In this document: piece by piece, positions 1-64,000 of the stretch
Numbering within the stretch: the first letter of the stretch is position 1
Layout of the letters: every line of letters starts with the position of its first letter
The notes under the pieces: model-generated
Seen by the model: the letters and a program-made list of their open reading frames with translations, nothing else
The model's database searches: none
What the model was told of the DNA's origin: nothing
Origin: Lobosporangium transversale
Taxonomy: Eukaryota
NCBI RefSeq assembly: GCF_002105155.1
Contig: NW_019029001.1
Span: 434,001-498,000, forward strand
Reading direction: 5' to 3'
DNA: 64,000 bases
Program-made: the position numbers and the translations under genes

Positions 1-24
1 CATTCTGGCTTAGACATCCGCGCC

Positions 25-460
25 TTTTTTTTTTAGATAATAAAGACCTTCAGGACTATAGAAAGTACTCTCTATATTCTATGGACAGACATTATAGACA
101 ATAAATAGCTATTGCTGCGCAAACAGCTCCGCCGCTGTAGCTATGATTTCACAAACTCTGATCGTCATGGTTGGTGCTCAAATTTCGTCTTTCCGACATG
201 ACCTGTAGCGCAACGCGACAGATAATCCACTGTTCATAGTCATCAAAAGGCTCATTTCACCTAACCGCCCCATCACATCTAGCTGGGTCTTCCCGAGTTG
301 CTATCCCGGACTTTACCGCCCGCAATCTTATAGATCTCTTTCACATCCAGTATCTGTCGTTGCCCAGGGGAAGGAACAAAGGGCCATTATTACTGCATCT
401 ATGCTCCCCAACGGTCTATTCAGGATCCATGGAGTAATACCTGTATACATTATTATAACC
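25..460 (-). mobile_element. Probable degenerate non-LTR retrotransposon 3' end (right boundary uncertain)
   Basis: Poly-T followed by AGATAATAAAGACCTTCAGGAC, resembling the (T)n-GATAAC-AAAGACCC.. LINE tails elsewhere in the window. Confidence 0.35.
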
Positions 461-809
461 ATAGAAAAAGCAAAGCCTGTCATTTGATGATTATATGGAC
501 TATTGCGTCAGAACCTTGAGAAGCAGAGCTTAACTGAAGCAGGATTCACTTGCCTAGGCTATTTCCACGATATGAGCCCCATTTTTCAATACTTTATGCA
601 ATGCCTCTTGAAGAAATGAATTTGGAATATCCGATAATTGCTATTTTTCACGACTTAGCCGACTTTCCCTAAGGGAAATCTTTTTTTCTTGCAATGTCAC
701 TGGCACATAATTACCACGACTGGTTTAAAAATTTTCTGAAGGCTCCAATGGGCTTTGACTATGTCTTTATTGTGTTCGTTCCACTGTTTTTATCAAGTTT
801 TGCAAAACT

Positions 810-1935
810 AATTTTGGAATAGAAAAAGATATTTGCACGGCTCCGTACACACCCTATTTACACTGCTCCCTCATACGAATTTATTTGTACGGGGTCTTTA
901 TTTCAGTCTTAAATACCACTACCAGGCCTTCCACGACACAAGCTCGATACCCAATCATTAAATATTGACCAGAATATTTATCTTATCGAGGTCGTACGTA
1001 GCCCAGAATAGATGTTGATATTCTTTATGCGATTCTGGGACTAAATAAAGAATTACAAACGATTTATCTATATGCCGCTTTACCTTGCACCTTTGTTGGC
1101 CGTATTCTTATAGGTTGTGGATGGTTCCCTGATGCTTTCTTTCATTTAGCGCGTGCATACATCTCTAGTGTTTCCGTATGCTATTAAGCACATAGCGATG
1201 ATTTTAGTAATTAGGGACCTCTAATATGTAGTTTGTTTCGATAGATATACAAACATATTCTTTGCTACGATGCATAGCGTGCCGTGTTGCTACTCTCTTT
1301 CTTTTCTCTTTCTTCTATATCTTTATCTCTGTCCTTCTTTATTAAGAGCTCAAGCGCCCTCGGTACTAAATTTTATTTATCAAATTCACCAAAATACAAT
1401 GGGTAGACTTCAGTTTATTTTGTGGAATGTCTATCCTCTCACCCGCTTGTAACCCGAGAGATTACTTATCTTTTGATAGTTGGTGACAGTTCGCACTCAA
1501 AGCCAATCTTGCCACAATTACCTATATCCCTATATCTAAATAGCTAAAATACTTTAATAGCATAACCGTGACTAATAGTGATAGAAAAGAGACATAAATA
1601 CTCTTTTCTGTTACGTTGATAAAGATCCTTAGTTTTGTCTCATTACATTCCAAGTTTGTTATCATGTTCAATCAGGGCTGATTTTTCATCAATAATAGGC
1701 AAAACTTGCCTTGGGTCGTCTTTAGCACGCAGTGTCGCATACTCAGCAGCACATGTAGATGCTTCATATTGTACAATCACCTGATAGAAAGTTTGGTCAA
1801 AAAAATAAAATTTTGAAATGGTTATGAAGAGAAGCACTGTCTTCAATCCTATTTCTTGCCATTTTCCCTCAGCATGTACTGCCCACAAACTTCAGTAATT
1901 ATCCACATTGGCCTCATTAATAAAAGCGCAAATTT
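810..1935. repeat. Arm 1 of a diverged long inverted repeat
   Basis: 965-1935 aligns by eye, with indels, to the reverse complement of ~3880-4928; 810-868 aligns to the reverse complement of ~10921-10984. Confidence 0.85.
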
Positions 1936-2736
1936 CCATCTTGGTTGGTGAAGTATTTTTGTATGTCACAAAGGAGATGTTTGTTAGAGACTCAAAATAA
2001 AAATAATAGACTTTCTTTCGGGTGACTGTAGAGCGGAATAGAGCCTGAAAAATATTTTGTAGATAGATAGTAAGCAGTAGAAAAGTATGTGAGAATAAGA
2101 TATAGGTCCACACACCCATGGGGTATTTATTCATTTTCTGATAGAGGGACTTATGCCAGGTAACTACGAATCTATCTGTAGGATGACATAGGTTCGTTCT
2201 AAAAACTTCATGTCAAATTTATCGCGTCGATGTGTGGCGCATTATTGCCACTAATTTCTACTGCTAATCGTTTTAGCGCATTAGGTTTTTTACTCAGTAT
2301 TTTTCCTAACTAGGCCATCATGATATTGCATACTGTGAAATATGCAACAGAACACGATGAGTATCGCAGCTCCCATGGCGCTGCAAGTTCCAACAGTAAT
2401 AATTCCAGCCTCCCCTCTACTCTAGACTCACCTTCGCTTATTTCCTTCGAAATAAAAAGCTAGAATCATGTAATCTGTAGGATACACGTTGCCGCTTGTA
2501 TATGAAATGAAGACCCCGTACAAATAGCTTCATCCTTTTGAAATGGTTGTCTAGATTGGTCACACATTATGCCTCATAACTACCAATATTAGCATTCGTC
2601 AGAAAGCGTAAAACCTACTTGAATAAGTTATGCTTCAGCGCCTGCCAGCGGCTCCAGATGGAGCGAACCCAATTGGGTTTGAAATGAGTGACTTTATCTA
2701 TGAGACTAATGGTGTCGACATGTCCATAAAAAACAC

Positions 2737-3396
2737 CCCGTGCAAATAACTTCATCCAAAAAGATTGCGGATTAATCTATTTGGCAGCCCAGTTGCTAAA
2801 TATTATTTGGCAGCCCATACCAAATATAGTAATTTTTGCCTCTATTTGGCAGCCTACTTCTGGGGGCTGCCACTTAACTTCGCACTCTTGGGTGGCAGCT
2901 GGGCTGCCAAATACAGACTTTTTTTTTTTTTTTTTTTTGATAACAGGGTCATAACATCAGTGGTAAAACAAGCAGCGTTCTGTGGATACATTGCCTTGCA
3001 CAGCTAATGCCGCCGGAGGTACTAAGGGCAGCGGCGATGACACCTTCACAAAACAGCCTTCAATGTACACGGTTAGGGAATGATTTATTGAAGACGTCTA
3101 GGTAGCAGGTGAGACGCGTTTGCTCCGAGCGAAAACCTCTCATAGGCATTGATCTCCAAATGGCACCTCCAAAACTGTATGAGCGACCTACTTGAAGACA
3201 ATGTCACTACACATAACTATGACGTAGAAGACGGGAGCTTTATTAATTTGAAGTATGAGTGTTATAAACATATACGGTTCCTAGGAATGAAAAAAAAAAA
3301 AAAAAAAAAAAAAAATAGTTAGAGGCCAAGTAAATAATGAATGTTATTTGGCAACTGGGCTGCCAAATAGATTAAGGATGAAGCTATTTGCACGGG
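2737..3396. mobile_element. MITE-like element with nested terminal inverted repeats
   Basis: Inner IR TTAATCTATTTGGCAGCCCAGTTGCTAAATA (2772-2802) / TATTTGGCAACTGGGCTGCCAAATAGATTAA (3345-3375); outer IR CCCGTGCAAATAACTTCATCC (2737-2757) / GGATGAAGCTATTTGCACGGG (3376-3396); internal TATTTGGCAGCC repeats. Confidence 0.7.
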
Positions 3397-3560
3397 CCCG
3401 TACACCCCTTATTTGTACGGCCCCCGTGCAAATAAATTTTTACTTATAAAAAAAATTATTTGCACTGCCCCGTACACACTCTATTTACACTGCTCCCCCC
3501 GTACAAATAAAAAAAAGTTATTTGCACGGGGGGTCTTTTTTTTATTTGCACGGGGTCTCT
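3385..3560. repeat. Array of TATTTG(C/T)ACGG motifs in both orientations
   Basis: Several direct and inverted copies; the same motif occurs at ~830-895, 2737-2748 and 10921-10970. Confidence 0.8.
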
Positions 3561-3879
3561 TTTTCATCTACAAGCAGCAACGTGTATCCTACAGACTACA
3601 TGATTCTGGCTTTATATAAATAAGTGGAGGTGAGTCTAGAGTAGAGAGGGGCCTGGAATTATTACTGGTGGAAGTTGCAGCGCCGTGGGAGCTGCCAAAC
3701 AGCTCATTTGTGACATACAAAAATACTACCATTAGACCCATATAGCGTATACGATGATTTAAATTACCACTCACGTGGGGCAGACAAGAACCCTCTCTTT
3801 GTCCTCCTTCTTAGTTGGTGCAATGTTTTAACCTAATTGATATAACTTACTATGTATGTAATATGGAGCTAAAGTTCAA

Positions 3880-4928
3880 TAAATTTACCCTTTTATTAAT
3901 GAGGCAATGTGGATAATCACTGAAGTTTTTGGGCAGTACAGGCTGAGGGAAAACGGCAAGAAATAAGATTGAAGACAGTGCTTCTCTTCATTACCATTTC
4001 AAGTGATTGTACAATATGAAGCTGGTCCTTTAGACGCAGTGAGCATCTACATGTGCTGCTGAGTATGCAATACTGCGTGCTAAAGACGAACCAAGGTAAG
4101 TTGGCTATGATAATAAACTTGGAATGTAATGAGACAAAACTAAGGATTGTTGCGATTAGCAGTCATTTATATGGGTTTTTACTATAGCTAAGGTTTTTAC
4201 CCTTTTTATTTAACGAAGATCCCTGGATCATAATAAAGACACCTTTCTTTCGTTCTCGCTACTTATTATGACCCTGGCATATTTCAATAACAGAAAAGAA
4301 TATTTATGTCTCTTTTCTATCACTATTAGTCACGGTTATGCTATTAAAGTATTTTAGCCACTTAGATATAGAGATATAGGTGATTGTGGCACGATCGGCT
4401 TTGAGTGCGAACTGTCACCAACTATCAAAAGACAAGTAATATCGGGTAAGAGGATAGATATTCCACAAAATAAGCTGAGGTCTACCCATTGTATTTTGAT
4501 GAATTTGATAAACAAAATAGTACCGAGGGCGCTTGAGTTCTTAATAAAGGACGACAGAGATAAGGACATCTAAGAGGAAAGAAAGAGACTAGTAACATGG
4601 CGCGCTATGCATCATAGCAATGAGTATGGTAGTATGATTGGTTGTACATCTACCGACACAAACTACACGTTAGAGATTCCTAATAACTGAATTCATCGTT
4701 GTGTGCTTAATAGTGTACGGAAATACCCAAGATGTATGCACGCGTTAAATGAAAGAAAGCATCGGGGAACCATAACAATGCAACCAACAAAAGTGCAAAG
4801 TAAAGCTGCATAGTATATTTCAACTATAGATAAATCATTTGTAATTCTGTATTTAGTCCCAGTCGCATAAAGAATGCCAACATCTACTCTGAGCTACATA
4901 CGAACTTGATAAGATATTCTGGTCAGTA
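3880..4928. repeat. Arm 2 of the diverged long inverted repeat
   Basis: Reverse complement of ~965-1935; homology stops abruptly at ~4928. Confidence 0.85.
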
Positions 4929-5221
4929 GCGTGCACAGGGTCACAAAATTTTTCCTGTGATCCTATATATGTCGTCACATGATATTTCAGTCCTCCCTTT
5001 TTGATTTCCATCTATCTATCCGTATCATTCTCTTATGGTGAGTTCCTTGCGTCAATATGAATCACAAATATAGCTATTCATTTATTATATTTTAAAATAA
5101 GAATCAAAAATGGATAACATTCTCTTCCTATTTGCAAGGCGCATTGTGGCTTTGCGCTATCGCCATCCTTTAAAATACTCGCTCCATTGAAACTATTGAA
5201 ACAAACAATCATAACACTACC

Positions 5222-7090
5222 ATGGCCACCGAAGTAACCCTCTTTTGCGTTATCGATGGAGATTCCTCCATATTCTCAGTGGATATCTCCTCTTCAAAAA
5301 CGATAGACCATCTCAAGGATGCCATCAAGAAAAAGCAGCTAGAGTTTCATGATATTAATGCAAGCAAGCTCACTCTCTGGCATGTCGCCATTTCTTCTAT
5401 CTCCAAGAAACCAATTACATTAAGCAATCTTACAGACGAGCAGAAGGCGCAGAAAAACCCAGAGAAGCTCGAAGATCCGACTAGCGAGGTCTCTGAGGTT
5501 TTTGGCGCTGTACCACCAAAAAAAACCATCCATGTCATTATTGAACGACCAGGTACTATTCCACTCTACTGGTATGCCTTTTTTTTTTGTCCACAGTTAA
5601 CTATGATTAAACAAGTCATACGCACTTTCTATTTGTATTCCTTTCTCCTAAGTTAAAAGTGAAGGGAATGAACCTATAATCGCAAGTCTACAGACGACGA
5701 ACGCAGATCTACAAAAGGAAATCGCCGACTTGAAGCAACGACTGCATACGAACGCAAATTTAGGAACGATGATCGTAACTTTAGAAACGACAATCGCAAA
5801 TTTAGAAACGATAATCATAAATTTACACAAGGAAATGACCGACCTGAGGCAACAAAAACTGCATATGGAAGCAGATTTAGAAATGGTACAAAAGAAAAAC
5901 GCCGAATTGGAGCAACAACTACAGGCGGACACATATACTAGTAAGTGATAATCAACAATAAGTGAGAATGTGGAATGGAAAGATGTCGAAAGGAACCATA
6001 GTGAAAGAGAGCTGACTTTGTTGTTATTCTAGCACTGAGCGTCGTGAACAAAAGAGATCGGAATAAGGTTATTTGCACATATTCCACCAATATTAAATCA
6101 GCTACTATAGGAAGCCTGCGAGAAAGCCTTCGAGATTATTGCTTGGAGTTTGAGGAGTTCGAGGAAGTCCAAATATTTGTGTACGATGAGGAAACGAAGA
6201 CATTTCCGTTGTTGAGAGACGACATTCAATTTCGTTCTATCTTGGAAAAACTTCAGCAAAAAAAGTGGAAAAGGCTCATTATATCTTTGGCTACCCCAGC
6301 CATTAGTTTTTCGTCATGGGACTGGAAAAAAGTTCAAGACACGTATAAATTACAATCGTTCATTGATCTACCAAAATTTGATCTCAAGCCCAAGGAGGAC
6401 TTGACAGAAGCTGAAGAGACAATATTGGGACATATTGTGGACGATTGCATTCGCAAAGGTAGAGCCTATGCATTTAATGCACAATCAAATGAGGCTACAA
6501 GATCAACAATTGTCGATGCATTCATGGTTGGAGCAGTATCGCTCTATGCGCCCGACATGATCCTTTCGCAACAACAGTCTTTGAAAGGCACGCGCGGCTA
6601 TGGGACTTTGGACTTTGCTGTTGTTGACTGTATCAATTCGGGACAATTTCTTGGCATTACGGAAGTGAAGAAGGACGATCATGTGCAAGGCCTTGCACAA
6701 AATATGGTACAGCTCGATGTAGCCTTGCACAATAGGAAACGAAAACGAACTGAGGAGGATGGAGATTGCCCTAGAGCCCTTAGGGCTTATGGAATCGTAA
6801 CCAACTCATTTCAATGGGCATTTGTTGAATCTACATTGGAAAATGGCACGCTAAAATACCGAAGGTTGGAACTGACTAAATCTTTAGAAGTGATAGGAGA
6901 AATGGAAGACGTGAGAGACAGATGCAAGCTTATATTTGGCTATGTCCTTACTCTTTTCGAATTAATGAAGAATGAAATGAGCACGAGAGGTAGTTTCAAC
7001 ATCGAATCTGACTCCCCAGCAACCAAAAAATCAAAATTTGATCAGTCATCAACAGCAACGATAACAACACCAATAACAACAACACAATGA
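5222..7090 (+). CDS. Crinkler (CRN)-like protein, ~558 aa: ubiquitin-like N-terminal domain, coiled coil and PD-(D/E)XK-like C-terminal domain
   Basis: Exons 5222-5552, 5653-5940 and 6033-7090 join in frame via GT-AG introns; motifs TLFCVIDG, TIDHLKDAIK, LTLWHV, HVIIERP; C-terminal GTLDFAVV..ITEVKKDD..QGLAQ. Confidence 0.85.
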
Positions 7091-7253
7091 TATCCGCTTA
7101 AAATAGCATACAGCAGTTTTGTAATAAATAATATTCCAATATCATCAGTTGGAAGCTTTCAAGTAAAATGGAGTGACACTTTAGAAGTGTCTAACGAAAC
7201 GCCTTCAACGGTGTGGTTTATTTTTATTTTAAAGAAATATATGTATAAACACA

Positions 7254-10200
7254 TTACTTAAAAGCTTTTTTTCTTTGTGCTCGACGCATCTTAATGTAGG
7301 AATTGTTGGAGCCAGCGTTGATGATAGCCTTGGAAACTGACGTCAGGGCATCAGCTTCCTTTTCCACTAACGTCATGCATGTTGATTTTGATATCTCTTC
7401 TAGCACAGCCTCAATTAGTTCCTTCTTGAATTGATACAACTTCCTTTTCTGTGCATCGAATCCTGAACGCCATTTTGCTCTTTTTTGGTCAGAGCTCTTA
7501 TTCAAAGCCCAGATCGAGGGCCGTCCATCGACACCATGGAACCATTCCTTCCATTGATCCTTGAGAAGCGCTGCTTGCGGAAGCATTTCGTGCGAGGACA
7601 GGGTTGTTCCAATCTGAACGTAGAGCATGGCGATCTGTTCTGCCAACTGGTCCAAATCAACTCTACCTTGCATACCAGACTGAGATTGAGGTTGAGATTG
7701 AGAGTGAGCTTGTCTTTGTTCTACAACTACTTCTTCTTCTCTTTCTCTCGCTCCGTCTACTTCATTGAAGAATGAATCCTCGCCTTGTAAAGGTGAAGAG
7801 GTGTTGGTAACGCTCGCTTGCTCATGAGCCGGCTCATGGCTAACCAGGTGCCCGTCTGTGTGCCCTTGCTCCGGGGTGAATGGGCTCCTCTGTCCTGCTC
7901 CACATCCCTGCTGTATCTGGAGATCGAACTCTCGTATTTGCTCTCTTTGGATTGATTTGATCTCAGATACAGTGTGGCCTATAGTTCTTCCTGCACCATT
8001 GAAGGCCCCCTCTATCCCTTGAGAGAGTGCCACTAGCTGACGATTGACACTTGACATATGCGTCCTGAATGAAGAAGTCAAGTTACAGTTAGATGTATCA
8101 ACGCGTTCTCGTGATCGTATGAAGTCATCAAGAGCTGAAAGCTGTGCTCCTAAAACATCAAGTTTCTGTGCTATTGCGGGAGCGTTTGCTGCAAGGCTAT
8201 CCATCGAGGGAGATCTTGCCTCACTCATTGTTTGGCGCAACTTTGCACTAAACTCTCCGAACTCTGGCGATTGAAAGACTGGCATCTGGCAGATATGGTG
8301 CATCCGGTAAATCTGGTAATAGCAATTAGCATTGTCGGTAATTTCCATAAGTACAGCCATATCCTGAAGAATAATCTTCCGAAAATGAGCAAGAATAATA
8401 TTAAAGCGTATTTTTGGTATTTCCTCCTTGCAATGGCTTGTTTGTTCCAAAAGGGGTCGATTGTAGTCCTCGGGGCGGTCCATCATGATATTCTCAATGC
8501 GCTGCTCCCAGTCTTTGTTTCCTTCAAACAGGTTCTCAATGAAAGGAAAAATCATTCTCTGAAGTTTGGGATCAGGAATAAGTGTGTTGCGAGGAAGCCA
8601 GAATTCCTCATCAGTTCGCGTGAAGCCTGCCATCGAATACGGAACAGCTCTTGGAACTGGATGTAGGTAATGGATCGCCAAGCGAGAATGAAGCCAATTG
8701 CCTTGCTGAGATATCTGGTCATGCGATGATCCATTGAGCATCGCGTGTTGTGCTCCAGCTTTGCGGCCCGCATGAGTAACTTTATCACTATGATGGCCTG
8801 CCTTATTCATAACCCCTTTCATAGCCCTAAGAGCAAGAAGTCGCGAGGAAGCGTCAATCCATCAATTACTATTGCACTACCATACAAAGCCATGTATACC
8901 CTGTACTTACTTGTAGAGTGAGGTTGAGGACATACGGGTTCTATCAGAAGCGCCGAAAATGAGGAAAGTTTCCATCCATTTGTCGTCATGAAAGTCAGGA
9001 ACGTTTTTTTTGTCCTACAGTCAAAAGTTACGAATAATAATAGATGTGAGCAATCGAATGTCGGTACAGCCCCGAAACATTAAACAGAAAAAGTATCAGG
9101 AACTAACCATCCATAGCTCTAATAGATAAAATCCTAAGGCACCTAAAGGACACAGCTCAACATCTTTATTGCGAATACAAGACGAATAGATAGTGAAGTC
9201 CTGATTTGTCTTGCCATGTGTAATCTCAAGAACAAGGGCAAAAGAAAGCTGGCGCCCATTCTCAGCCGTTGCATGGATATGTGGGAACAGGCTACTCAAT
9301 TTCGCATCAAGTAAATTTTGGCCACGAGCAATCAAAAAATGATTCAAGGCAAAGCTAACTCGGTCGCGAGCCCCAAGCAGCTTGTGAGTCTTAGCTCCAC
9401 CATTCAGAGGTTTGTAAGATCGAGTCCAACAAAGTTTCAAGAACTGCTTGAGTTGAGCTGGTGTGTATGCATTGTCGACCGACATTCGATATTGGTTCTT
9501 GAATTTATTGCTTTGTTGATACCTGCAGAACAGCAATTAGGGCAATTAGCAATATGCAATATTATATGTTTTAAAACAACATCCACTCCTTCAATTTTCA
9601 GGCCTCAAAGTTAAATAATACTACATTATGCTGCTGTCTACTCCTACCTTTTTCTGTATGATGAAATGATCCCTCTGAACTCGGCTGTACGTAGACTTGC
9701 CCATGGCTGGTTGCTAGGGTTGGGAACTAATGCTCGCTGAGACTGATAGAGCGATATGACCGACTTGACATATGCATCAACTGTCTCTGGAGAAGGGAGA
9801 TCACCTTCATAATCTATTGTGACGTTGACACGCAATGGCTTGATGCTATAGAAGTCGTCCTCCGCCTGTACTGATTCTTCTGCCACAAGTTCACGCACAT
9901 AGAGTAAGAATTTCTCGTATGTGACCATGTCTCCATCCATGAAATGCTTACGCTCGCACCAATCCTATATATATTATGGATCAATTAATTGCTACCAATA
10001 AACATTATTTTTTGCATTGCTCAACTACTATTCAAATAAGCTCACGCACCACCCAATGCCGTTGGTATTGTTGATAATGATACACTGTTCGACGTGCTAG
10101 GGATTTTTCACGATCCTTAGCTGCCTCCTGTAGGACCAACGTACAAGCTATTTTGTTATGGGTGGCATATGCTGTCTTGTTCGCCATGGATGCAACAACA

Positions 10201-10648
10201 TCAGCTCTGCTCGCAGCTGCTATAGGTTGACCTTTGCGTCGTTTAGGAGTTGCCGGGTTTTCTTGTAGCGTTATATGCCGCTTTTGGCTTTGAAGTCCTT
10301 GTTCCTGAAATTGGAATTGATCTTGGAATTGTACCTGAAATTGAATTTGATTTTGGAGTTGGGGCATGTGTATGTGTGAATCTAACTGTTGTCCTAAATA
10401 CTGACCAACATTCTGTGGTGATTCTAATTATAATTTCAAGAGTTCAAGAGTTATTATTTGGTTTTCTTTCTTTAAAGGATCAACAGCAAGCGACGACTAT
10501 TGTTTGTATATAATATAATGCTGAATAACGAATGTGCTCACCAAACCAGCCTTAGTCCGCCAGCGATAGAGAGCGATAGGCTACCTTGAAGAGGACTTCC
10601 TACACTATTCTGTGCATTGGTTGCATTAGATGTGAATAGCGCTTCCAT
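7254..10648 (-). CDS. Crypton-type tyrosine recombinase (Ndc10-domain-II-like) with C-terminal GCR1_C domain; first exon uncertain
   Basis: Exons ~10423-10050, 9964-9647, 9523-9108, ~9014-8911 and ~8826-7254 splice in frame; motifs ARGQN (R), HGKTNQ, THAGRKAGA (HxxR), GNW..LAIHY (W, Y); GCR1_C-like QWKEWFHGVDGRPSIWALN..KWR. Confidence 0.85.
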
Positions 10649-11011
10649 GTTATTTAATGCTGAGTGGTGGGGAATGAAGGGGTGGGTGAAGGGAGAAGTG
10701 ATAAAACAAGTTAAGAAAAATGTTTGCTTATCCCTCTCCATTAGTGCAAGTCATATGCGATGGCCTTTCCAAATTTACACATCTACACAAAAACGGTATT
10801 CAGGCTAAATCACGCTGGAGATCACATTCTATATATTTTGTCAATTTTTTATATTACTTTTCTTTGTGATTCAATAAAAAGAAACAAGGTTTGTGACCAC
10901 ATAATTTCAAAATACCAATTCAGTGCAAATAGATTTTTTAAATATTTGTACGGCCCCCGTGCAAATATCTTTTCTTAATCCAAAGATTGCTAGGATGCCT
11001 TAAGGCAAAAT

Positions 11012-11082
11012 TGAAAGTGCCGGGACTCGAACCCGGTTCTCAGGCTTGGAAGGCCGGAATGATACCCATATACTACACTTTC
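11012..11082 (-). tRNA. tRNA-Gly(TCC)
   Basis: Acceptor GAAAGTG/CACTTTC plus discriminator A, anticodon loop CT-TCC-AA, T arm CCGGG-TTCGAGT-CCCGG, downstream TTTT terminator; one mismatch in the anticodon stem. Confidence 0.85.
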
Positions 11083-11095
11083 TTGTAGTTGAAAG

Positions 11096-11654
11096 TGTCG
11101 TAAATGACGCCTATTCATTTACCTAAATATGTATTTCCTTTCAATTTATTTATTTCCTATCATCCTATTTTCTACCATTTTTAAATAGTATTTAAGTAGC
11201 TTTTTCCTTCACTGCAAAAACGGCATCTCTCTTCTTATTATCGATGCCCTTTTGCAGGTGAGTTTATCTTCATTATTCTCATTATGAATTCTCAGAAAAT
11301 TAGCAGTTATTAAAGATCTCTCTTCTTATTATCGATGCCCTTTTGCAGCATCCTCAAAATCATTCAAAGCATTACTTAGGATCACTATCGTATCCCAAAA
11401 CCACGAGGCTCTTGCCCAATTCTTCATTTTTCATCATTACCTACTAGTTTCCAGAGATCACTAGTAGATGCTCTACGACAAATGGTAGCAAAGGTTCTTT
11501 TAACCTCTAACGCGACCTAGTTACTACTCCATTATTATTCTTCTTGACACTTTTTGATTGTACATATTCATCCTTTTGTTGTGATCATATTACAAACTTT
11601 TTGCTTTTCCTCAACCAAATTCTTTACCTTCACCACACACTTTTATTTTTCGCG

Positions 11655-11694
<40 letters not shown>

Positions 11695-14600
11695 AGCTTT
11701 CTTTTTCCGTTTCATTTATCTCTTTCCTTATTTGTTACCTTTTTACTTGTTTACACACATTTTTATTTATTCATCCCCTTATTTGCCCTTTTTTTCAAAC
11801 AAAGACCTTTTATTTATCAACAATGAAACCCCCATCCAATATCAACGTTCAAAGCACCGCAAGCTCCTCTACCACGACCACATCCTCCAATTCCTTTCTT
11901 GACACCGATGGTGATGTAAATATGGAAACTACAACCAATCAGCATTTTAATCTTGCAGGAATTGAACGATTCGATAGCAAGACGGATGTTTCATCCTGGT
12001 TACGCGCTATGGACGCTTTGTACAAAATTTCCAACGTCAATGATAACTTCTTTACAGTTCGTGTTGCTCTACATATGGAAAAGATCGCACGTGATTGGAG
12101 TCTTAGACACATTGACGATCTTGAGACTAAGAATATCCTCACTTGGAAAAAATTCGCTCAAGATTTTAAGGAACAATTTGCCAAGGCGGATGATGAGTTC
12201 GAGCTACGTTACAAGTACGACAATTTATCCATGAAACCGAACTCAGATGTTATGGAATTCGTCCGTGAGTTCGAGGCAGCATACTATCCACTTCGTGATA
12301 AAATTCCCGAAGGAGAAAAAGTATGGAACTTCCGTCGAGTCGCAGATTTATGGCTCCAGCGCAAGCTTCAGAAAGAGAACGCCACGACCTGGAATGAAGT
12401 CCTAGATGTTTGTCGCACAGAATCTCATAACTGGCACGCAAAGAGACTCTTAGACAAGGCATCAAGATCCAATGACAAACCTCATACTCCTCCTCCACAT
12501 CAAGCATCTTACAAAAATAATGACTTTGTCAGACATTCAGCCTCACATACCACTTATCATCGAAATAACTCTCATCAAAACAATTCTCATCAAAATAATT
12601 CACAACAACACCAAGACCGTCATCAAGACCGTCATCAAGACCATGACCATGTTGCGGAATCTACTATGGACATAGATTCCCTCAGAACAAGACGTCCACC
12701 TTGTCCTACTTGTGGCAGGCACGGCCATTCTGAGGTACAATGCTACAAAAACGGTGGCAATGGTCCCCGGTCATGCTATATCTGTGGCAAGACAGATCAC
12801 AAAGGGTACGCTTGCCCTACAAAGCCTGATAATAAGCCTGACAAATCTGCCCATGTTAATCAATTACAAGCTCATACCGTTGAGCCTATTACAATGACAG
12901 ATAAATCAGCACCACTAGAAGATCACATCAAAATGTTGCCTGAACAGATCTTCATCAAAACGAACGTCGGCTCAACTGAGCTGATTGCCCTTATCGACGG
13001 CGGATGCAATTGCAACGCGATCTCTACAACAGCGCTTAACAGGATCCGCGCATATGATCCTTCGCTCATAAAAAAAGAAACAAAACTCAATCGGCCAACA
13101 ATCGCCACTACAGCCAATCTTAGTAACGTAAAGTTGACAAGCTTAGTCACTCTCGTATTTACTATCGGCAACTTTACTCATGACGAGGAATTTTGCGTGG
13201 CTGATATCCTAAGTCAAGACATTTACCTTGGCCTGGTTTGGTTAAAGAAGTATAATCCAAATACTGATTATGTTCAAGGAACTTTGACTTGGACTGTGAA
13301 TGGAGCATCATACAAGGCTTCTTCCAAAGACTCATCCCTAAAGGTTCTTTCTTCGGAACCTCAAATGGATTCGTTGTGTACTCATCGAGCCATCCAGCGT
13401 GCTGTGTCAAATCAACAAGACCTGGGTTTGGTTTTTCTTCAAGATGAACAATCGACTCCGAAAATTTCTGCTCTTTCGTTAGCGGAAGTTATTAAAGACA
13501 ACAATATTGATCCTACACTACAGAAGCTTTTATACGAATATGAAAATTCTGTCTTCACTCCATTGTCGACTCTACCACCACAGAGACCTCAAGATCATCA
13601 CATTGATACAGTAGACGCACGCCCGATCTATAAGCGAGCCTACAAGATGTCCCCAAAAGAGTTGTTAGTTTTAAAGCAACAACTTGATGATTTACTTAAG
13701 AAAGGCTTTATCAGACCTTCCATTTCCCCGTGGGCATCCCCTGTTCTATTCGTGACCAAGAGCGATGGTTCCCTCCGGCTGTGTATTGATTATAGAGCTT
13801 TGAACTCAATCACAATCAAGAATAGGTACCCACTTCCCTTGATCGAAGAATTTTTCGATCGATTTACTGGTGCTACTGTTTTCTCCAAGCTAGACTTAGA
13901 AAGTGCTTTTAATCAAGTGCGTATTCACCCTGCAGACATTCCAAAAACTGCTTTCAATACAAGATATGGCCATTTCGAATACGTAGTCATGCCTTTTGGT
14001 CTCACAGGAGGACCTGCTACATGCCAGACTTTAACCAATGATGTCTTAAAGGAATTCTTGGACAAGTTCGTTGTTGTCTTTTTAGACGACATCCTTATTT
14101 TCTCTTCTTCTATGAAAGAGCATGTTCAACATCTCAAGCTGGTTCTAGAAGCTTTGAAATCGGCTTCCCTTCACGCAAAGCCCAGCAAGTGTACCTTTGG
14201 TGTATCTGAAGTCAAATTCTTGGGTCATGTCATATCCTCTCGAGGTATTGAAGTCGATCCAGACAAGGTTGCAGTCCTTAAAGATTGGCCCACTCCATCC
14301 AATGTTCAAGAATTACGCTCATTCTTAGGCTTCACAAATTACTACAGGCGATTTATACGCAACTTCGCCAAGATTGCAAGCCCCTTGACTGATTTATTAA
14401 AGCAAGAAGGACAAAACAATGCCAAAAAGAGACCTTTACCACAATGGACTCCTAGCCATCAAGCAGCCATGGACAAGTTGATTCAATTGCTTACCTCAAC
14501 ACCAGTTCTTTACCCCGGAGACTTTTCTAAGCCATTTTTTGTGGAAACTGATGCCTCTGACATTGCTACAGGAGCAGTTCTTTCACAAATGATCGATAAC

Positions 14601-16840
14601 CGTCTTCACCCGGTTGCTTTTGTGTCACACAAGCTCTCTAATTCTGAGAAAAATTTTCCAGTCCATGAAAAGGAACTATTGGCCATAGTCCGAGCATGTG
14701 GAGCATGGCGCTCTTACCTCTTAGGATCAGTAGTAACCGTCTTCACTGATCACGCTAGCCTACGCTTTTTATTTAATCAACCTCATCTGAGCGGTCGTAT
14801 GGCCAGATGGATTGAATTTTTGGCGCCCTACAATCTTGATATTCAATATCGTCGAGGTGTCGATAACTCAGCCGCAGATGCTTTGTCTCGTTTATCTACA
14901 CCAACAGTTGCCTCTCTTGCAACTACTTCATCTATAAAAGACTTTGCCGCTGATAATGTTGACTGGCCTTTATACATCTATGCCTATTTCAAGGATGGAT
15001 CCTTACCTGAAGATGATGAATCTGCTAAACTAGTAAGAGATGAAGCAATTCATTTCCAAGTCGATCACGATACTTTGTGTCGTATAACAGAACACGGCCC
15101 AGTCCCATTTGTTCCTTTCGTCAATCGAGCTGATACTCTATATATGTATCATGCTGGCTTTGGTCATCTTGGCCGAAACGGCTTATTCGATCTGGTTTCA
15201 ACTCGTGTATGGTGGCCAACCCTTCGTGCTGATATTATAACAATGGTCTCAGCTTGTCCTGAATGTCAGCTGTTAGCCCGTCAAGATGCCACTGTTGCAC
15301 CTCTACATCCTCTAGAGCCTACCTTGCCCTTTCAGCGCTGGGGAATGGACTTCATAGGAGCCCTACCGAAAACCAAGAATGGCAATCGTTGGATTATCAC
15401 CGCAATTGATTATGCTACCAACTGGCCCTTAGCCCGTGCTGTGCATGAAGCGACTGCATCGGCAGTTGCTGACTTTATTTATGAGGAAATTTTTATGCAG
15501 TTTGGATGTCCATCTGAAATTGTCACAGACCGTGGATCAAATTTCACGGCAGCGACCTTACAGCGATATATGAATCGGATGGGTACGAACCATCAACTAA
15601 CATCTGCATACCATCCCCGAGCCAACGGAAAGTGCGAACGATTTAACGGCTTATTAGGCACAATGATTAACAAGTTTGTCGGAAATCATCGTACAGCTTG
15701 GGACAGATACATTTTACAAGCCTTATTCGCATGTCGAGTTCGTATACACTCTATCACTAAAGTGTCACCTTTTAAACTGGTTTATGGTCTAGATCCAGTT
15801 ATCCCTGGAGATACTTCTCACCCTCATTTATTCGACTTCATAACGGAAGATGATTACTCAGCTTACAGACAACAACAGTTTGATCAGATTGATGAAATAC
15901 GTCGCAAGGCACATGGTCTACAACAGAAAGCAGCAGATCTTATGGCTTCTACCTATGACAAGCAGAATGAAATCGACGAAAATAAATTTCTTCCAGGTGA
16001 TGCTGTCCTTGTGAAGCACTTCGCTAAGAAGAAATTTGATCAAAGTTTTTATGGTCCCTTACGTATTGTTCGAGCAACGCCTCTACATACCTTTCAGCTT
16101 GCATGGCCTGACGGTACGATAAAAGCTGACTTAGTCCATCAAGATAGATTGAAGAAGGCTGTTCTAGTCGATAACGAGATGCCTAAGGCGCCTTGGTATA
16201 AACCAAAAAGCGCTTCTGATGAATTTTCTATGGATAATTCCATGGACGGATCACCCATTGAACTTGATCCAGTAACGGCACAAATTCAAGATGCTGCACG
16301 ACAACGTGTAGCTCAAGAGCAGTTCATCGCTGATCGTGATGCTGTAGCTCCTCCTTCTCCTATCATTCCTCCAGCAAATACTGCTGAGATTTATCAGAGA
16401 GAGCTACGGCGTTTATCCAGGCACTCCAGGAGTAGTGCCAATCCGAATGGAGGGGTGTCGTAAATGACGCCTATTCATTTACCTAAATATGTATTTCCTT
16501 TCAATTTATTTATTTCCTATCATCCTATTTTCTACCATTTTTAAATAGTATTTAAGTAGCTTTTTCCTTCACTGCAAAAACGGCATCTCTCTTCTTATTA
16601 TCGATGCCCTTTTGCAGGTGAGTTTATCTTCATTATTCTCATTATGAATTCTCAGAAAATTAGCAGTTATTAAAGATCTCTCTTCTTATTATCGATGCCC
16701 TTTTGCAGCATCCTCAAAATCATTCAAAGCATTACTTAGGATCACTATCGTATCCCAAAACCACGAGGCTCTTGCCCAATTCTTCATTTTTCATCATTAC
16801 CTACTAGTTTCCAGAGATCACTAGTAGATGCTCTACGACA
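11096..16840 (+). mobile_element. Full-length Ty3/gypsy LTR retrotransposon (family A)
   Basis: 385-bp TG..CA LTRs at 11096-11480 and 16456-16840, identical by eye; 4-bp TSD AAAG; PBS TGGTAGC at 11483 (iMet-type, as in Ty3); PPT GAATGGAGGGG. Confidence 0.97.
11823..16463 (+). CDS. Single-ORF Gag-Pol polyprotein (two zinc knuckles, PR, RT, RNase H, IN)
   Basis: CPTCGRHGHSEVQC and CYICGKTDHKGYAC; LIDGG; MPFGL and FLDD; TDAS; integrase H..H..CPEC, GMDF, TDRG and E; order PR-RT-RH-IN; no chromodomain seen. Confidence 0.96.
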   Translation: MKPPSNINVQSTASSSTTTTSSNSFLDTDGDVNMETTTNQHFNLAGIERFDSKTDVSSWLRAMDALYKISNVNDNFFTVRVALHMEKIARDWSLRHIDDLETKNILTWKKFAQDFKEQFAKADDEFELRYKYDNLSMKPNSDVMEFVREFEAAYYPLRDKIPEGEKVWNFRRVADLWLQRKLQKENATTWNEVLDVCRTESHNWHAKRLLDKASRSNDKPHTPPPHQASYKNNDFVRHSASHTTYHRNNSHQNNSHQNNSQQHQDRHQDRHQDHDHVAESTMDIDSLRTRRPPCPTCGRHGHSEVQCYKNGGNGPRSCYICGKTDHKGYACPTKPDNKPDKSAHVNQLQAHTVEPITMTDKSAPLEDHIKMLPEQIFIKTNVGSTELIALIDGGCNCNAISTTALNRIRAYDPSLIKKETKLNRPTIATTANLSNVKLTSLVTLVFTIGNFTHDEEFCVADILSQDIYLGLVWLKKYNPNTDYVQGTLTWTVNGASYKASSKDSSLKVLSSEPQMDSLCTHRAIQRAVSNQQDLGLVFLQDEQSTPKISALSLAEVIKDNNIDPTLQKLLYEYENSVFTPLSTLPPQRPQDHHIDTVDARPIYKRAYKMSPKELLVLKQQLDDLLKKGFIRPSISPWASPVLFVTKSDGSLRLCIDYRALNSITIKNRYPLPLIEEFFDRFTGATVFSKLDLESAFNQVRIHPADIPKTAFNTRYGHFEYVVMPFGLTGGPATCQTLTNDVLKEFLDKFVVVFLDDILIFSSSMKEHVQHLKLVLEALKSASLHAKPSKCTFGVSEVKFLGHVISSRGIEVDPDKVAVLKDWPTPSNVQELRSFLGFTNYYRRFIRNFAKIASPLTDLLKQEGQNNAKKRPLPQWTPSHQAAMDKLIQLLTSTPVLYPGDFSKPFFVETDASDIATGAVLSQMIDNRLHPVAFVSHKLSNSEKNFPVHEKELLAIVRACGAWRSYLLGSVVTVFTDHASLRFLFNQPHLSGRMARWIEFLAPYNLDIQYRRGVDNSAADALSRLSTPTVASLATTSSIKDFAADNVDWPLYIYAYFKDGSLPEDDESAKLVRDEAIHFQVDHDTLCRITEHGPVPFVPFVNRADTLYMYHAGFGHLGRNGLFDLVSTRVWWPTLRADIITMVSACPECQLLARQDATVAPLHPLEPTLPFQRWGMDFIGALPKTKNGNRWIITAIDYATNWPLARAVHEATASAVADFIYEEIFMQFGCPSEIVTDRGSNFTAATLQRYMNRMGTNHQLTSAYHPRANGKCERFNGLLGTMINKFVGNHRTAWDRYILQALFACRVRIHSITKVSPFKLVYGLDPVIPGDTSHPHLFDFITEDDYSAYRQQQFDQIDEIRRKAHGLQQKAADLMASTYDKQNEIDENKFLPGDAVLVKHFAKKKFDQSFYGPLRIVRATPLHTFQLAWPDGTIKADLVHQDRLKKAVLVDNEMPKAPWYKPKSASDEFSMDNSMDGSPIELDPVTAQIQDAARQRVAQEQFIADRDAVAPPSPIIPPANTAEIYQRELRRLSRHSRSSANPNGGVS

Positions 16841-16845
16841 AAAGC

Positions 16846-16959
16846 TGTCCTAAATCGAAGTAACTTAAGTTCATATCCTATAGCAAGTGACGTCATGGTA
16901 GGTAGAACCAGAGGTATACCTATAGTGGTACCCTCAAACCCACCCCGTCCTGCCTGGAC
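16846..16959 (+). mobile_element. 5' fragment of a second LTR family (B)
   Basis: Highly similar to 61431-61544 (TGTCCTAAATCGA..TGCCTGGAC); truncated at the SINE start. Confidence 0.8.
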
Positions 16960-16961
16960 CA

Positions 16962-17634
16962 AGCCCAATGGCTGAGTAGTATACTCGTCAGGGCACCCTC
17001 CTGTCTAGTCCAGGGGCCGGGTTCGAGTCCTGGTTAAGGCACATAAAGTGAAGCAAACATGTGCCAGGTCAGGGATTTGCTTGAGTTTTTATACTTTCTC
17101 TCCGAGACAGCCTAGTGTTCTCCGCTAAGGCTAAGATCGTGGGTGCACTACCCTAAGTCGCCTGGCTGGCCACATGTCTTAGGTTTATATTCCACCCCCC
17201 AGCCGAACCAGCGGTACATCTGGCAGCACATCCCCCCCATCCACCCACTTGACTAGGACAGCGATGATCACAAAGTTTGACGGAGTCCAAAGTAGAAATT
17301 TCAGACCAATCCCGCAAGATTTGGGTCCACATGCCAGTGGATTTGATCGAATAGAAAAAATTAAAAAGTCGTCCTTAGCTAGAGTCGGCACGCCAGCCTC
17401 CGCGGCTTTTCACGGGCGCAACAGGCCACATCGGAAGGATGGACTTCGAGTACCGATCACGGTGTACATTGGTAGAGAAAAACATGGATACGAATTGGCT
17501 CTTCACAGCCATCCCGTGCGAACTTTGAGAGTTTCGCTTGTTTCATAGTTGAGGGCGATATCATTACTTTATAGCGAGATTATGAAATAAAATTCCTCAC
17601 CTCTGTGGGTTCTTGTTAACACGAAAAAGAAAAA
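16962..17634 (+). mobile_element. tRNA-headed SINE, copy 1
   Basis: A box TGGCTGAGTAG (16969-16979), B box GTTCGAGTCC (17021-17030) within a T-arm hairpin, A-rich tail; near-identical inverted copy at 60469-61278. Confidence 0.85.
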
Positions 17635-17685
17635 TGGATTGAAAACACCGTGATGAGCCGTGGTATTTGAAGGACATACCGAGAG

Positions 17686-18250
17686 TTTATAGAGCTAACA
17701 TCTAAATAAACCCTATATGACGTCGTGGGTCCTTGTTATCAAAAAAAAATTAAAGCTCCAGGCTAACAACTGAAGATTGATCACGCTAGGGGACGTAACT
17801 GTGCTAGGAGGCACAGACGCAGCAGGGGTAGATCCTTTAGCTCTCATCAGGGACAACGGCGGGCAGCAGACGTGAAGGCGATCAGGACTGAGGCAAATCG
17901 AAGGGTAGCGGCAAGCTACCGACATTGGCGATGATGGAGCGCCTGGAAAGTTGCAAATTTTTGATGATTGAGGGTTGGAGCTAAAGGATGGCCTTTGCGT
18001 ACAACAGGCCAAGTAGGGAGTGGAGCCGTGCCACAGGCTCCCAGAGGACCAAGGAAGTCTACTCAATGCTGATGCGATTTATGAACAGGATGTTGTACTA
18101 TGGCAGTATGACGATGTGGCTACAGCCAATTATTAGTTACCAGTTTATTTGCGATCCCAGCAATGGAGCAATCCATTTAAAGAGCTAGCGTCTTGGTAAA
18201 TTCTACGTAACCTCGTGAATCCTCATTATCAGAAAAAAAAAAAAACAAAA
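17686..18250 (+). mobile_element. Two tandem LINE 3' fragments (17686-17749 and ~17755-18250)
   Basis: Both are homologous to the 3' end of the LINE at 34059-35800 and end in TTATC followed by an A-rich tail. Confidence 0.8.
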
Positions 18251-18455
18251 ATGGCAGATGAGAGATAAAAAGAAGTTTTGAATTTAGCCTTTATTCTTTT
18301 ATTACAACTGCAACTTCATAATGATTTGCATTTATGGAGAACTTATAGTTACATGCTTTGTCACGTGTAGGATCTGGGCTAAGTGAAATATGTTAGATAC
18401 GACACACTCGTTTTCACACAGGTTTCATCTCTTTCCAACTCTGTCTCCAGTATAA

Positions 18456-19355
18456 ATGTCACAACAGAACCCATTTCAAAGCACTAAGCAGGAGCACCAA
18501 AGCTCTTCTCATCCTTGTATCCATCGATATGAAACATATCCAGAATATGGGACAGCACCCCAAAGGCCCATTGCCGATCCAGAAATAGGGATGAGTTCAA
18601 CGTCTGCAAATAAAAGAGCAACAATGAAGGCGGCATCGGATACAGCTATAAATGTAACAACTATACCGATCGACTTTACTAAGTGTAACAACACATTTAG
18701 GTCTCCTCTATCTCCTGCGCCTCCATCTTCTCGACCTCCATCCTCCCCTCCTCTTGAGCCCCATGATCTTATTGGCGACAAGAATGATTCATGGTTCAAC
18801 CGGTCACGCCACAGGATCGGGCATATTATCGAAAGCAAAATGACCCACATCATAATCCTTACCCTAACGTCGATTGATATTATCCTAGTCATGCTTCAAA
18901 TTGGCGCCAGTTTACTTCATCTTGATGAGACTGAAAAGGAGCATTGGACCATATTAATGTTTGAACATACGTCACTTGCTATCGTCAGTCTCTTTGTAGT
19001 GGAAATCCTTCTCAAGCTGTATGCATTCGGTCCGTTGTACTTCTGGCGAGGAACCAAGCATGGAATCCTGCATCTACTTGATGCATTAATCATATTGACG
19101 TCATTCATCTTAGAATTAGTCCTCAGAGGCGCTGCAGTAGAACTCTCCGGTCTATTGATCATCTTTCGATTATGGAGAATTATTAAGCTCACAGGAACTG
19201 TAGCTATCGAAGTCTCAGAGCATGATGAGGCTCGATGCGCGTCATTAGAGGCGAGGATCCAACAGTTGGAAAGAGAATTGGAACAAGCACAATTGAAAAT
19301 TCAAAGGCTCGAGCGTTTGGATTCACATACCGAAAACAGCAATAAATCTCACTAA
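18456..19355 (+). CDS. HVCN1: Voltage-gated proton channel Hv1-like protein
   Basis: Four TM segments; S1 aspartate (SIDIILV); S2 FVVEILLK; S3 LLDALII; S4 FRLWRIIK; C-terminal coiled coil; no pore domain. Confidence 0.85.
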   Translation: MSQQNPFQSTKQEHQSSSHPCIHRYETYPEYGTAPQRPIADPEIGMSSTSANKRATMKAASDTAINVTTIPIDFTKCNNTFRSPLSPAPPSSRPPSSPPLEPHDLIGDKNDSWFNRSRHRIGHIIESKMTHIIILTLTSIDIILVMLQIGASLLHLDETEKEHWTILMFEHTSLAIVSLFVVEILLKLYAFGPLYFWRGTKHGILHLLDALIILTSFILELVLRGAAVELSGLLIIFRLWRIIKLTGTVAIEVSEHDEARCASLEARIQQLERELEQAQLKIQRLERLDSHTENSNKSH

Positions 19356-19608
19356 GGACAGGCTAATAAAGTTTAAATGTTTGTATTTTTATTCATTAAA
19401 CCAACCCTGTTCAAGTTAGATAACCAATCTTTTTTTGATCATGCTATATTTCACACGGCTTCGGCGATCCAAATGAAAACATGTCAAGAGTTAGGACATC
19501 TTGTTGTCTTTGATTAAAAAATAAAAAATAAAAAAATAGAGCACTTGTATGCGCTATTGCTATTTGGTAATTGAATGAAGAGATGATTTTTGATGTGCCT
19601 TGTTTTTA

Positions 19609-20319
19609 CTACTCTTTTGGTTTCATGAACGTCCGCTGTGTCTCGCTAGTTCCATTGCCACTACTATTGCCTCCATTCATTTTCTGACTGCCTTGATTAT
19701 TAGATTGTGGTGGCGCTCTCCTATTTGAAATGGGTTTCTTTGAAGTAGATGGTGACGTTGATGTTTTCAATTTCTTTGCCTTATTACCAAGTTGATTTGC
19801 CATATCTACATCATCAATCTCGTTGTGCCTCTCTCTCTTCAACTCACGATCTAGCCGCTGCTCCCTTGATTTCTTTAAGGCTGATCTCTATTTTTTTTTT
19901 TCATTTGTTAGCGACAAGAGATAGCATCAAAGCAAACTATGTTATGATTCCATCAGAAATGTAACACGAGCTTGCTCACCTCGACCTCCTCATTGAAATT
20001 TTGAAATGACACTCGCCCAATGCTTGATCGCTCAGTACTCTCCATCTGCAAAAAACTAGATTCGTACTCCACTTGGAATTTCCTTTCAGAAAAAAAATAA
20101 AATAAAATAAAATAAAATTCATAGTTAAATTGATTGCCTTCGATCTCAAAGCCCGTAGTTACACGAAGCAGTAGCATTAACATTAGATAATATACAAAAC
20201 ATACGGTTTAGGGAGCTCGATCTTATTTTCCAATACCCAATGGGCCTCAGTAATTACCCTGACTTGCTCCTGCTCCAGCTTTTCCCGTGTCTCTTTTTCC
20301 TGCTGTCTCTGCATAAACT

Positions 20320-20353
<34 letters not shown>

Positions 20354-20559
20354 CATAAAGCCAAGATAATCCAAGTATGTGAGTACATGGCTAATACTGA
20401 TAAAATTCATCCCGCTTTTATAGGTTATATTCTTGTCCTTGTCCTTGTCCTTGTCCTTGTCTATATATCTTGAATAGAACTTGATGAAAAATGTGTGCAT
20501 ACTTTCATAGTGAGCAGCTTGCCCGAAAGAGCTTTTTTATGAGGTATTTCAGCAGCCAT
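19609..20559 (-). CDS. MPP6: M-phase phosphoprotein 6 (exosome cofactor)-like, 4 exons
   Basis: The spliced product contains LSGKLLTMK|FMQR, GRVSFQNFNEEVE and EIDDVDMA. Confidence 0.7.
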
Positions 20560-20780
20560 GTTTTCTAAAAACCACAGCTAGCCAATGAGGGGGACGAAAG
20601 AGGAAGAAAGGTGATGAACTATGGACAATGAACACTTTTGAGAATGTCGCCGATTGTTTCTTTCATGGAGTTTGTATCGAAGCCACAAAATAAATAAATA
20701 AAAAAAAAAAAGTGCCAGACTAGACTACACACCTGGGCAGCAATGAACAAACAGACTCCTTCAACAATTTAAAAAGCAGC

Positions 20781-22336
20781 ATGGAAGAAAACCGAGGACA
20801 CAAGGCTAGTAGCATAGCAAACACGTCTCTTGTTGAGTCTTGTGAGAATGATAAGAATGGTGTTTGCTTCAACGCACAAAGCTTATTTTTTTTTCCTTCC
20901 TTTCTTCCTTTCAGCGCAGGAAAACTTACGAGAATAAACAACGGTCAGGACCTGACTTTGAAGCCAGCAACAGACGGACCAATAGCATAGAAAGCGATGA
21001 CATTACCATTAGTAGCAAGCATGGAGACGATTTGCACCAAAAGTCAAAAAATTTATCATTACAACAACTTCAACATGCTGCTCATTTAGCATATCAATTC
21101 CCTATTCCTATGAAGGGTCGTCCCTGGACAGTCTCAATTGCTTTGCCAGGAAGTATTCTCGATGGATCGCTGACCGTGGAACTTAAAACATACCTCGTTG
21201 GTCAGGTGGGCACCATGTGTGTTGTTCATTAATGGCCTTTTTTTCGGAAAACGGATTTGTAGACCACGAAACTGATCAGGGATTTCTTTCCCCTCTTTCC
21301 CCTCTTATGTTTCAAAAGATTGCAAGAGCATGTGTGCTATTCAACGTAGATGAGATTGTCATCTATAATGAGTCTGCAAAAGGCCTGTCCAAGGAAGGAG
21401 CAATTGGCAAAGACGACTACTTACCTAAATCTGATCCAAATCTCTTTATGGGACGGGTTCTTCAGTATCTTGAAACACCACTCTACCTCCGGAAATTACT
21501 CTTCCCTATGCACAGAGATCTGAAATTCGCAGGACTGTTGAACCCATTAGATCCACCCCATCATGTTCACCAAGATGAACGTTCCTTATTTAGAGAAGGG
21601 GTAGTTATTCGAGCCAGGGATCAAAAGTACTCAATCGTCAACTGTGGCATGCGGAAAGAAGTTTTGATTGATCGATTGGTCCCCACCGGCTCCAGAGTTA
21701 CAGTTCGGATCCATGGTGCAGAAAAGGATAAGAAAAAGATGGACAAACACTCAAAAACTGCAGCAGCAATTGCTGCCATGGAGGCTAGTCTGCTAGAAGG
21801 ATCAGATGACAATAAGGCGGCACTACAAAAGTACTTTATGGGCACTGTGGTATCGCCAAAGACCCCGAGGGAAGAGACAGGGTACTACTGGGGATACCAA
21901 GTCCGATTGGCAGATTCTATTTCCAAGGTCTTCACAGAATCACCTTTTCCTGTAAGTCAATGTTATGTCATATTTGAAGGAAAACACAAAAATGCTTCTT
22001 TTTTATTAACTGATACAGTTGACTCCTTAACTACAACAGAATGGATACGACTTGACCATCGGTACATCGGATAAGGGTACACCTATTTCTTCAGAAACGG
22101 CTTCAAGTATCTCCAACTTTTCACATGCGTTGGTTGTCTTTGGAGGCGCAACAGGCATTGAGACTGCAGTTGAGGCGGACGAAGACCTGAAATGTGATGC
22201 GGACGAAGCAAAAGACATGTTTGACTTCTGGCTCAACACATGCCCATCCCAAGGAAGCCGAGTCATTAGGACAGAAGAAGCAATTTTGATCACCATGGCT
22301 ACTCTGCAGGGTACCCTAGCATCCAAAGGGGTCTGA
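20781..22336 (+). CDS. SPOUT1: SPOUT RNA methyltransferase (SPOUT1/C9orf114 family), multi-exon
   Basis: TVSIALPGSIL, ARACVLFNVDEIV, LQYLETPLYLRK, GLLNPLDPPHH, YWGYQVR, NTCPSQGSRVIRTEEA. Confidence 0.88.
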
Positions 22337-22453
22337 TGTCTACCATTGCTACATTAATACACTAATAAAATTCAGATAATGCCTTAATTTTATTCTTTTC
22401 ATTACGGTGATCCTCTTACAAAAAGATAAATTTCTATGACATACAGCATTTTT

Positions 22454-22811
22454 CTATGCCAAAAAGACATTTTTATCCTTGTTACGCTGATGGCTGGCTT
22501 TGTTCTCTAACCGTAGAGAATCATCTTCTCCCTCCAAGATTGCCACTATCATTTGGAGCCAACGTCCTTCTCTCTCAGTCGTGCCCTTTTCTGGCTCGTC
22601 AATCCGCTTTCGCAGAATCTTTTCCTGTTCGAACGATTGCAGAAGAAAAATGGTTAGATAAGTATTTCCTACGTTTAAGATATATAATTCGATAAGCTTT
22701 TGCCGACTTTACCAATTCTTCACGCATCATCTTGAAGACAACTGCAGTCTTTGCATGACATTTGAACTGAATCCATTTGTCAACTGTCACCAGTTTAGCG
22801 TGGTGCTGTCG

Positions 22812-22842
<31 letters not shown>

Positions 22843-25800
22843 TGAGCGAGTGTAGTTCTAGGCTTTCATCTCTTTGAAAACATTCTATGATCATTTAAAG
22901 TCAACAAATGCATACTATACCTTGACAGAAAGCTCTCCGCCAAAGAGCACTAACGGGAATTGGCCTATACGGCAGCTCTCCCAGACGTACATTCTTGTTG
23001 ACTTGACTAAACTGTTGAATACAAACCAAGGGCTCAAATCTTGCCCTGCGGCTGCCGCCGTTGCTAGAGCAGCGCCAGCTCCTCCTTTCGTAAAATTAAC
23101 GGACGAAGGATGGATCCACACTGTCTCCTGTTTTGGGCCTGTCACATAAGCTTTCATTTGATCATTCCTCATCATCACCTTAGGATACATCCCCGCTGTG
23201 ATGGCCGCATTCAATACAGGGATCGACCGTTGATAAACATTATATTCCTGAATCACTGGACAGAATGTAATCTTTTGATTAAACCGCTCTTTGTTCAACT
23301 CTCGTTTCGTTTCTGCATCCACCTGCACAAATCCTGTACCAATCAAAAACTCCAGGAACTGTCTTTTCATATCCTCCACCATACTTAGGTTCTGATGGCT
23401 TAAGAAGTTCTTACGACAGTAGTCATAGATACCGCCCATCTTTTGATGTTGCTGATAGGATTGGCGCCAGCCCAAATAAGCATTGTACCATGTCAGCATG
23501 TCCGAATCTGCAAGCTTGAATTTAGCTTTCGCGGCATCAGCCTCATCCTCCGCACCAAACGGTGTCACAAACGGAGATTTGAAGCTGAGCATCGCAGCAA
23601 TGGTCAGGATTGGGTCCAAACACTTGAAGATGGCCCCAAATAGGATCATCTTGCCAATATGAACGTCCACAGGCAAGTTGCATAAATGGATTCCTAATGG
23701 TGTCAGCTCCTCTGTCTTAGTCAAAGCTCGAACATCCTGCAGCGCTTGGATCGCGTTCTCAATCGCCTTTACTGGAGGAGCATCAAGCGCACTTCCCAAG
23801 ACCTCTGCAATCTCTCCAAGCTGACACATTTTTATCATCAGACACAGTTCCTCAAGGGGCATGCGCATGATTTCTGGCATCTGATATTCTGGCATAGTTT
23901 CTTCAAAGGTTGTCTTAGAGAACAAATGAAAGCAGACGCCTTCCTGAACACGTCCAGCACGCCCTCGTCTTTGACGCACGTTCGCTCTAGCGATGAAGCG
24001 CTCTTGTAAAGTCGTGACCCTTTTCTTCTCATCAAATTTGATTTGCTTGGATTTGCCAGTATCGATCACAATGGTCACATCCGGAATTGTGATACCAGTT
24101 TCCGCAATGTTGGTCGCCAATACAATCTTACGAACGCCCGGTGCGGGCGTATCAAAGACTTGGTTTTGACCCTCAGATGAGATAGAGCTGTGTAGTGGCC
24201 ACAGTGAGAATTTAGTTTCGTCTGCGAACCGACGATTGGCCTTGAGGCCATCAAACACTTTGCGAATCTCGGGCATTCCAGGCAGGAATATCAAGATGGC
24301 TCCTTCCCCAGGAATAGAAAGAGAACGCTCTGGTTCGGAGGTGGGGAATCCAATGTCGCCCTGCCATGTACGGCGATCTTCTGGAAAGCAGATATATTCG
24401 AGCAAAAGTTGAATCAACTCATAATTGATCTTGTTCTCATCAATTCGAGCTAGCATTTGATCACTCCTGTTCGCGACCACTGGGTCCTGTAGAGTATCAT
24501 TCATCATCGTTATTCTAGCCTCCGCCTCTTGAGGGATATATGCGCCTTCCATCTCCCTTTCCCATTGGAGATGAACTGTCTGACGACTAGCGCCTTTTCC
24601 AGCAATATCAACCGAACCCTTACCTTTCAAATAGTTTAGAAAAAAGAAGTTAGTTTACGAGCGGCAATAAAACTAAAAAGCGAATCAAAGAAATCGTCGC
24701 CCACCTACTTTGGATATCTTTGCGGTAGCGGACCGCATATTCTGAATCCTCTTCCAGAGTGTAGCCAGTGAATTCGACTACATCCTCCAAAAACTGAGGA
24801 TGAACCGGAAAAGTCCGTCCAGGGACCTCGAGGACTGGACAGCCACCAAAATATTGAGAAAAGCGTGCCGAGTCGACTGTAGCGCTCATTAAGATGATCC
24901 TGAAATAAACAAATTAATATCAATGATTAAATCCGCCATCAAGCTAATAATTCATTCAAGAAAGCCATCAATCAGCCAAATATCAATGTATACACGAAAA
25001 ACTTACTTCAGGTCTGGACGTCGAGGCAGTAGTTTCTTGAGGATGATGAGCAGAAAGTCAGACTCCAAAGTGCGTTCATGGACTTCATCTATGACCAGGT
25101 GAGTGACGCCTTTCAAGTCTCCATCGCTCTCTAGTCGTCTTAGCAGAATACCTGTAGTACAGAATTTGAGGATGTTGGAGGGTGCAACGCGTGATTCTAA
25201 TCGGATCTGATACCCAACTAGTGTATTGGGCTTGCCCGCAGAATTCCTTGCATCTCCCAATTCTTCTGAAACTCGGTTAGCGATCGAGATCGCAGAGATT
25301 CGACGTGGCTGTGTACAAACAATATCGCATTGATCGCCCAGACCAGATTCCAGCATGTACTCTACTAGGTACTGCGGCACTTGTGTACTCTTTCCGCATC
25401 CTGTCTCTCCAGACACGATCAAGACTTGATGGTTCTCTAAAGTTGTCAAGAGTTGATCCCTAAATTTATAGATGGGCAGCTCCTTTCGCTTTTCGAACAG
25501 TTTAATGTAATTGGGTCGTTTGAGTCGTTGTTGCCAGTTTTCCTGTAATGTTCTTCCAATACTTGTAATAAAATTCTTTCCTTCCTTGTCCTTCTGCTCC
25601 TTTGTCTCTATTTTATCAATATCATTGACTAGTCCTATTTCATTTTGGCCAGTATTTCCTCGATTTGGTAACTTGGCTGTCAACCCTTTAATGAATGACA
25701 GACGGTCTCCATCGATAGCCTTTTTGGCTATCCTTCCAGCAGACTCCTTTTCGTCGATCCACTCTAGCCACAGATCACGGTATGTTGGTGGCAGCGATCG

Positions 25801-27774
25801 ATAGAGGGGTAGAGATGTGAGATTATATAGCATTTTTGTTGCAGCATAATTCTCAGCTTCTACCATATTTTCACAGCCTTCCTCGCTCATTTCTGCAGAG
25901 TCTACATTACCACTGCCCCAAGTCACTGTGACTGTGGCCATAGAGGCTGTGGATGAGGAACGTGAAGCCTTCTTGTAGACGACCTTTGAATGGCGATCTT
26001 TCTTACGACAAAACTCTGCTAGCACAACTTTGGGGGATCCACCACTCCAGGATGGGTTTGCCATGACACGTCGGCTCACTGATGATTGGCCTTGTTGAGA
26101 TGGTGTTATTGTAGACGGAGGATCCGTATTTCCCAGGTTTTCCATGTCGCCTATGAATCCAAGCATGTCTCCGCCATCGTCATCTCCAGCGCTCTCTCTT
26201 TCAATAGTTGCTGAAGTAAAAGGGGTAGGACTTTCCTTCATGAGAGCCTCTTGTTCCTTCTCCTTTTTACGCTTTGATTTTTTAGCCCTCTTCTTTTCGT
26301 CAATGAGTCTTTGTTTCAACATGGATTCAGCCAGTTTCTTGTTGAACGTAAAATCAATATCTAGATCATTGATCTTTGAATTCAAGCTCTCCATCTTGCG
26401 AGCGATGGCTTTTCGATCTACGGGCTCCTTTGTTTCCGCAAGGGTCTGAGTCAATTCCACCAGTGTCATTTTGTAACTGACATAGCGTTCGTTCGGATCC
26501 AGTGCTTCTTCTTCGGATTCCTCCTGTAGTTTGAACCGATCCATTCAGGCAATAGAATAGTCAGTAGCTAATGTATGACTGAAACCATAATAAAAAAGAA
26601 AAGACAAAAAATATCATAAGGTTGTGCTTACAGCAAGAGCAGCCTGGAGGATCCATTCCTTTTCCTTGGACGCTGTTATTGTTTCTACTACTGGTTCAAG
26701 AACATGTTCCGGTACTGACGCTTTCTCCCTCTCCTCTTTTTGCGGTTGGGCCGTAGATAGGATCAATATCGAAGTCGATACTGGTAATGATGGTGTATGC
26801 TCAGCGAATGGTTGTGACGAATGAGCCGATATCTTCATTTCTATTTGTAAAAACATAGGTAATGAAAAGTAAGTTGCCTCGCTTCTAATTTGCCATTTCC
26901 CCTATTATATTATAACCATTCCATTTCAGAACTAGATTGGTATGACTTCTTACCTTCGTCATGATAGACCTTGTCTGCAAATCCTCGAGGGAGCTTTTCC
27001 GAATCAAGGTGCATACATAACTACCAGCAAAAGACAAAGAACCTCAGTTTCAGTTCATGCACTGTCTGAAGTGGAGCTGAGAAGAAGCTCAACAGCAAGA
27101 ACAAATGCATTTGGTCATATCATTAGCGCAATACCCAGTCCAATGCATCTTCAGAATCACCAGTGTATGTATGCTTAAGCGCCTCTTCGATATCATCCTT
27201 TTCGAATCCGAGTCGAAGCAATGCCAGATAAGTAACATTTAGTTTGGCGACCGTCTGCTCTTTGTTCAAGTACACATTGGGTTTGAAATCGGCTATAAAA
27301 AAGAAAAAAAGAAAAAAAAAAAAAGAAGAAAATTGTAAACAACTGATGCCTGAAAATGCCCTTACAGTATCACATTCACGCAAGGATATCTTTTTTTATG
27401 CATTTACTCGCGTCCTTGGTCTCAGCTTCTTTCAACAATCCAATGACGCTATTCTCCAAGTTGGACTCCATCTTCAATACAGGCAGGGTGTCGATATTGA
27501 TCTTTTGAGTTTGGCCCAAGAAAGCATCTACTTTCTTCAATGAAAGACTCTCAAGCCTCTCTGCCAACGACACAAATTCATCTTCAAGTTCTTCTTCTAT
27601 TGGTGGCGGTGGTGTGGCTACAAGTGCGTTAGCATCAGGAGCTGCTGCAGGCGCAGGTGCAGGTTCAGGTTCAGGTTCAGGTTCAGCAGCACCGGGTTTT
27701 GCTTTAGGGATAGATGTCGTAGCAAAGCCCCTTGCAGCTGCATTTGCGTACTTGTTCTTCTTCTTGGGTGGCAT
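22454..27774 (-). CDS. DEAH/RHA RNA helicase, DHX29/DHX57-like, multi-exon
   Basis: GETGCGKSTQ, TQPRRISA, DEVHER, MSAT, ATNIAETGITI, QRRGRAGRV, HA2 region; N-terminal UBA-like EDALDW. Confidence 0.93.
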
Positions 27775-28126
27775 TTGATTTCCGTGTCTAGTTGAGGGAT
27801 GTGTCAATGAGATGAAGAGAAGGAATGAACTGCATCGCTGATCTCTTTATTAGCCCGCAGCAAGCGTGGTTTTCCACTACACTAAATCTACGTTCATAAC
27901 GAAGTGTCTGCCTTTGTACGACCTTTTGAGACACAATTTTCATAACCTTATTCAGCAATCTGCTGTACGGGAGCTATCAGAATCTTGTGCCTTTCCGCCC
28001 AAGCACAAAATATATACATGTTATTCAATAGTAAAAAGCAGCAAGTATGAAGGACACAATAACTCTTTATTTGACAGATGTGTGAATCAAGGCATAGTGG
28101 TTTAAAATAATAGCGCTTTTTTATTT

Positions 28127-29515
28127 TTACATGTTGCTGGTGAAGAACCACTTGTCAATCGAGGCATCGATGGGAGCGGGTGCCTTGGCTGAGGCAGCAG
28201 GAATGCTCTTGGCGATTTGGTCGTCAGCAGCAATCTTATAAGGGCTGTTGTCAACATGAAGGTTGGACCTAATGAACCCAAAGATAAAAAACATTATATG
28301 TCAGATTAGGCAATATCCAAGATACACATGGTTTACTTTTCTCATGGCCAACTTACACTTTGATATCATAAGCTTCTGCCTTAGGAGGGATTTCCCCAGT
28401 GATGAGACGCTTCCAGGCATGGTGGGTCTCCTCAATGACTTTGGTTGCGTAGGCCTTGTCCTTGGCAGCCCCATTGAATGCAAATTCATTTTCGGGCTTG
28501 CCATCGGGCTTCTTGTAAATGCGGAACCAGTCACGAGTAGCATCAATGAGGCCAGGAAGGTGCTTCTCAACATCAGCGATATCATTGAGCTCATCAGCCA
28601 AGGGATCCTTAATATCGATCACAATGACTTTCCAGTCAGTCTCACCTAATTATCGCATTATCCCAAACGAAAAACGAGGACAATAAATAGACAATATTAG
28701 AAGGCTGCTCATCATCGTTCTGATAAAGCTTGGTTTGTATTTGTTTCCAACAGGAGGTACAAAACAATAGTGTGGAGTAATGTTGAACTCCTAAATCATG
28801 CAATCATGCAAGAGACCGATGGAAATGATGACGGGAAATAAAAAAAAAAACGTCTATGTTCTATTCCTTACCCTCATCCAAGAGAGCGATAACACCAAGT
28901 GCCTTGACTTGCTTGATTTGACCGGTGTATCCAACCGACTCGCCAATCTCACAGACATCCAAAGGATCGTTGTCTCCACGAGCCTGAGTATCATGATCGA
29001 TATGAGTAGGGTCCTCCCATGTCTGTAAAATCAGGGGTGATAAATATATAACAATTGCAGAACGCTGAGTAACCGTTGATAACCTACTTATTGTAGCCAA
29101 TTTTTTTTTTTCTTTTTTACCTGAGGCAACGCGCCATAATTCCAGATGTAGCCGTGATGGGGGAAGCAGTTACGAACGAAGCGAAGTTTGCCCTTCTTGA
29201 CATCTTGCTTAATGGGGTTAAGTTCCTCATCCTTGGAGATTTCAAGCTTGGCATTGGTCCATCGAGGGATCTCAACGATCATGTTGTACACGTTCTTTGC
29301 CTCATTGGTATATAGGGGAATGTCATGGAATGGCGAAATAGGGGTGCCGTTCTTTTCTAAACAAGGGTAGTGATTGATAAGGTTGATATTTAATCTACTG
29401 GATGCTGTTCAATCTATTACCATGTAAATGACGAACTGATGTTTTACTTACCAATAAAGACACGGTGCTCAAGAGTGTTGGGTGCACCAATGACACGGGT
29501 GGAATATTCAGACAT
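28127..29515 (-). CDS. IPP1: Inorganic pyrophosphatase, multi-exon
   Basis: [58 protein letters not shown]. Confidence 0.96.
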
Positions 29516-30286
29516 GTTGAATAGTGAAGAAGCAAAGACAGAGGATGAGTGAAAGGATGCGTGACGAGGCAGTTGGTGCAAGGAAATCAGACGACAAGAA
29601 GTAGGAGGAAGGAGAGATGTGGAGGTAGTTAAGCGAAGAGGAATGCGACAAAGGCGAAATGAGGTTTTGATCAATGACGCCAGGTTGGAAAAGCTGAATT
29701 GATTGAGAGGATGTTAGTGTGGTGTGGGAAATGTATAATGATCCGACATATCTGCCAGAAATGTCGTGCTTTTTGATCAATGGTATCACGTGTAACCCTG
29801 ATCTTCCAAAAATTAAGTGACTGCGACGGGATGTCGCGCCACAACTAAAATTTGCAACAGAGTTTCGGGCAGTCATTCTCCAGTTAGGGAAATCTTTGTA
29901 TCGATTGGACATTTTACTCAAGAATAGGAGTTGATGTATTATATACGAGAAATTAACATTATGGGTTAATCAAAATATCTAATACAGATGCGTTAACATC
30001 AGATCCATTTGAACCTCTGCCATAACCAGCAGGTCCTATTATTGTGCTCACATAACGTGTGGCCCCATATAATCTAATCCATGCTGAAGTTACTCCATTA
30101 CTGCGAATCATATAGTAGATTAACCATGAATTTCTCACGCGATCCAAATAAAAATAAATGACAAAATGCCCCTCCATTAATACATTGACACATCCACTTC
30201 ATCTATTCTTCCTTTTGTCTTTCATGAACTGATTGTTCTTTTTTTATTCTTCCTTTGAATGGAACGTGTCTTGCTGTCTTTCCGTG

Positions 30287-32206
30287 ATGATCATTGAATC
30301 CCGTCTCGTTGTTATCCTGCTCACTTTCACAGCTGGAGGTCTATTCTTGGCCATATCCCACCACACGGCCAATCTCCATAATTATAAACCCATTGCAATC
30401 GATATTCTCGACCATGCTCACATACATAATGACAATACTCCGCTAGGAGAATATAACTATTGCCAGGCATCACGGCCAACGTTGAAGACATATCCATCAC
30501 CTAAGGTAAAATACAAAGCATCTAAGTACAACAGGATAAATCCCATGAACGACAGCTTTGCTCAACCTCATATTTCGTTAATGACATTTATAATATAATG
30601 CTATGCATTCTTTCAGTAGCTCGGTTCTCCTTAACCAAGGCAGCATTTAACTGTTCATTTATTTTTTTTATTTTTATTTTTTTTTTGGGTTTTAGTTAAA
30701 GGGATCAACCTTGATGAATTCACAGATCTTTATTCGTCATGGCGATCGGTAAGCCTTTCAGCTTTTTCTCTCTCAATCTTTTTTGTAAAAAAATGCGACA
30801 GAAGCCACGTTTTCATTTTACTGATGTCTCTTGGCCACATTTTTCAAAATAGCACGCCAATTGCTGTCCTACCATTAGATTTAAATCTGACGTGGGACTG
30901 CACTAATGCGGATGCATTTGCCTTCACAGGATTCCGTACAAAAAAGGACGAACGTGCACCTTTTCAGTACGCTAACGTGGTTGCTCATCAAGTCGTTACA
31001 ACCTCGGGATCACCTTTTGCTGCAACACGTATGTGGAAGGGCAACTGTATGCCGGGCCAATTGACACCTGTAGGAGCCATGCAGCATCGCAAACTGGGCG
31101 CAGCTCTTCGTCAGATCTATGTTGATAATCTAAAATCGCTACCTGCTGACTATGACCCCGAAACTGTTTACATTCGCAGTACTGGTAAACTTATTTTTTA
31201 AGTAAAAGTCAACGATGGGAATATAGTCATTTACTTTAGGACATCAGCGAATGTCCGATATCTATCTGTATATTTATCCTCAGTTCTTCTTCATCACAAC
31301 TAGACTTTTGGCGTACAAAGCAGAGTGCGGAGAATTTTATGGCAGGACTCTATGGCATTCAGCACCACTCAGAATCTTCACCGCCTCCTGTGTTGCATAT
31401 TCATACTCTTCCAACTGAGATTGACTATCTGACTATAAATTCTGGGGCCTGCCCGCGCGTCTCACAATTGCGAACCGCGATTGGCAAGTCCTCCGAGGCC
31501 TTAAGGAAGCTACGAGAGGATAATGTTGAGTTCAATAACGAGTTGATTGAGATCTTGGGCGAAGAAAAATCATGGTCTGGTTATTTGGACACGGTCATGC
31601 CCAGGATATGTCATAAAATGCCATTGCAATGCAATGGAGATAAATGTGTGACCTCTAAGGCAGCCAAAAGGATACTTGACAATGTTCATGTCCAAAATAC
31701 AGTGATGTATCGAGATGGCAACGGCGTGCTTGAGTTGTTGCAATTAGGTATCGGACCTTTGGCAAGTGATATTAAGCAGAACTTGTTAATAGCCAAGGAA
31801 GGTAATAGCAAAGTCCGGTTGAGCTTTTACTCTGGGCATGACACGACCATCCAGCCATTGCTGGGTATGTTTGACGCTGAAGACCAGCAATGGCCTCCTT
31901 ATGTAAGCTATTTATGTTACAAAAAAAAAAACTTTTCAATTCAGGAATTTCCTTAACATGGGTTCAAGGATATGACATTAACATTTGACGGCCTATTGTC
32001 ATTCTTTTTTTTAGGCATCAAACATAATACTAGAACTCTGGAAATCCTCCCCCGGTGAGCACTTTGTCCGTGTCCTTTACAATGGCGAGGTTCTCGATGT
32101 GAAATCGAACTGGTGTGATCTTGAGTGGTGTCCTTTTGATACCTTCATTAAGTATCTGGACAGATTTATTCTTAAAGACCTCATGGCAAAATGCCAGAGT
32201 CAGTAA
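30287..32206 (+). CDS. Histidine acid phosphatase, signal-anchored or secreted, multi-exon
   Basis: N-terminal hydrophobic segment; RHGDR across a splice junction at ~30748; GQLT..G..QH..LG; YSGHDTT; WPPY. Confidence 0.88.
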
Positions 32207-32796
32207 AATAAAAGCTTTGATAGCAGAGAGTAAATATGTGTAAAAGTAAAAACACCACTTTCGCAATTACATTTTAGTATATGTCATTGCTCAATTCCCT
32301 TTCTTCTCCTCGCGAGTTGCTCAAATCTCAACATTCTAGTAGGTCGTCGCATCATGGATGATGAGCTATTCGGTGCCAAATCCTCAATGAAAAGATTGGG
32401 CCTGCCAGAGTGATCAAGCAAACCATTCACACAGACATGTACCTATAAGTTTGTAACATACTGTAATGACGTATTTATTGCTCTACATTATTTCTGCAAT
32501 CGTTATCCATTCCACCGGCGTTGAACTGGTCTTTGGCTGGATGATACCCTTTCCTATGATCAGCAATATAGAACATCTTACCTGTTTTCATATACCAAGA
32601 GTCAATCCGAGGCGCGTGAAATGGCTGAAATTAGTCCATCATTAACTGCTTAGTTAATCGGGCAGACAAAATGTCTCACATCTTTGTCCTTAAGTATCAT
32701 TTTTTGGCTTCTTTCTCTTCTTTCTTCTGTTTCATACTCTCTTTATTTATCTTCTTGCTCTAGTTTCCTATTCATAAACAACGACTTCACCACATC

Positions 32797-33243
32797 ATGA
32801 ATGAACAAAACAACACAACCGCTGATAATCACAATATCCACGGCCCCAACTTTGTCAGAAAAATTGTTGATAAAGTCACCGGCAAGCACCACCAAGGTCA
32901 TTCCGATAAAGAACATCATGGGGATGGCACCCCCAAGCATCATCAGCAGCAGCATAATACCCATCATCAGTATGGCAGCCCTGTAAACCGCCACGACAAT
33001 GCATATGTTGGCGAAGCTGAAATCGTAGGTGCTCATGCCATCCCGCCAATGACAACACATGCGGATCCAACTTATCGTAACGAACAGCAACGTCAGAAGG
33101 CGCATGTGCAAGCGCAGAAGCAGACCCAGGCCTTGTCCAACCCTTCAGCGCAGCAGCCCGCAACCACTAATGTTGTGCTCCCTTTCCAGGGTGACCCTAC
33201 GGTCGGTCATAATTATCACGCTGCCGAAAATGAACGCCAGTGA
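32797..33243 (+). CDS. Small His/Gln-rich hypothetical protein
   Basis: 148-aa ATG-started ORF with a pyrimidine-rich leader and AATAAA downstream; no family recognised. Confidence 0.55.
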   Translation: MNEQNNTTADNHNIHGPNFVRKIVDKVTGKHHQGHSDKEHHGDGTPKHHQQQHNTHHQYGSPVNRHDNAYVGEAEIVGAHAIPPMTTHADPTYRNEQQRQKAHVQAQKQTQALSNPSAQQPATTNVVLPFQGDPTVGHNYHAAENERQ

Positions 33244-33496
33244 CCATTTGTATAAAATATCCTTCATTAGCTCCCAAAAGTAGTATATGACCCATCTTTT
33301 CAGACCTGCTTCATGCATAACATAATTAATAAACATTGTTAGCTTCATTTAGTTTCCCAGACTAATACCTCTGATGTAATAATCCTTCTCTCAACTTGAT
33401 CAAAATCTCACTCGTACCCATACCTGGTTCGCTATGATGGTGAATGTGGCCCTTCTCTCTTTTTGTTACTATTCACAGATGTTCAAGACCTTGGAC

Positions 33497-33805
33497 TTTT
33501 ATTTTATTTTTGATAAAGAGGATTCGCGAGGACATGTAGAATTCATTAAAGTATATTTATTAAGACGTTAGCTCACGCCTTCCGGCACCAGATCAATATT
33601 ATATTTACACTCTTTTCTTCTCTCTAAGAGACAATATTACAAGGACCTACAAGAACATTATTTACCTTTTTTTTCCTTTGTAACAATTTGTCTCTCTAAA
33701 CGAACAACGTTATAAAACTGAAGGACTATCTAGTCTAGAATGTAATTGATACCTAATCCTCCGAAGAGGATCGCTTTATAGGCCCCAAAAGTCTAGTCAC
33801 GTTCC

Positions 33806-33836
<31 letters not shown>

Positions 33837-34057
33837 TAACAAAGGGCCCTCTCAGGGCTATGGGATTTATTTTCTACACTCCATGAACAAAATACTCCAA
33901 CGCTCCTTCGGTAAGCTCTTCGGGTGCCGCGCGACTATTGCCACGGCTCATCATCGTGTTTAACGTCGAAAACATACTGTTGCAAGAAAGGGGTCGCCCC
34001 ATTCTTTAATGGTTGTCATCTGCCACTGTCTTTACGAGCTCTGCGGCGATGGGTCTA
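33497..34057 (-). mobile_element. Two stacked non-LTR retrotransposon 3' fragments (~33497-33806 and 33808-34057)
   Basis: Each starts with a T-rich tract followed by GATAA/AATAAC and a tail motif resembling that of the adjacent LINE. Confidence 0.6.
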
Positions 34058-34058
34058 T

Positions 34059-35800
34059 TTTTTTTTTTTTTTTTTTTTTTTTTTGATAACAAGGACCCAC
34101 GAGGTCATGTAGGATTTATTTAGATGATTTAGATGTTAGCTCTATAAATGGGTTGCCCCATTACTGGGGTCGCAAATAAAGCGGTATCCAATAATCGGCC
34201 GAAGCCGCATCGTCATACTGCCACAGTACTACATCCTGTTCATAAACCACGTCAGCATTGAGTAGACTTCCTTGGTCCCAGAGGACCTGTGGCACGGCTC
34301 TACTCCCTACTTGGCCTGTTGTGCGCGAAGGTCATCCTTTAGCCGCTGTCCTCAATCATCAAAAATTTACAGCTTTCCAGGCGCTCCATAATCGCCAATT
34401 CCACCTGCTGCCGGTAGCTTGCCGCCACTCGCCGGTCTGCCTCAGTCCTGATCACCTTCACATCTGCTGTTCGTCGTTGTCCCTGGTGAGAGCCAAAGAA
34501 TTCACCTCTGCTACGTCTGTGCCTCCCAACACAGTTGCGTCCCCTGGCGCGTTTGCTCACAGAGGTGATACCATTGTCTCTTTCCCAGTTGACGGTGACT
34601 TTGCAGCGTCTGTTCCAGATTTCAGTCCTGCCGAGTTCCTCGATTGACTTGACAAAGCGGCAAACAATGTACCTTGAGATCGATGCTGTGGTTCTGAAGA
34701 TCGTCTTCCATTTTTGTATCAGTTCCTTCGGCACCAAACCGTGGTACAAGTCTTGGACAGTCCAGTGGGCATCCTCACCCTCGTTCCTCCGTCCCATATC
34801 CACATCTTCCTCACCAAACAGAGTGCTCGCATGTCGAATCTCTCTGACGCCCTTGAACATCGCTTCCAAAGAGCCCCAAATCACGTTGTCGGCTACAGGT
34901 GTAAACGAGGGGCCTCCTTTATTCAGGTTTGGCTCCTGTGTTTTCCCTTGTTTGTCTTCCCAGAGCTTCTTCTCCTTCACTAATGCTCTTTTGCCATCCT
35001 TCGTGATGAGTTCTATGGCCTGCTTCCAACCTTTCAATTGCTCGTCCAGTGTCATGGGACATCGCCAGAGGTGTTCTATATCCTCCTGCTCCTGTTCACA
35101 CATCCTGCAGATGTCAGTCTCATACAGGTCCGGTCGCCACTGCCTCATATAAGTGAGTGTAGGAAGCATACCATGGACCTTCTTTATTCTGTGCGCTCTC
35201 TTGTGACAATCTGCTGGGCTGGTGAAGAGGCCTCTAAGCGTGTTGCCATCGTGAAGAATATGCAGGCTTGCTTTCCATTCTAATTCTCGCCAGTCTGTAA
35301 TATAATTCCTGACTCTGTTCTGAGACGCCCACAAGTAATGTGTTCTCACTACTGATTGGAGTTTTAGCAGGTGTCTAAGATCATCCTCCACCACCTCGTT
35401 CTCGAAAATAGCGTGACAGCGCAGATCGTTGTGTTCCAGTCCTTTGATTGTCCACATTTCGCTAAAATGAGCATCTTTGGCGGCTTGGTCTGCCCTTATA
35501 TTGCCTCTATTCCCAGCATGGCCTTTGACCCATTTCACAGTTACCTTCCCGCCCTGCTTAAAGAGCGCTCTCGAAATGGCTGCCCACCACACTGCGTACT
35601 TGGATCGCAATCGCTGCCGTTCAGTGCTTGTTTCTCGCTTTTGAGCAAGGTCCTTGAACTGAACCACTACCGCCATGTTGTCTATGTAGACAGTCGTTGG
35701 AACGTTACGGGGACTGACTAGGATGGCTGCGTACAGTCCTACTAGCTCTGCCTTGGTGGATGAAGCATACCCATCGACTCTACCTGGCGATCTTGTAGAT
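34059..35800 (-). mobile_element. 5'-truncated L1/Tx1-like LINE retaining RNase H and a C-terminal zinc-binding domain
   Basis: Open frame 34339-35811 with RNase H motifs (SSTKAEL, YIDN, KWVKGHAGNRGNIRAD) and CRMC..EDIEHLWRCP; 3' UTR and poly(A) at 34059-34084. Confidence 0.9.
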
Positions 35801-37079
35801 CGAAGAGCCATGATATTTGAATTTTGAATTTTCTCTGCATTTTCTATAAGTGCACAATGCTCAAATCACGTGATAAGAACACTTAAAGGGAATATGGTAG
35901 TCTTGAATAAACTTCTGTAAAACCGCAATTGATACTTTTGCTGCTTTCAGTCTAATCCTCTGCACCTAAAAAGTAGCAGTGAAAATGGCATGCAAGCAGG
36001 CTTGGGTTCTACTCCCAGGTGAAAAAAAGAAGAGTAATGCAAGAAGCGGTGACACGGAGTCTCGAAGCGGCATGGGCTGATTAAATCCACAGCTCTTCTG
36101 TCGTCAATAGTACTTCCAAGATCAGAAACAATGCCTCAGGTCAGCCGTCGCTCGAATGCAAACCGCGATATTCTATTAACCAAGGCATCGAACATTTTTA
36201 GCCTTTTTCTGACTCAGTTATCATGAACGAATGAATATGAACACTTTTATTCTTGCTCACTGTGTCAAAATTCTCAGATCAATTGTTTCTCTCATTACGC
36301 ATCATTTTCTCAGGTTAGCACTAACCCTCGCTCCTAATTCAATTAAAGACGTTTTTATTTATTTATTTTTTTTGCGATGAATATATTATCATAATTTTAG
36401 AGGACTATGGATGACTGTGAGTAGCAATCAAAATGAATGATGTTCATTAATGATCGTAATGCTTGATTAAAAAGAGAAATGAGGGGCCCTCTATTTATTA
36501 AATGTTGAACTCAACTTTACAAATTTATACATAGACTTTATCTGTTTAGATCATGTTTGTATCTTGCTGCGTACAAGATCAAGCATGCGTTCGTTGACAG
36601 CGAAGACGTTTTACTTTAGATGGCACTACCTTCCCTAGACAGAGCGCGTATTTGGTGTATATATTTACTAATCAAGATGCATGGATGATTGCTGAGTCTT
36701 GAATGTCTGAACATTGGCAATACGTTTGCGGGCGTTTTCTTAGCGCAATTCCTTCATCCACTACCTAAAAAAAGAAAAAAAACCTGGATGGCAGTAATGA
36801 AATGACATCTCTTCTTGCTATGTGCGTGTGGCATTCCAATATATAGATATGTATTCTAACAGCCTTTTAGAGTCATACTTTTGACCTTTGAAGAAGTTTG
36901 TTCTGGATAATAAAAAAACTGTCAGTCTAATATGTCATCTATTTGCTGCTAGGTGCCGGTGCAAATGTCAAGGAAGACAATTCTCTCACAGTACGAAAAG
37001 GATAAAAAAGCGAAGACGCGTGGCACTTGATCTAGATTGCAAAAGCTCCAATTAAACAATTATGATGTAGAAGGGTTGT

Positions 37080-37420
37080 GGTTCACCGGGAAAGATATAA
37101 ATATGAGATATAATATTATTACGCTTACTATCCCTTCTATTTGATGGTTAAACCATTTCTATGCCGAGGAATGACTTTCTGTTGCTGTGGGTATAGAAAA
37201 TACTATTGTTCTACTTTCCGTGCCCCGATTATGACAAACATATGGGGCCTTGCAAGCACATGGAAGCCTACAGCAAATTCGATGTCAAACGCAATGCTGG
37301 TCCCACGCATATCCAGCCTGAGCAGGTCCCAAAACATGATCGATATCATCAGTTATCTCGCTGCCTTTATGACGACAACCGCAAGCAGAAGAAGCTGAAA
37401 AGAGAAAAAAAAGAGGGGTA
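37080..37420 (+). pseudogene. Degenerate SWIM zinc-finger fragment, possibly a MULE transposase remnant
   Basis: CPDYDKHMGPCKHM resembles the SWIM CxCxD..CKH motif; no intact ORF. Confidence 0.4.
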
Positions 37421-37565
37421 GGTGACTGAGTTACAGAGATCTGCTGCTCGCTTTTTTAGTGAGATCTTTTCAAATATAAACGGTTTGCTTAACAAAATTC
37501 TTGTAATTGAAAAGGACTGACCAAAAAGAGCGATCTCTGGTTACAGGAATGCACAATCTTGTCAT

Positions 37566-38258
37566 AGACGTGGCTGTGAAAGATTAGTAACTCCTAACTC
37601 GTCTAAGGGTGTTTGCTTACACGCATATTTTCTAGACTACACTAATTTATATGGATTTTCTGTAGTTCCTTGATTCCTCCTCAGCCTCCAATGGTGCTTG
37701 ACGTTTGGTGCGCAATGGACAACTGTCTTTTATCCATGGATATGCTCCATCCTTGTCTGTTGGCTGAGGGTAGAGGGTCGCTGTTGGTATATTAGATGAC
37801 TTCAGACGACGTTGTCTCTGATCATGAAAAACAAGGATCCCTTGCAAGCACATGTAGGTTGCAGGAAGGGTCCGCGATGGATTCACTGTCAAACGCACGC
37901 AATACTGCACCTGCATGTACCCAACTCGAGTAGGCCCGAAACACGGCCGATATCAATGATCATCTTGGACGGTCTCTCGAAGGCTTTCTCTCATCATTTC
38001 TGCTACGACAACTAAGAGAGAGCTGAAGAGAAGGAAAGAAAAAAGAATAGAGCGAGAGGAAGCTGCCGCTGAATTGTCTAGATAGAATAATAACGAGATG
38101 ATGGACGTATGGAGGAGAATGGGCTCCTTTGCGATTGATGTAAGTATAACGCGACTTCCACATAGGGAAAGGCAAGCTGTTGCAGATCTACAGAATATGG
38201 TTCGTAAACTAGAACCAAGTAATAAATCAGCTGACCCCTTTGTTTTCGGCCAAGATTT
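37566..38258. repeat. Dispersed ~0.7-kb repeat, copy 1
   Basis: Reverse complement of ~51711-52419; the ~600-bp core looks identical and yields identical ORF-track peptides. Confidence 0.9.
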
Positions 38259-41200
38259 TGTTACTTCGAAACGCGACCGTGGCTCTCTAGAAAGGAGTAA
38301 TATGGCAACTACAACAAGAAGACTAGTTGGTTCTGAGTTGATATAATGACATCTTCTTTATTGGGGTCAATGACAAGCTGCTTCACGCGTTTAATTGAGG
38401 TTTCACCTTGTACGGCATGATGAATAGTTTTTACGGTTATATTTCACGTTCCTCACTCCTTTCCTGAAGATTCCTTGAGATCTTTTGTTAGCTTAAAGCA
38501 TCATGTCTCATCGAATCTTTTCCATGACTCAATCTCAATATGTCTCGCTGGCCCCAGGTACAGCCTCTTCGGCTGTAGTTTGAGGGGAGAGGGGCCCACT
38601 GTTGGGCAACAATTCTGTTTTACTCTACCTGCCAGCCGACATCTGTAAACTTCCTTTTATTATTACAATTTTGACTGTTGTATTTTTTCCATTAGTGCTT
38701 TACCTTCCTGACCTACTTTTTTTCGACTCCGGCTTTCAAACTTATTTACGTTATGGTCCAATATACACAATTTATCGTACTCTTAAAATATCTCATGGGG
38801 TTTAGGCAGTATCAAATGATCAAATGGTGGATCTAGGTTAAAGAAGATGAGGAGCATCTTCACCAATCAAATATAATGCAGTTTTCAGCAAGACCGATGC
38901 AAAAAACATGCTGAATTGTGCCTATATATTGAATCTTTGTTTCATGGCTCAATGTTCATTTATATGGCAATCCTCCTCTCAATGAAGCAACGGACTTCTT
39001 TTTTTCTGGGGGCTGCGCAAATCGGTTTTAGGTCACAAAAAAAAGGGGAGGACACACAGTTCTATTCAGCACTAAGATATCTATCAACCGCCTATTGCCT
39101 TAATGCCTCTTCCAAGTATAAGTAGATCAATAGCTGTTCATGTATATGCATACATACTAGCGTGTTATCACGGCACTAAGGAAAGAAATGTATGGCCTTG
39201 GATGATTCTGACCAGCATTTACAGTATTAAACAGTATGATATATGAATGTGATACCTGTTGCCACAAGACATCAAGAACAATGAAATTTTATTAAGGAGC
39301 TCCAATCGCCCTGAATGCTTCGTGTGCAAAAAAAATAAAAATCAAAAGACCCTATTGGCTACGTGCGTGTCATGCGCAGACAATTAGTATGCCTCTCTTC
39401 GTGGCGATATTTAAATGTTGGTAAATCCATGGCCAACACTTTTTCTTTTTCCCTCTTGTCCACAGCCATTGATCCTAAACTACTCTAGTTCTCTCCTTCC
39501 TTTCGCCCCTCCTCCTCCTCATACATACGCATACGCACAAAAGACTAAAAAAAGATCCATACTGACTTTCTCGCGCCAGCAACTTCATGCGACGCCATTA
39601 TTGATATCGGGATGGACTTATCGTGGGCTAGCCAACCAAAGCAGGTGCTGGGGATGCCACAGAATCGGTTTCGAGCGCGTTTAGGGCACTTTCTTGTTTT
39701 AAACATACCAATGTTATTTCATCAGCTAAAAAATTTTGTTGGATCAGTGGATCAATGGATTTTTTTTATTATTCCCACGCGTCATGTTGAACATAGTGGG
39801 CCACACTTAATCCTGGTGGACTGGTCCCGGAACCAAACTACATGTTCTACATTGGCTCTCTAAGTTCTTCATAATTAAGAGATTAAAACTATATGTTGGG
39901 TACTAATCAATAAAATAACTAATTAATCAGTTAGCATTTGGTTCATAGAAACGCCTTTTAAGTGGCAAAAACGCGGTAATAACAGACCGAGGCTATGCAT
40001 TGGTTGAGGACACGAAGATTTCTGGCAGTGACAAGGCTCCGATTGTAACGTGTGTCCCGACCCATCGTTTTCATGCTTACTACGGATCCATCAATCTATC
40101 ATCGGTAAACCTGAGCTCAATACAAGTCACCCAGATTACCGTAAACTATTGCTAGAAATGATCCATCCAGAATCTGAGTCTAGAGGCGATGCTTTTCAGG
40201 TCATCCCTGACATTCCTCATTTCTACTGGTAAGTGAGGAGAGGCAGCGGCAAGGGCTCTCAAAGAACATTGTTTTGTTTTTTATTGAGCCCTACTGTACG
40301 CCCAGCGCTGAAGGAAAACTCTCATTTTTATTTAACCAATTTGGGCACGAGTATGTGATGGGTCCTTGCGCACAAGATTGAGAACGTACAAACAATCCCT
40401 CCTCTTGAAAGGAAGAGCGAGCCTTTCATCCTTAGGCAGGCTATTCCGGAAGATATATCTTATCTGATTCATCTCAGTACTGAAGAGCGAGTCAGCTTTC
40501 ACATAGAAATTAGTATATATTATGGCCCCGAATATTAGGATTATACCGTTCGCGATATCCATGAAGGTACTGACGTCAAAAAGCCAAGTACTTGCGGTAC
40601 TCGAATCATTCTGGATACATTCACAAGCAGAAACGTTGACGACACAGTTACTTCAACCCATTTTGGCCCAGACTCGAGATTTTTGTCTTGAGGGATGAAG
40701 TGGATCTTCATAGTTCTTTATATCCTATTCTGAGGCGACTAACCACCATCCAAATGAAGCGCCTCAAGGCCGCGAAGAGTAGCCTCATTGCTGCTGCCAA
40801 AGAAGAAGCCGAAAAGATTGACCCAGAAACATTTTCCCTGGCTCTTCAGCTTCATTCAAAGCATCCTGTTATCGCTATCTTGGGGTCCAGGGTCGCAATC
40901 GCCGACCATGATCCAGGATTCAGGCACTATGTACGCATCAATAGCGATCCCGAGTTCATTCATGTCGTCACACCAGAGCTCGAGAAGCGCTTAGCCAAGT
41001 CTGCGATCCTCAAGGTCACAGGGGGGCTACACCTGGGTTTTCATCGAGGGTTATTGGCAACGAGGGCAAAGGTGTCGAGATCGTCTTGGAGAAAGGCAAG
41101 CATGGATATTAATGACTGGGCGACCCTAAGATATGAAAAGAGCGCGTAGGAATATCGTAGCTGGCAGGCTATGGGAAATGTTCCTGAAATCTACGCCGTC

Positions 41201-41629
41201 TCGCTCGCACCCTTAGCATTCAACAACTTGCTCCTTGGCGAGTCATCACATTGATACTTTTTATTGGTAAATAATTGAGATAAAATAACAGCCATCATAA
41301 TATAATAATTGAATAAATAAAGTAAGATAGATTAGAATAAGAAGTTGTTTAATTTTATAAAAAAAACAAGCTGTGTACATGTGTGCTTTTCTGTTTATGT
41401 TAAAATAACTAGATGCTAAGATGATTGATTAGGTTGGGTGTCGGAGTCGGGAATTTACTATTTACAACTAACTATCCTGGCATTCTGGCATCCTGGTATC
41501 TTTTTTTTTTTTTTTTTTTGAGTTCATTAAAAACTATTCGTTGGAAACGGGTTCATTATCACAGTAATTGTGAGTCGGTAGACATTACTATAGGAGAGGC
41601 ATGATATGCCTGCTGGGTATTTTGGATCT

Positions 41630-44099
41630 TTAATAGGAGAGATTCGTGGATCGTCGCCACTCGCTGACTGCTTCACGCAAACGTGTTCTCTTCTCATCAA
41701 GCCCTGAATAGATCGGTGTCGGCAGAGGGTTTGTACGCTGGTAGATCGCAGCCATGGCCATACTTGGGGGTGGTGTCGTGGGTGGTGTCTTTGTAGTGCC
41801 ACTACCAATAGAGGGCGGAAATGGATATACTTGGCTTGTCGAGAACAAAGGTGATGTTGGAGATGGGGATGAAGCCTGGGAGGAGTTATTAGACCAGCCA
41901 GATATCGAAGGGGTTGAATGCATGCTACTTAAGGTCGTGCTGGAAGGGTACGACGAATTCATGACCATATTAGACTGCTGAGACTCTGCTTTAGGGTCTA
42001 TTGTCGACTGGGATTTCCTGCGCAAGACAGAGTTCAAGAAAAAATCATCATCACAGTCCTCATCAATGATGTAGGGAGACAATGGAGGTTTTTCCTGTGC
42101 CGAGTCAATGGTGGCCATAATAGTGTGGTCTTTCTCTCTGTCATCGCCTTTATTATCGCCATCCCTATCGTCTCTAGCATCCTTAGTATTCTCCTGTTCG
42201 TATTTAGTTTCGATTGCATACGTGCTCTGAACCCTGGGCCCACTCCCACGGCTTTCCTCATCTGTAGTGGACTCGATTGAGGTCATTGAAGAGTCTGAGG
42301 GTCTGGATGCATATGAATAATCGGATTGCTTTGAAACATCTGAGGACCAAGACGAACGACGCCCCAAAGACATGCAAGGGGAGACGGCTCCAGCACGAAG
42401 ACATTCAAGAAATGTTGATTTCGGAGACGTCTTGGTCAGGTCATCCTCCTCAGCCATAGTCTCAAGGGGTAGCGATTCTTGTGAACCTTTGAATACGGTA
42501 GAATATATTATGGCATCATTGTGCCCATGAAGAACAGGGGATTCTTCAGTGGTTGCCATGCTACTGGATTGGCTCGAAGTCTGCAGATGTGGTGAGACAG
42601 TGGGTGAGGATGAAGAAGTATGCAAGAACTTGGGGACAAACTTGCCCAGTAACCTTGAAGATCGCCTCGAACGTTTGGAATTACTAGATAAAACAGAGAG
42701 ATGCGGTGATGGCGGTGACATTGGGTCCTTGGGTGATAATGATGCCTCTGTGATGCTATTCTTGCGCATACCCATCTTATGCAGGAGGTATGAGCCCTTG
42801 CCTTCTTTCTTCTCCTGCTCTACCCCTGTCGATTTAGCGGAAGAAGAGGAGAGCGTCTGTGCAGGCGGTTCGACCGCCATCTTTGTTTTAGAGCCAGGTA
42901 ATACGTCATCTTCCTGAAGAGAGGCTGTCTCTGAAGAGCCATCAATTACATCTTCATCTTTCACTGTCGCCTCAGAGACGTGGGCGTCGGCCACATCCTA
43001 GAGAAAATGGAAGGTTCAGATATAAAAAAGGAAAAGTTTAATTTCATCCACTAAAAATCAGATCAGAAGAAATCGACATCTTTCGACCATTTTTTTAATG
43101 TCCCCTCCCTACCTTGACAGAGGTTGGGGGAGTGATCTGGTGCTCAACAGTATGCACAAGAGAGCCGCTCTTCAAAGGCCGCTCGCTATCATTAACAGCA
43201 ACTATACCGGCTATTGATGTGCGTTCAGCCTCGCATATGGCCTGATTATTCTCCTGCTCAGAAGAACATGCCACCGACGATATCGATGTCATAGTAACCG
43301 TCGGAATAATCGAAGGTGCGTCTAATTTGTCAGCGCTGTTCCCCATGGGGTTGAGCGCCCATGACGATTCCTGCTCTGAGCTTTGTCGAAGAGCAGCCAA
43401 GACACCATAAACGAGACTGCCTCCATTCTCGCTAAGATGTTTGCGACGGAGGTCCTTGGTTGAGAAGGGATTAAGTGCGCCTTTCTCTTCACCTTCTGCG
43501 TATTGAGCTGAACCTCGGATCTGCTGAGTATTCTCCAAAATGAGGGATCTTGGACGCGATGTTAAGGGTGATGGGAGAAGTGACGATTGGGTGGTTGCAC
43601 AGGTAAAAGAATGTGTTGGGGAAGAGTTGAGGGGTGTGTTGCTATCGCTATTAGCTATAATGTGGTTACACTTGGGACTCTCATTCTGCAAAGGATTCTG
43701 GTACAGAATTGACTTGTTTTCCAGAGAGGATGAGATAATTGTGGGAGTTATGGAAATATCTGCAGTAGTTGAACATAGATTATCATGGGGGGAAGAAGAT
43801 GAAAGTTGCGATAATGACAGTGGGGATGTGGAAGAAGAAAGTGAAGAAGGGGTTGTTGAAGAAGAGCGACGAGGTACGGAAACGAGAGATGATCGTCTGG
43901 AAGGATTCCAGAGGACACTATTCAATGAACTTCGTTGACTAGATGGAGTAGAATATGTGTTAAAGCGATAGGACTCGCCTTCGGCGAAGGACAGAGGTGG
44001 ACAAGACTTTACGTATGCATTGCTCGAGAGTCGTCGTGCACGATTGAGCAAAGCTTCGGCAGTCTGCGAAGTATTAGAAGAGTGTAGTAGTGTAGTCAT
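41630..44099 (-). CDS. Ser-rich, largely disordered hypothetical protein, 2 exons (44099-43113 and 42997-41630)
   Basis: Two long ORFs joined in frame by a GT-AG intron; possible conserved C-terminal motif GLDEKRTRLREAVSEWRRS. Confidence 0.75.
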
Positions 44100-44324
44100 G
44101 GTTGCAATGTCTATGTTGTTGACGAATTTGAAAAGATAAAAAAAGGGGGGGATAAGGTTGTCTTGGTGCTACAAATACAATTATACTTGTAGTATTTTTG
44201 AGGTGTATAGTGAAAGTGAATGAGAAAAGAATGAGTGCAATGAAGACAAAAGAATGCACATGGAGGACAGAAAGTGAAAAGAGAGAAAGAGAGAAGGAAA
44301 GGGAAGATATCAATGAATGAGGAC

Positions 44325-44410
44325 AGAAAGAAGAGGAAGAAGAAGAAGAGGAGGAAGAAGAAGAAGGGAAGGGGAAGGGGAAGGGGAAGGGGAAGGGGAA
44401 GGGGAAAGGA
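44325..44410. repeat. Polypurine microsatellite (GAA)n-(GGGGAA)n
   Basis: Seen directly, upstream of the 44099 ATG. Confidence 0.9.
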
Positions 44411-44548
44411 AAAAGGGTCAGCGAAAAAGAATGTGTAACAGCCCCGCGGACATATTGAAATAACAGAGATGGATGGGAAACGAAAAAGCGATGCCCAAAC
44501 AAAAGGGCTGTCCCCCCCATCCAACTCATTCATCAATCAGGACTAAAG

Positions 44549-44552
<4 letters not shown>

Positions 44553-44580
<28 letters not shown>
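44553..44580. repeat. (AT)n microsatellite
   Basis: Seen directly. Confidence 0.9.
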
Positions 44581-44583
<3 letters not shown>

Positions 44584-46470
44584 CATTAATGCTATACCAT
44601 TATGCATCATGTATTGTTCCCCTAGAAGAATACAAGAAAATATACAATCACCAATCCATCAATACCAATTGATGCCAGCTACAAAGAAGCACCATCCATC
44701 TACATTCCATGTATACATCAATATATATACCTTAAAAAGATATCATTCAGAAAGTACACATTTTTCATATATTCTTCATCGTTATTGCTCCACCACATCA
44801 ACAGTACCAGGAAACAGGTATAACTTTTTATTTTATTTTATTTTTTTTGGTCTGAATAGCCTATGTGTTACTACTGCCTTTCACCTCGTCGCGTTCTATT
44901 CACAACGGTTGTTTGAATAGGGTCCCTCCTCGACAATTCGACAACTATCCAATATCTCCTCCCCTTTTTTTCCCTGTCAATTTTGTTCTCTACATCAACC
45001 GATTTTTGGTTTTTTGTTCGATCCACTTTGAAAGATTTATTTTTCCTGTCATGCAGGCTGTTTTCTGCTTCATTTTAACAAAAGAAACATAACAATGCAT
45101 AGCCAAGCAGGAAAAAAAAAAAAAAAAAAAAAAAAGACACATGGCACACTTGTTACATTTTCATTGCATGGGTTACGGTATCTATCATGGAGTGTCTCTT
45201 GGGCCTAGAAAAAACAGTGAATGTAATCTCCGCTACAGCGGCTAAACTAAAAAAACGCAGGTTGATAGGCGGAAAACAAGCAAACTGGGAACAAGTTGGT
45301 TGGCAGAAATACGATCTGCGCGATGTGTTTGCACACAAAAAGATGACAAGCGCAATTAGGTCAACTCTGCGCTGCCCTATTTTGAATCCCTGTGCTTCCT
45401 TTCCCCTTTTTACACACATCTTCAGACTCGAGGGAGGGAAAGAATGCGGTATGTACTACCGTCTCGCATGAGTCGATTTTTGTCTACAAGTAGACAAGGC
45501 GCATTGTCACCGAAACTACGACAGACAATGTTCTATTATAAAAAAAAAAATCCAAAAAATAAAGAGCGATTCATTCCAGAACATCGTCGTCCAAGAATAG
45601 AATGATCACAACAGTGGATATAAAAAAATCAACATTAACTAAAAACAACGGCTTTGCATGATATGTGTAACTTTGCTCCATCCAAACAACCCAATCCCTC
45701 TTACTGATCACGCACATGCATACACTGGAAGCACGCGAGTACAATACAGCGCTGCAACCAATTGTCTTATTCCTGTCTATTTTTCCTCCCTACAACATCC
45801 ACAGCAGATTTTTTTTTTTTTCTGATTAAGAAGGAACAGACTCTTTATGTCTTATTTGTTTAGAGTTCTTGCTGCTGTAAGAATTGCGGTTTGTCATTCA
45901 ATTTTTTTTTTATTCATATATCTTATTTAATCATTACCTTGCCACGAAAAAACCATGCGGATCTCATGCTATTTTAGCTTTTGTTTATATAGTACTTTTG
46001 GATGACCCGTATACATTCACCTTGCCTTTTTTTTTTCTCGTCATTAATGAACCCAAGGCTTTTTACATTGCTTGGCAACAGGATAAAAAAAATGTATAGG
46101 ACAGTCAAACTGCAAAAAATAGATTGCAGAATGTAAAGAAGGTGCAGCAAGATGACCAACACTCCTCCCTAAAAAAAAAATCCCCTTTGGATAAGTGCTC
46201 ACCTCCTTCTAGCTGCATCATTGTAATTTTCGACAATAATCGCCTGAATCCTTCCTCGGATATAACGTCATGTCCATGAACTCTAAAAAAAAAAAAAAAA
46301 AAAAAAATCGACTTTTCAGCTACCAAAAGAAAAAAACGCGTCCGAGTTGTTGAACCAATTCCTGGTTTAAAAAAAATAGATATGAATATAATATTACCAA
46401 TAATAATAATAATGACAAAGTTCGTTATTCTCTCATAAATGTATTCATGTTGGACATGTAAGACGTCGCA

Positions 46471-46501
<31 letters not shown>

Positions 46502-47062
46502 GACCAGTTGCCACCAACTCTTTGCCCTCTTTATGTGCCTATATATTTGGAATACTTTGTCATCGTCACTCAACAATGTTTATGTGTATACAAATGACGG
46601 AGCAGAGGGCGCGGAAAAAGAATCCCACTTCTCTCCTTTCCCTTTTCCTGTACAATGAAAATAAACAACAGCATCAGGGGAAGAAGGATGGACGAGATTA
46701 TGTCAAGCGTACACATATACTTGCATGAATCCACTAAACAAGTCGGCGCAGCCCTTTTCTTTTTTAGGAGGGCAAGGTGGGACGAATTTCAAGGGAGCAA
46801 AATTCTCTCTTCATAGTACAGCCAGCTTGCTTAAACAATGCATTACGTGGTATTCATGCACTGTGGTCTTTGGAACTTTCCTCTTTTTTTTTTTTTTTTT
46901 TGTACGACGTCCATATATATATACATGTATATTTATATTTCTGTATAGAAAATAATGTTAAGATAGTGCTCATCTTTTTATCTGGCGCAATTCATCCCCT
47001 ATTACACACTGATCTGATTTTACTGAATGGTCTAATAAAAAATGACCCACTTTCTCTAGACT

Positions 47063-50000
47063 TTAGATTGCTCGAATACGCATATCCTCAATCTTCTTTT
47101 GAATTTCAGCCGGTGTCCTATCCAGCTCTTCTGCAATCATCCTCTTCTTGTCACCTGATAGCAAGTTGTATTGCTCGCAAATATCGCCATCCACAGTTCC
47201 CTATTTAAATTTATGTCAGTCTTAGTCGCTAAAATCAAGTAATTCATTGTAAACAGCATTTTTTTTTTCCTCTTCGTTTATTTACCTTCACAGGAACATG
47301 ATATCCACGGTAACTCAAGTGATCACGGCCCGCCAAAGGAGGCATCTCATTCCGCATATGCATCTCCAGTGTCTGGAAAAAATCGATATCCTCCTTGGTC
47401 TGGAACGGGATAAATATACCAATTCCACCCAGGAACGATGTATACAAAATCATTTCGCGCCCTCCTGCCACAAAGCTTGTCTTAGCCAATGACGTTAAAA
47501 TGTCACCTACATGGTAATGTGCCAACATGTCCACCTTGTGTGCGGCTCCATGGAGATAACCCTTTCCCACAGATTTGGAACCTGCCTCGTCCTCATCAAT
47601 CTCTTGACTGAGCTTCTGCGGCAATCGATTGACAAAGAAGTTACCAAACTTGTCTCCTGCAGCCACAGTGTCGTAATCAATCATTGCAGAGCACGTAACC
47701 CATCTCGGTGACTTGTCATCTGCGAAAGTAACGATCTTGTTGTCTGCAGGAATGTATGATGCATAGTGAAGTGATTCTTGCACATCTCCTATAATGATGC
47801 GCCCTCCTTGATTGTGCAACGTCACGATCGCATTTGGAATCATGCGGTTTTCAGTCTTCCTGAGAAGTTTACGCTTGCCAAGATCGTATACGCGTAAAAT
47901 CTTGCCGACACCTGCCAAGAGACGACCCTGGAAATGAAGGAGTGCTTGTGGCACTTCCTCTACTGGTGTTTTATGGACCAACTCCAGACCTTTGCCTTCA
48001 TTTACAAACTTGTAAATATGGATGAAGCCCGATGACAGCGATTTTGGTTGCAAAGTCAAATCTGCTGCTGTGCCGACTGCCAAGAACAACTCGTTTGCTT
48101 CGACTGCAAAATTAAGTACCGCTACACTCAATGCAGCTTCATTCTGCTCGAGCTCGAGCGTAAATGTTGTCTCCCCCGTTGCTGGGTTGAGGATCCTGAT
48201 CAACGATGCCCATTTGCCGGGCAAAGATCTAGCATGTCCAAAGACGACAGGGTCGAGTTCTTCCTCCTCCCGCATAGCGAATCCAAGCTCCTCAAGCCTC
48301 TTCTTCTTTTCCAGTGTGGAGTAAGTCTGATGATCGGTTTCAATGACCGCAATTGTTTTGTGTACAGGGTTGACAACAAAGCGGCGTGGCGTGTATGTCA
48401 GTTGGATAGCTGTCTCATTAAAGACTTGTCCAAATTTTTCGATAGTAAAAATCTTGAGCTCCTTTCCTGCAATTGCTACAACTCCCTCCAGACACTGCTT
48501 GGACGTAAAGCTGGCTGCATACTCCAGTGCTTCGTATGATAATGGGTTCAGATGAATACGCGACTGCAATTGGTAGCTAAGCCATGGTCGGCTTGAGAGT
48601 GCTAAAACTGAGGGATTGCCTGCCATGTTCAATTCAAAAAGTCGAACTGCACGTGCGCCTAAGAAACGTGTACGAGTGTCCGAGAGCTGACCTGTCGTCT
48701 GATCCAAAACAGTGCGGAGCAAGACTCCGTTCTGCAAACCGATATTCAAGTATAATGTTGTCAATGATCCTTCAGAGATTTGATCCGGCATGTCGATCAT
48801 AACTAGAGATTCAGGGATGGCTGATAAAGCCTGTAAACTTAGAGGTTCTAGACATGATGAAGCATCTAGGCTGAGAATACGGACCGTATTATCATCGCAT
48901 CCAACAGCTAAGAAACGAACACGCCTCCTTCCTTTAGGCAAGGGCTGAATGCTAAGGCAAGTGACATTGCCAGACATTTCCCTACGCACATGTGATTCGC
49001 TTAAATTTCCGACATCATCGACTTCAAAATAGACAAGCTCACCACCAGTCAATGCGATCACAACTTGTTGCCGATTTGTGGCCGCGCGTACAATCTGTCT
49101 GCCTCCTGGAGCCCTCCATTCTGTTACCTGTTTGTTAGCGCGAATATGTCGGATGCCCTGTGGATAGACCTGAAGCAACGCATCTTGGCCAAGCTGCTGG
49201 ACTGTGATCGTTGGTGTTGTTGCTAAAAAGCCAGTATCAGTAACCTCTTCCACTGTTTCGCCAATAGAAAGTACCAGTGTTGCATTAGAGAAGGAAACAA
49301 CAATATATTGGTCATATAGATCGTCAGCTGTCAGTCGGGTAGTCCAGACTGCTGTTGGGTTAGCAGGTAGGGGCGACACAGCCATCTCCGTAACCTCTAA
49401 TCCATGTCTCAATATCCTCATCGTTGAACGTGCACCTCGGCCACATAGCGCGTAAATCTGTGGCGTATCTTCGTCAGTAAGATTCAAAACCTGCATGAGA
49501 ATCAAATTATCAAAGACGAGAAATTAGCTAGTCGATACGAAATAGTATGCAAAGTAAACCAAAAAGCATATATAGCACGGCTATGTACCTTGGCATCTGT
49601 CAAAGGAGCCATACTGGCTAGTTCATCAACTAGAAGCAAATTCTCCAGTGGCCTTGGTTTGAAGTATACTCTGATATTCAGATGTTCGCCGTCAGCTCCC
49701 ATAAAGTCATTACTGGAATATTCAGGGGTATCATCATCGTCACCCAATTTTTCGAACTGGTAAAAATGACTACACGAATGGAGCGTCAGATTTCTGTAAG
49801 TTTTTTTTTGTCTCATAAAAAAAAAAAACAATGAAATGATGTTGATGTCAATCAAGCATCGAGAACTTACTGATTTCCAAATTCGCTGGCGACAAATAAG
49901 AATCCGCTCTTCAGAATACAAAGCCCTGAGGCGACCGAAACTGTGTCAAAGTACTTGATTTTAATTTCGTTTACGGTGTCCCCTGTGTAGTCAATCGTGA

Positions 50001-50066
50001 CCTTGTATAAATCACCTTCTTCGCTTTGTAACAATAAGAAGAATGAGTTCTTTTTATTTATTTATT

Positions 50067-50103
<37 letters not shown>

Positions 50104-51229
50104 GTTATTTTTCATGTTTCGAGACCACTCTCTTTGATCTATTTTTGACAATTTCCATGCTGTGACCAAAGTGTACCTTCATTTTATGAACGACTCCTGA
50201 TACGATCAATAGTCCTCTGTCCTTGTTCTCCAATGGGCTCTCCCGTCTTGGTATAGGTACTGAGAGAGTAGCGGAGGCGATATGCTTATAAGTAATATAA
50301 TTTTCTGAACACACTAAAACTCCTGACGGCCCATCAGTGCCACCGGGTACTATAAGAAAATCATTTACAGTTTACGGAAGGAAGTACATTGCTCAGACTT
50401 TCGATCTTTCAATTCACGTCACCCCCAAAGAACTCTCATAACATCTTTAAATATATCCTTCATACCTGCTACTAGCATATTTGCTTTGCGATCGACTGCT
50501 TCGCTCCATTTTCTAACAACATGATTCAGACCAAGATCTAATTCGTAGTATGTCAACATCTAAAGCATGTGGGTAATCGAAAAATAAATTAGTTTACGTA
50601 AAATACTAACGACCAGCATATTTCTAAAGCGCCCTGACAATGTTCCTCCATTGTACCTTTTCAGTTTCCCTGAGAGCCTCCCCCTTAGGATCCTGATCAG
50701 CCTCTGAATAGTCAACTTCCAGGCACGCAAATATAGGGTTTTCGAACCCAACATCGACTCCTGTGCAATAATGTACAATTGTATGGGACTTATGCGCTTC
50801 CAAAGGCGATCCAATCGTTAACCTAGCCGCGATATCTCTGTTCAAAATATACACGAGTTTCTGTTTTTCCATCGAACCTATAAAAGGAATAAAATAAATT
50901 AACTTTCAGGGCTAAAACATACCTTTCTTACTTATTAGATTGAAATGGATGATTTTCAGCTCCTGATTTCATACTACCCTTGGCTGGTCTCCATTACTGG
51001 TTATACTTGCTTACCAATCATGACGGCACGACCCTTCGGATCTGTGGCAAGGTACTGTCCTGGCACAATTCTTCGACATCCAGACTTGCCAAATGTCTCC
51101 TGATGTACCTTTTCAAACACATTCTTGGCCGGGTTATATTCCAAAATAACGATCCTTCCTGAATCTGATCCAATGACAATGTAGTCTGATACGGTCCAAG
51201 TATGCAGTCGAGGTAATAATAAACAAAAT

Positions 51230-51263
<34 letters not shown>

Positions 51264-51549
51264 TTAAAGCGCGCCAAACATAAAAAAGACACCTATCGTT
51301 ATTACTATTAGCTTTCAAAGTACCTTTAGATGCTCCAGTCAGGCGAAATGAAGCTAGGGATCGGACAACACCAAATACATCGTGAGAGAGAATAGAATGG
51401 ACCTTTCCAGTAGTTGTGTCTGGCCTAAGCAACTCGATCCTTGAGACATGAGAGACAATAAGCTCCTGCTGACGAGTCCCTGAGAAGTTACCAAGGATCG
51501 CCTGGTTAATGGCATTGGGGGCCTGCAGGGTCAAGTTATACAGAAACAT
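47063..51549 (-). CDS. RSE1: Splicing factor SF3b subunit 3, multi-exon
   Basis: [74 protein letters not shown]. Confidence 0.97.
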
Positions 51550-51710
51550 GGCTCAGGTTCCGTCAGTCGTTTTTATAATTGTCCCGCTTGAAGAAAATGA
51601 AAATTAGCAAGAATGGAGGCCAGAGGATGTGGAAATGAGTAATTGCTTTTTTTCTTTTTTTTTTTTATTTGTGGCTGAAAATACGTCATTCGGGCAAGAG
51701 GGAACAGCAC

Positions 51711-52419
51711 AATCTTGGCCCAAAAACAAAGGGGTTGGTTGATTTCTTTTTACAGCCAGTTTGTTCAGGCGCTTGCACACTGATTTTGTTCTAGTTTACG
51801 AACCATATTCTGTAGATCTGCAACAGCTTGCCTTTCCCTATGTGGAAGTCGCGTTATACTTACATCAATCGCAAAGGAGCCCATTCTCCTCCATACGTCC
51901 ATCATCTCGTTATTATTCTATCTAGACAATTCAGCGGCAGCTTCCTCTCGCTCTATTCTTTTTTCTTTCCTTCTCTTCAGCTCTCTCTTAGTTGTCGTAG
52001 CAGAAATGATGAGAGAAAGCCTTCGAGAGACCGTCCAAGATGATCATTGATATCGGCCGTGTTTCGGGCCTACTCGAGTTGGGTACATGCAGGTGCAGTA
52101 TTGCGTGCGTTTGACAGTGAATCCATCGCGGACCCTTCCTGCAACCTACATGTGCTTGCAAGGGATCCTTGTTTTTCATGATCAGAGACAACGTCGTCTG
52201 AAGTCATCTAATATACCAACAGCGACCCTCTACCCTCAGCCAACAGACAAGGATGGAGCATATCCATGGATAAAAGACAGTTGTCCATTGCGCACCAAAC
52301 GTCAAGCACCATTGGAGGCTGAGGAGGAATCAAGGAACTACAGAAAATCCATATAAATTAGTGTAGTCTAGAAAATATGCGTGTAAGCAAACCTTAGACT
52401 AGTTTTCACAGTCACGTCT
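51711..52419. repeat. Dispersed ~0.7-kb repeat, copy 2 (inverted), in a divergent intergenic region
   Basis: Reverse complement of 37566-38258. Confidence 0.9.
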
Positions 52420-52539
52420 GATGTATTTTGAGAAAGTTTGTGCTGTATTCGACCAATAATACCCTGTTCTCGCGCCTTTTTCTATGATTTTGTTCATCAG
52501 CATATTAAAACATCATTTGGTTGACTCATAGTAAACATC

Positions 52540-55277
52540 ATGGCGAATTCCAGTAACAGCTCTCGTGCCAACTCACCGAGCGCTACGAGCGAAAAAACGC
52601 GTTGTACCATTTTTCGGAAGGAGTATGAATACAGTACGTACATTTCTCATCATAAAAGAAACAAAAAAAAACACTATGAAGTTTTTGTATGAAGTTTTGA
52701 TTTTTACATACACTCATCACAGTTTTTTTTTTTTTTTTTTTTTTATAAAAAAACACCAGACAGGGCCAAGAATGTTTTCTCAAAGCCAATCATCAAGCCA
52801 GCTCTGTCTGACACTCGGCCGGTGAATGTCCTCAAACTCCTGATCCAACAGCGTGAGCTGGAGAAAGAAGCTGCTCTCAAAGCCGAGATCGTCAGTAGCA
52901 AAGACGCTTCCGATAACGAGGATGCTGAAGACAACAAAGAAAACATGTGAGCAAATTATGAAACGGTTGTTTAATTTAATTATACTACGGTAACATCTTT
53001 AATTAAACACGTCTTTCTCGTATACATTAACGAATGATGAATAGTGATAATATTCAAAAGGTTCGAAAGGAACGTGTCTTTGAGCAGGATGTTACTGAGA
53101 AGGAGATGGATATCATTCAACAGCGTATTGCGTTTCAACAGCGTCAGGTAAGGAGATGGTAGAGATAGCATTCGGTAACTCTGGCCTTGTCATATTTTGG
53201 TTGTTTCCATAACCCATTCTTATATCTGGCGTGTCCCATCCTTTTTTAGTTCGCTGCCTTTGAAGAGAGAGAGAAGCAGCGACGCTATAAGAAGTTCAAG
53301 CAGCATTACGGGTACTTGGTTGAGGCAGAAATTGATGAAGCCTACGAGGACTGCAACAATGATGAAGACGATGCCTTTGTTCAATTCAGCACTCGTGGCT
53401 ATCTAGAGAAGATCCGCCGTACAATCGCCATCCGCAACCACAGGCCTGCAACAATCACTGTCATGGATGATCAGCAACGCGCTCGTTATGAAGAGCATCT
53501 GAAGAAGCGCCGCGAGGCACCTCGTATGCGTACTACAACTGCACAAAAAAAGTAAGGCTTTTGCTTTTTCTTTATTTTTTACCATCAAAGTTAGGCTCCA
53601 TCCTGAGTCGAAAAAGTGTCAAGCCACACGAATTCACAAATTTCAGTTTTTCCTTTTTTAGAAGTCAGCATCGTTCTTTTTCTTCGAGGGCTGGTACCAA
53701 ACTTGTGAATTTTGGCTGGCATCTTTAAAAAGGAAGGTTGTTAAGGGTTTTACATATAAAAATTTCTCCTCCATCTCATGTAAATTTATATGTAAAACCC
53801 TTAACAACCTTCCTTTTTAAAGATGCCAGCCAAAATTCACAAGTTTGGTACCAGCCCTCGAAGAAAAAGAACGATGCTGACTTCTAAAAAAGGAAAAACT
53901 GAAATTTGTGAATTTGTGTGGCTTGACAGTTTTTCACTTTTTCGATTCATGATGGAGTCGAGCCTACCAACTTAGAATATATTTTTCTCACGAAAATACT
54001 TCTATTTATAGGCAATATCGCATGGGTGGCCGCTTGGGCTTAGATGAAGCACTTAAGCAGGTGCAAGAAAACACAGTCGATGCTTCCAAGGCCTTTGAGG
54101 GTTGGTCTGATGCTCGCATCAAAGCTTATGCAGCTATTGACAAGAAGCCTAATACCTATTATTATCGGTTCAACGCACCTGGAGAAGTCCAACGCAAGGG
54201 TGCATGGACCAAAGAAGAGCAGAAGAGGTTCCATGAACGATTGGCTGAGATTGGTGCCAATGGGCAATGGGGGATTTTCTCAATGACCATCCCAGGACGC
54301 GTTGGTTACCAGGTTTGTCTTTTTTTTTCTTTTTTTTGCCTTATATATCCTGGTATAGAAGCATTGACTGATACCATATTTTTTTATCACGATGTACATT
54401 TTTGACTTGGCCAAAGTGTTCCAATTACTATCGCTTGCTTGTGGAGACAAATCAAATCCAGGACCCCAACTATGTATTAGATGAGAAGGGGAAAGCCCAC
54501 TATCTTTTTGATAAAAAGGGTGCAAATGGAGAGACGACTAAGGAGTTTAGGACACACAATAAGCACAACATTGGAGGAAGCGAAGAAAAACCGACTGTCT
54601 TGAAGCCACCAAAAGAGCCCAAAGCTTCCAAAGCTCCCAAAGAATCTAAACCACCAAAAGAACCTAAAGCTCCCAAGGCTCCCAAGGTCCCACGGGAGCC
54701 CAAAACTTCTGCCGCTGCTAGTCGAAACAAGCGTAAGAGACGCAGTCTCTATAATGATGATGACTCCTCTGATATCTCTGAGTTTGATTGCGATGATTCG
54801 GGATCCTACATGGCAAAGTGGAGCACAACGAAGCGAACACGTACTCGTGCAGCTAACGCCGCGAATGGTTCACCTTCTGGAGCTGGAGGAAGTGATGGCG
54901 GCCAGGAAGAGGAAATTGAAGGTGAAGAAGATGAGGATGCTTTGAACCCCCTTCCTAAATTCATTGACCCAATTACACTGGAGGTAGTGGAAAAGCCAGC
55001 CATTTCCAAGTATGGACATGTCATGGGCTATGATAGTTGGATTCGTTGTCTTTTACAAGACGGTGCCGCCAAAAATATTTGCCCGTTGACCAAGAAACCT
55101 CTAACGAAGCGCGATCTGACCATTTTAACTTTCGAGAACATCGAGGAATACAGGTAATAGTAACAAGAAAGATAGACTCTCGCGAGAAATTTACTGGCTG
55201 TGAGCATGCTAATAATTAATCGTCCATCATTTTCGTTATATTAAATTAAAAACAGGGACAAGATCGTCAATATGTAA
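52540..55277 (+). CDS. Myb/SANT-like and U-box/RING-like domain protein, multi-exon (5' exons approximate)
   Basis: KGAWTKEEQKRF..QWGIFSMTIPGRVGYQ|CSNYYR; C-terminal FIDPITLEVVEKPAISKYGHV..CPLTKKPL; KxP repeats. Confidence 0.75.
53594..53964. mobile_element. Intronic fold-back/MITE element with TA flanks
   Basis: 144-nt arms at 53617-53760 and 53785-53928 (one mismatch seen), 24-nt spacer; termini TA|GGCTC..GAGCC|TA. Confidence 0.9.
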
Positions 55278-55706
55278 ACATGTACTTGTTGTAAGGCGAG
55301 CTGTAAAAAAAGAATCAATTCTGGATGACTGAATAAATTTCGAGCGACTCGTTGGCTTCAATACTGGATGAAATTGCTTCGCTCCTTAGTGAATTATAGC
55401 CAAAGATAGATGGAGCGTATGTCGTGAAACAATGAATAAACTTGAAGAGTATCCATTAAAATCATCTGAATCATTTCCATGTTGAATCATCTGTCCTCTC
55501 TCAAATGTACTCCGGTCCGTTATGTCCTTAGTGCTCCTTGAACAATAAGATTATATATATGATTCCATGGAATCATGAAATGTGATCAATACATGACACT
55601 GATGGGTGAGTAGCAATAGGTGTCAAAATCAAAATAAAAATAAAGATTGGTAAGAGATAGGCTATGCCTTGTAGTTTTATTGAGAGTGATGGTGAAATGA
55701 CATTAT

Positions 55707-56740
55707 TTAGTCGAAAAGACCTAATGAAACGAGGAGAAAAGAATAAAGTTAGCTTAGAATCAAGCAACTCCAAAAGGTTGAGAGTATTTACTTAACAACT
55801 ATGCGGACGCTTACCGAATCCCATATCGTCATCAGACTCTTCCTTGGGCTCCTCTTTCTTTTCCTCCTTCTTCTCCTCAGCAGCAGCAGCGCCACCGGCA
55901 GGGGCGGCACCACCAGCAGCAGGGGCGGCACCAGCAGCACCAACATTGGACAGCATGGCAGCGACGTCCTTACCCTCGAGAGCCTTGGCAAATAGTGAGG
56001 TCCAGATAGAGTCAACCTGGACGTTTGCAGCCTTCAAGATGGTCTGCAGCTTGTCGGACTATAAGATTGGGAAAACAACGTGAACTCGGTCAGCAGCTGA
56101 TTCCAATTTTGTTTGAGATTTAGCGGTAATTAGCTGGTGATTTGGTTGGCGATGTGGTCTTGTTTTCTCCAGGCTCCCAATATCCTCATCTCCAGAGGTG
56201 AAATTGAATCAAATCGAGAGTTGACTTTGATCCTTAACTGCTAGCTAATACATGAATTTGCTCAGCATCGTTGGTCAACTGCAGTGTGTATAGTCACGTC
56301 AGTCTAAAAAGAAATCCCTATGTGGCAGTACGTGCTCTAGAAGGTTCAATCTAGACTGAAGCCGTTAGCAGTGTAGTTGATTTGAGTATGGACAATGCCG
56401 ATGAGTTACGTGCTGGTGATGGCGGATCCAATTGTATCCAGTATTGTTGATCTAATAGATATACGTTGGTCAGCTTAAATCGGTCGCTTAAACGTTCAGT
56501 TACCGAAGAGCGTAGCCTATTCTTGCGCAGAACATATTGTATCCATCCGAATCTGTCATTGAAGAGCCTACACATCCATCCTTAAGAATGGGTAATATCG
56601 ATGTATCGATGTCGCCATGTTATTTATTCATTGGCTTCTTTTGTTGAACTGTATGATAGCATGGTCCGATACTTAACGGTGATCTCAACATTGTCGTCAG
56701 AGAGGATCAATGCGGCATAGGAGGTAGCAAGCTCTTCCAT
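55707..56740 (-). CDS. RPP1: 60S acidic ribosomal protein P1, 3 exons
   Basis: [35 protein letters not shown], Ala-rich hinge, [13 protein letters not shown]. Confidence 0.95.
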
Positions 56741-56936
56741 GGTTGATAAATTCAAGAAATGTGAAAGAGGGAACTATTGGATGGCACAGTCAGTTTCAGA
56801 AATACCCTCACATATACCTGATACCTGTTACCCCTTAAATAGGCGCTCCATAAGTGCAAACACTTCCTCTTCGAATCATTCTTCCTTTCTTCCCTTCATC
56901 AATAGACAATATCACAAATATCACGACTTAAAAGCC

Positions 56937-58315
56937 ATGGCCCTCCTCACACGCGTTTTGAAGAGTATGGAGCGCATTGCTCCTCAGAGTCTTGCTGAAC
57001 ATGCATGGGACAATGTTGGCTTACTTGTTGGTAATTGTAATTTCAGACTTCCTCGCTTGGTTGATCTTTTTTTCTTGTGACTTATTTTCTACTGGCAAAC
57101 ATACAGAGGCCCCATATCCAAGGACTAAGAGCGCCTCAGTCGCTTCCCAGCGCGTCTTCTTGACCATTGACTTCACTTCTGCCGTGGTGGATGAGGCACT
57201 CAATGATCCATCTGTTGGAGTTATCATCGCCTACCGTAAGTATTGAGAAGTAATGTAGCTAAACAAACATATATATGTACGGCTCCAATTGTGATCTACT
57301 AGAGCTAAAAGATTTCTGGAGGTGATAACCAACGAGATCACCTAGATAGAGCTAAAATTCTTTTTGAAAATTCTTGTATTAGATCCTCCTATTTTCCGTG
57401 GCTTCAAGAGATTACAGCTTAAAGACACAAAACAGAGAATGGTCCTCCAATGTGCGGCCAAAGGCGTTAGTGTCTACTCTCCTCATACCTCCTGTGACGC
57501 TTGTGAAGATGGAGGTAATGGTGCTTAAAGCACCCCATTCAACTAATCACTACTGCCTGGGCTTATTTCACACTTTTAATTATGATACAAAATCTTCATA
57601 CATATTCTTACTTTGCTGTATTTAGTAAACGACTGGCTGCTTAAAGGATTCGGAAATGCTGGCTCTAGCAAGGTTATCGTTCCAGCCGAGAATCCACCTG
57701 AAGGTGAGATTAATTTGAGATAAGCAAAATAACCAGGCAATGATTTAAATGTGGAAATGAACATACAATGATGATTCCTTATTTTTTTAACTGGTGACAT
57801 CTTGTTTAATAGGTCATGAGAAGTCTGGAAAGGGTAGAATCTTTACTTTTGACAACCCTCAACCTGTGCAACAAGTCATCGATCAAATCAAGAATCACTT
57901 ACGCATGAAGCATGGTAAAAAGCTAGTCTTTTTTTTTTTTTTTTTTTTTTTTTATCCTTGGTTTTCCTTGAATTAATATTTTTTAATTATCTACTCAGTT
58001 CGTGCTGCAATTCATCCAACACACGCCAACAACGAGAGGCTTATCTCGACTGTTGGTGTATGGGCTGGTTCCGGGTCAGAGATGGTGAATCACAAGGCGG
58101 ATTTATTCCTGACTGGCGAATTGGGTCATCATGATGTCCTTGAGGCCTTGGAGCAAAACAGCACGGTTATTCTGTGTGAACACTCCAATACTGAGCGTGG
58201 ATACCTCCATGATTCCTTAAAACCCAAGCTGGAGGAACTGTTGGCTAAAGATGGCGGTGAAGCTGTAGAAGTCATTGTTAGTACTACAGACAAGGATCCA
58301 CTCGTGATTGTTTAA
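56937..58315 (+). CDS. NIF3: NIF3 (NGG1-interacting factor 3, DUF34) family protein, multi-exon
   Basis: APQSLAEHAWDNVGLLV, LTIDFT, AY|HPPIF, YSPHTSCD, GVNDWL, LTGELGHH, EHSNTERGYL. Confidence 0.93.
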
Positions 58316-58437
58316 GACCAAAAAAATGAAAGATTAAATTGATGATAGGCGAGAAAAAAGTTTAGAACAATGGGTTTATTGAGATATTGCTTTAAATATG
58401 ATTCACTGGCTAACTGATACTAGAACCACCCACAGGA

Positions 58438-58822
58438 TGTCGTAGAGCATCTACTAGTGATCTCTGGAAACTAGTAGGTAATAATGAAAAATGAAGAATT
58501 GGGCAAGAGCCTCGTGGTTTTGGGATACGATAGTGATCCTAAGTAATGCTTTGAATGATTTTGAGGATGCTGCAAAAGGGCATCGATAATAAGAAGAGAG
58601 ATCTTTAATAACTGCTAATTTTCTGAGAATTCATAATGAGAATAATGAAGATAAACTCACCTGCAAAAGGGCATCGATAATAAGAAGAGAGATGCCGTTT
58701 TTGCAGTGAAGGAAAAAGCTACTTAAATACTATTTAAAAATGGTAGAAAATAGGATGATAGGAAATAAATAAATTGAAAGGAAATACATATTTAGGTAAA
58801 TGAATAGGCGTCATTTACGACA
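58438..58822 (-). mobile_element. Solo LTR of Ty3/gypsy family A
   Basis: 385-bp reverse complement of 11096-11480 (one substitution seen), with a 4-bp TSD AGGA on both sides. Confidence 0.96.
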
Positions 58823-59012
58823 AGGATCAATAGATAAATGGGTCGCCTATTTCTGATGTTACAAAAATACCTGTGTTCAACAATCGGCCGCAGCCGCATA
58901 GCCGTCCTGCCACAATGCAACACTCATTTCAGCGTGTGAACTTTTCTCAGTTCATTTTTTTAAGGTTTCAGTCATCTTTTTTTTGCTTTATTTCTGTCTC
59001 AGTGCAAATGTA

Positions 59013-59687
59013 CTAGCTACGGCGACACATTTTACGCGCTGTCCGACAGAACTCCCGGAAATTGCCACCAGACTCAAAGTGCCGCAGAGTCCGATGGATC
59101 TCCTCCATGCACTTCTCATACCCACGGAGAAGCTCAAGGAAGTGGTTCCTGCTTTCCACGGAGATCTCCCTGCCATGGAGGATCCGACGGGTCCTCGTCG
59201 CGTACCGGTGGAGGTCCGCAAGCTCCATCGCCAGTACGGAATGGAGCTCGCGCACCTCCTCTGAGTCAAGAGACTCATCAAGCGACTCCGAGGATCGCTT
59301 GCGGGACAGGGGTGGTTTACCCCTATCTGACGAGGCAGCGGGGGGAAAGAAACGTTGACTTGCGGGCACCTCAGGACTTGGGGACAGCAAAATAAAGGTC
59401 TCATCAGCACCGCTGGTGGAGATCTCATCAGGGATCTCCAGCGCAGAGAGGTTGGATGCATCCGTATGCCACAGAGGCAAAGTCTCTTCACTCCCCACCT
59501 GCGCTAGAGGAGGCGAGGAGTGTCTGGTGGCAGTACCAGAAAACGAGGAATCAAAAGACCCAACAACAGGCAGGGAAGACTCCGCACCGGCACCGGTCGT
59601 GTCAGAGCTAACTGACTCAGGAGAAGGCTCCCTGGACTTGACAGAGACACCTTCGAAGCTAACACTACGACGAAGAGAGGCAGACAT
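59013..59687 (-). CDS. Hypothetical Ser-rich protein, possibly TE-borne
   Basis: GC-rich open frame starting ACAACCATG, with CCAAT and TATA-like motifs upstream; no family recognised. Confidence 0.45.
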   Translation of the reverse strand: MSASLRRSVSFEGVSVKSREPSPESVSSDTTGAGAESSLPVVGSFDSSFSGTATRHSSPPLAQVGSEETLPLWHTDASNLSALEIPDEISTSGADETFILLSPSPEVPASQRFFPPAASSDRGKPPLSRKRSSESLDESLDSEEVRELHSVLAMELADLHRYATRTRRILHGREISVESRNHFLELLRGYEKCMEEIHRTLRHFESGGNFREFCRTARKMCRRS

Positions 59688-60163
59688 GGTTGTTGTTATA
59701 GTTGTGGTGGAGGTGGAGGAAGGTGCAGACAGGAAACTTGGAAGCGAAAAGGCAAAGGTTGCAATGAGTTGAGGAATGAGGAATGGAGCAGAGATGGAGC
59801 TGCAATTTATATGTTTTTCCTTCTCATGCTGCCATCGCCATTCACACGCTCGTCTCTGACATTCTTCCAGCTGATTAGATGGTGTGCTCATGCATCATTC
59901 TGATTGGTCCAGGTGCAGGCTTGGCAAACATTGCCTATAAAAAGATTTCAGGAAAATATGGAACATGTGAGAGATGGGGATGGAGATGAGGTGAGATGAG
60001 ATAAGATGAGGAGGAAATGAGGACATGATGGAAATGATGGTGATGAGCGGAGGAAGATGTCATTTTCAAGTTGATCTTTTTTTCTTTTTTCCTTTTTTTC
60101 TTTCCTGTCTCTTTTGGTGGCGTCTTGTCTTTCCCTTTTCCTTATTTGCTTCGCCTTTTTTTA

Positions 60164-60338
60164 TATTTTATTTTATTTTATTTTATTTTATTTTATTTTA
60201 TTTTATTTTATTTTATTTTATTTTATTTTTTTTTGATAACAAAGACCCTCAGGGTCTTTTTTTTTTTTTTTTTTTTTGATAACAAGGACCCACGAGGTCA
60301 TGTAGGATTTATTTAGATGTTAGCTCTATAAATGGGTT
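60164..60338 (-). mobile_element. Two stacked LINE tail fragments, one with a (TAAAA)n tail
   Basis: (TTTTA)n-GATAAC-AAAGACCCTCAGGGTC, then (T)n-GATAACAAGGACCCACGAGGTC.. matching 34085 onward. Confidence 0.8.
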
Positions 60339-60468
60339 TGGTTCGGTCGGTGGCCTTCCACAATATTTCTACGATAGTCATTTTTCTGCTCATGCACATG
60401 GCGCTTTTTTTTTCGTAGTATAGAACAGTGCTCCTATTCGAACTGAAATTTTGTCAATTATGATGTTT

Positions 60469-61278
60469 TTTCTTTTTCTTTTTTTTTTTTTTCCTGTTAA
60501 CAAGAACCCACAGAGGTGAGGAATTTTATTTCATAATCTCGCTCTAAAGTAATGATATCGCCCTCAACTATGAAACAAGCGAAACTCTCAAAGTTCGCAC
60601 GGGATGGCTGTGAAGAGCCAATTCGTATCCATGTTTTTCTCTACCAATGTACACCGTGATCGGTACTCGAAGTCCATCCTTCCGATGTGGCCTGTTGCGC
60701 CCGTGAAAAGCCGCGGAGGCTGGCGTGCCGACTCTAGCTAAGGACGACTTTTTAATTTTTTCTATTCGATCAAATCCACTGGCATGTGGACCCAAATCTT
60801 GCGGGATTGGTCTGAAATTTCTACTTTGGACTCCGTCAAACTTTGTGATCATCGCTGTCCTAGTCAAGTGGGTGGATGGGGGGGATGTGCTGCCAGATGT
60901 ACCGCTGGTTCGGCTGGGGGTGGAATATATACCTAAGACATGTGGCCAGCCAGGCGACTTAGGGTAGTGCACCCACGATCTTAGCCTTAGCGGGAGAACA
61001 CTAGGCTGTCTCGGAGAGAAAGTATAAAAACTCAAGCAAATCCCTGACCTGGCACATGTTTGCTTCACTTTATGTGCCTTAACCAGGACTCGAACCCGGC
61101 CCCTGGGCTAGACAGGAGGGTGCCCTGACGATTTTTTTTTTTTTTTTTTTGATAACAAGGACCCACGAGGTCATGTAGGATTTATTTTGATGTTAGCTCT
61201 ATAAATGGGTTGCCCCATTACTGGGGTCGCAAATAAAGGAGGGTGCCCTGACGAGTATACTACTCAGCCATTGGGCTA
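60469..61278 (-). mobile_element. tRNA-headed SINE, copy 2, with 16-bp TSD
   Basis: Reverse complement of 16962-17634; TSD GTCAATTATGATGTTT at 60453-60468 and 61279-61294. Confidence 0.9.
61132..61236 (-). mobile_element. ~105-bp 5'-truncated LINE inserted in the SINE head
   Basis: Matches the LINE 3' end at 34059-34180; 18-bp TSD AGGAGGGTGCCCTGACGA at 61114-61131 and 61237-61254. Confidence 0.92.
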
Positions 61279-61430
61279 GTCAATTATGATGTTTCAGATT
61301 AAAAAAATAAATATCAATTGACAAAATTTCAGTTCGAATAGGAAGCACTGGTATAGAATATGAACAAAGTGAAGTCACGTGAAGTATCGTTATGAATTTC
61401 AGAAACTAAATGAATCCAGAAAAAATCTAC

Positions 61431-61804
61431 TGTCCTAAATCGAGGCAACTTAAGCTCACGTCCTATAACAAGTGACGTCATGGTAGGTAGGACCAGAGGT
61501 ATACCTATAGTGGTACCCTCAAACCCACCCCGTCCTGCCTGGACGTGAGCTCAGCCACCCGATCCTCCCCGCTATAATAAATAGTGGACTCTCCGTCCCT
61601 GAAGTGTTCCTTACCTTTATCTTGGTACAACACTTCAAGTATGCAACCTCATTCATCTCAGTACTAGTTACTTGTATAGTATTATATGTATCATAAACTA
61701 ATAAAGACCTTTATCTTGGTACAACACTTCAGTGTGTTCTATGTATTTGCGTCTCGTTGCGGTTTTTAAGGGCATCTCAGTATAACCCCCCGGTTCTTAA
61801 GACA
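61431..61804 (+). mobile_element. Isolated LTR, family B
   Basis: TGTCCTAA..TTAAGACA termini, 374 bp, TATA-like box, AATAAA and an internal 25-nt direct repeat; no matching TSD seen. Confidence 0.75.
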
Positions 61805-61830
61805 GTGATTTTTTCACTACTCCATCGAAA

Positions 61831-61855
61831 GCTCGCTTAGCTTAGTCGGTAGAGC
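61831..61855 (+). pseudogene. tRNA-like 5' fragment (acceptor strand plus D arm)
   Basis: GCTCGCT-TA-GCTT-AGTCGGTA-GAGC with an A box; no anticodon or T arm follows. Confidence 0.5.
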
Positions 61856-62010
61856 CAGAGCACCTTTCCTTCCTACCATAAATTTTTTAATAAAATTGTG
61901 GTTGCCTTTTGCAAATAAAGAAATACTTAATTTACTCAGCCAATTCGCAACGGTCAGTCCAACGGATAGGCCTATTCTCTTACTTTTATCTCCCCCTTCC
62001 CCTTCATCTA

Positions 62011-63675
62011 ATGGCGGATCGACTTCCACCGCCATCTCCCCCTCCGTCTTCCTCGAATGAGGTAGATGAGGGACACGATCCCCTGGCTCAGGCAGGGGAT
62101 GTAGTAAAAAACAATAAAATTAAGCAGTCCCTGAGCTTTGCGGAGATGGCCCGCAAAAGCTTATCCAAGAAAGAAGTGCAGACCAGTTGGAATGCACTTC
62201 GTAAGAACGCAGTTGTCCGTGCGTTCAGCACAGAGGTTGAGGAGCACTCTGTGTTTTTCACCCCACACCACGCTCCCACCACCTTCGCTGTCAAGTATGA
62301 CAGGAAGACCCACCTCGTCTCTGACGTGGTGGAGGCCATTCGCCTGGCTTTCCCCAAGGCAGTTGGTCTTGACCCTGTTGTCCCAGGGGTCGTAGTGGTT
62401 CTCGTGAGGACACAAAAAGAGGTGGACGAGGCCATTGCGTCTCCTCCTCTCCCCTGCAATCCTGCTCCTGTCAGAGCATACCATACGGTCCATTCCACAG
62501 GAAGCCGACTCAGGATTCGGGTTGACCGAATCACCCTCTCTACTCCGGAGGATCGTCTGGAGTATATCAAAAATATCTTTGGTAAATTTGGCCGTGTAAT
62601 CCACACCAAGTTCCATTACGTCAAGGGATCGGAGACTCTTTTGCTCCCTTCCTTCGAATTTGTGTTAGAGCTCTCTGGGGACTCCCCTCGAGACCTCCTT
62701 ATCCCCCGCGTGGCCCAAGCTGAGGGTATTAACACGCTTTTCCACTGGTATGGGCCCCAGTACTGCTACAAGTGTGGTGAGGAGAACCACGTCAAGCAGT
62801 CCTGCCCCCAACCACCCGAGTTCGATCTCCTCTCGGCCCCTAAAAGAGTCATTATGGCTCGCGCGTTCTTGCCTGCGAACGCGCCCGCAAGGGCCCCTCC
62901 TGCGGTCCCTCAAGCTCCCAAGGCTACCAAGGGTCCCAAGGTCAATAAGGACACCCCATCCTCCGACAAGGAGGAATGGACAACTGTCACCTCCACCAAG
63001 AGGAAAAAGGCAGCAAAGAGGACTTCTTCGCGGAGCACAGGCTCAACTTCGGCATCGGAAAGTGATGTCCCAAGGAAGAAGATTACCGCTCGCAAACTCA
63101 ACACCAAGGAGAGCACCTCTGTCCCCGCCCCCGTATCTTCCGGTCCCACACAACAGGAGCCAACTGTTTTGATAGAAGAGATCAAGGTAGCTGATGCTGC
63201 CGCTTCTTCTTCTTCCTCAACACAAGGTGCCACCTCAGGTCCTGCAGACACACATGCGTCTGTGGATCAGTCTCCAGAGGCACCTAGTGCAGCTGAGACG
63301 GCGCCGCTGCCGGAGCCTCTTTCCGTCTCCTCAACTGATGCCATTGTTAGAGACGAAGAAATGGACTTGACTACCGAAAAGACCATAGAAGAACATCTTG
63401 ACTCCTCCTCCTCCTCCTCCTCCTCTTCCTCCTCCCCTGCTCCTCCCCTCCCTGTCCCCTCGGCTATCCCCATTGTTGAGGACTCTGAGATGGATACCAT
63501 GCAAGAAGAAGGATCAGAAACAGTACTGACGCCAACCAAGCCTCGCCAAGTCTCTGGCAAAGCAGTATCAGCGGTCTCGTCAAGGCTGAAGCGGACCTTC
63601 GTTGACCCTCTCACCGTCTCGAAGGCCTCGCGACCTTCGAGAACACCTACTGCAAAGAACAACGATGCTAGATAA
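62011..63675 (+). CDS. LINE ORF1 (RRM-like region plus zinc knuckle)
   Basis: SFAEMA, IFGKFGRV, CYKCGEENHVKQSCP, low-complexity C-terminus; precedes an APE ORF. Confidence 0.88.
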   Translation: MADRLPPPSPPPSSSNEVDEGHDPLAQAGDVVKNNKIKQSLSFAEMARKSLSKKEVQTSWNALRKNAVVRAFSTEVEEHSVFFTPHHAPTTFAVKYDRKTHLVSDVVEAIRLAFPKAVGLDPVVPGVVVVLVRTQKEVDEAIASPPLPCNPAPVRAYHTVHSTGSRLRIRVDRITLSTPEDRLEYIKNIFGKFGRVIHTKFHYVKGSETLLLPSFEFVLELSGDSPRDLLIPRVAQAEGINTLFHWYGPQYCYKCGEENHVKQSCPQPPEFDLLSAPKRVIMARAFLPANAPARAPPAVPQAPKATKGPKVNKDTPSSDKEEWTTVTSTKRKKAAKRTSSRSTGSTSASESDVPRKKITARKLNTKESTSVPAPVSSGPTQQEPTVLIEEIKVADAAASSSSSTQGATSGPADTHASVDQSPEAPSAAETAPLPEPLSVSSTDAIVRDEEMDLTTEKTIEEHLDSSSSSSSSSSSPAPPLPVPSAIPIVEDSEMDTMQEEGSETVLTPTKPRQVSGKAVSAVSSRLKRTFVDPLTVSKASRPSRTPTAKNNDAR

Positions 63676-63708
63676 TTGCCCTGGGGAGCGGGCCAGGAAG
63701 TCACTCAG

Positions 63709-63745
<37 letters not shown>

Positions 63746-63812
63746 CTCAAACTTTCTTTGCGTGCCTTGCTCCCCTCACAAGAACCGTATGCTTTCACTA
63801 TTTTTTTAATCA

Positions 63813-64000
63813 ATGATTGATTTTGAAAATCTAAAAGTATGCACACTCAACGTCTGTTCAATTTTCAACCAAGAAAAACGAAGGACGCTCTTCCAATGGC
63901 TCAAGACTCAGCCATACGATGTCATTGCTTTGCAGGAAACAGATACCCAGCATCCGCAATGGACAACAGTCAAAAATAATCAGTGGACAAGAGAATGGGG
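63813..64000 (+). CDS. LINE ORF2 N-terminus (APE endonuclease), runs off the window
   Basis: MIDFENLKVCTLNVCSI..RRTLFQWLK..DVIALQET. Confidence 0.9.
   Translation, partial: MIDFENLKVCTLNVCSIFNQEKRRTLFQWLKTQPYDVIALQETDTQHPQWTTVKNNQWTREW

Follow-up and report, generated by a model that had tools for sequence, protein, structure and literature searches.

A probable CryptonF-type transposon of Lobosporangium transversale that holds a complete, spliced Crinkler gene

Results

Two intact, convergent genes

Positions 4924-10924 of the window (the whole stretch of 64,000 nucleotides that was analysed) hold a 6.0-kb element of Lobosporangium transversale (Mortierellaceae) with two intact genes, one for a Crinkler (CRN) protein and one for a tyrosine recombinase (YR). 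The two genes converge, with their stop codons 163 bp apart (TGA at 7088-7090, TAA at 7254-7256), and each has a poly(A)-type signal. That two intact, spliced genes meet tail to tail here had been proposed in the initial annotation, and the RNA contigs of run X7 bear it out, since all seven introns of the two genes are seen spliced in them. The frame of the CRN gene is open through a three-exon model (558 aa), while that of the YR gene runs open from 10367 to 7254 (908 aa), its five introns being all spliced in one X7 contig. In the DNA runs, the CRN introns are not spliced out, and the GT..AG joints occur in X7 only. Because X7 depth is absent at 1-740 and 4441-5180, mRNA is the best reading of its spliced contigs; they serve here as evidence of splicing and are unsuitable for ranking expression. 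Within the 6 kb, neither a third or antidote gene nor a kinase domain was found in the open reading frames or in a Pfam scan of the exons.

A predicted nuclease with a Crinkler header

The features of the CRN gene and of the spacer that follows it are listed here with the evidence for each.

5222-5552, plus strand: CRN exon 1, Crinkler N-terminal domain, ends in HVIIERP (PF20147; X7 intron joint; 94% identity to P0006 over 111 aa)
5653-5940, plus strand: CRN exon 2, heptad/coiled-coil region with the 21-nt DNA repeats D1, D4 and D7 (X7 joints; weak Pfam matches)
6033-7090, plus strand: CRN exon 3, PB1-like domain, restriction-endonuclease fold and KRKR (predicted model; motif conservation)
about 6035-6295, plus strand: PB1-like domain in CRN exon 3, residues 1-87 of the exon model (predicted model)
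about 6416-6979, plus strand: restriction-endonuclease fold with E360, D400, E417, K419 and Q429 (predicted model; alignment)
6737-6748, plus strand: basic KRKR cluster, predicted nuclear signal (sequence)
7091-7253, no strand: convergent spacer, 163 bp (AATAAA at 7123 on the plus strand and at 7217/7223 on the minus strand)

The initial reading of this protein, a CRN N-terminal domain followed by a coiled coil and a PD-(D/E)XK-like domain, was recovered in all three parts. Exon 1 matches the Pfam Crinkler family PF20147 (E 1.6e-23, 83.9 bits, cut-off 24.6). Exon 2 is a heptad exon, the coiled-coil Pfam matches of which are weak and each below its cut-off. Exon 3, which is without any match in the Pfam scan, gave a predicted model (pLDDT 81) with two domains, a PB1-like one and then a restriction-endonuclease fold. 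When compared with known structures, the nuclease-domain model resembles BpuSI (VIA Z 14.3, rmsd 3.0 over 155) and DrdV (VIA Z 12.3, rmsd 2.6 over 140), and the exon 3 model also aligns with PB1 (Z 10.6) and HsdR 3h1t (Z 9.6). Its highest structural matches are mitoribosomal proteins (Z 15-16.5), which we take to be enzymatically dead members of the restriction-endonuclease fold. No kinase domain was detected in this model, or by Pfam in any CRN or YR exon. The E, D, E, K and Q residues of the nuclease motif are kept in 21, 21, 18, 20 and 20 of 21 homologues, respectively, and many Mortierellaceae retain this CRN-nuclease family with the motif intact. The modelled fold and the motif point to a predicted DNA-cutting enzyme.

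As for its site of action, the K444 and R445 residues of the basic cluster are kept in 21/21 homologues, and residues 1-35 show no long hydrophobic leader in a crude hydropathy check. With a conserved KRKR and no obvious signal peptide, the predicted CRN product would most likely act in a nucleus. Over stretches of 35 and 266 residues, the CRN protein is 100% identical to P0002, a protein record named as L. transversale.

A tyrosine recombinase with intact catalytic residues

The YR gene is encoded on the opposite strand.

10542-10674, minus strand: YR 5' untranslated exon, of at least this length (X7 joint 10423/10542, its shorter side being 133 letters)
10050-10423, minus strand: YR start-codon exon, start at 10367 (X7 joints; sequence)
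9648-9964, minus strand: YR coding exon 2 (X7 joints; sequence)
9108-9522, minus strand: YR coding exon 3, with R278 and K316 (Pfam; X7 joints; alignment)
8911-9014, minus strand: YR coding exon 4 (X7 joints, sites refined on the sequence)
7254-8826, minus strand: YR last exon, with H403-x-x-R406, W429, Y438, a linker and GCR1_C at about 7386-7574 (Pfam; alignment)

The R, HxxR, W and Y motifs and the GCR1_C domain that had been noticed in this gene stood up to alignment and profile search. The R278, K316, H403, R406, W429 and Y438 residues match 20, 18, 18, 20, 19 and 20 of 20 homologues, respectively, the remaining two alignment rows being gapped at K316. NDC10_II matches on two YR exons lie above the Pfam cut-off (E 6.1e-10 and 6.8e-08), and the C-terminus contains GCR1_C (E 3.7e-08, 34 bits versus a cut-off of 23). 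The five YR frames gave no Pfam match to DUF3435 (E 0.1). When the YR alignment was compared with solved structures, it returned mainly coiled-coil noise, with a weak match to Cre (profile 26-67, E 0.21). Word-index searches with the YR exon found 1 and 0 matches, and HMMER found 567 homologues at E<=0.001. A Crinkler domain is absent in the 31 of these 567 that were scanned, so there is no YR-CRN fusion among those 31.

Ends of the element

The ends and the copy number were determined from public sequencing contigs, by contig depth and contig ends in the DNA runs X2 and X3.

3374-4922, no strand: host repeat (arm 2), left part, non-coding and high-copy (homology; summed X2/X3 depth far above the unique flank)
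4923-4927, no strand: left terminal direct repeat TCAGT, core CAGT at 4924-4927 (X2 and X3 contigs begin at 4924)
4939-4947, plus strand: left arm of a subterminal inverted repeat (9 bp, GGTCACAAA), set 11 nt inward of the direct repeat
10890-10898, minus strand: partner arm of the 9-bp inverted repeat GGTCACAAA, 21 nt inside the direct repeat
10920-10924, no strand: right terminal direct repeat TCAGT (X3 contig 16 matches up to 10924)
10925-10988, no strand: end piece of the host repeat (arm 2), on the right-hand side of the element (sequence comparison)

Contigs overlap by 30 nt (k=31), and a left flank shared by the copies would put the contig start near 4899. The high-depth contig starts at 4924 in both X2 and X3, which shows that the copies differ in their left flank. 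On the right, X3 contig 16, a long recombinase contig, follows the window to 10924 and then continues into 349 other letters. Since no 10924-to-4928 joint is listed, this exit is likely another insertion site, rather than a tandem or circle junction. Such an end-to-end joint is not among the 15/48 joints listed (contigs drop rare forms), and the element has no internal copy of the predicted end-to-end junction (best scores 20-21). The chance that two arbitrary window positions share four letters is 0.5%, and 0.14% for five letters. The limits first given to the unit, 4929-10920, were therefore approximately right, the true ends being slightly wider, at 4924 and 10924, on a CAGT direct repeat. 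The whole CRN gene lies within them, its start codon ~295 bp inside the left end. Long terminal repeats are lacking, with best end-to-end alignments scoring 21-22 and only the inner 9-bp inverted repeat present. The GGTCACAAA 9-mer, which has a single occurrence per strand within the element, is a candidate recombinase binding site.

The element stands in a host repeat, arm 2, of which another copy, arm 1, lies near the start of the window. Positions 963-1613 match 4928-4288 at 81%, and this homology stops at 4928, as had been reported initially. Its reported resumption at 10921 is less secure, because the 10921-10988 match to arm 1 covers only ~50 bp (score 47) on a motif that occurs 12 times between 819 and 10964, and 3410-3446 also matches it, with a score of 53. 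Resumption being a short match on a locally recurrent motif, the argument from the two arms is weak alone. The short stretch of arm 1 without counterpart in arm 2 was likewise found (867-962, about 96 bp); what was not found is a clean pair of empty and full sites. Arm 1 was rejected as a clean empty site since ~96 bp are missing between two CAGT-like sites, which may be a deletion made by the recombinase. One X2 contig crosses 4928 into sequence that, by eye, resembles the continuation of arm 1, and host-repeat copies without the element therefore exist. Six-frame translation of the host repeat and flank revealed no coding remnant.

About six near-identical copies

Baseline depth was taken from one unique-flank contig per run, 9.5 in X2 and 10.3 in X3, plus a second contig in X2 (8.06); contig depth is a rough measure. 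Over the unit, depth is 57-78 per contig, i.e., 5.5-7.9 times that of the unique flank. Relative to the flank, the left end has 6.2/6.0 times the depth (X2/X3), the YR gene 6.1/5.5 times and the CRN gene 6.5-7.9 times. By contig depth, the genome likely contains about six near-identical copies of the element. Depth at the left end (59.1 and 61.5) equals that over the recombinase gene (57.7 and 57), so that most YR copies carry the CRN side. YR copies that end near 7200 and lack the CRN gene, the outcome that the initial annotation had set against its own proposal, are thus not general in this genome. Its main proposal, a two-gene mobile unit, is supported by the ~six-fold depth over both genes, the contig ends on a direct repeat and the splicing of both genes.

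None of the contigs listed (32 pieces, with 1375 more beyond the listing) differs from the window, and one of them runs for 3.7 kb without a break. Near-identical copies suggest a young family, although an assembler can hide single-copy variants. Contigs break at 5255, 5619, 6722 and 7115-7211; such breaks, like the small excess of depth over the CRN gene, may be due to close paralogues or to partial copies.

Compared with the unique flank, X2 and X3 show 0 differences, and they probably represent the window's strain and not independent populations. Run X8, which bears the same species label (share 0.00), was considered as an element-free strain and rejected, since the two ends and part of the CRN gene are all present in it. 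In each of its pieces, the differences are as many as the C or G letters (20/20, 32/32 and 27/27); we therefore read X8 as C-to-T converted, from a bisulfite library, and see in it neither RIP nor an empty site. X8 also has a loose end before 7212, possibly a chance match in three-letter sequence. None of the runs examined is from an element-free strain.

Relatives of the recombinase and origin of the cargo

A metagenome scan with the YR alignment yielded 15 related YR loci, two of which are the same element, with 24-47% identity in the best segment. Using the CRN exons, 22 CRN-family proteins and two CRN profiles as queries, no CRN was detected at any of the 15 loci, and 53 frames selected from them contain no Crinkler domain. 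Six of the 15 are informative, having at least 750 nt past the YR stop, a distance that contains the nuclease motif here. Relatives with intact YR motifs are among the loci without a CRN, and none of these six loci carries a CRN gene. The co-occurrence of YR and CRN genes that was to be measured is apparently not general among relatives; at only 24-47% identity, these relatives say little about close sister families. In EDD21, B0O80 and FBU30, the three named assemblies where YR and CRN matches both fall on longer contigs, the listed YR and CRN records are far apart, as judged by accession or locus tag; this is weak evidence, since it covers 20 of the 150 YR matches listed, which are cluster representatives. 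Viral contigs contained no relative of the CRN nuclease. The pairing is so far a single lineage-specific case.

In a nuclease-domain tree, the cargo pairs with the L. transversale paralogue P0006 (100/97), 14 of the 19 inner branches being open. Identity between P0006 and the cargo falls from 94% in the header (111 aa) to 60% over the coiled coil and 54-67% for the C-terminal part, and the two nuclease domains are 33% diverged. Such a modular pattern is known for CRN proteins. This pattern, the same-species pairing and the 94% header suggest that the cargo was likely captured from the host's own CRN family, within the L. transversale lineage. P0006 sits on a 3,066-nt contig and could itself be part of a sister element. 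The nesting of the cargo in a host family and the relatives without CRN argue for a passenger.

Comparison with known systems

CryptonF elements are defined by a YR with GCR1_C and short terminal direct repeats (Kojima & Jurka 2011, PMC3212892). The unit resembles them in its intact YR residues, its C-terminal GCR1_C, its multiple copies and its want of long terminal repeats; CAGT/TCAGT at the contig-defined ends fits the 4-6 bp terminal direct repeat, and contig depth and contig ends indicate several copies at different sites. The active CryptonF-1_cRei has CACCG ends and CAYCG as its target; its excision is clean, and it also increases in copy number (PMC9977147). What sets the present unit apart is that its additional gene is complete, has introns and belongs to an effector-like family of the host. 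Cryptons have previously been reported with a C48 peptidase, a DDE transposase (MarCry) or an HTH as second gene or domain (PMC3212892; PMC13465315), and a partial Crypton YR lies beside a Fanzor in MCi-2A (PMC3627910).

Like Starships, the unit has an inward-reading YR at one end, a whole gene as cargo, short direct repeats and a short inverted repeat unevenly placed near the ends (PMC11162782, PMC10104507, bioRxiv 10.64898/2026.09.21.753150). In contrast to these giant elements with many cargo genes, it spans 6 kb with one cargo gene; its recombinase has NDC10_II and GCR1_C without a match to the DUF3435 captain; and it occurs outside Dikarya, where Starship YRs reportedly do not exist. For Starships, there is a published circular intermediate (bioRxiv 10.64898/2026.09.21.753150); for Cryptons, one has only been proposed.

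The cargo resembles Crinkler and CR proteins in having a header that ends in an HVLVxxP-like motif (here HVIIERP) and a C-terminal REase fold with an intact motif (PMC5289972, PMC6131194). It differs from CR proteins by a coiled coil and a PB1-like domain between header and nuclease, by the lack of an NTPase or kinase and by its location inside a defined YR transposon, the earlier, loose link being Helitron proximity in Phytophthora infestans (PMC5289972). Rhizophagus CRNs have been discussed as TE-associated candidates (bioRxiv 10.1101/2021.03.30.436303). With Spok, the cargo shares a coiled coil and a PD-(D/E)XK nuclease, a putative nuclear signal and carriage by a YR element; however, Spok is described as killer and antidote, whereas here a CRN header is found instead of a kinase (resistance) domain (PMC6660238). 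For AACRNL, another CRN-like gene of a free-living eukaryote, selfish spread together with adjacent transposons has been proposed, but this animal protein has a decayed header and is an ADP-ribosyltransferase, in contrast to a predicted nuclease with an intact header inside a Crypton (PMC12957317).

Finally, a domesticated Crypton gene of the Ndc10/Cbf2 or Gcr1 type, which would be a single fixed copy without a working catalytic site, was ruled out, the catalytic residues being intact and the depth about six-fold. In short, the unit shows the tested features of CryptonF elements and of CR proteins, and lacks those tested for Starships, Spok and domesticated Ndc10/Gcr1 genes. The literature searched, the coverage of which stopped short of Repbase/Dfam, Goodwin 2003 and Zhang 2016, yielded no description of a CRN gene within a Crypton; PMC3522703 handles Cryptons and CRNs separately.

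Discussion

The unit is real, well bounded and probably young. We are confident that the CRN and YR genes move as one Crypton unit, and the larger share of that confidence goes to the CRN gene being a passenger, dispensable for the element. On balance, we favour the full description of 4924-10924 as a CryptonF-type DNA transposon that holds a whole spliced CRN gene, probably captured from the host and probably a passenger.

In such a unit, the recombinase would bind near the ends, with the GGTCACAAA pair as a candidate site, and recombination of the two CAGT copies would free the unit, probably as a circle. The freed unit could then insert at another CAGT, by analogy with CryptonF-1_cRei. At capture, the CRN gene would have brought its own promoter, introns and poly(A) signal. 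Lying wholly inside the ends, it is copied at each transposition; if dispensable for movement, it would have gained its copy number by riding. Against a purely neutral passenger stands a nuclease that is intact, spliced and already 33% diverged from its nearest paralogue.

This observation gives some room to a selfish role, in which the CRN nuclease would be a toxin or driver, harmful to any nuclei or spores that do not have the element. We regard this as unlikely, as we do the associated notion that the PB1-like or the N-terminal ubiquitin-like domain is a built-in restraint, making a Spok-like single killer/antidote. The intact catalytic residues, the splicing, the conserved basic cluster (K444, R445), the leaderless N-terminus in the crude hydropathy check and the presence in the fold list of HsdR 3h1t (Z 9.6), which is the best template reported for the Spok nuclease (PMC6660238), speak for such a role. 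The 6 kb contain neither a kinase domain nor a third, antidote gene, though, and the pairing is missing in 6/6 informative relatives.

Extra CRN copies might instead aid the fungus against bacteria, fungi, grazers or plant roots, which would make the unit a Starship in miniature whose cargo benefits the host. Many Mortierellaceae have retained the family, motif intact; its ubiquitin-like header and nuclease toxin domain follow the CR-protein architecture (PMC5289972), and most Rhizophagus CRNs are likewise without a signal peptide (PMC6131194). Transposition alone, however, accounts for the copy number, and we consider a benefit to the host doubtful, more so than a selfish role.

It is improbable that there is no single unit, i.e., that a Crypton lies beside a resident CRN gene and that depth reflects segmental or tandem duplication or movement of the host repeat. 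The region does lie within a nest of repeats, and depth is slightly higher on the CRN side than on the YR side (6.5-7.9 versus 5.5-6.1), which close paralogues such as P0006 can also bring about. Yet the depth changes at the CAGT repeat on either side, a shared host-repeat flank is excluded by a contig that starts at 4924 and not at 4899, and a different right flank exists. Restriction-fold resolvases exist, and a nuclease that helps transposition by resolving recombination intermediates or nicking targets could be imagined on that general ground, but it is about equally improbable here, given a full CRN header nested in a host family, relatives with intact YR motifs and no CRN, and closest structures that are restriction-enzyme domains and mitoribosomal proteins, with resolvases not among the best.

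Under the favoured reading of a Crypton with a passenger, carriage of a CRN gene is likely one way in which effector-like genes multiply outside plant pathogens. Cryptons have been described as simple, and whole-gene cargo of YR transposons has been tied to the Starships of Dikarya; a 6-kb unit narrows this gap. With a family that seems young, transcripts from both genes and ends known to the nucleotide, one can test directly how the element excises, which targets it chooses and what its cargo does. Should the element be, as we think unlikely, a minimal cargo-bearing YR transposon outside Dikarya whose CRN nuclease is a selfish toxin or driver favouring carrier nuclei, the Crinkler genes of free-living fungi would have in Cryptons both a vehicle and a selective arena. 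The unit would then be a living example, of a size that can be reconstructed as a mini-element, of the proposed path from "transposons to toxins".

L. transversale is a soil saprotroph. The element offers a concrete mechanism by which the CRN family could expand and be reshuffled in non-pathogenic fungi.

Relatives of the tyrosine recombinase and structural matches of the predicted CRN nuclease

The Crypton with the nearest tyrosine recombinase (YR) among the metagenome loci (L001:168-11449) is 47-49% identical and is interrupted by ~9.4 kb that contain, among other things, a Gypsy element and unassigned frames; no CRN gene was found downstream of it. Four protein homologues of the YR are very long (1,576-2,546 aa), namely P0034, which originates from Linnemannia schmuckeri, P0052, P0061, and P0088. 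NDC10_II is their sole domain match, the remainder being unannotated, and they could be either fusions or a distinct YR family.

As for the nuclease region of the CRN protein, the top structural matches of the predicted model (encoded by 6035-7087) are mitoribosomal large-subunit chains, with Z scores of up to 16.5 over ~216 residues. True restriction enzymes rank below these chains.

Genomic surroundings of the Crypton

The Crypton lies among the following features.

819-2537 and 3374-10988, non-coding repeat of high copy number, present twice here in inverted orientation
11012-11082, minus strand, tRNA-Gly gene
11096-16840, full-length Ty3/Gypsy retrotransposon with LTRs identical to each other
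34339-35865, frame with RNase H
37596-38218 and 51785-52404, 623-bp inverted pair (99% identical)
53596-53957, 360-bp palindromic element
58438-58822, solo LTR with an AGGA duplication
61894-63675, zinc-knuckle frame

The two copies of the host repeat are 75-94% alike, depending on the segment, and their ends are composed of iterated TTG(C/T)ACGG modules, 12 of the 15 matches to this motif in the window falling within them. In library X8, probably a bisulfite-converted one, the number of differences from the window in each of three pieces of the Crypton (4941-5137, 5798-6022, and 10701-10922) matches the full number of C or G positions. Since these positions include 12 CpG sites, the counts for the three pieces hint that the element lacks CpG methylation there.

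The inverted pair, the palindrome, and the RNase H and zinc-knuckle frames are additional mobile-element pieces. The Ty3/Gypsy retrotransposon contains a single stop-to-stop frame of 1588 aa, is bounded by a 4-bp target duplication (AAAG), and is inserted 13 nt upstream of the tRNA-Gly gene. Together with the identical LTRs, this suggests that its insertion was recent and tRNA-targeted.
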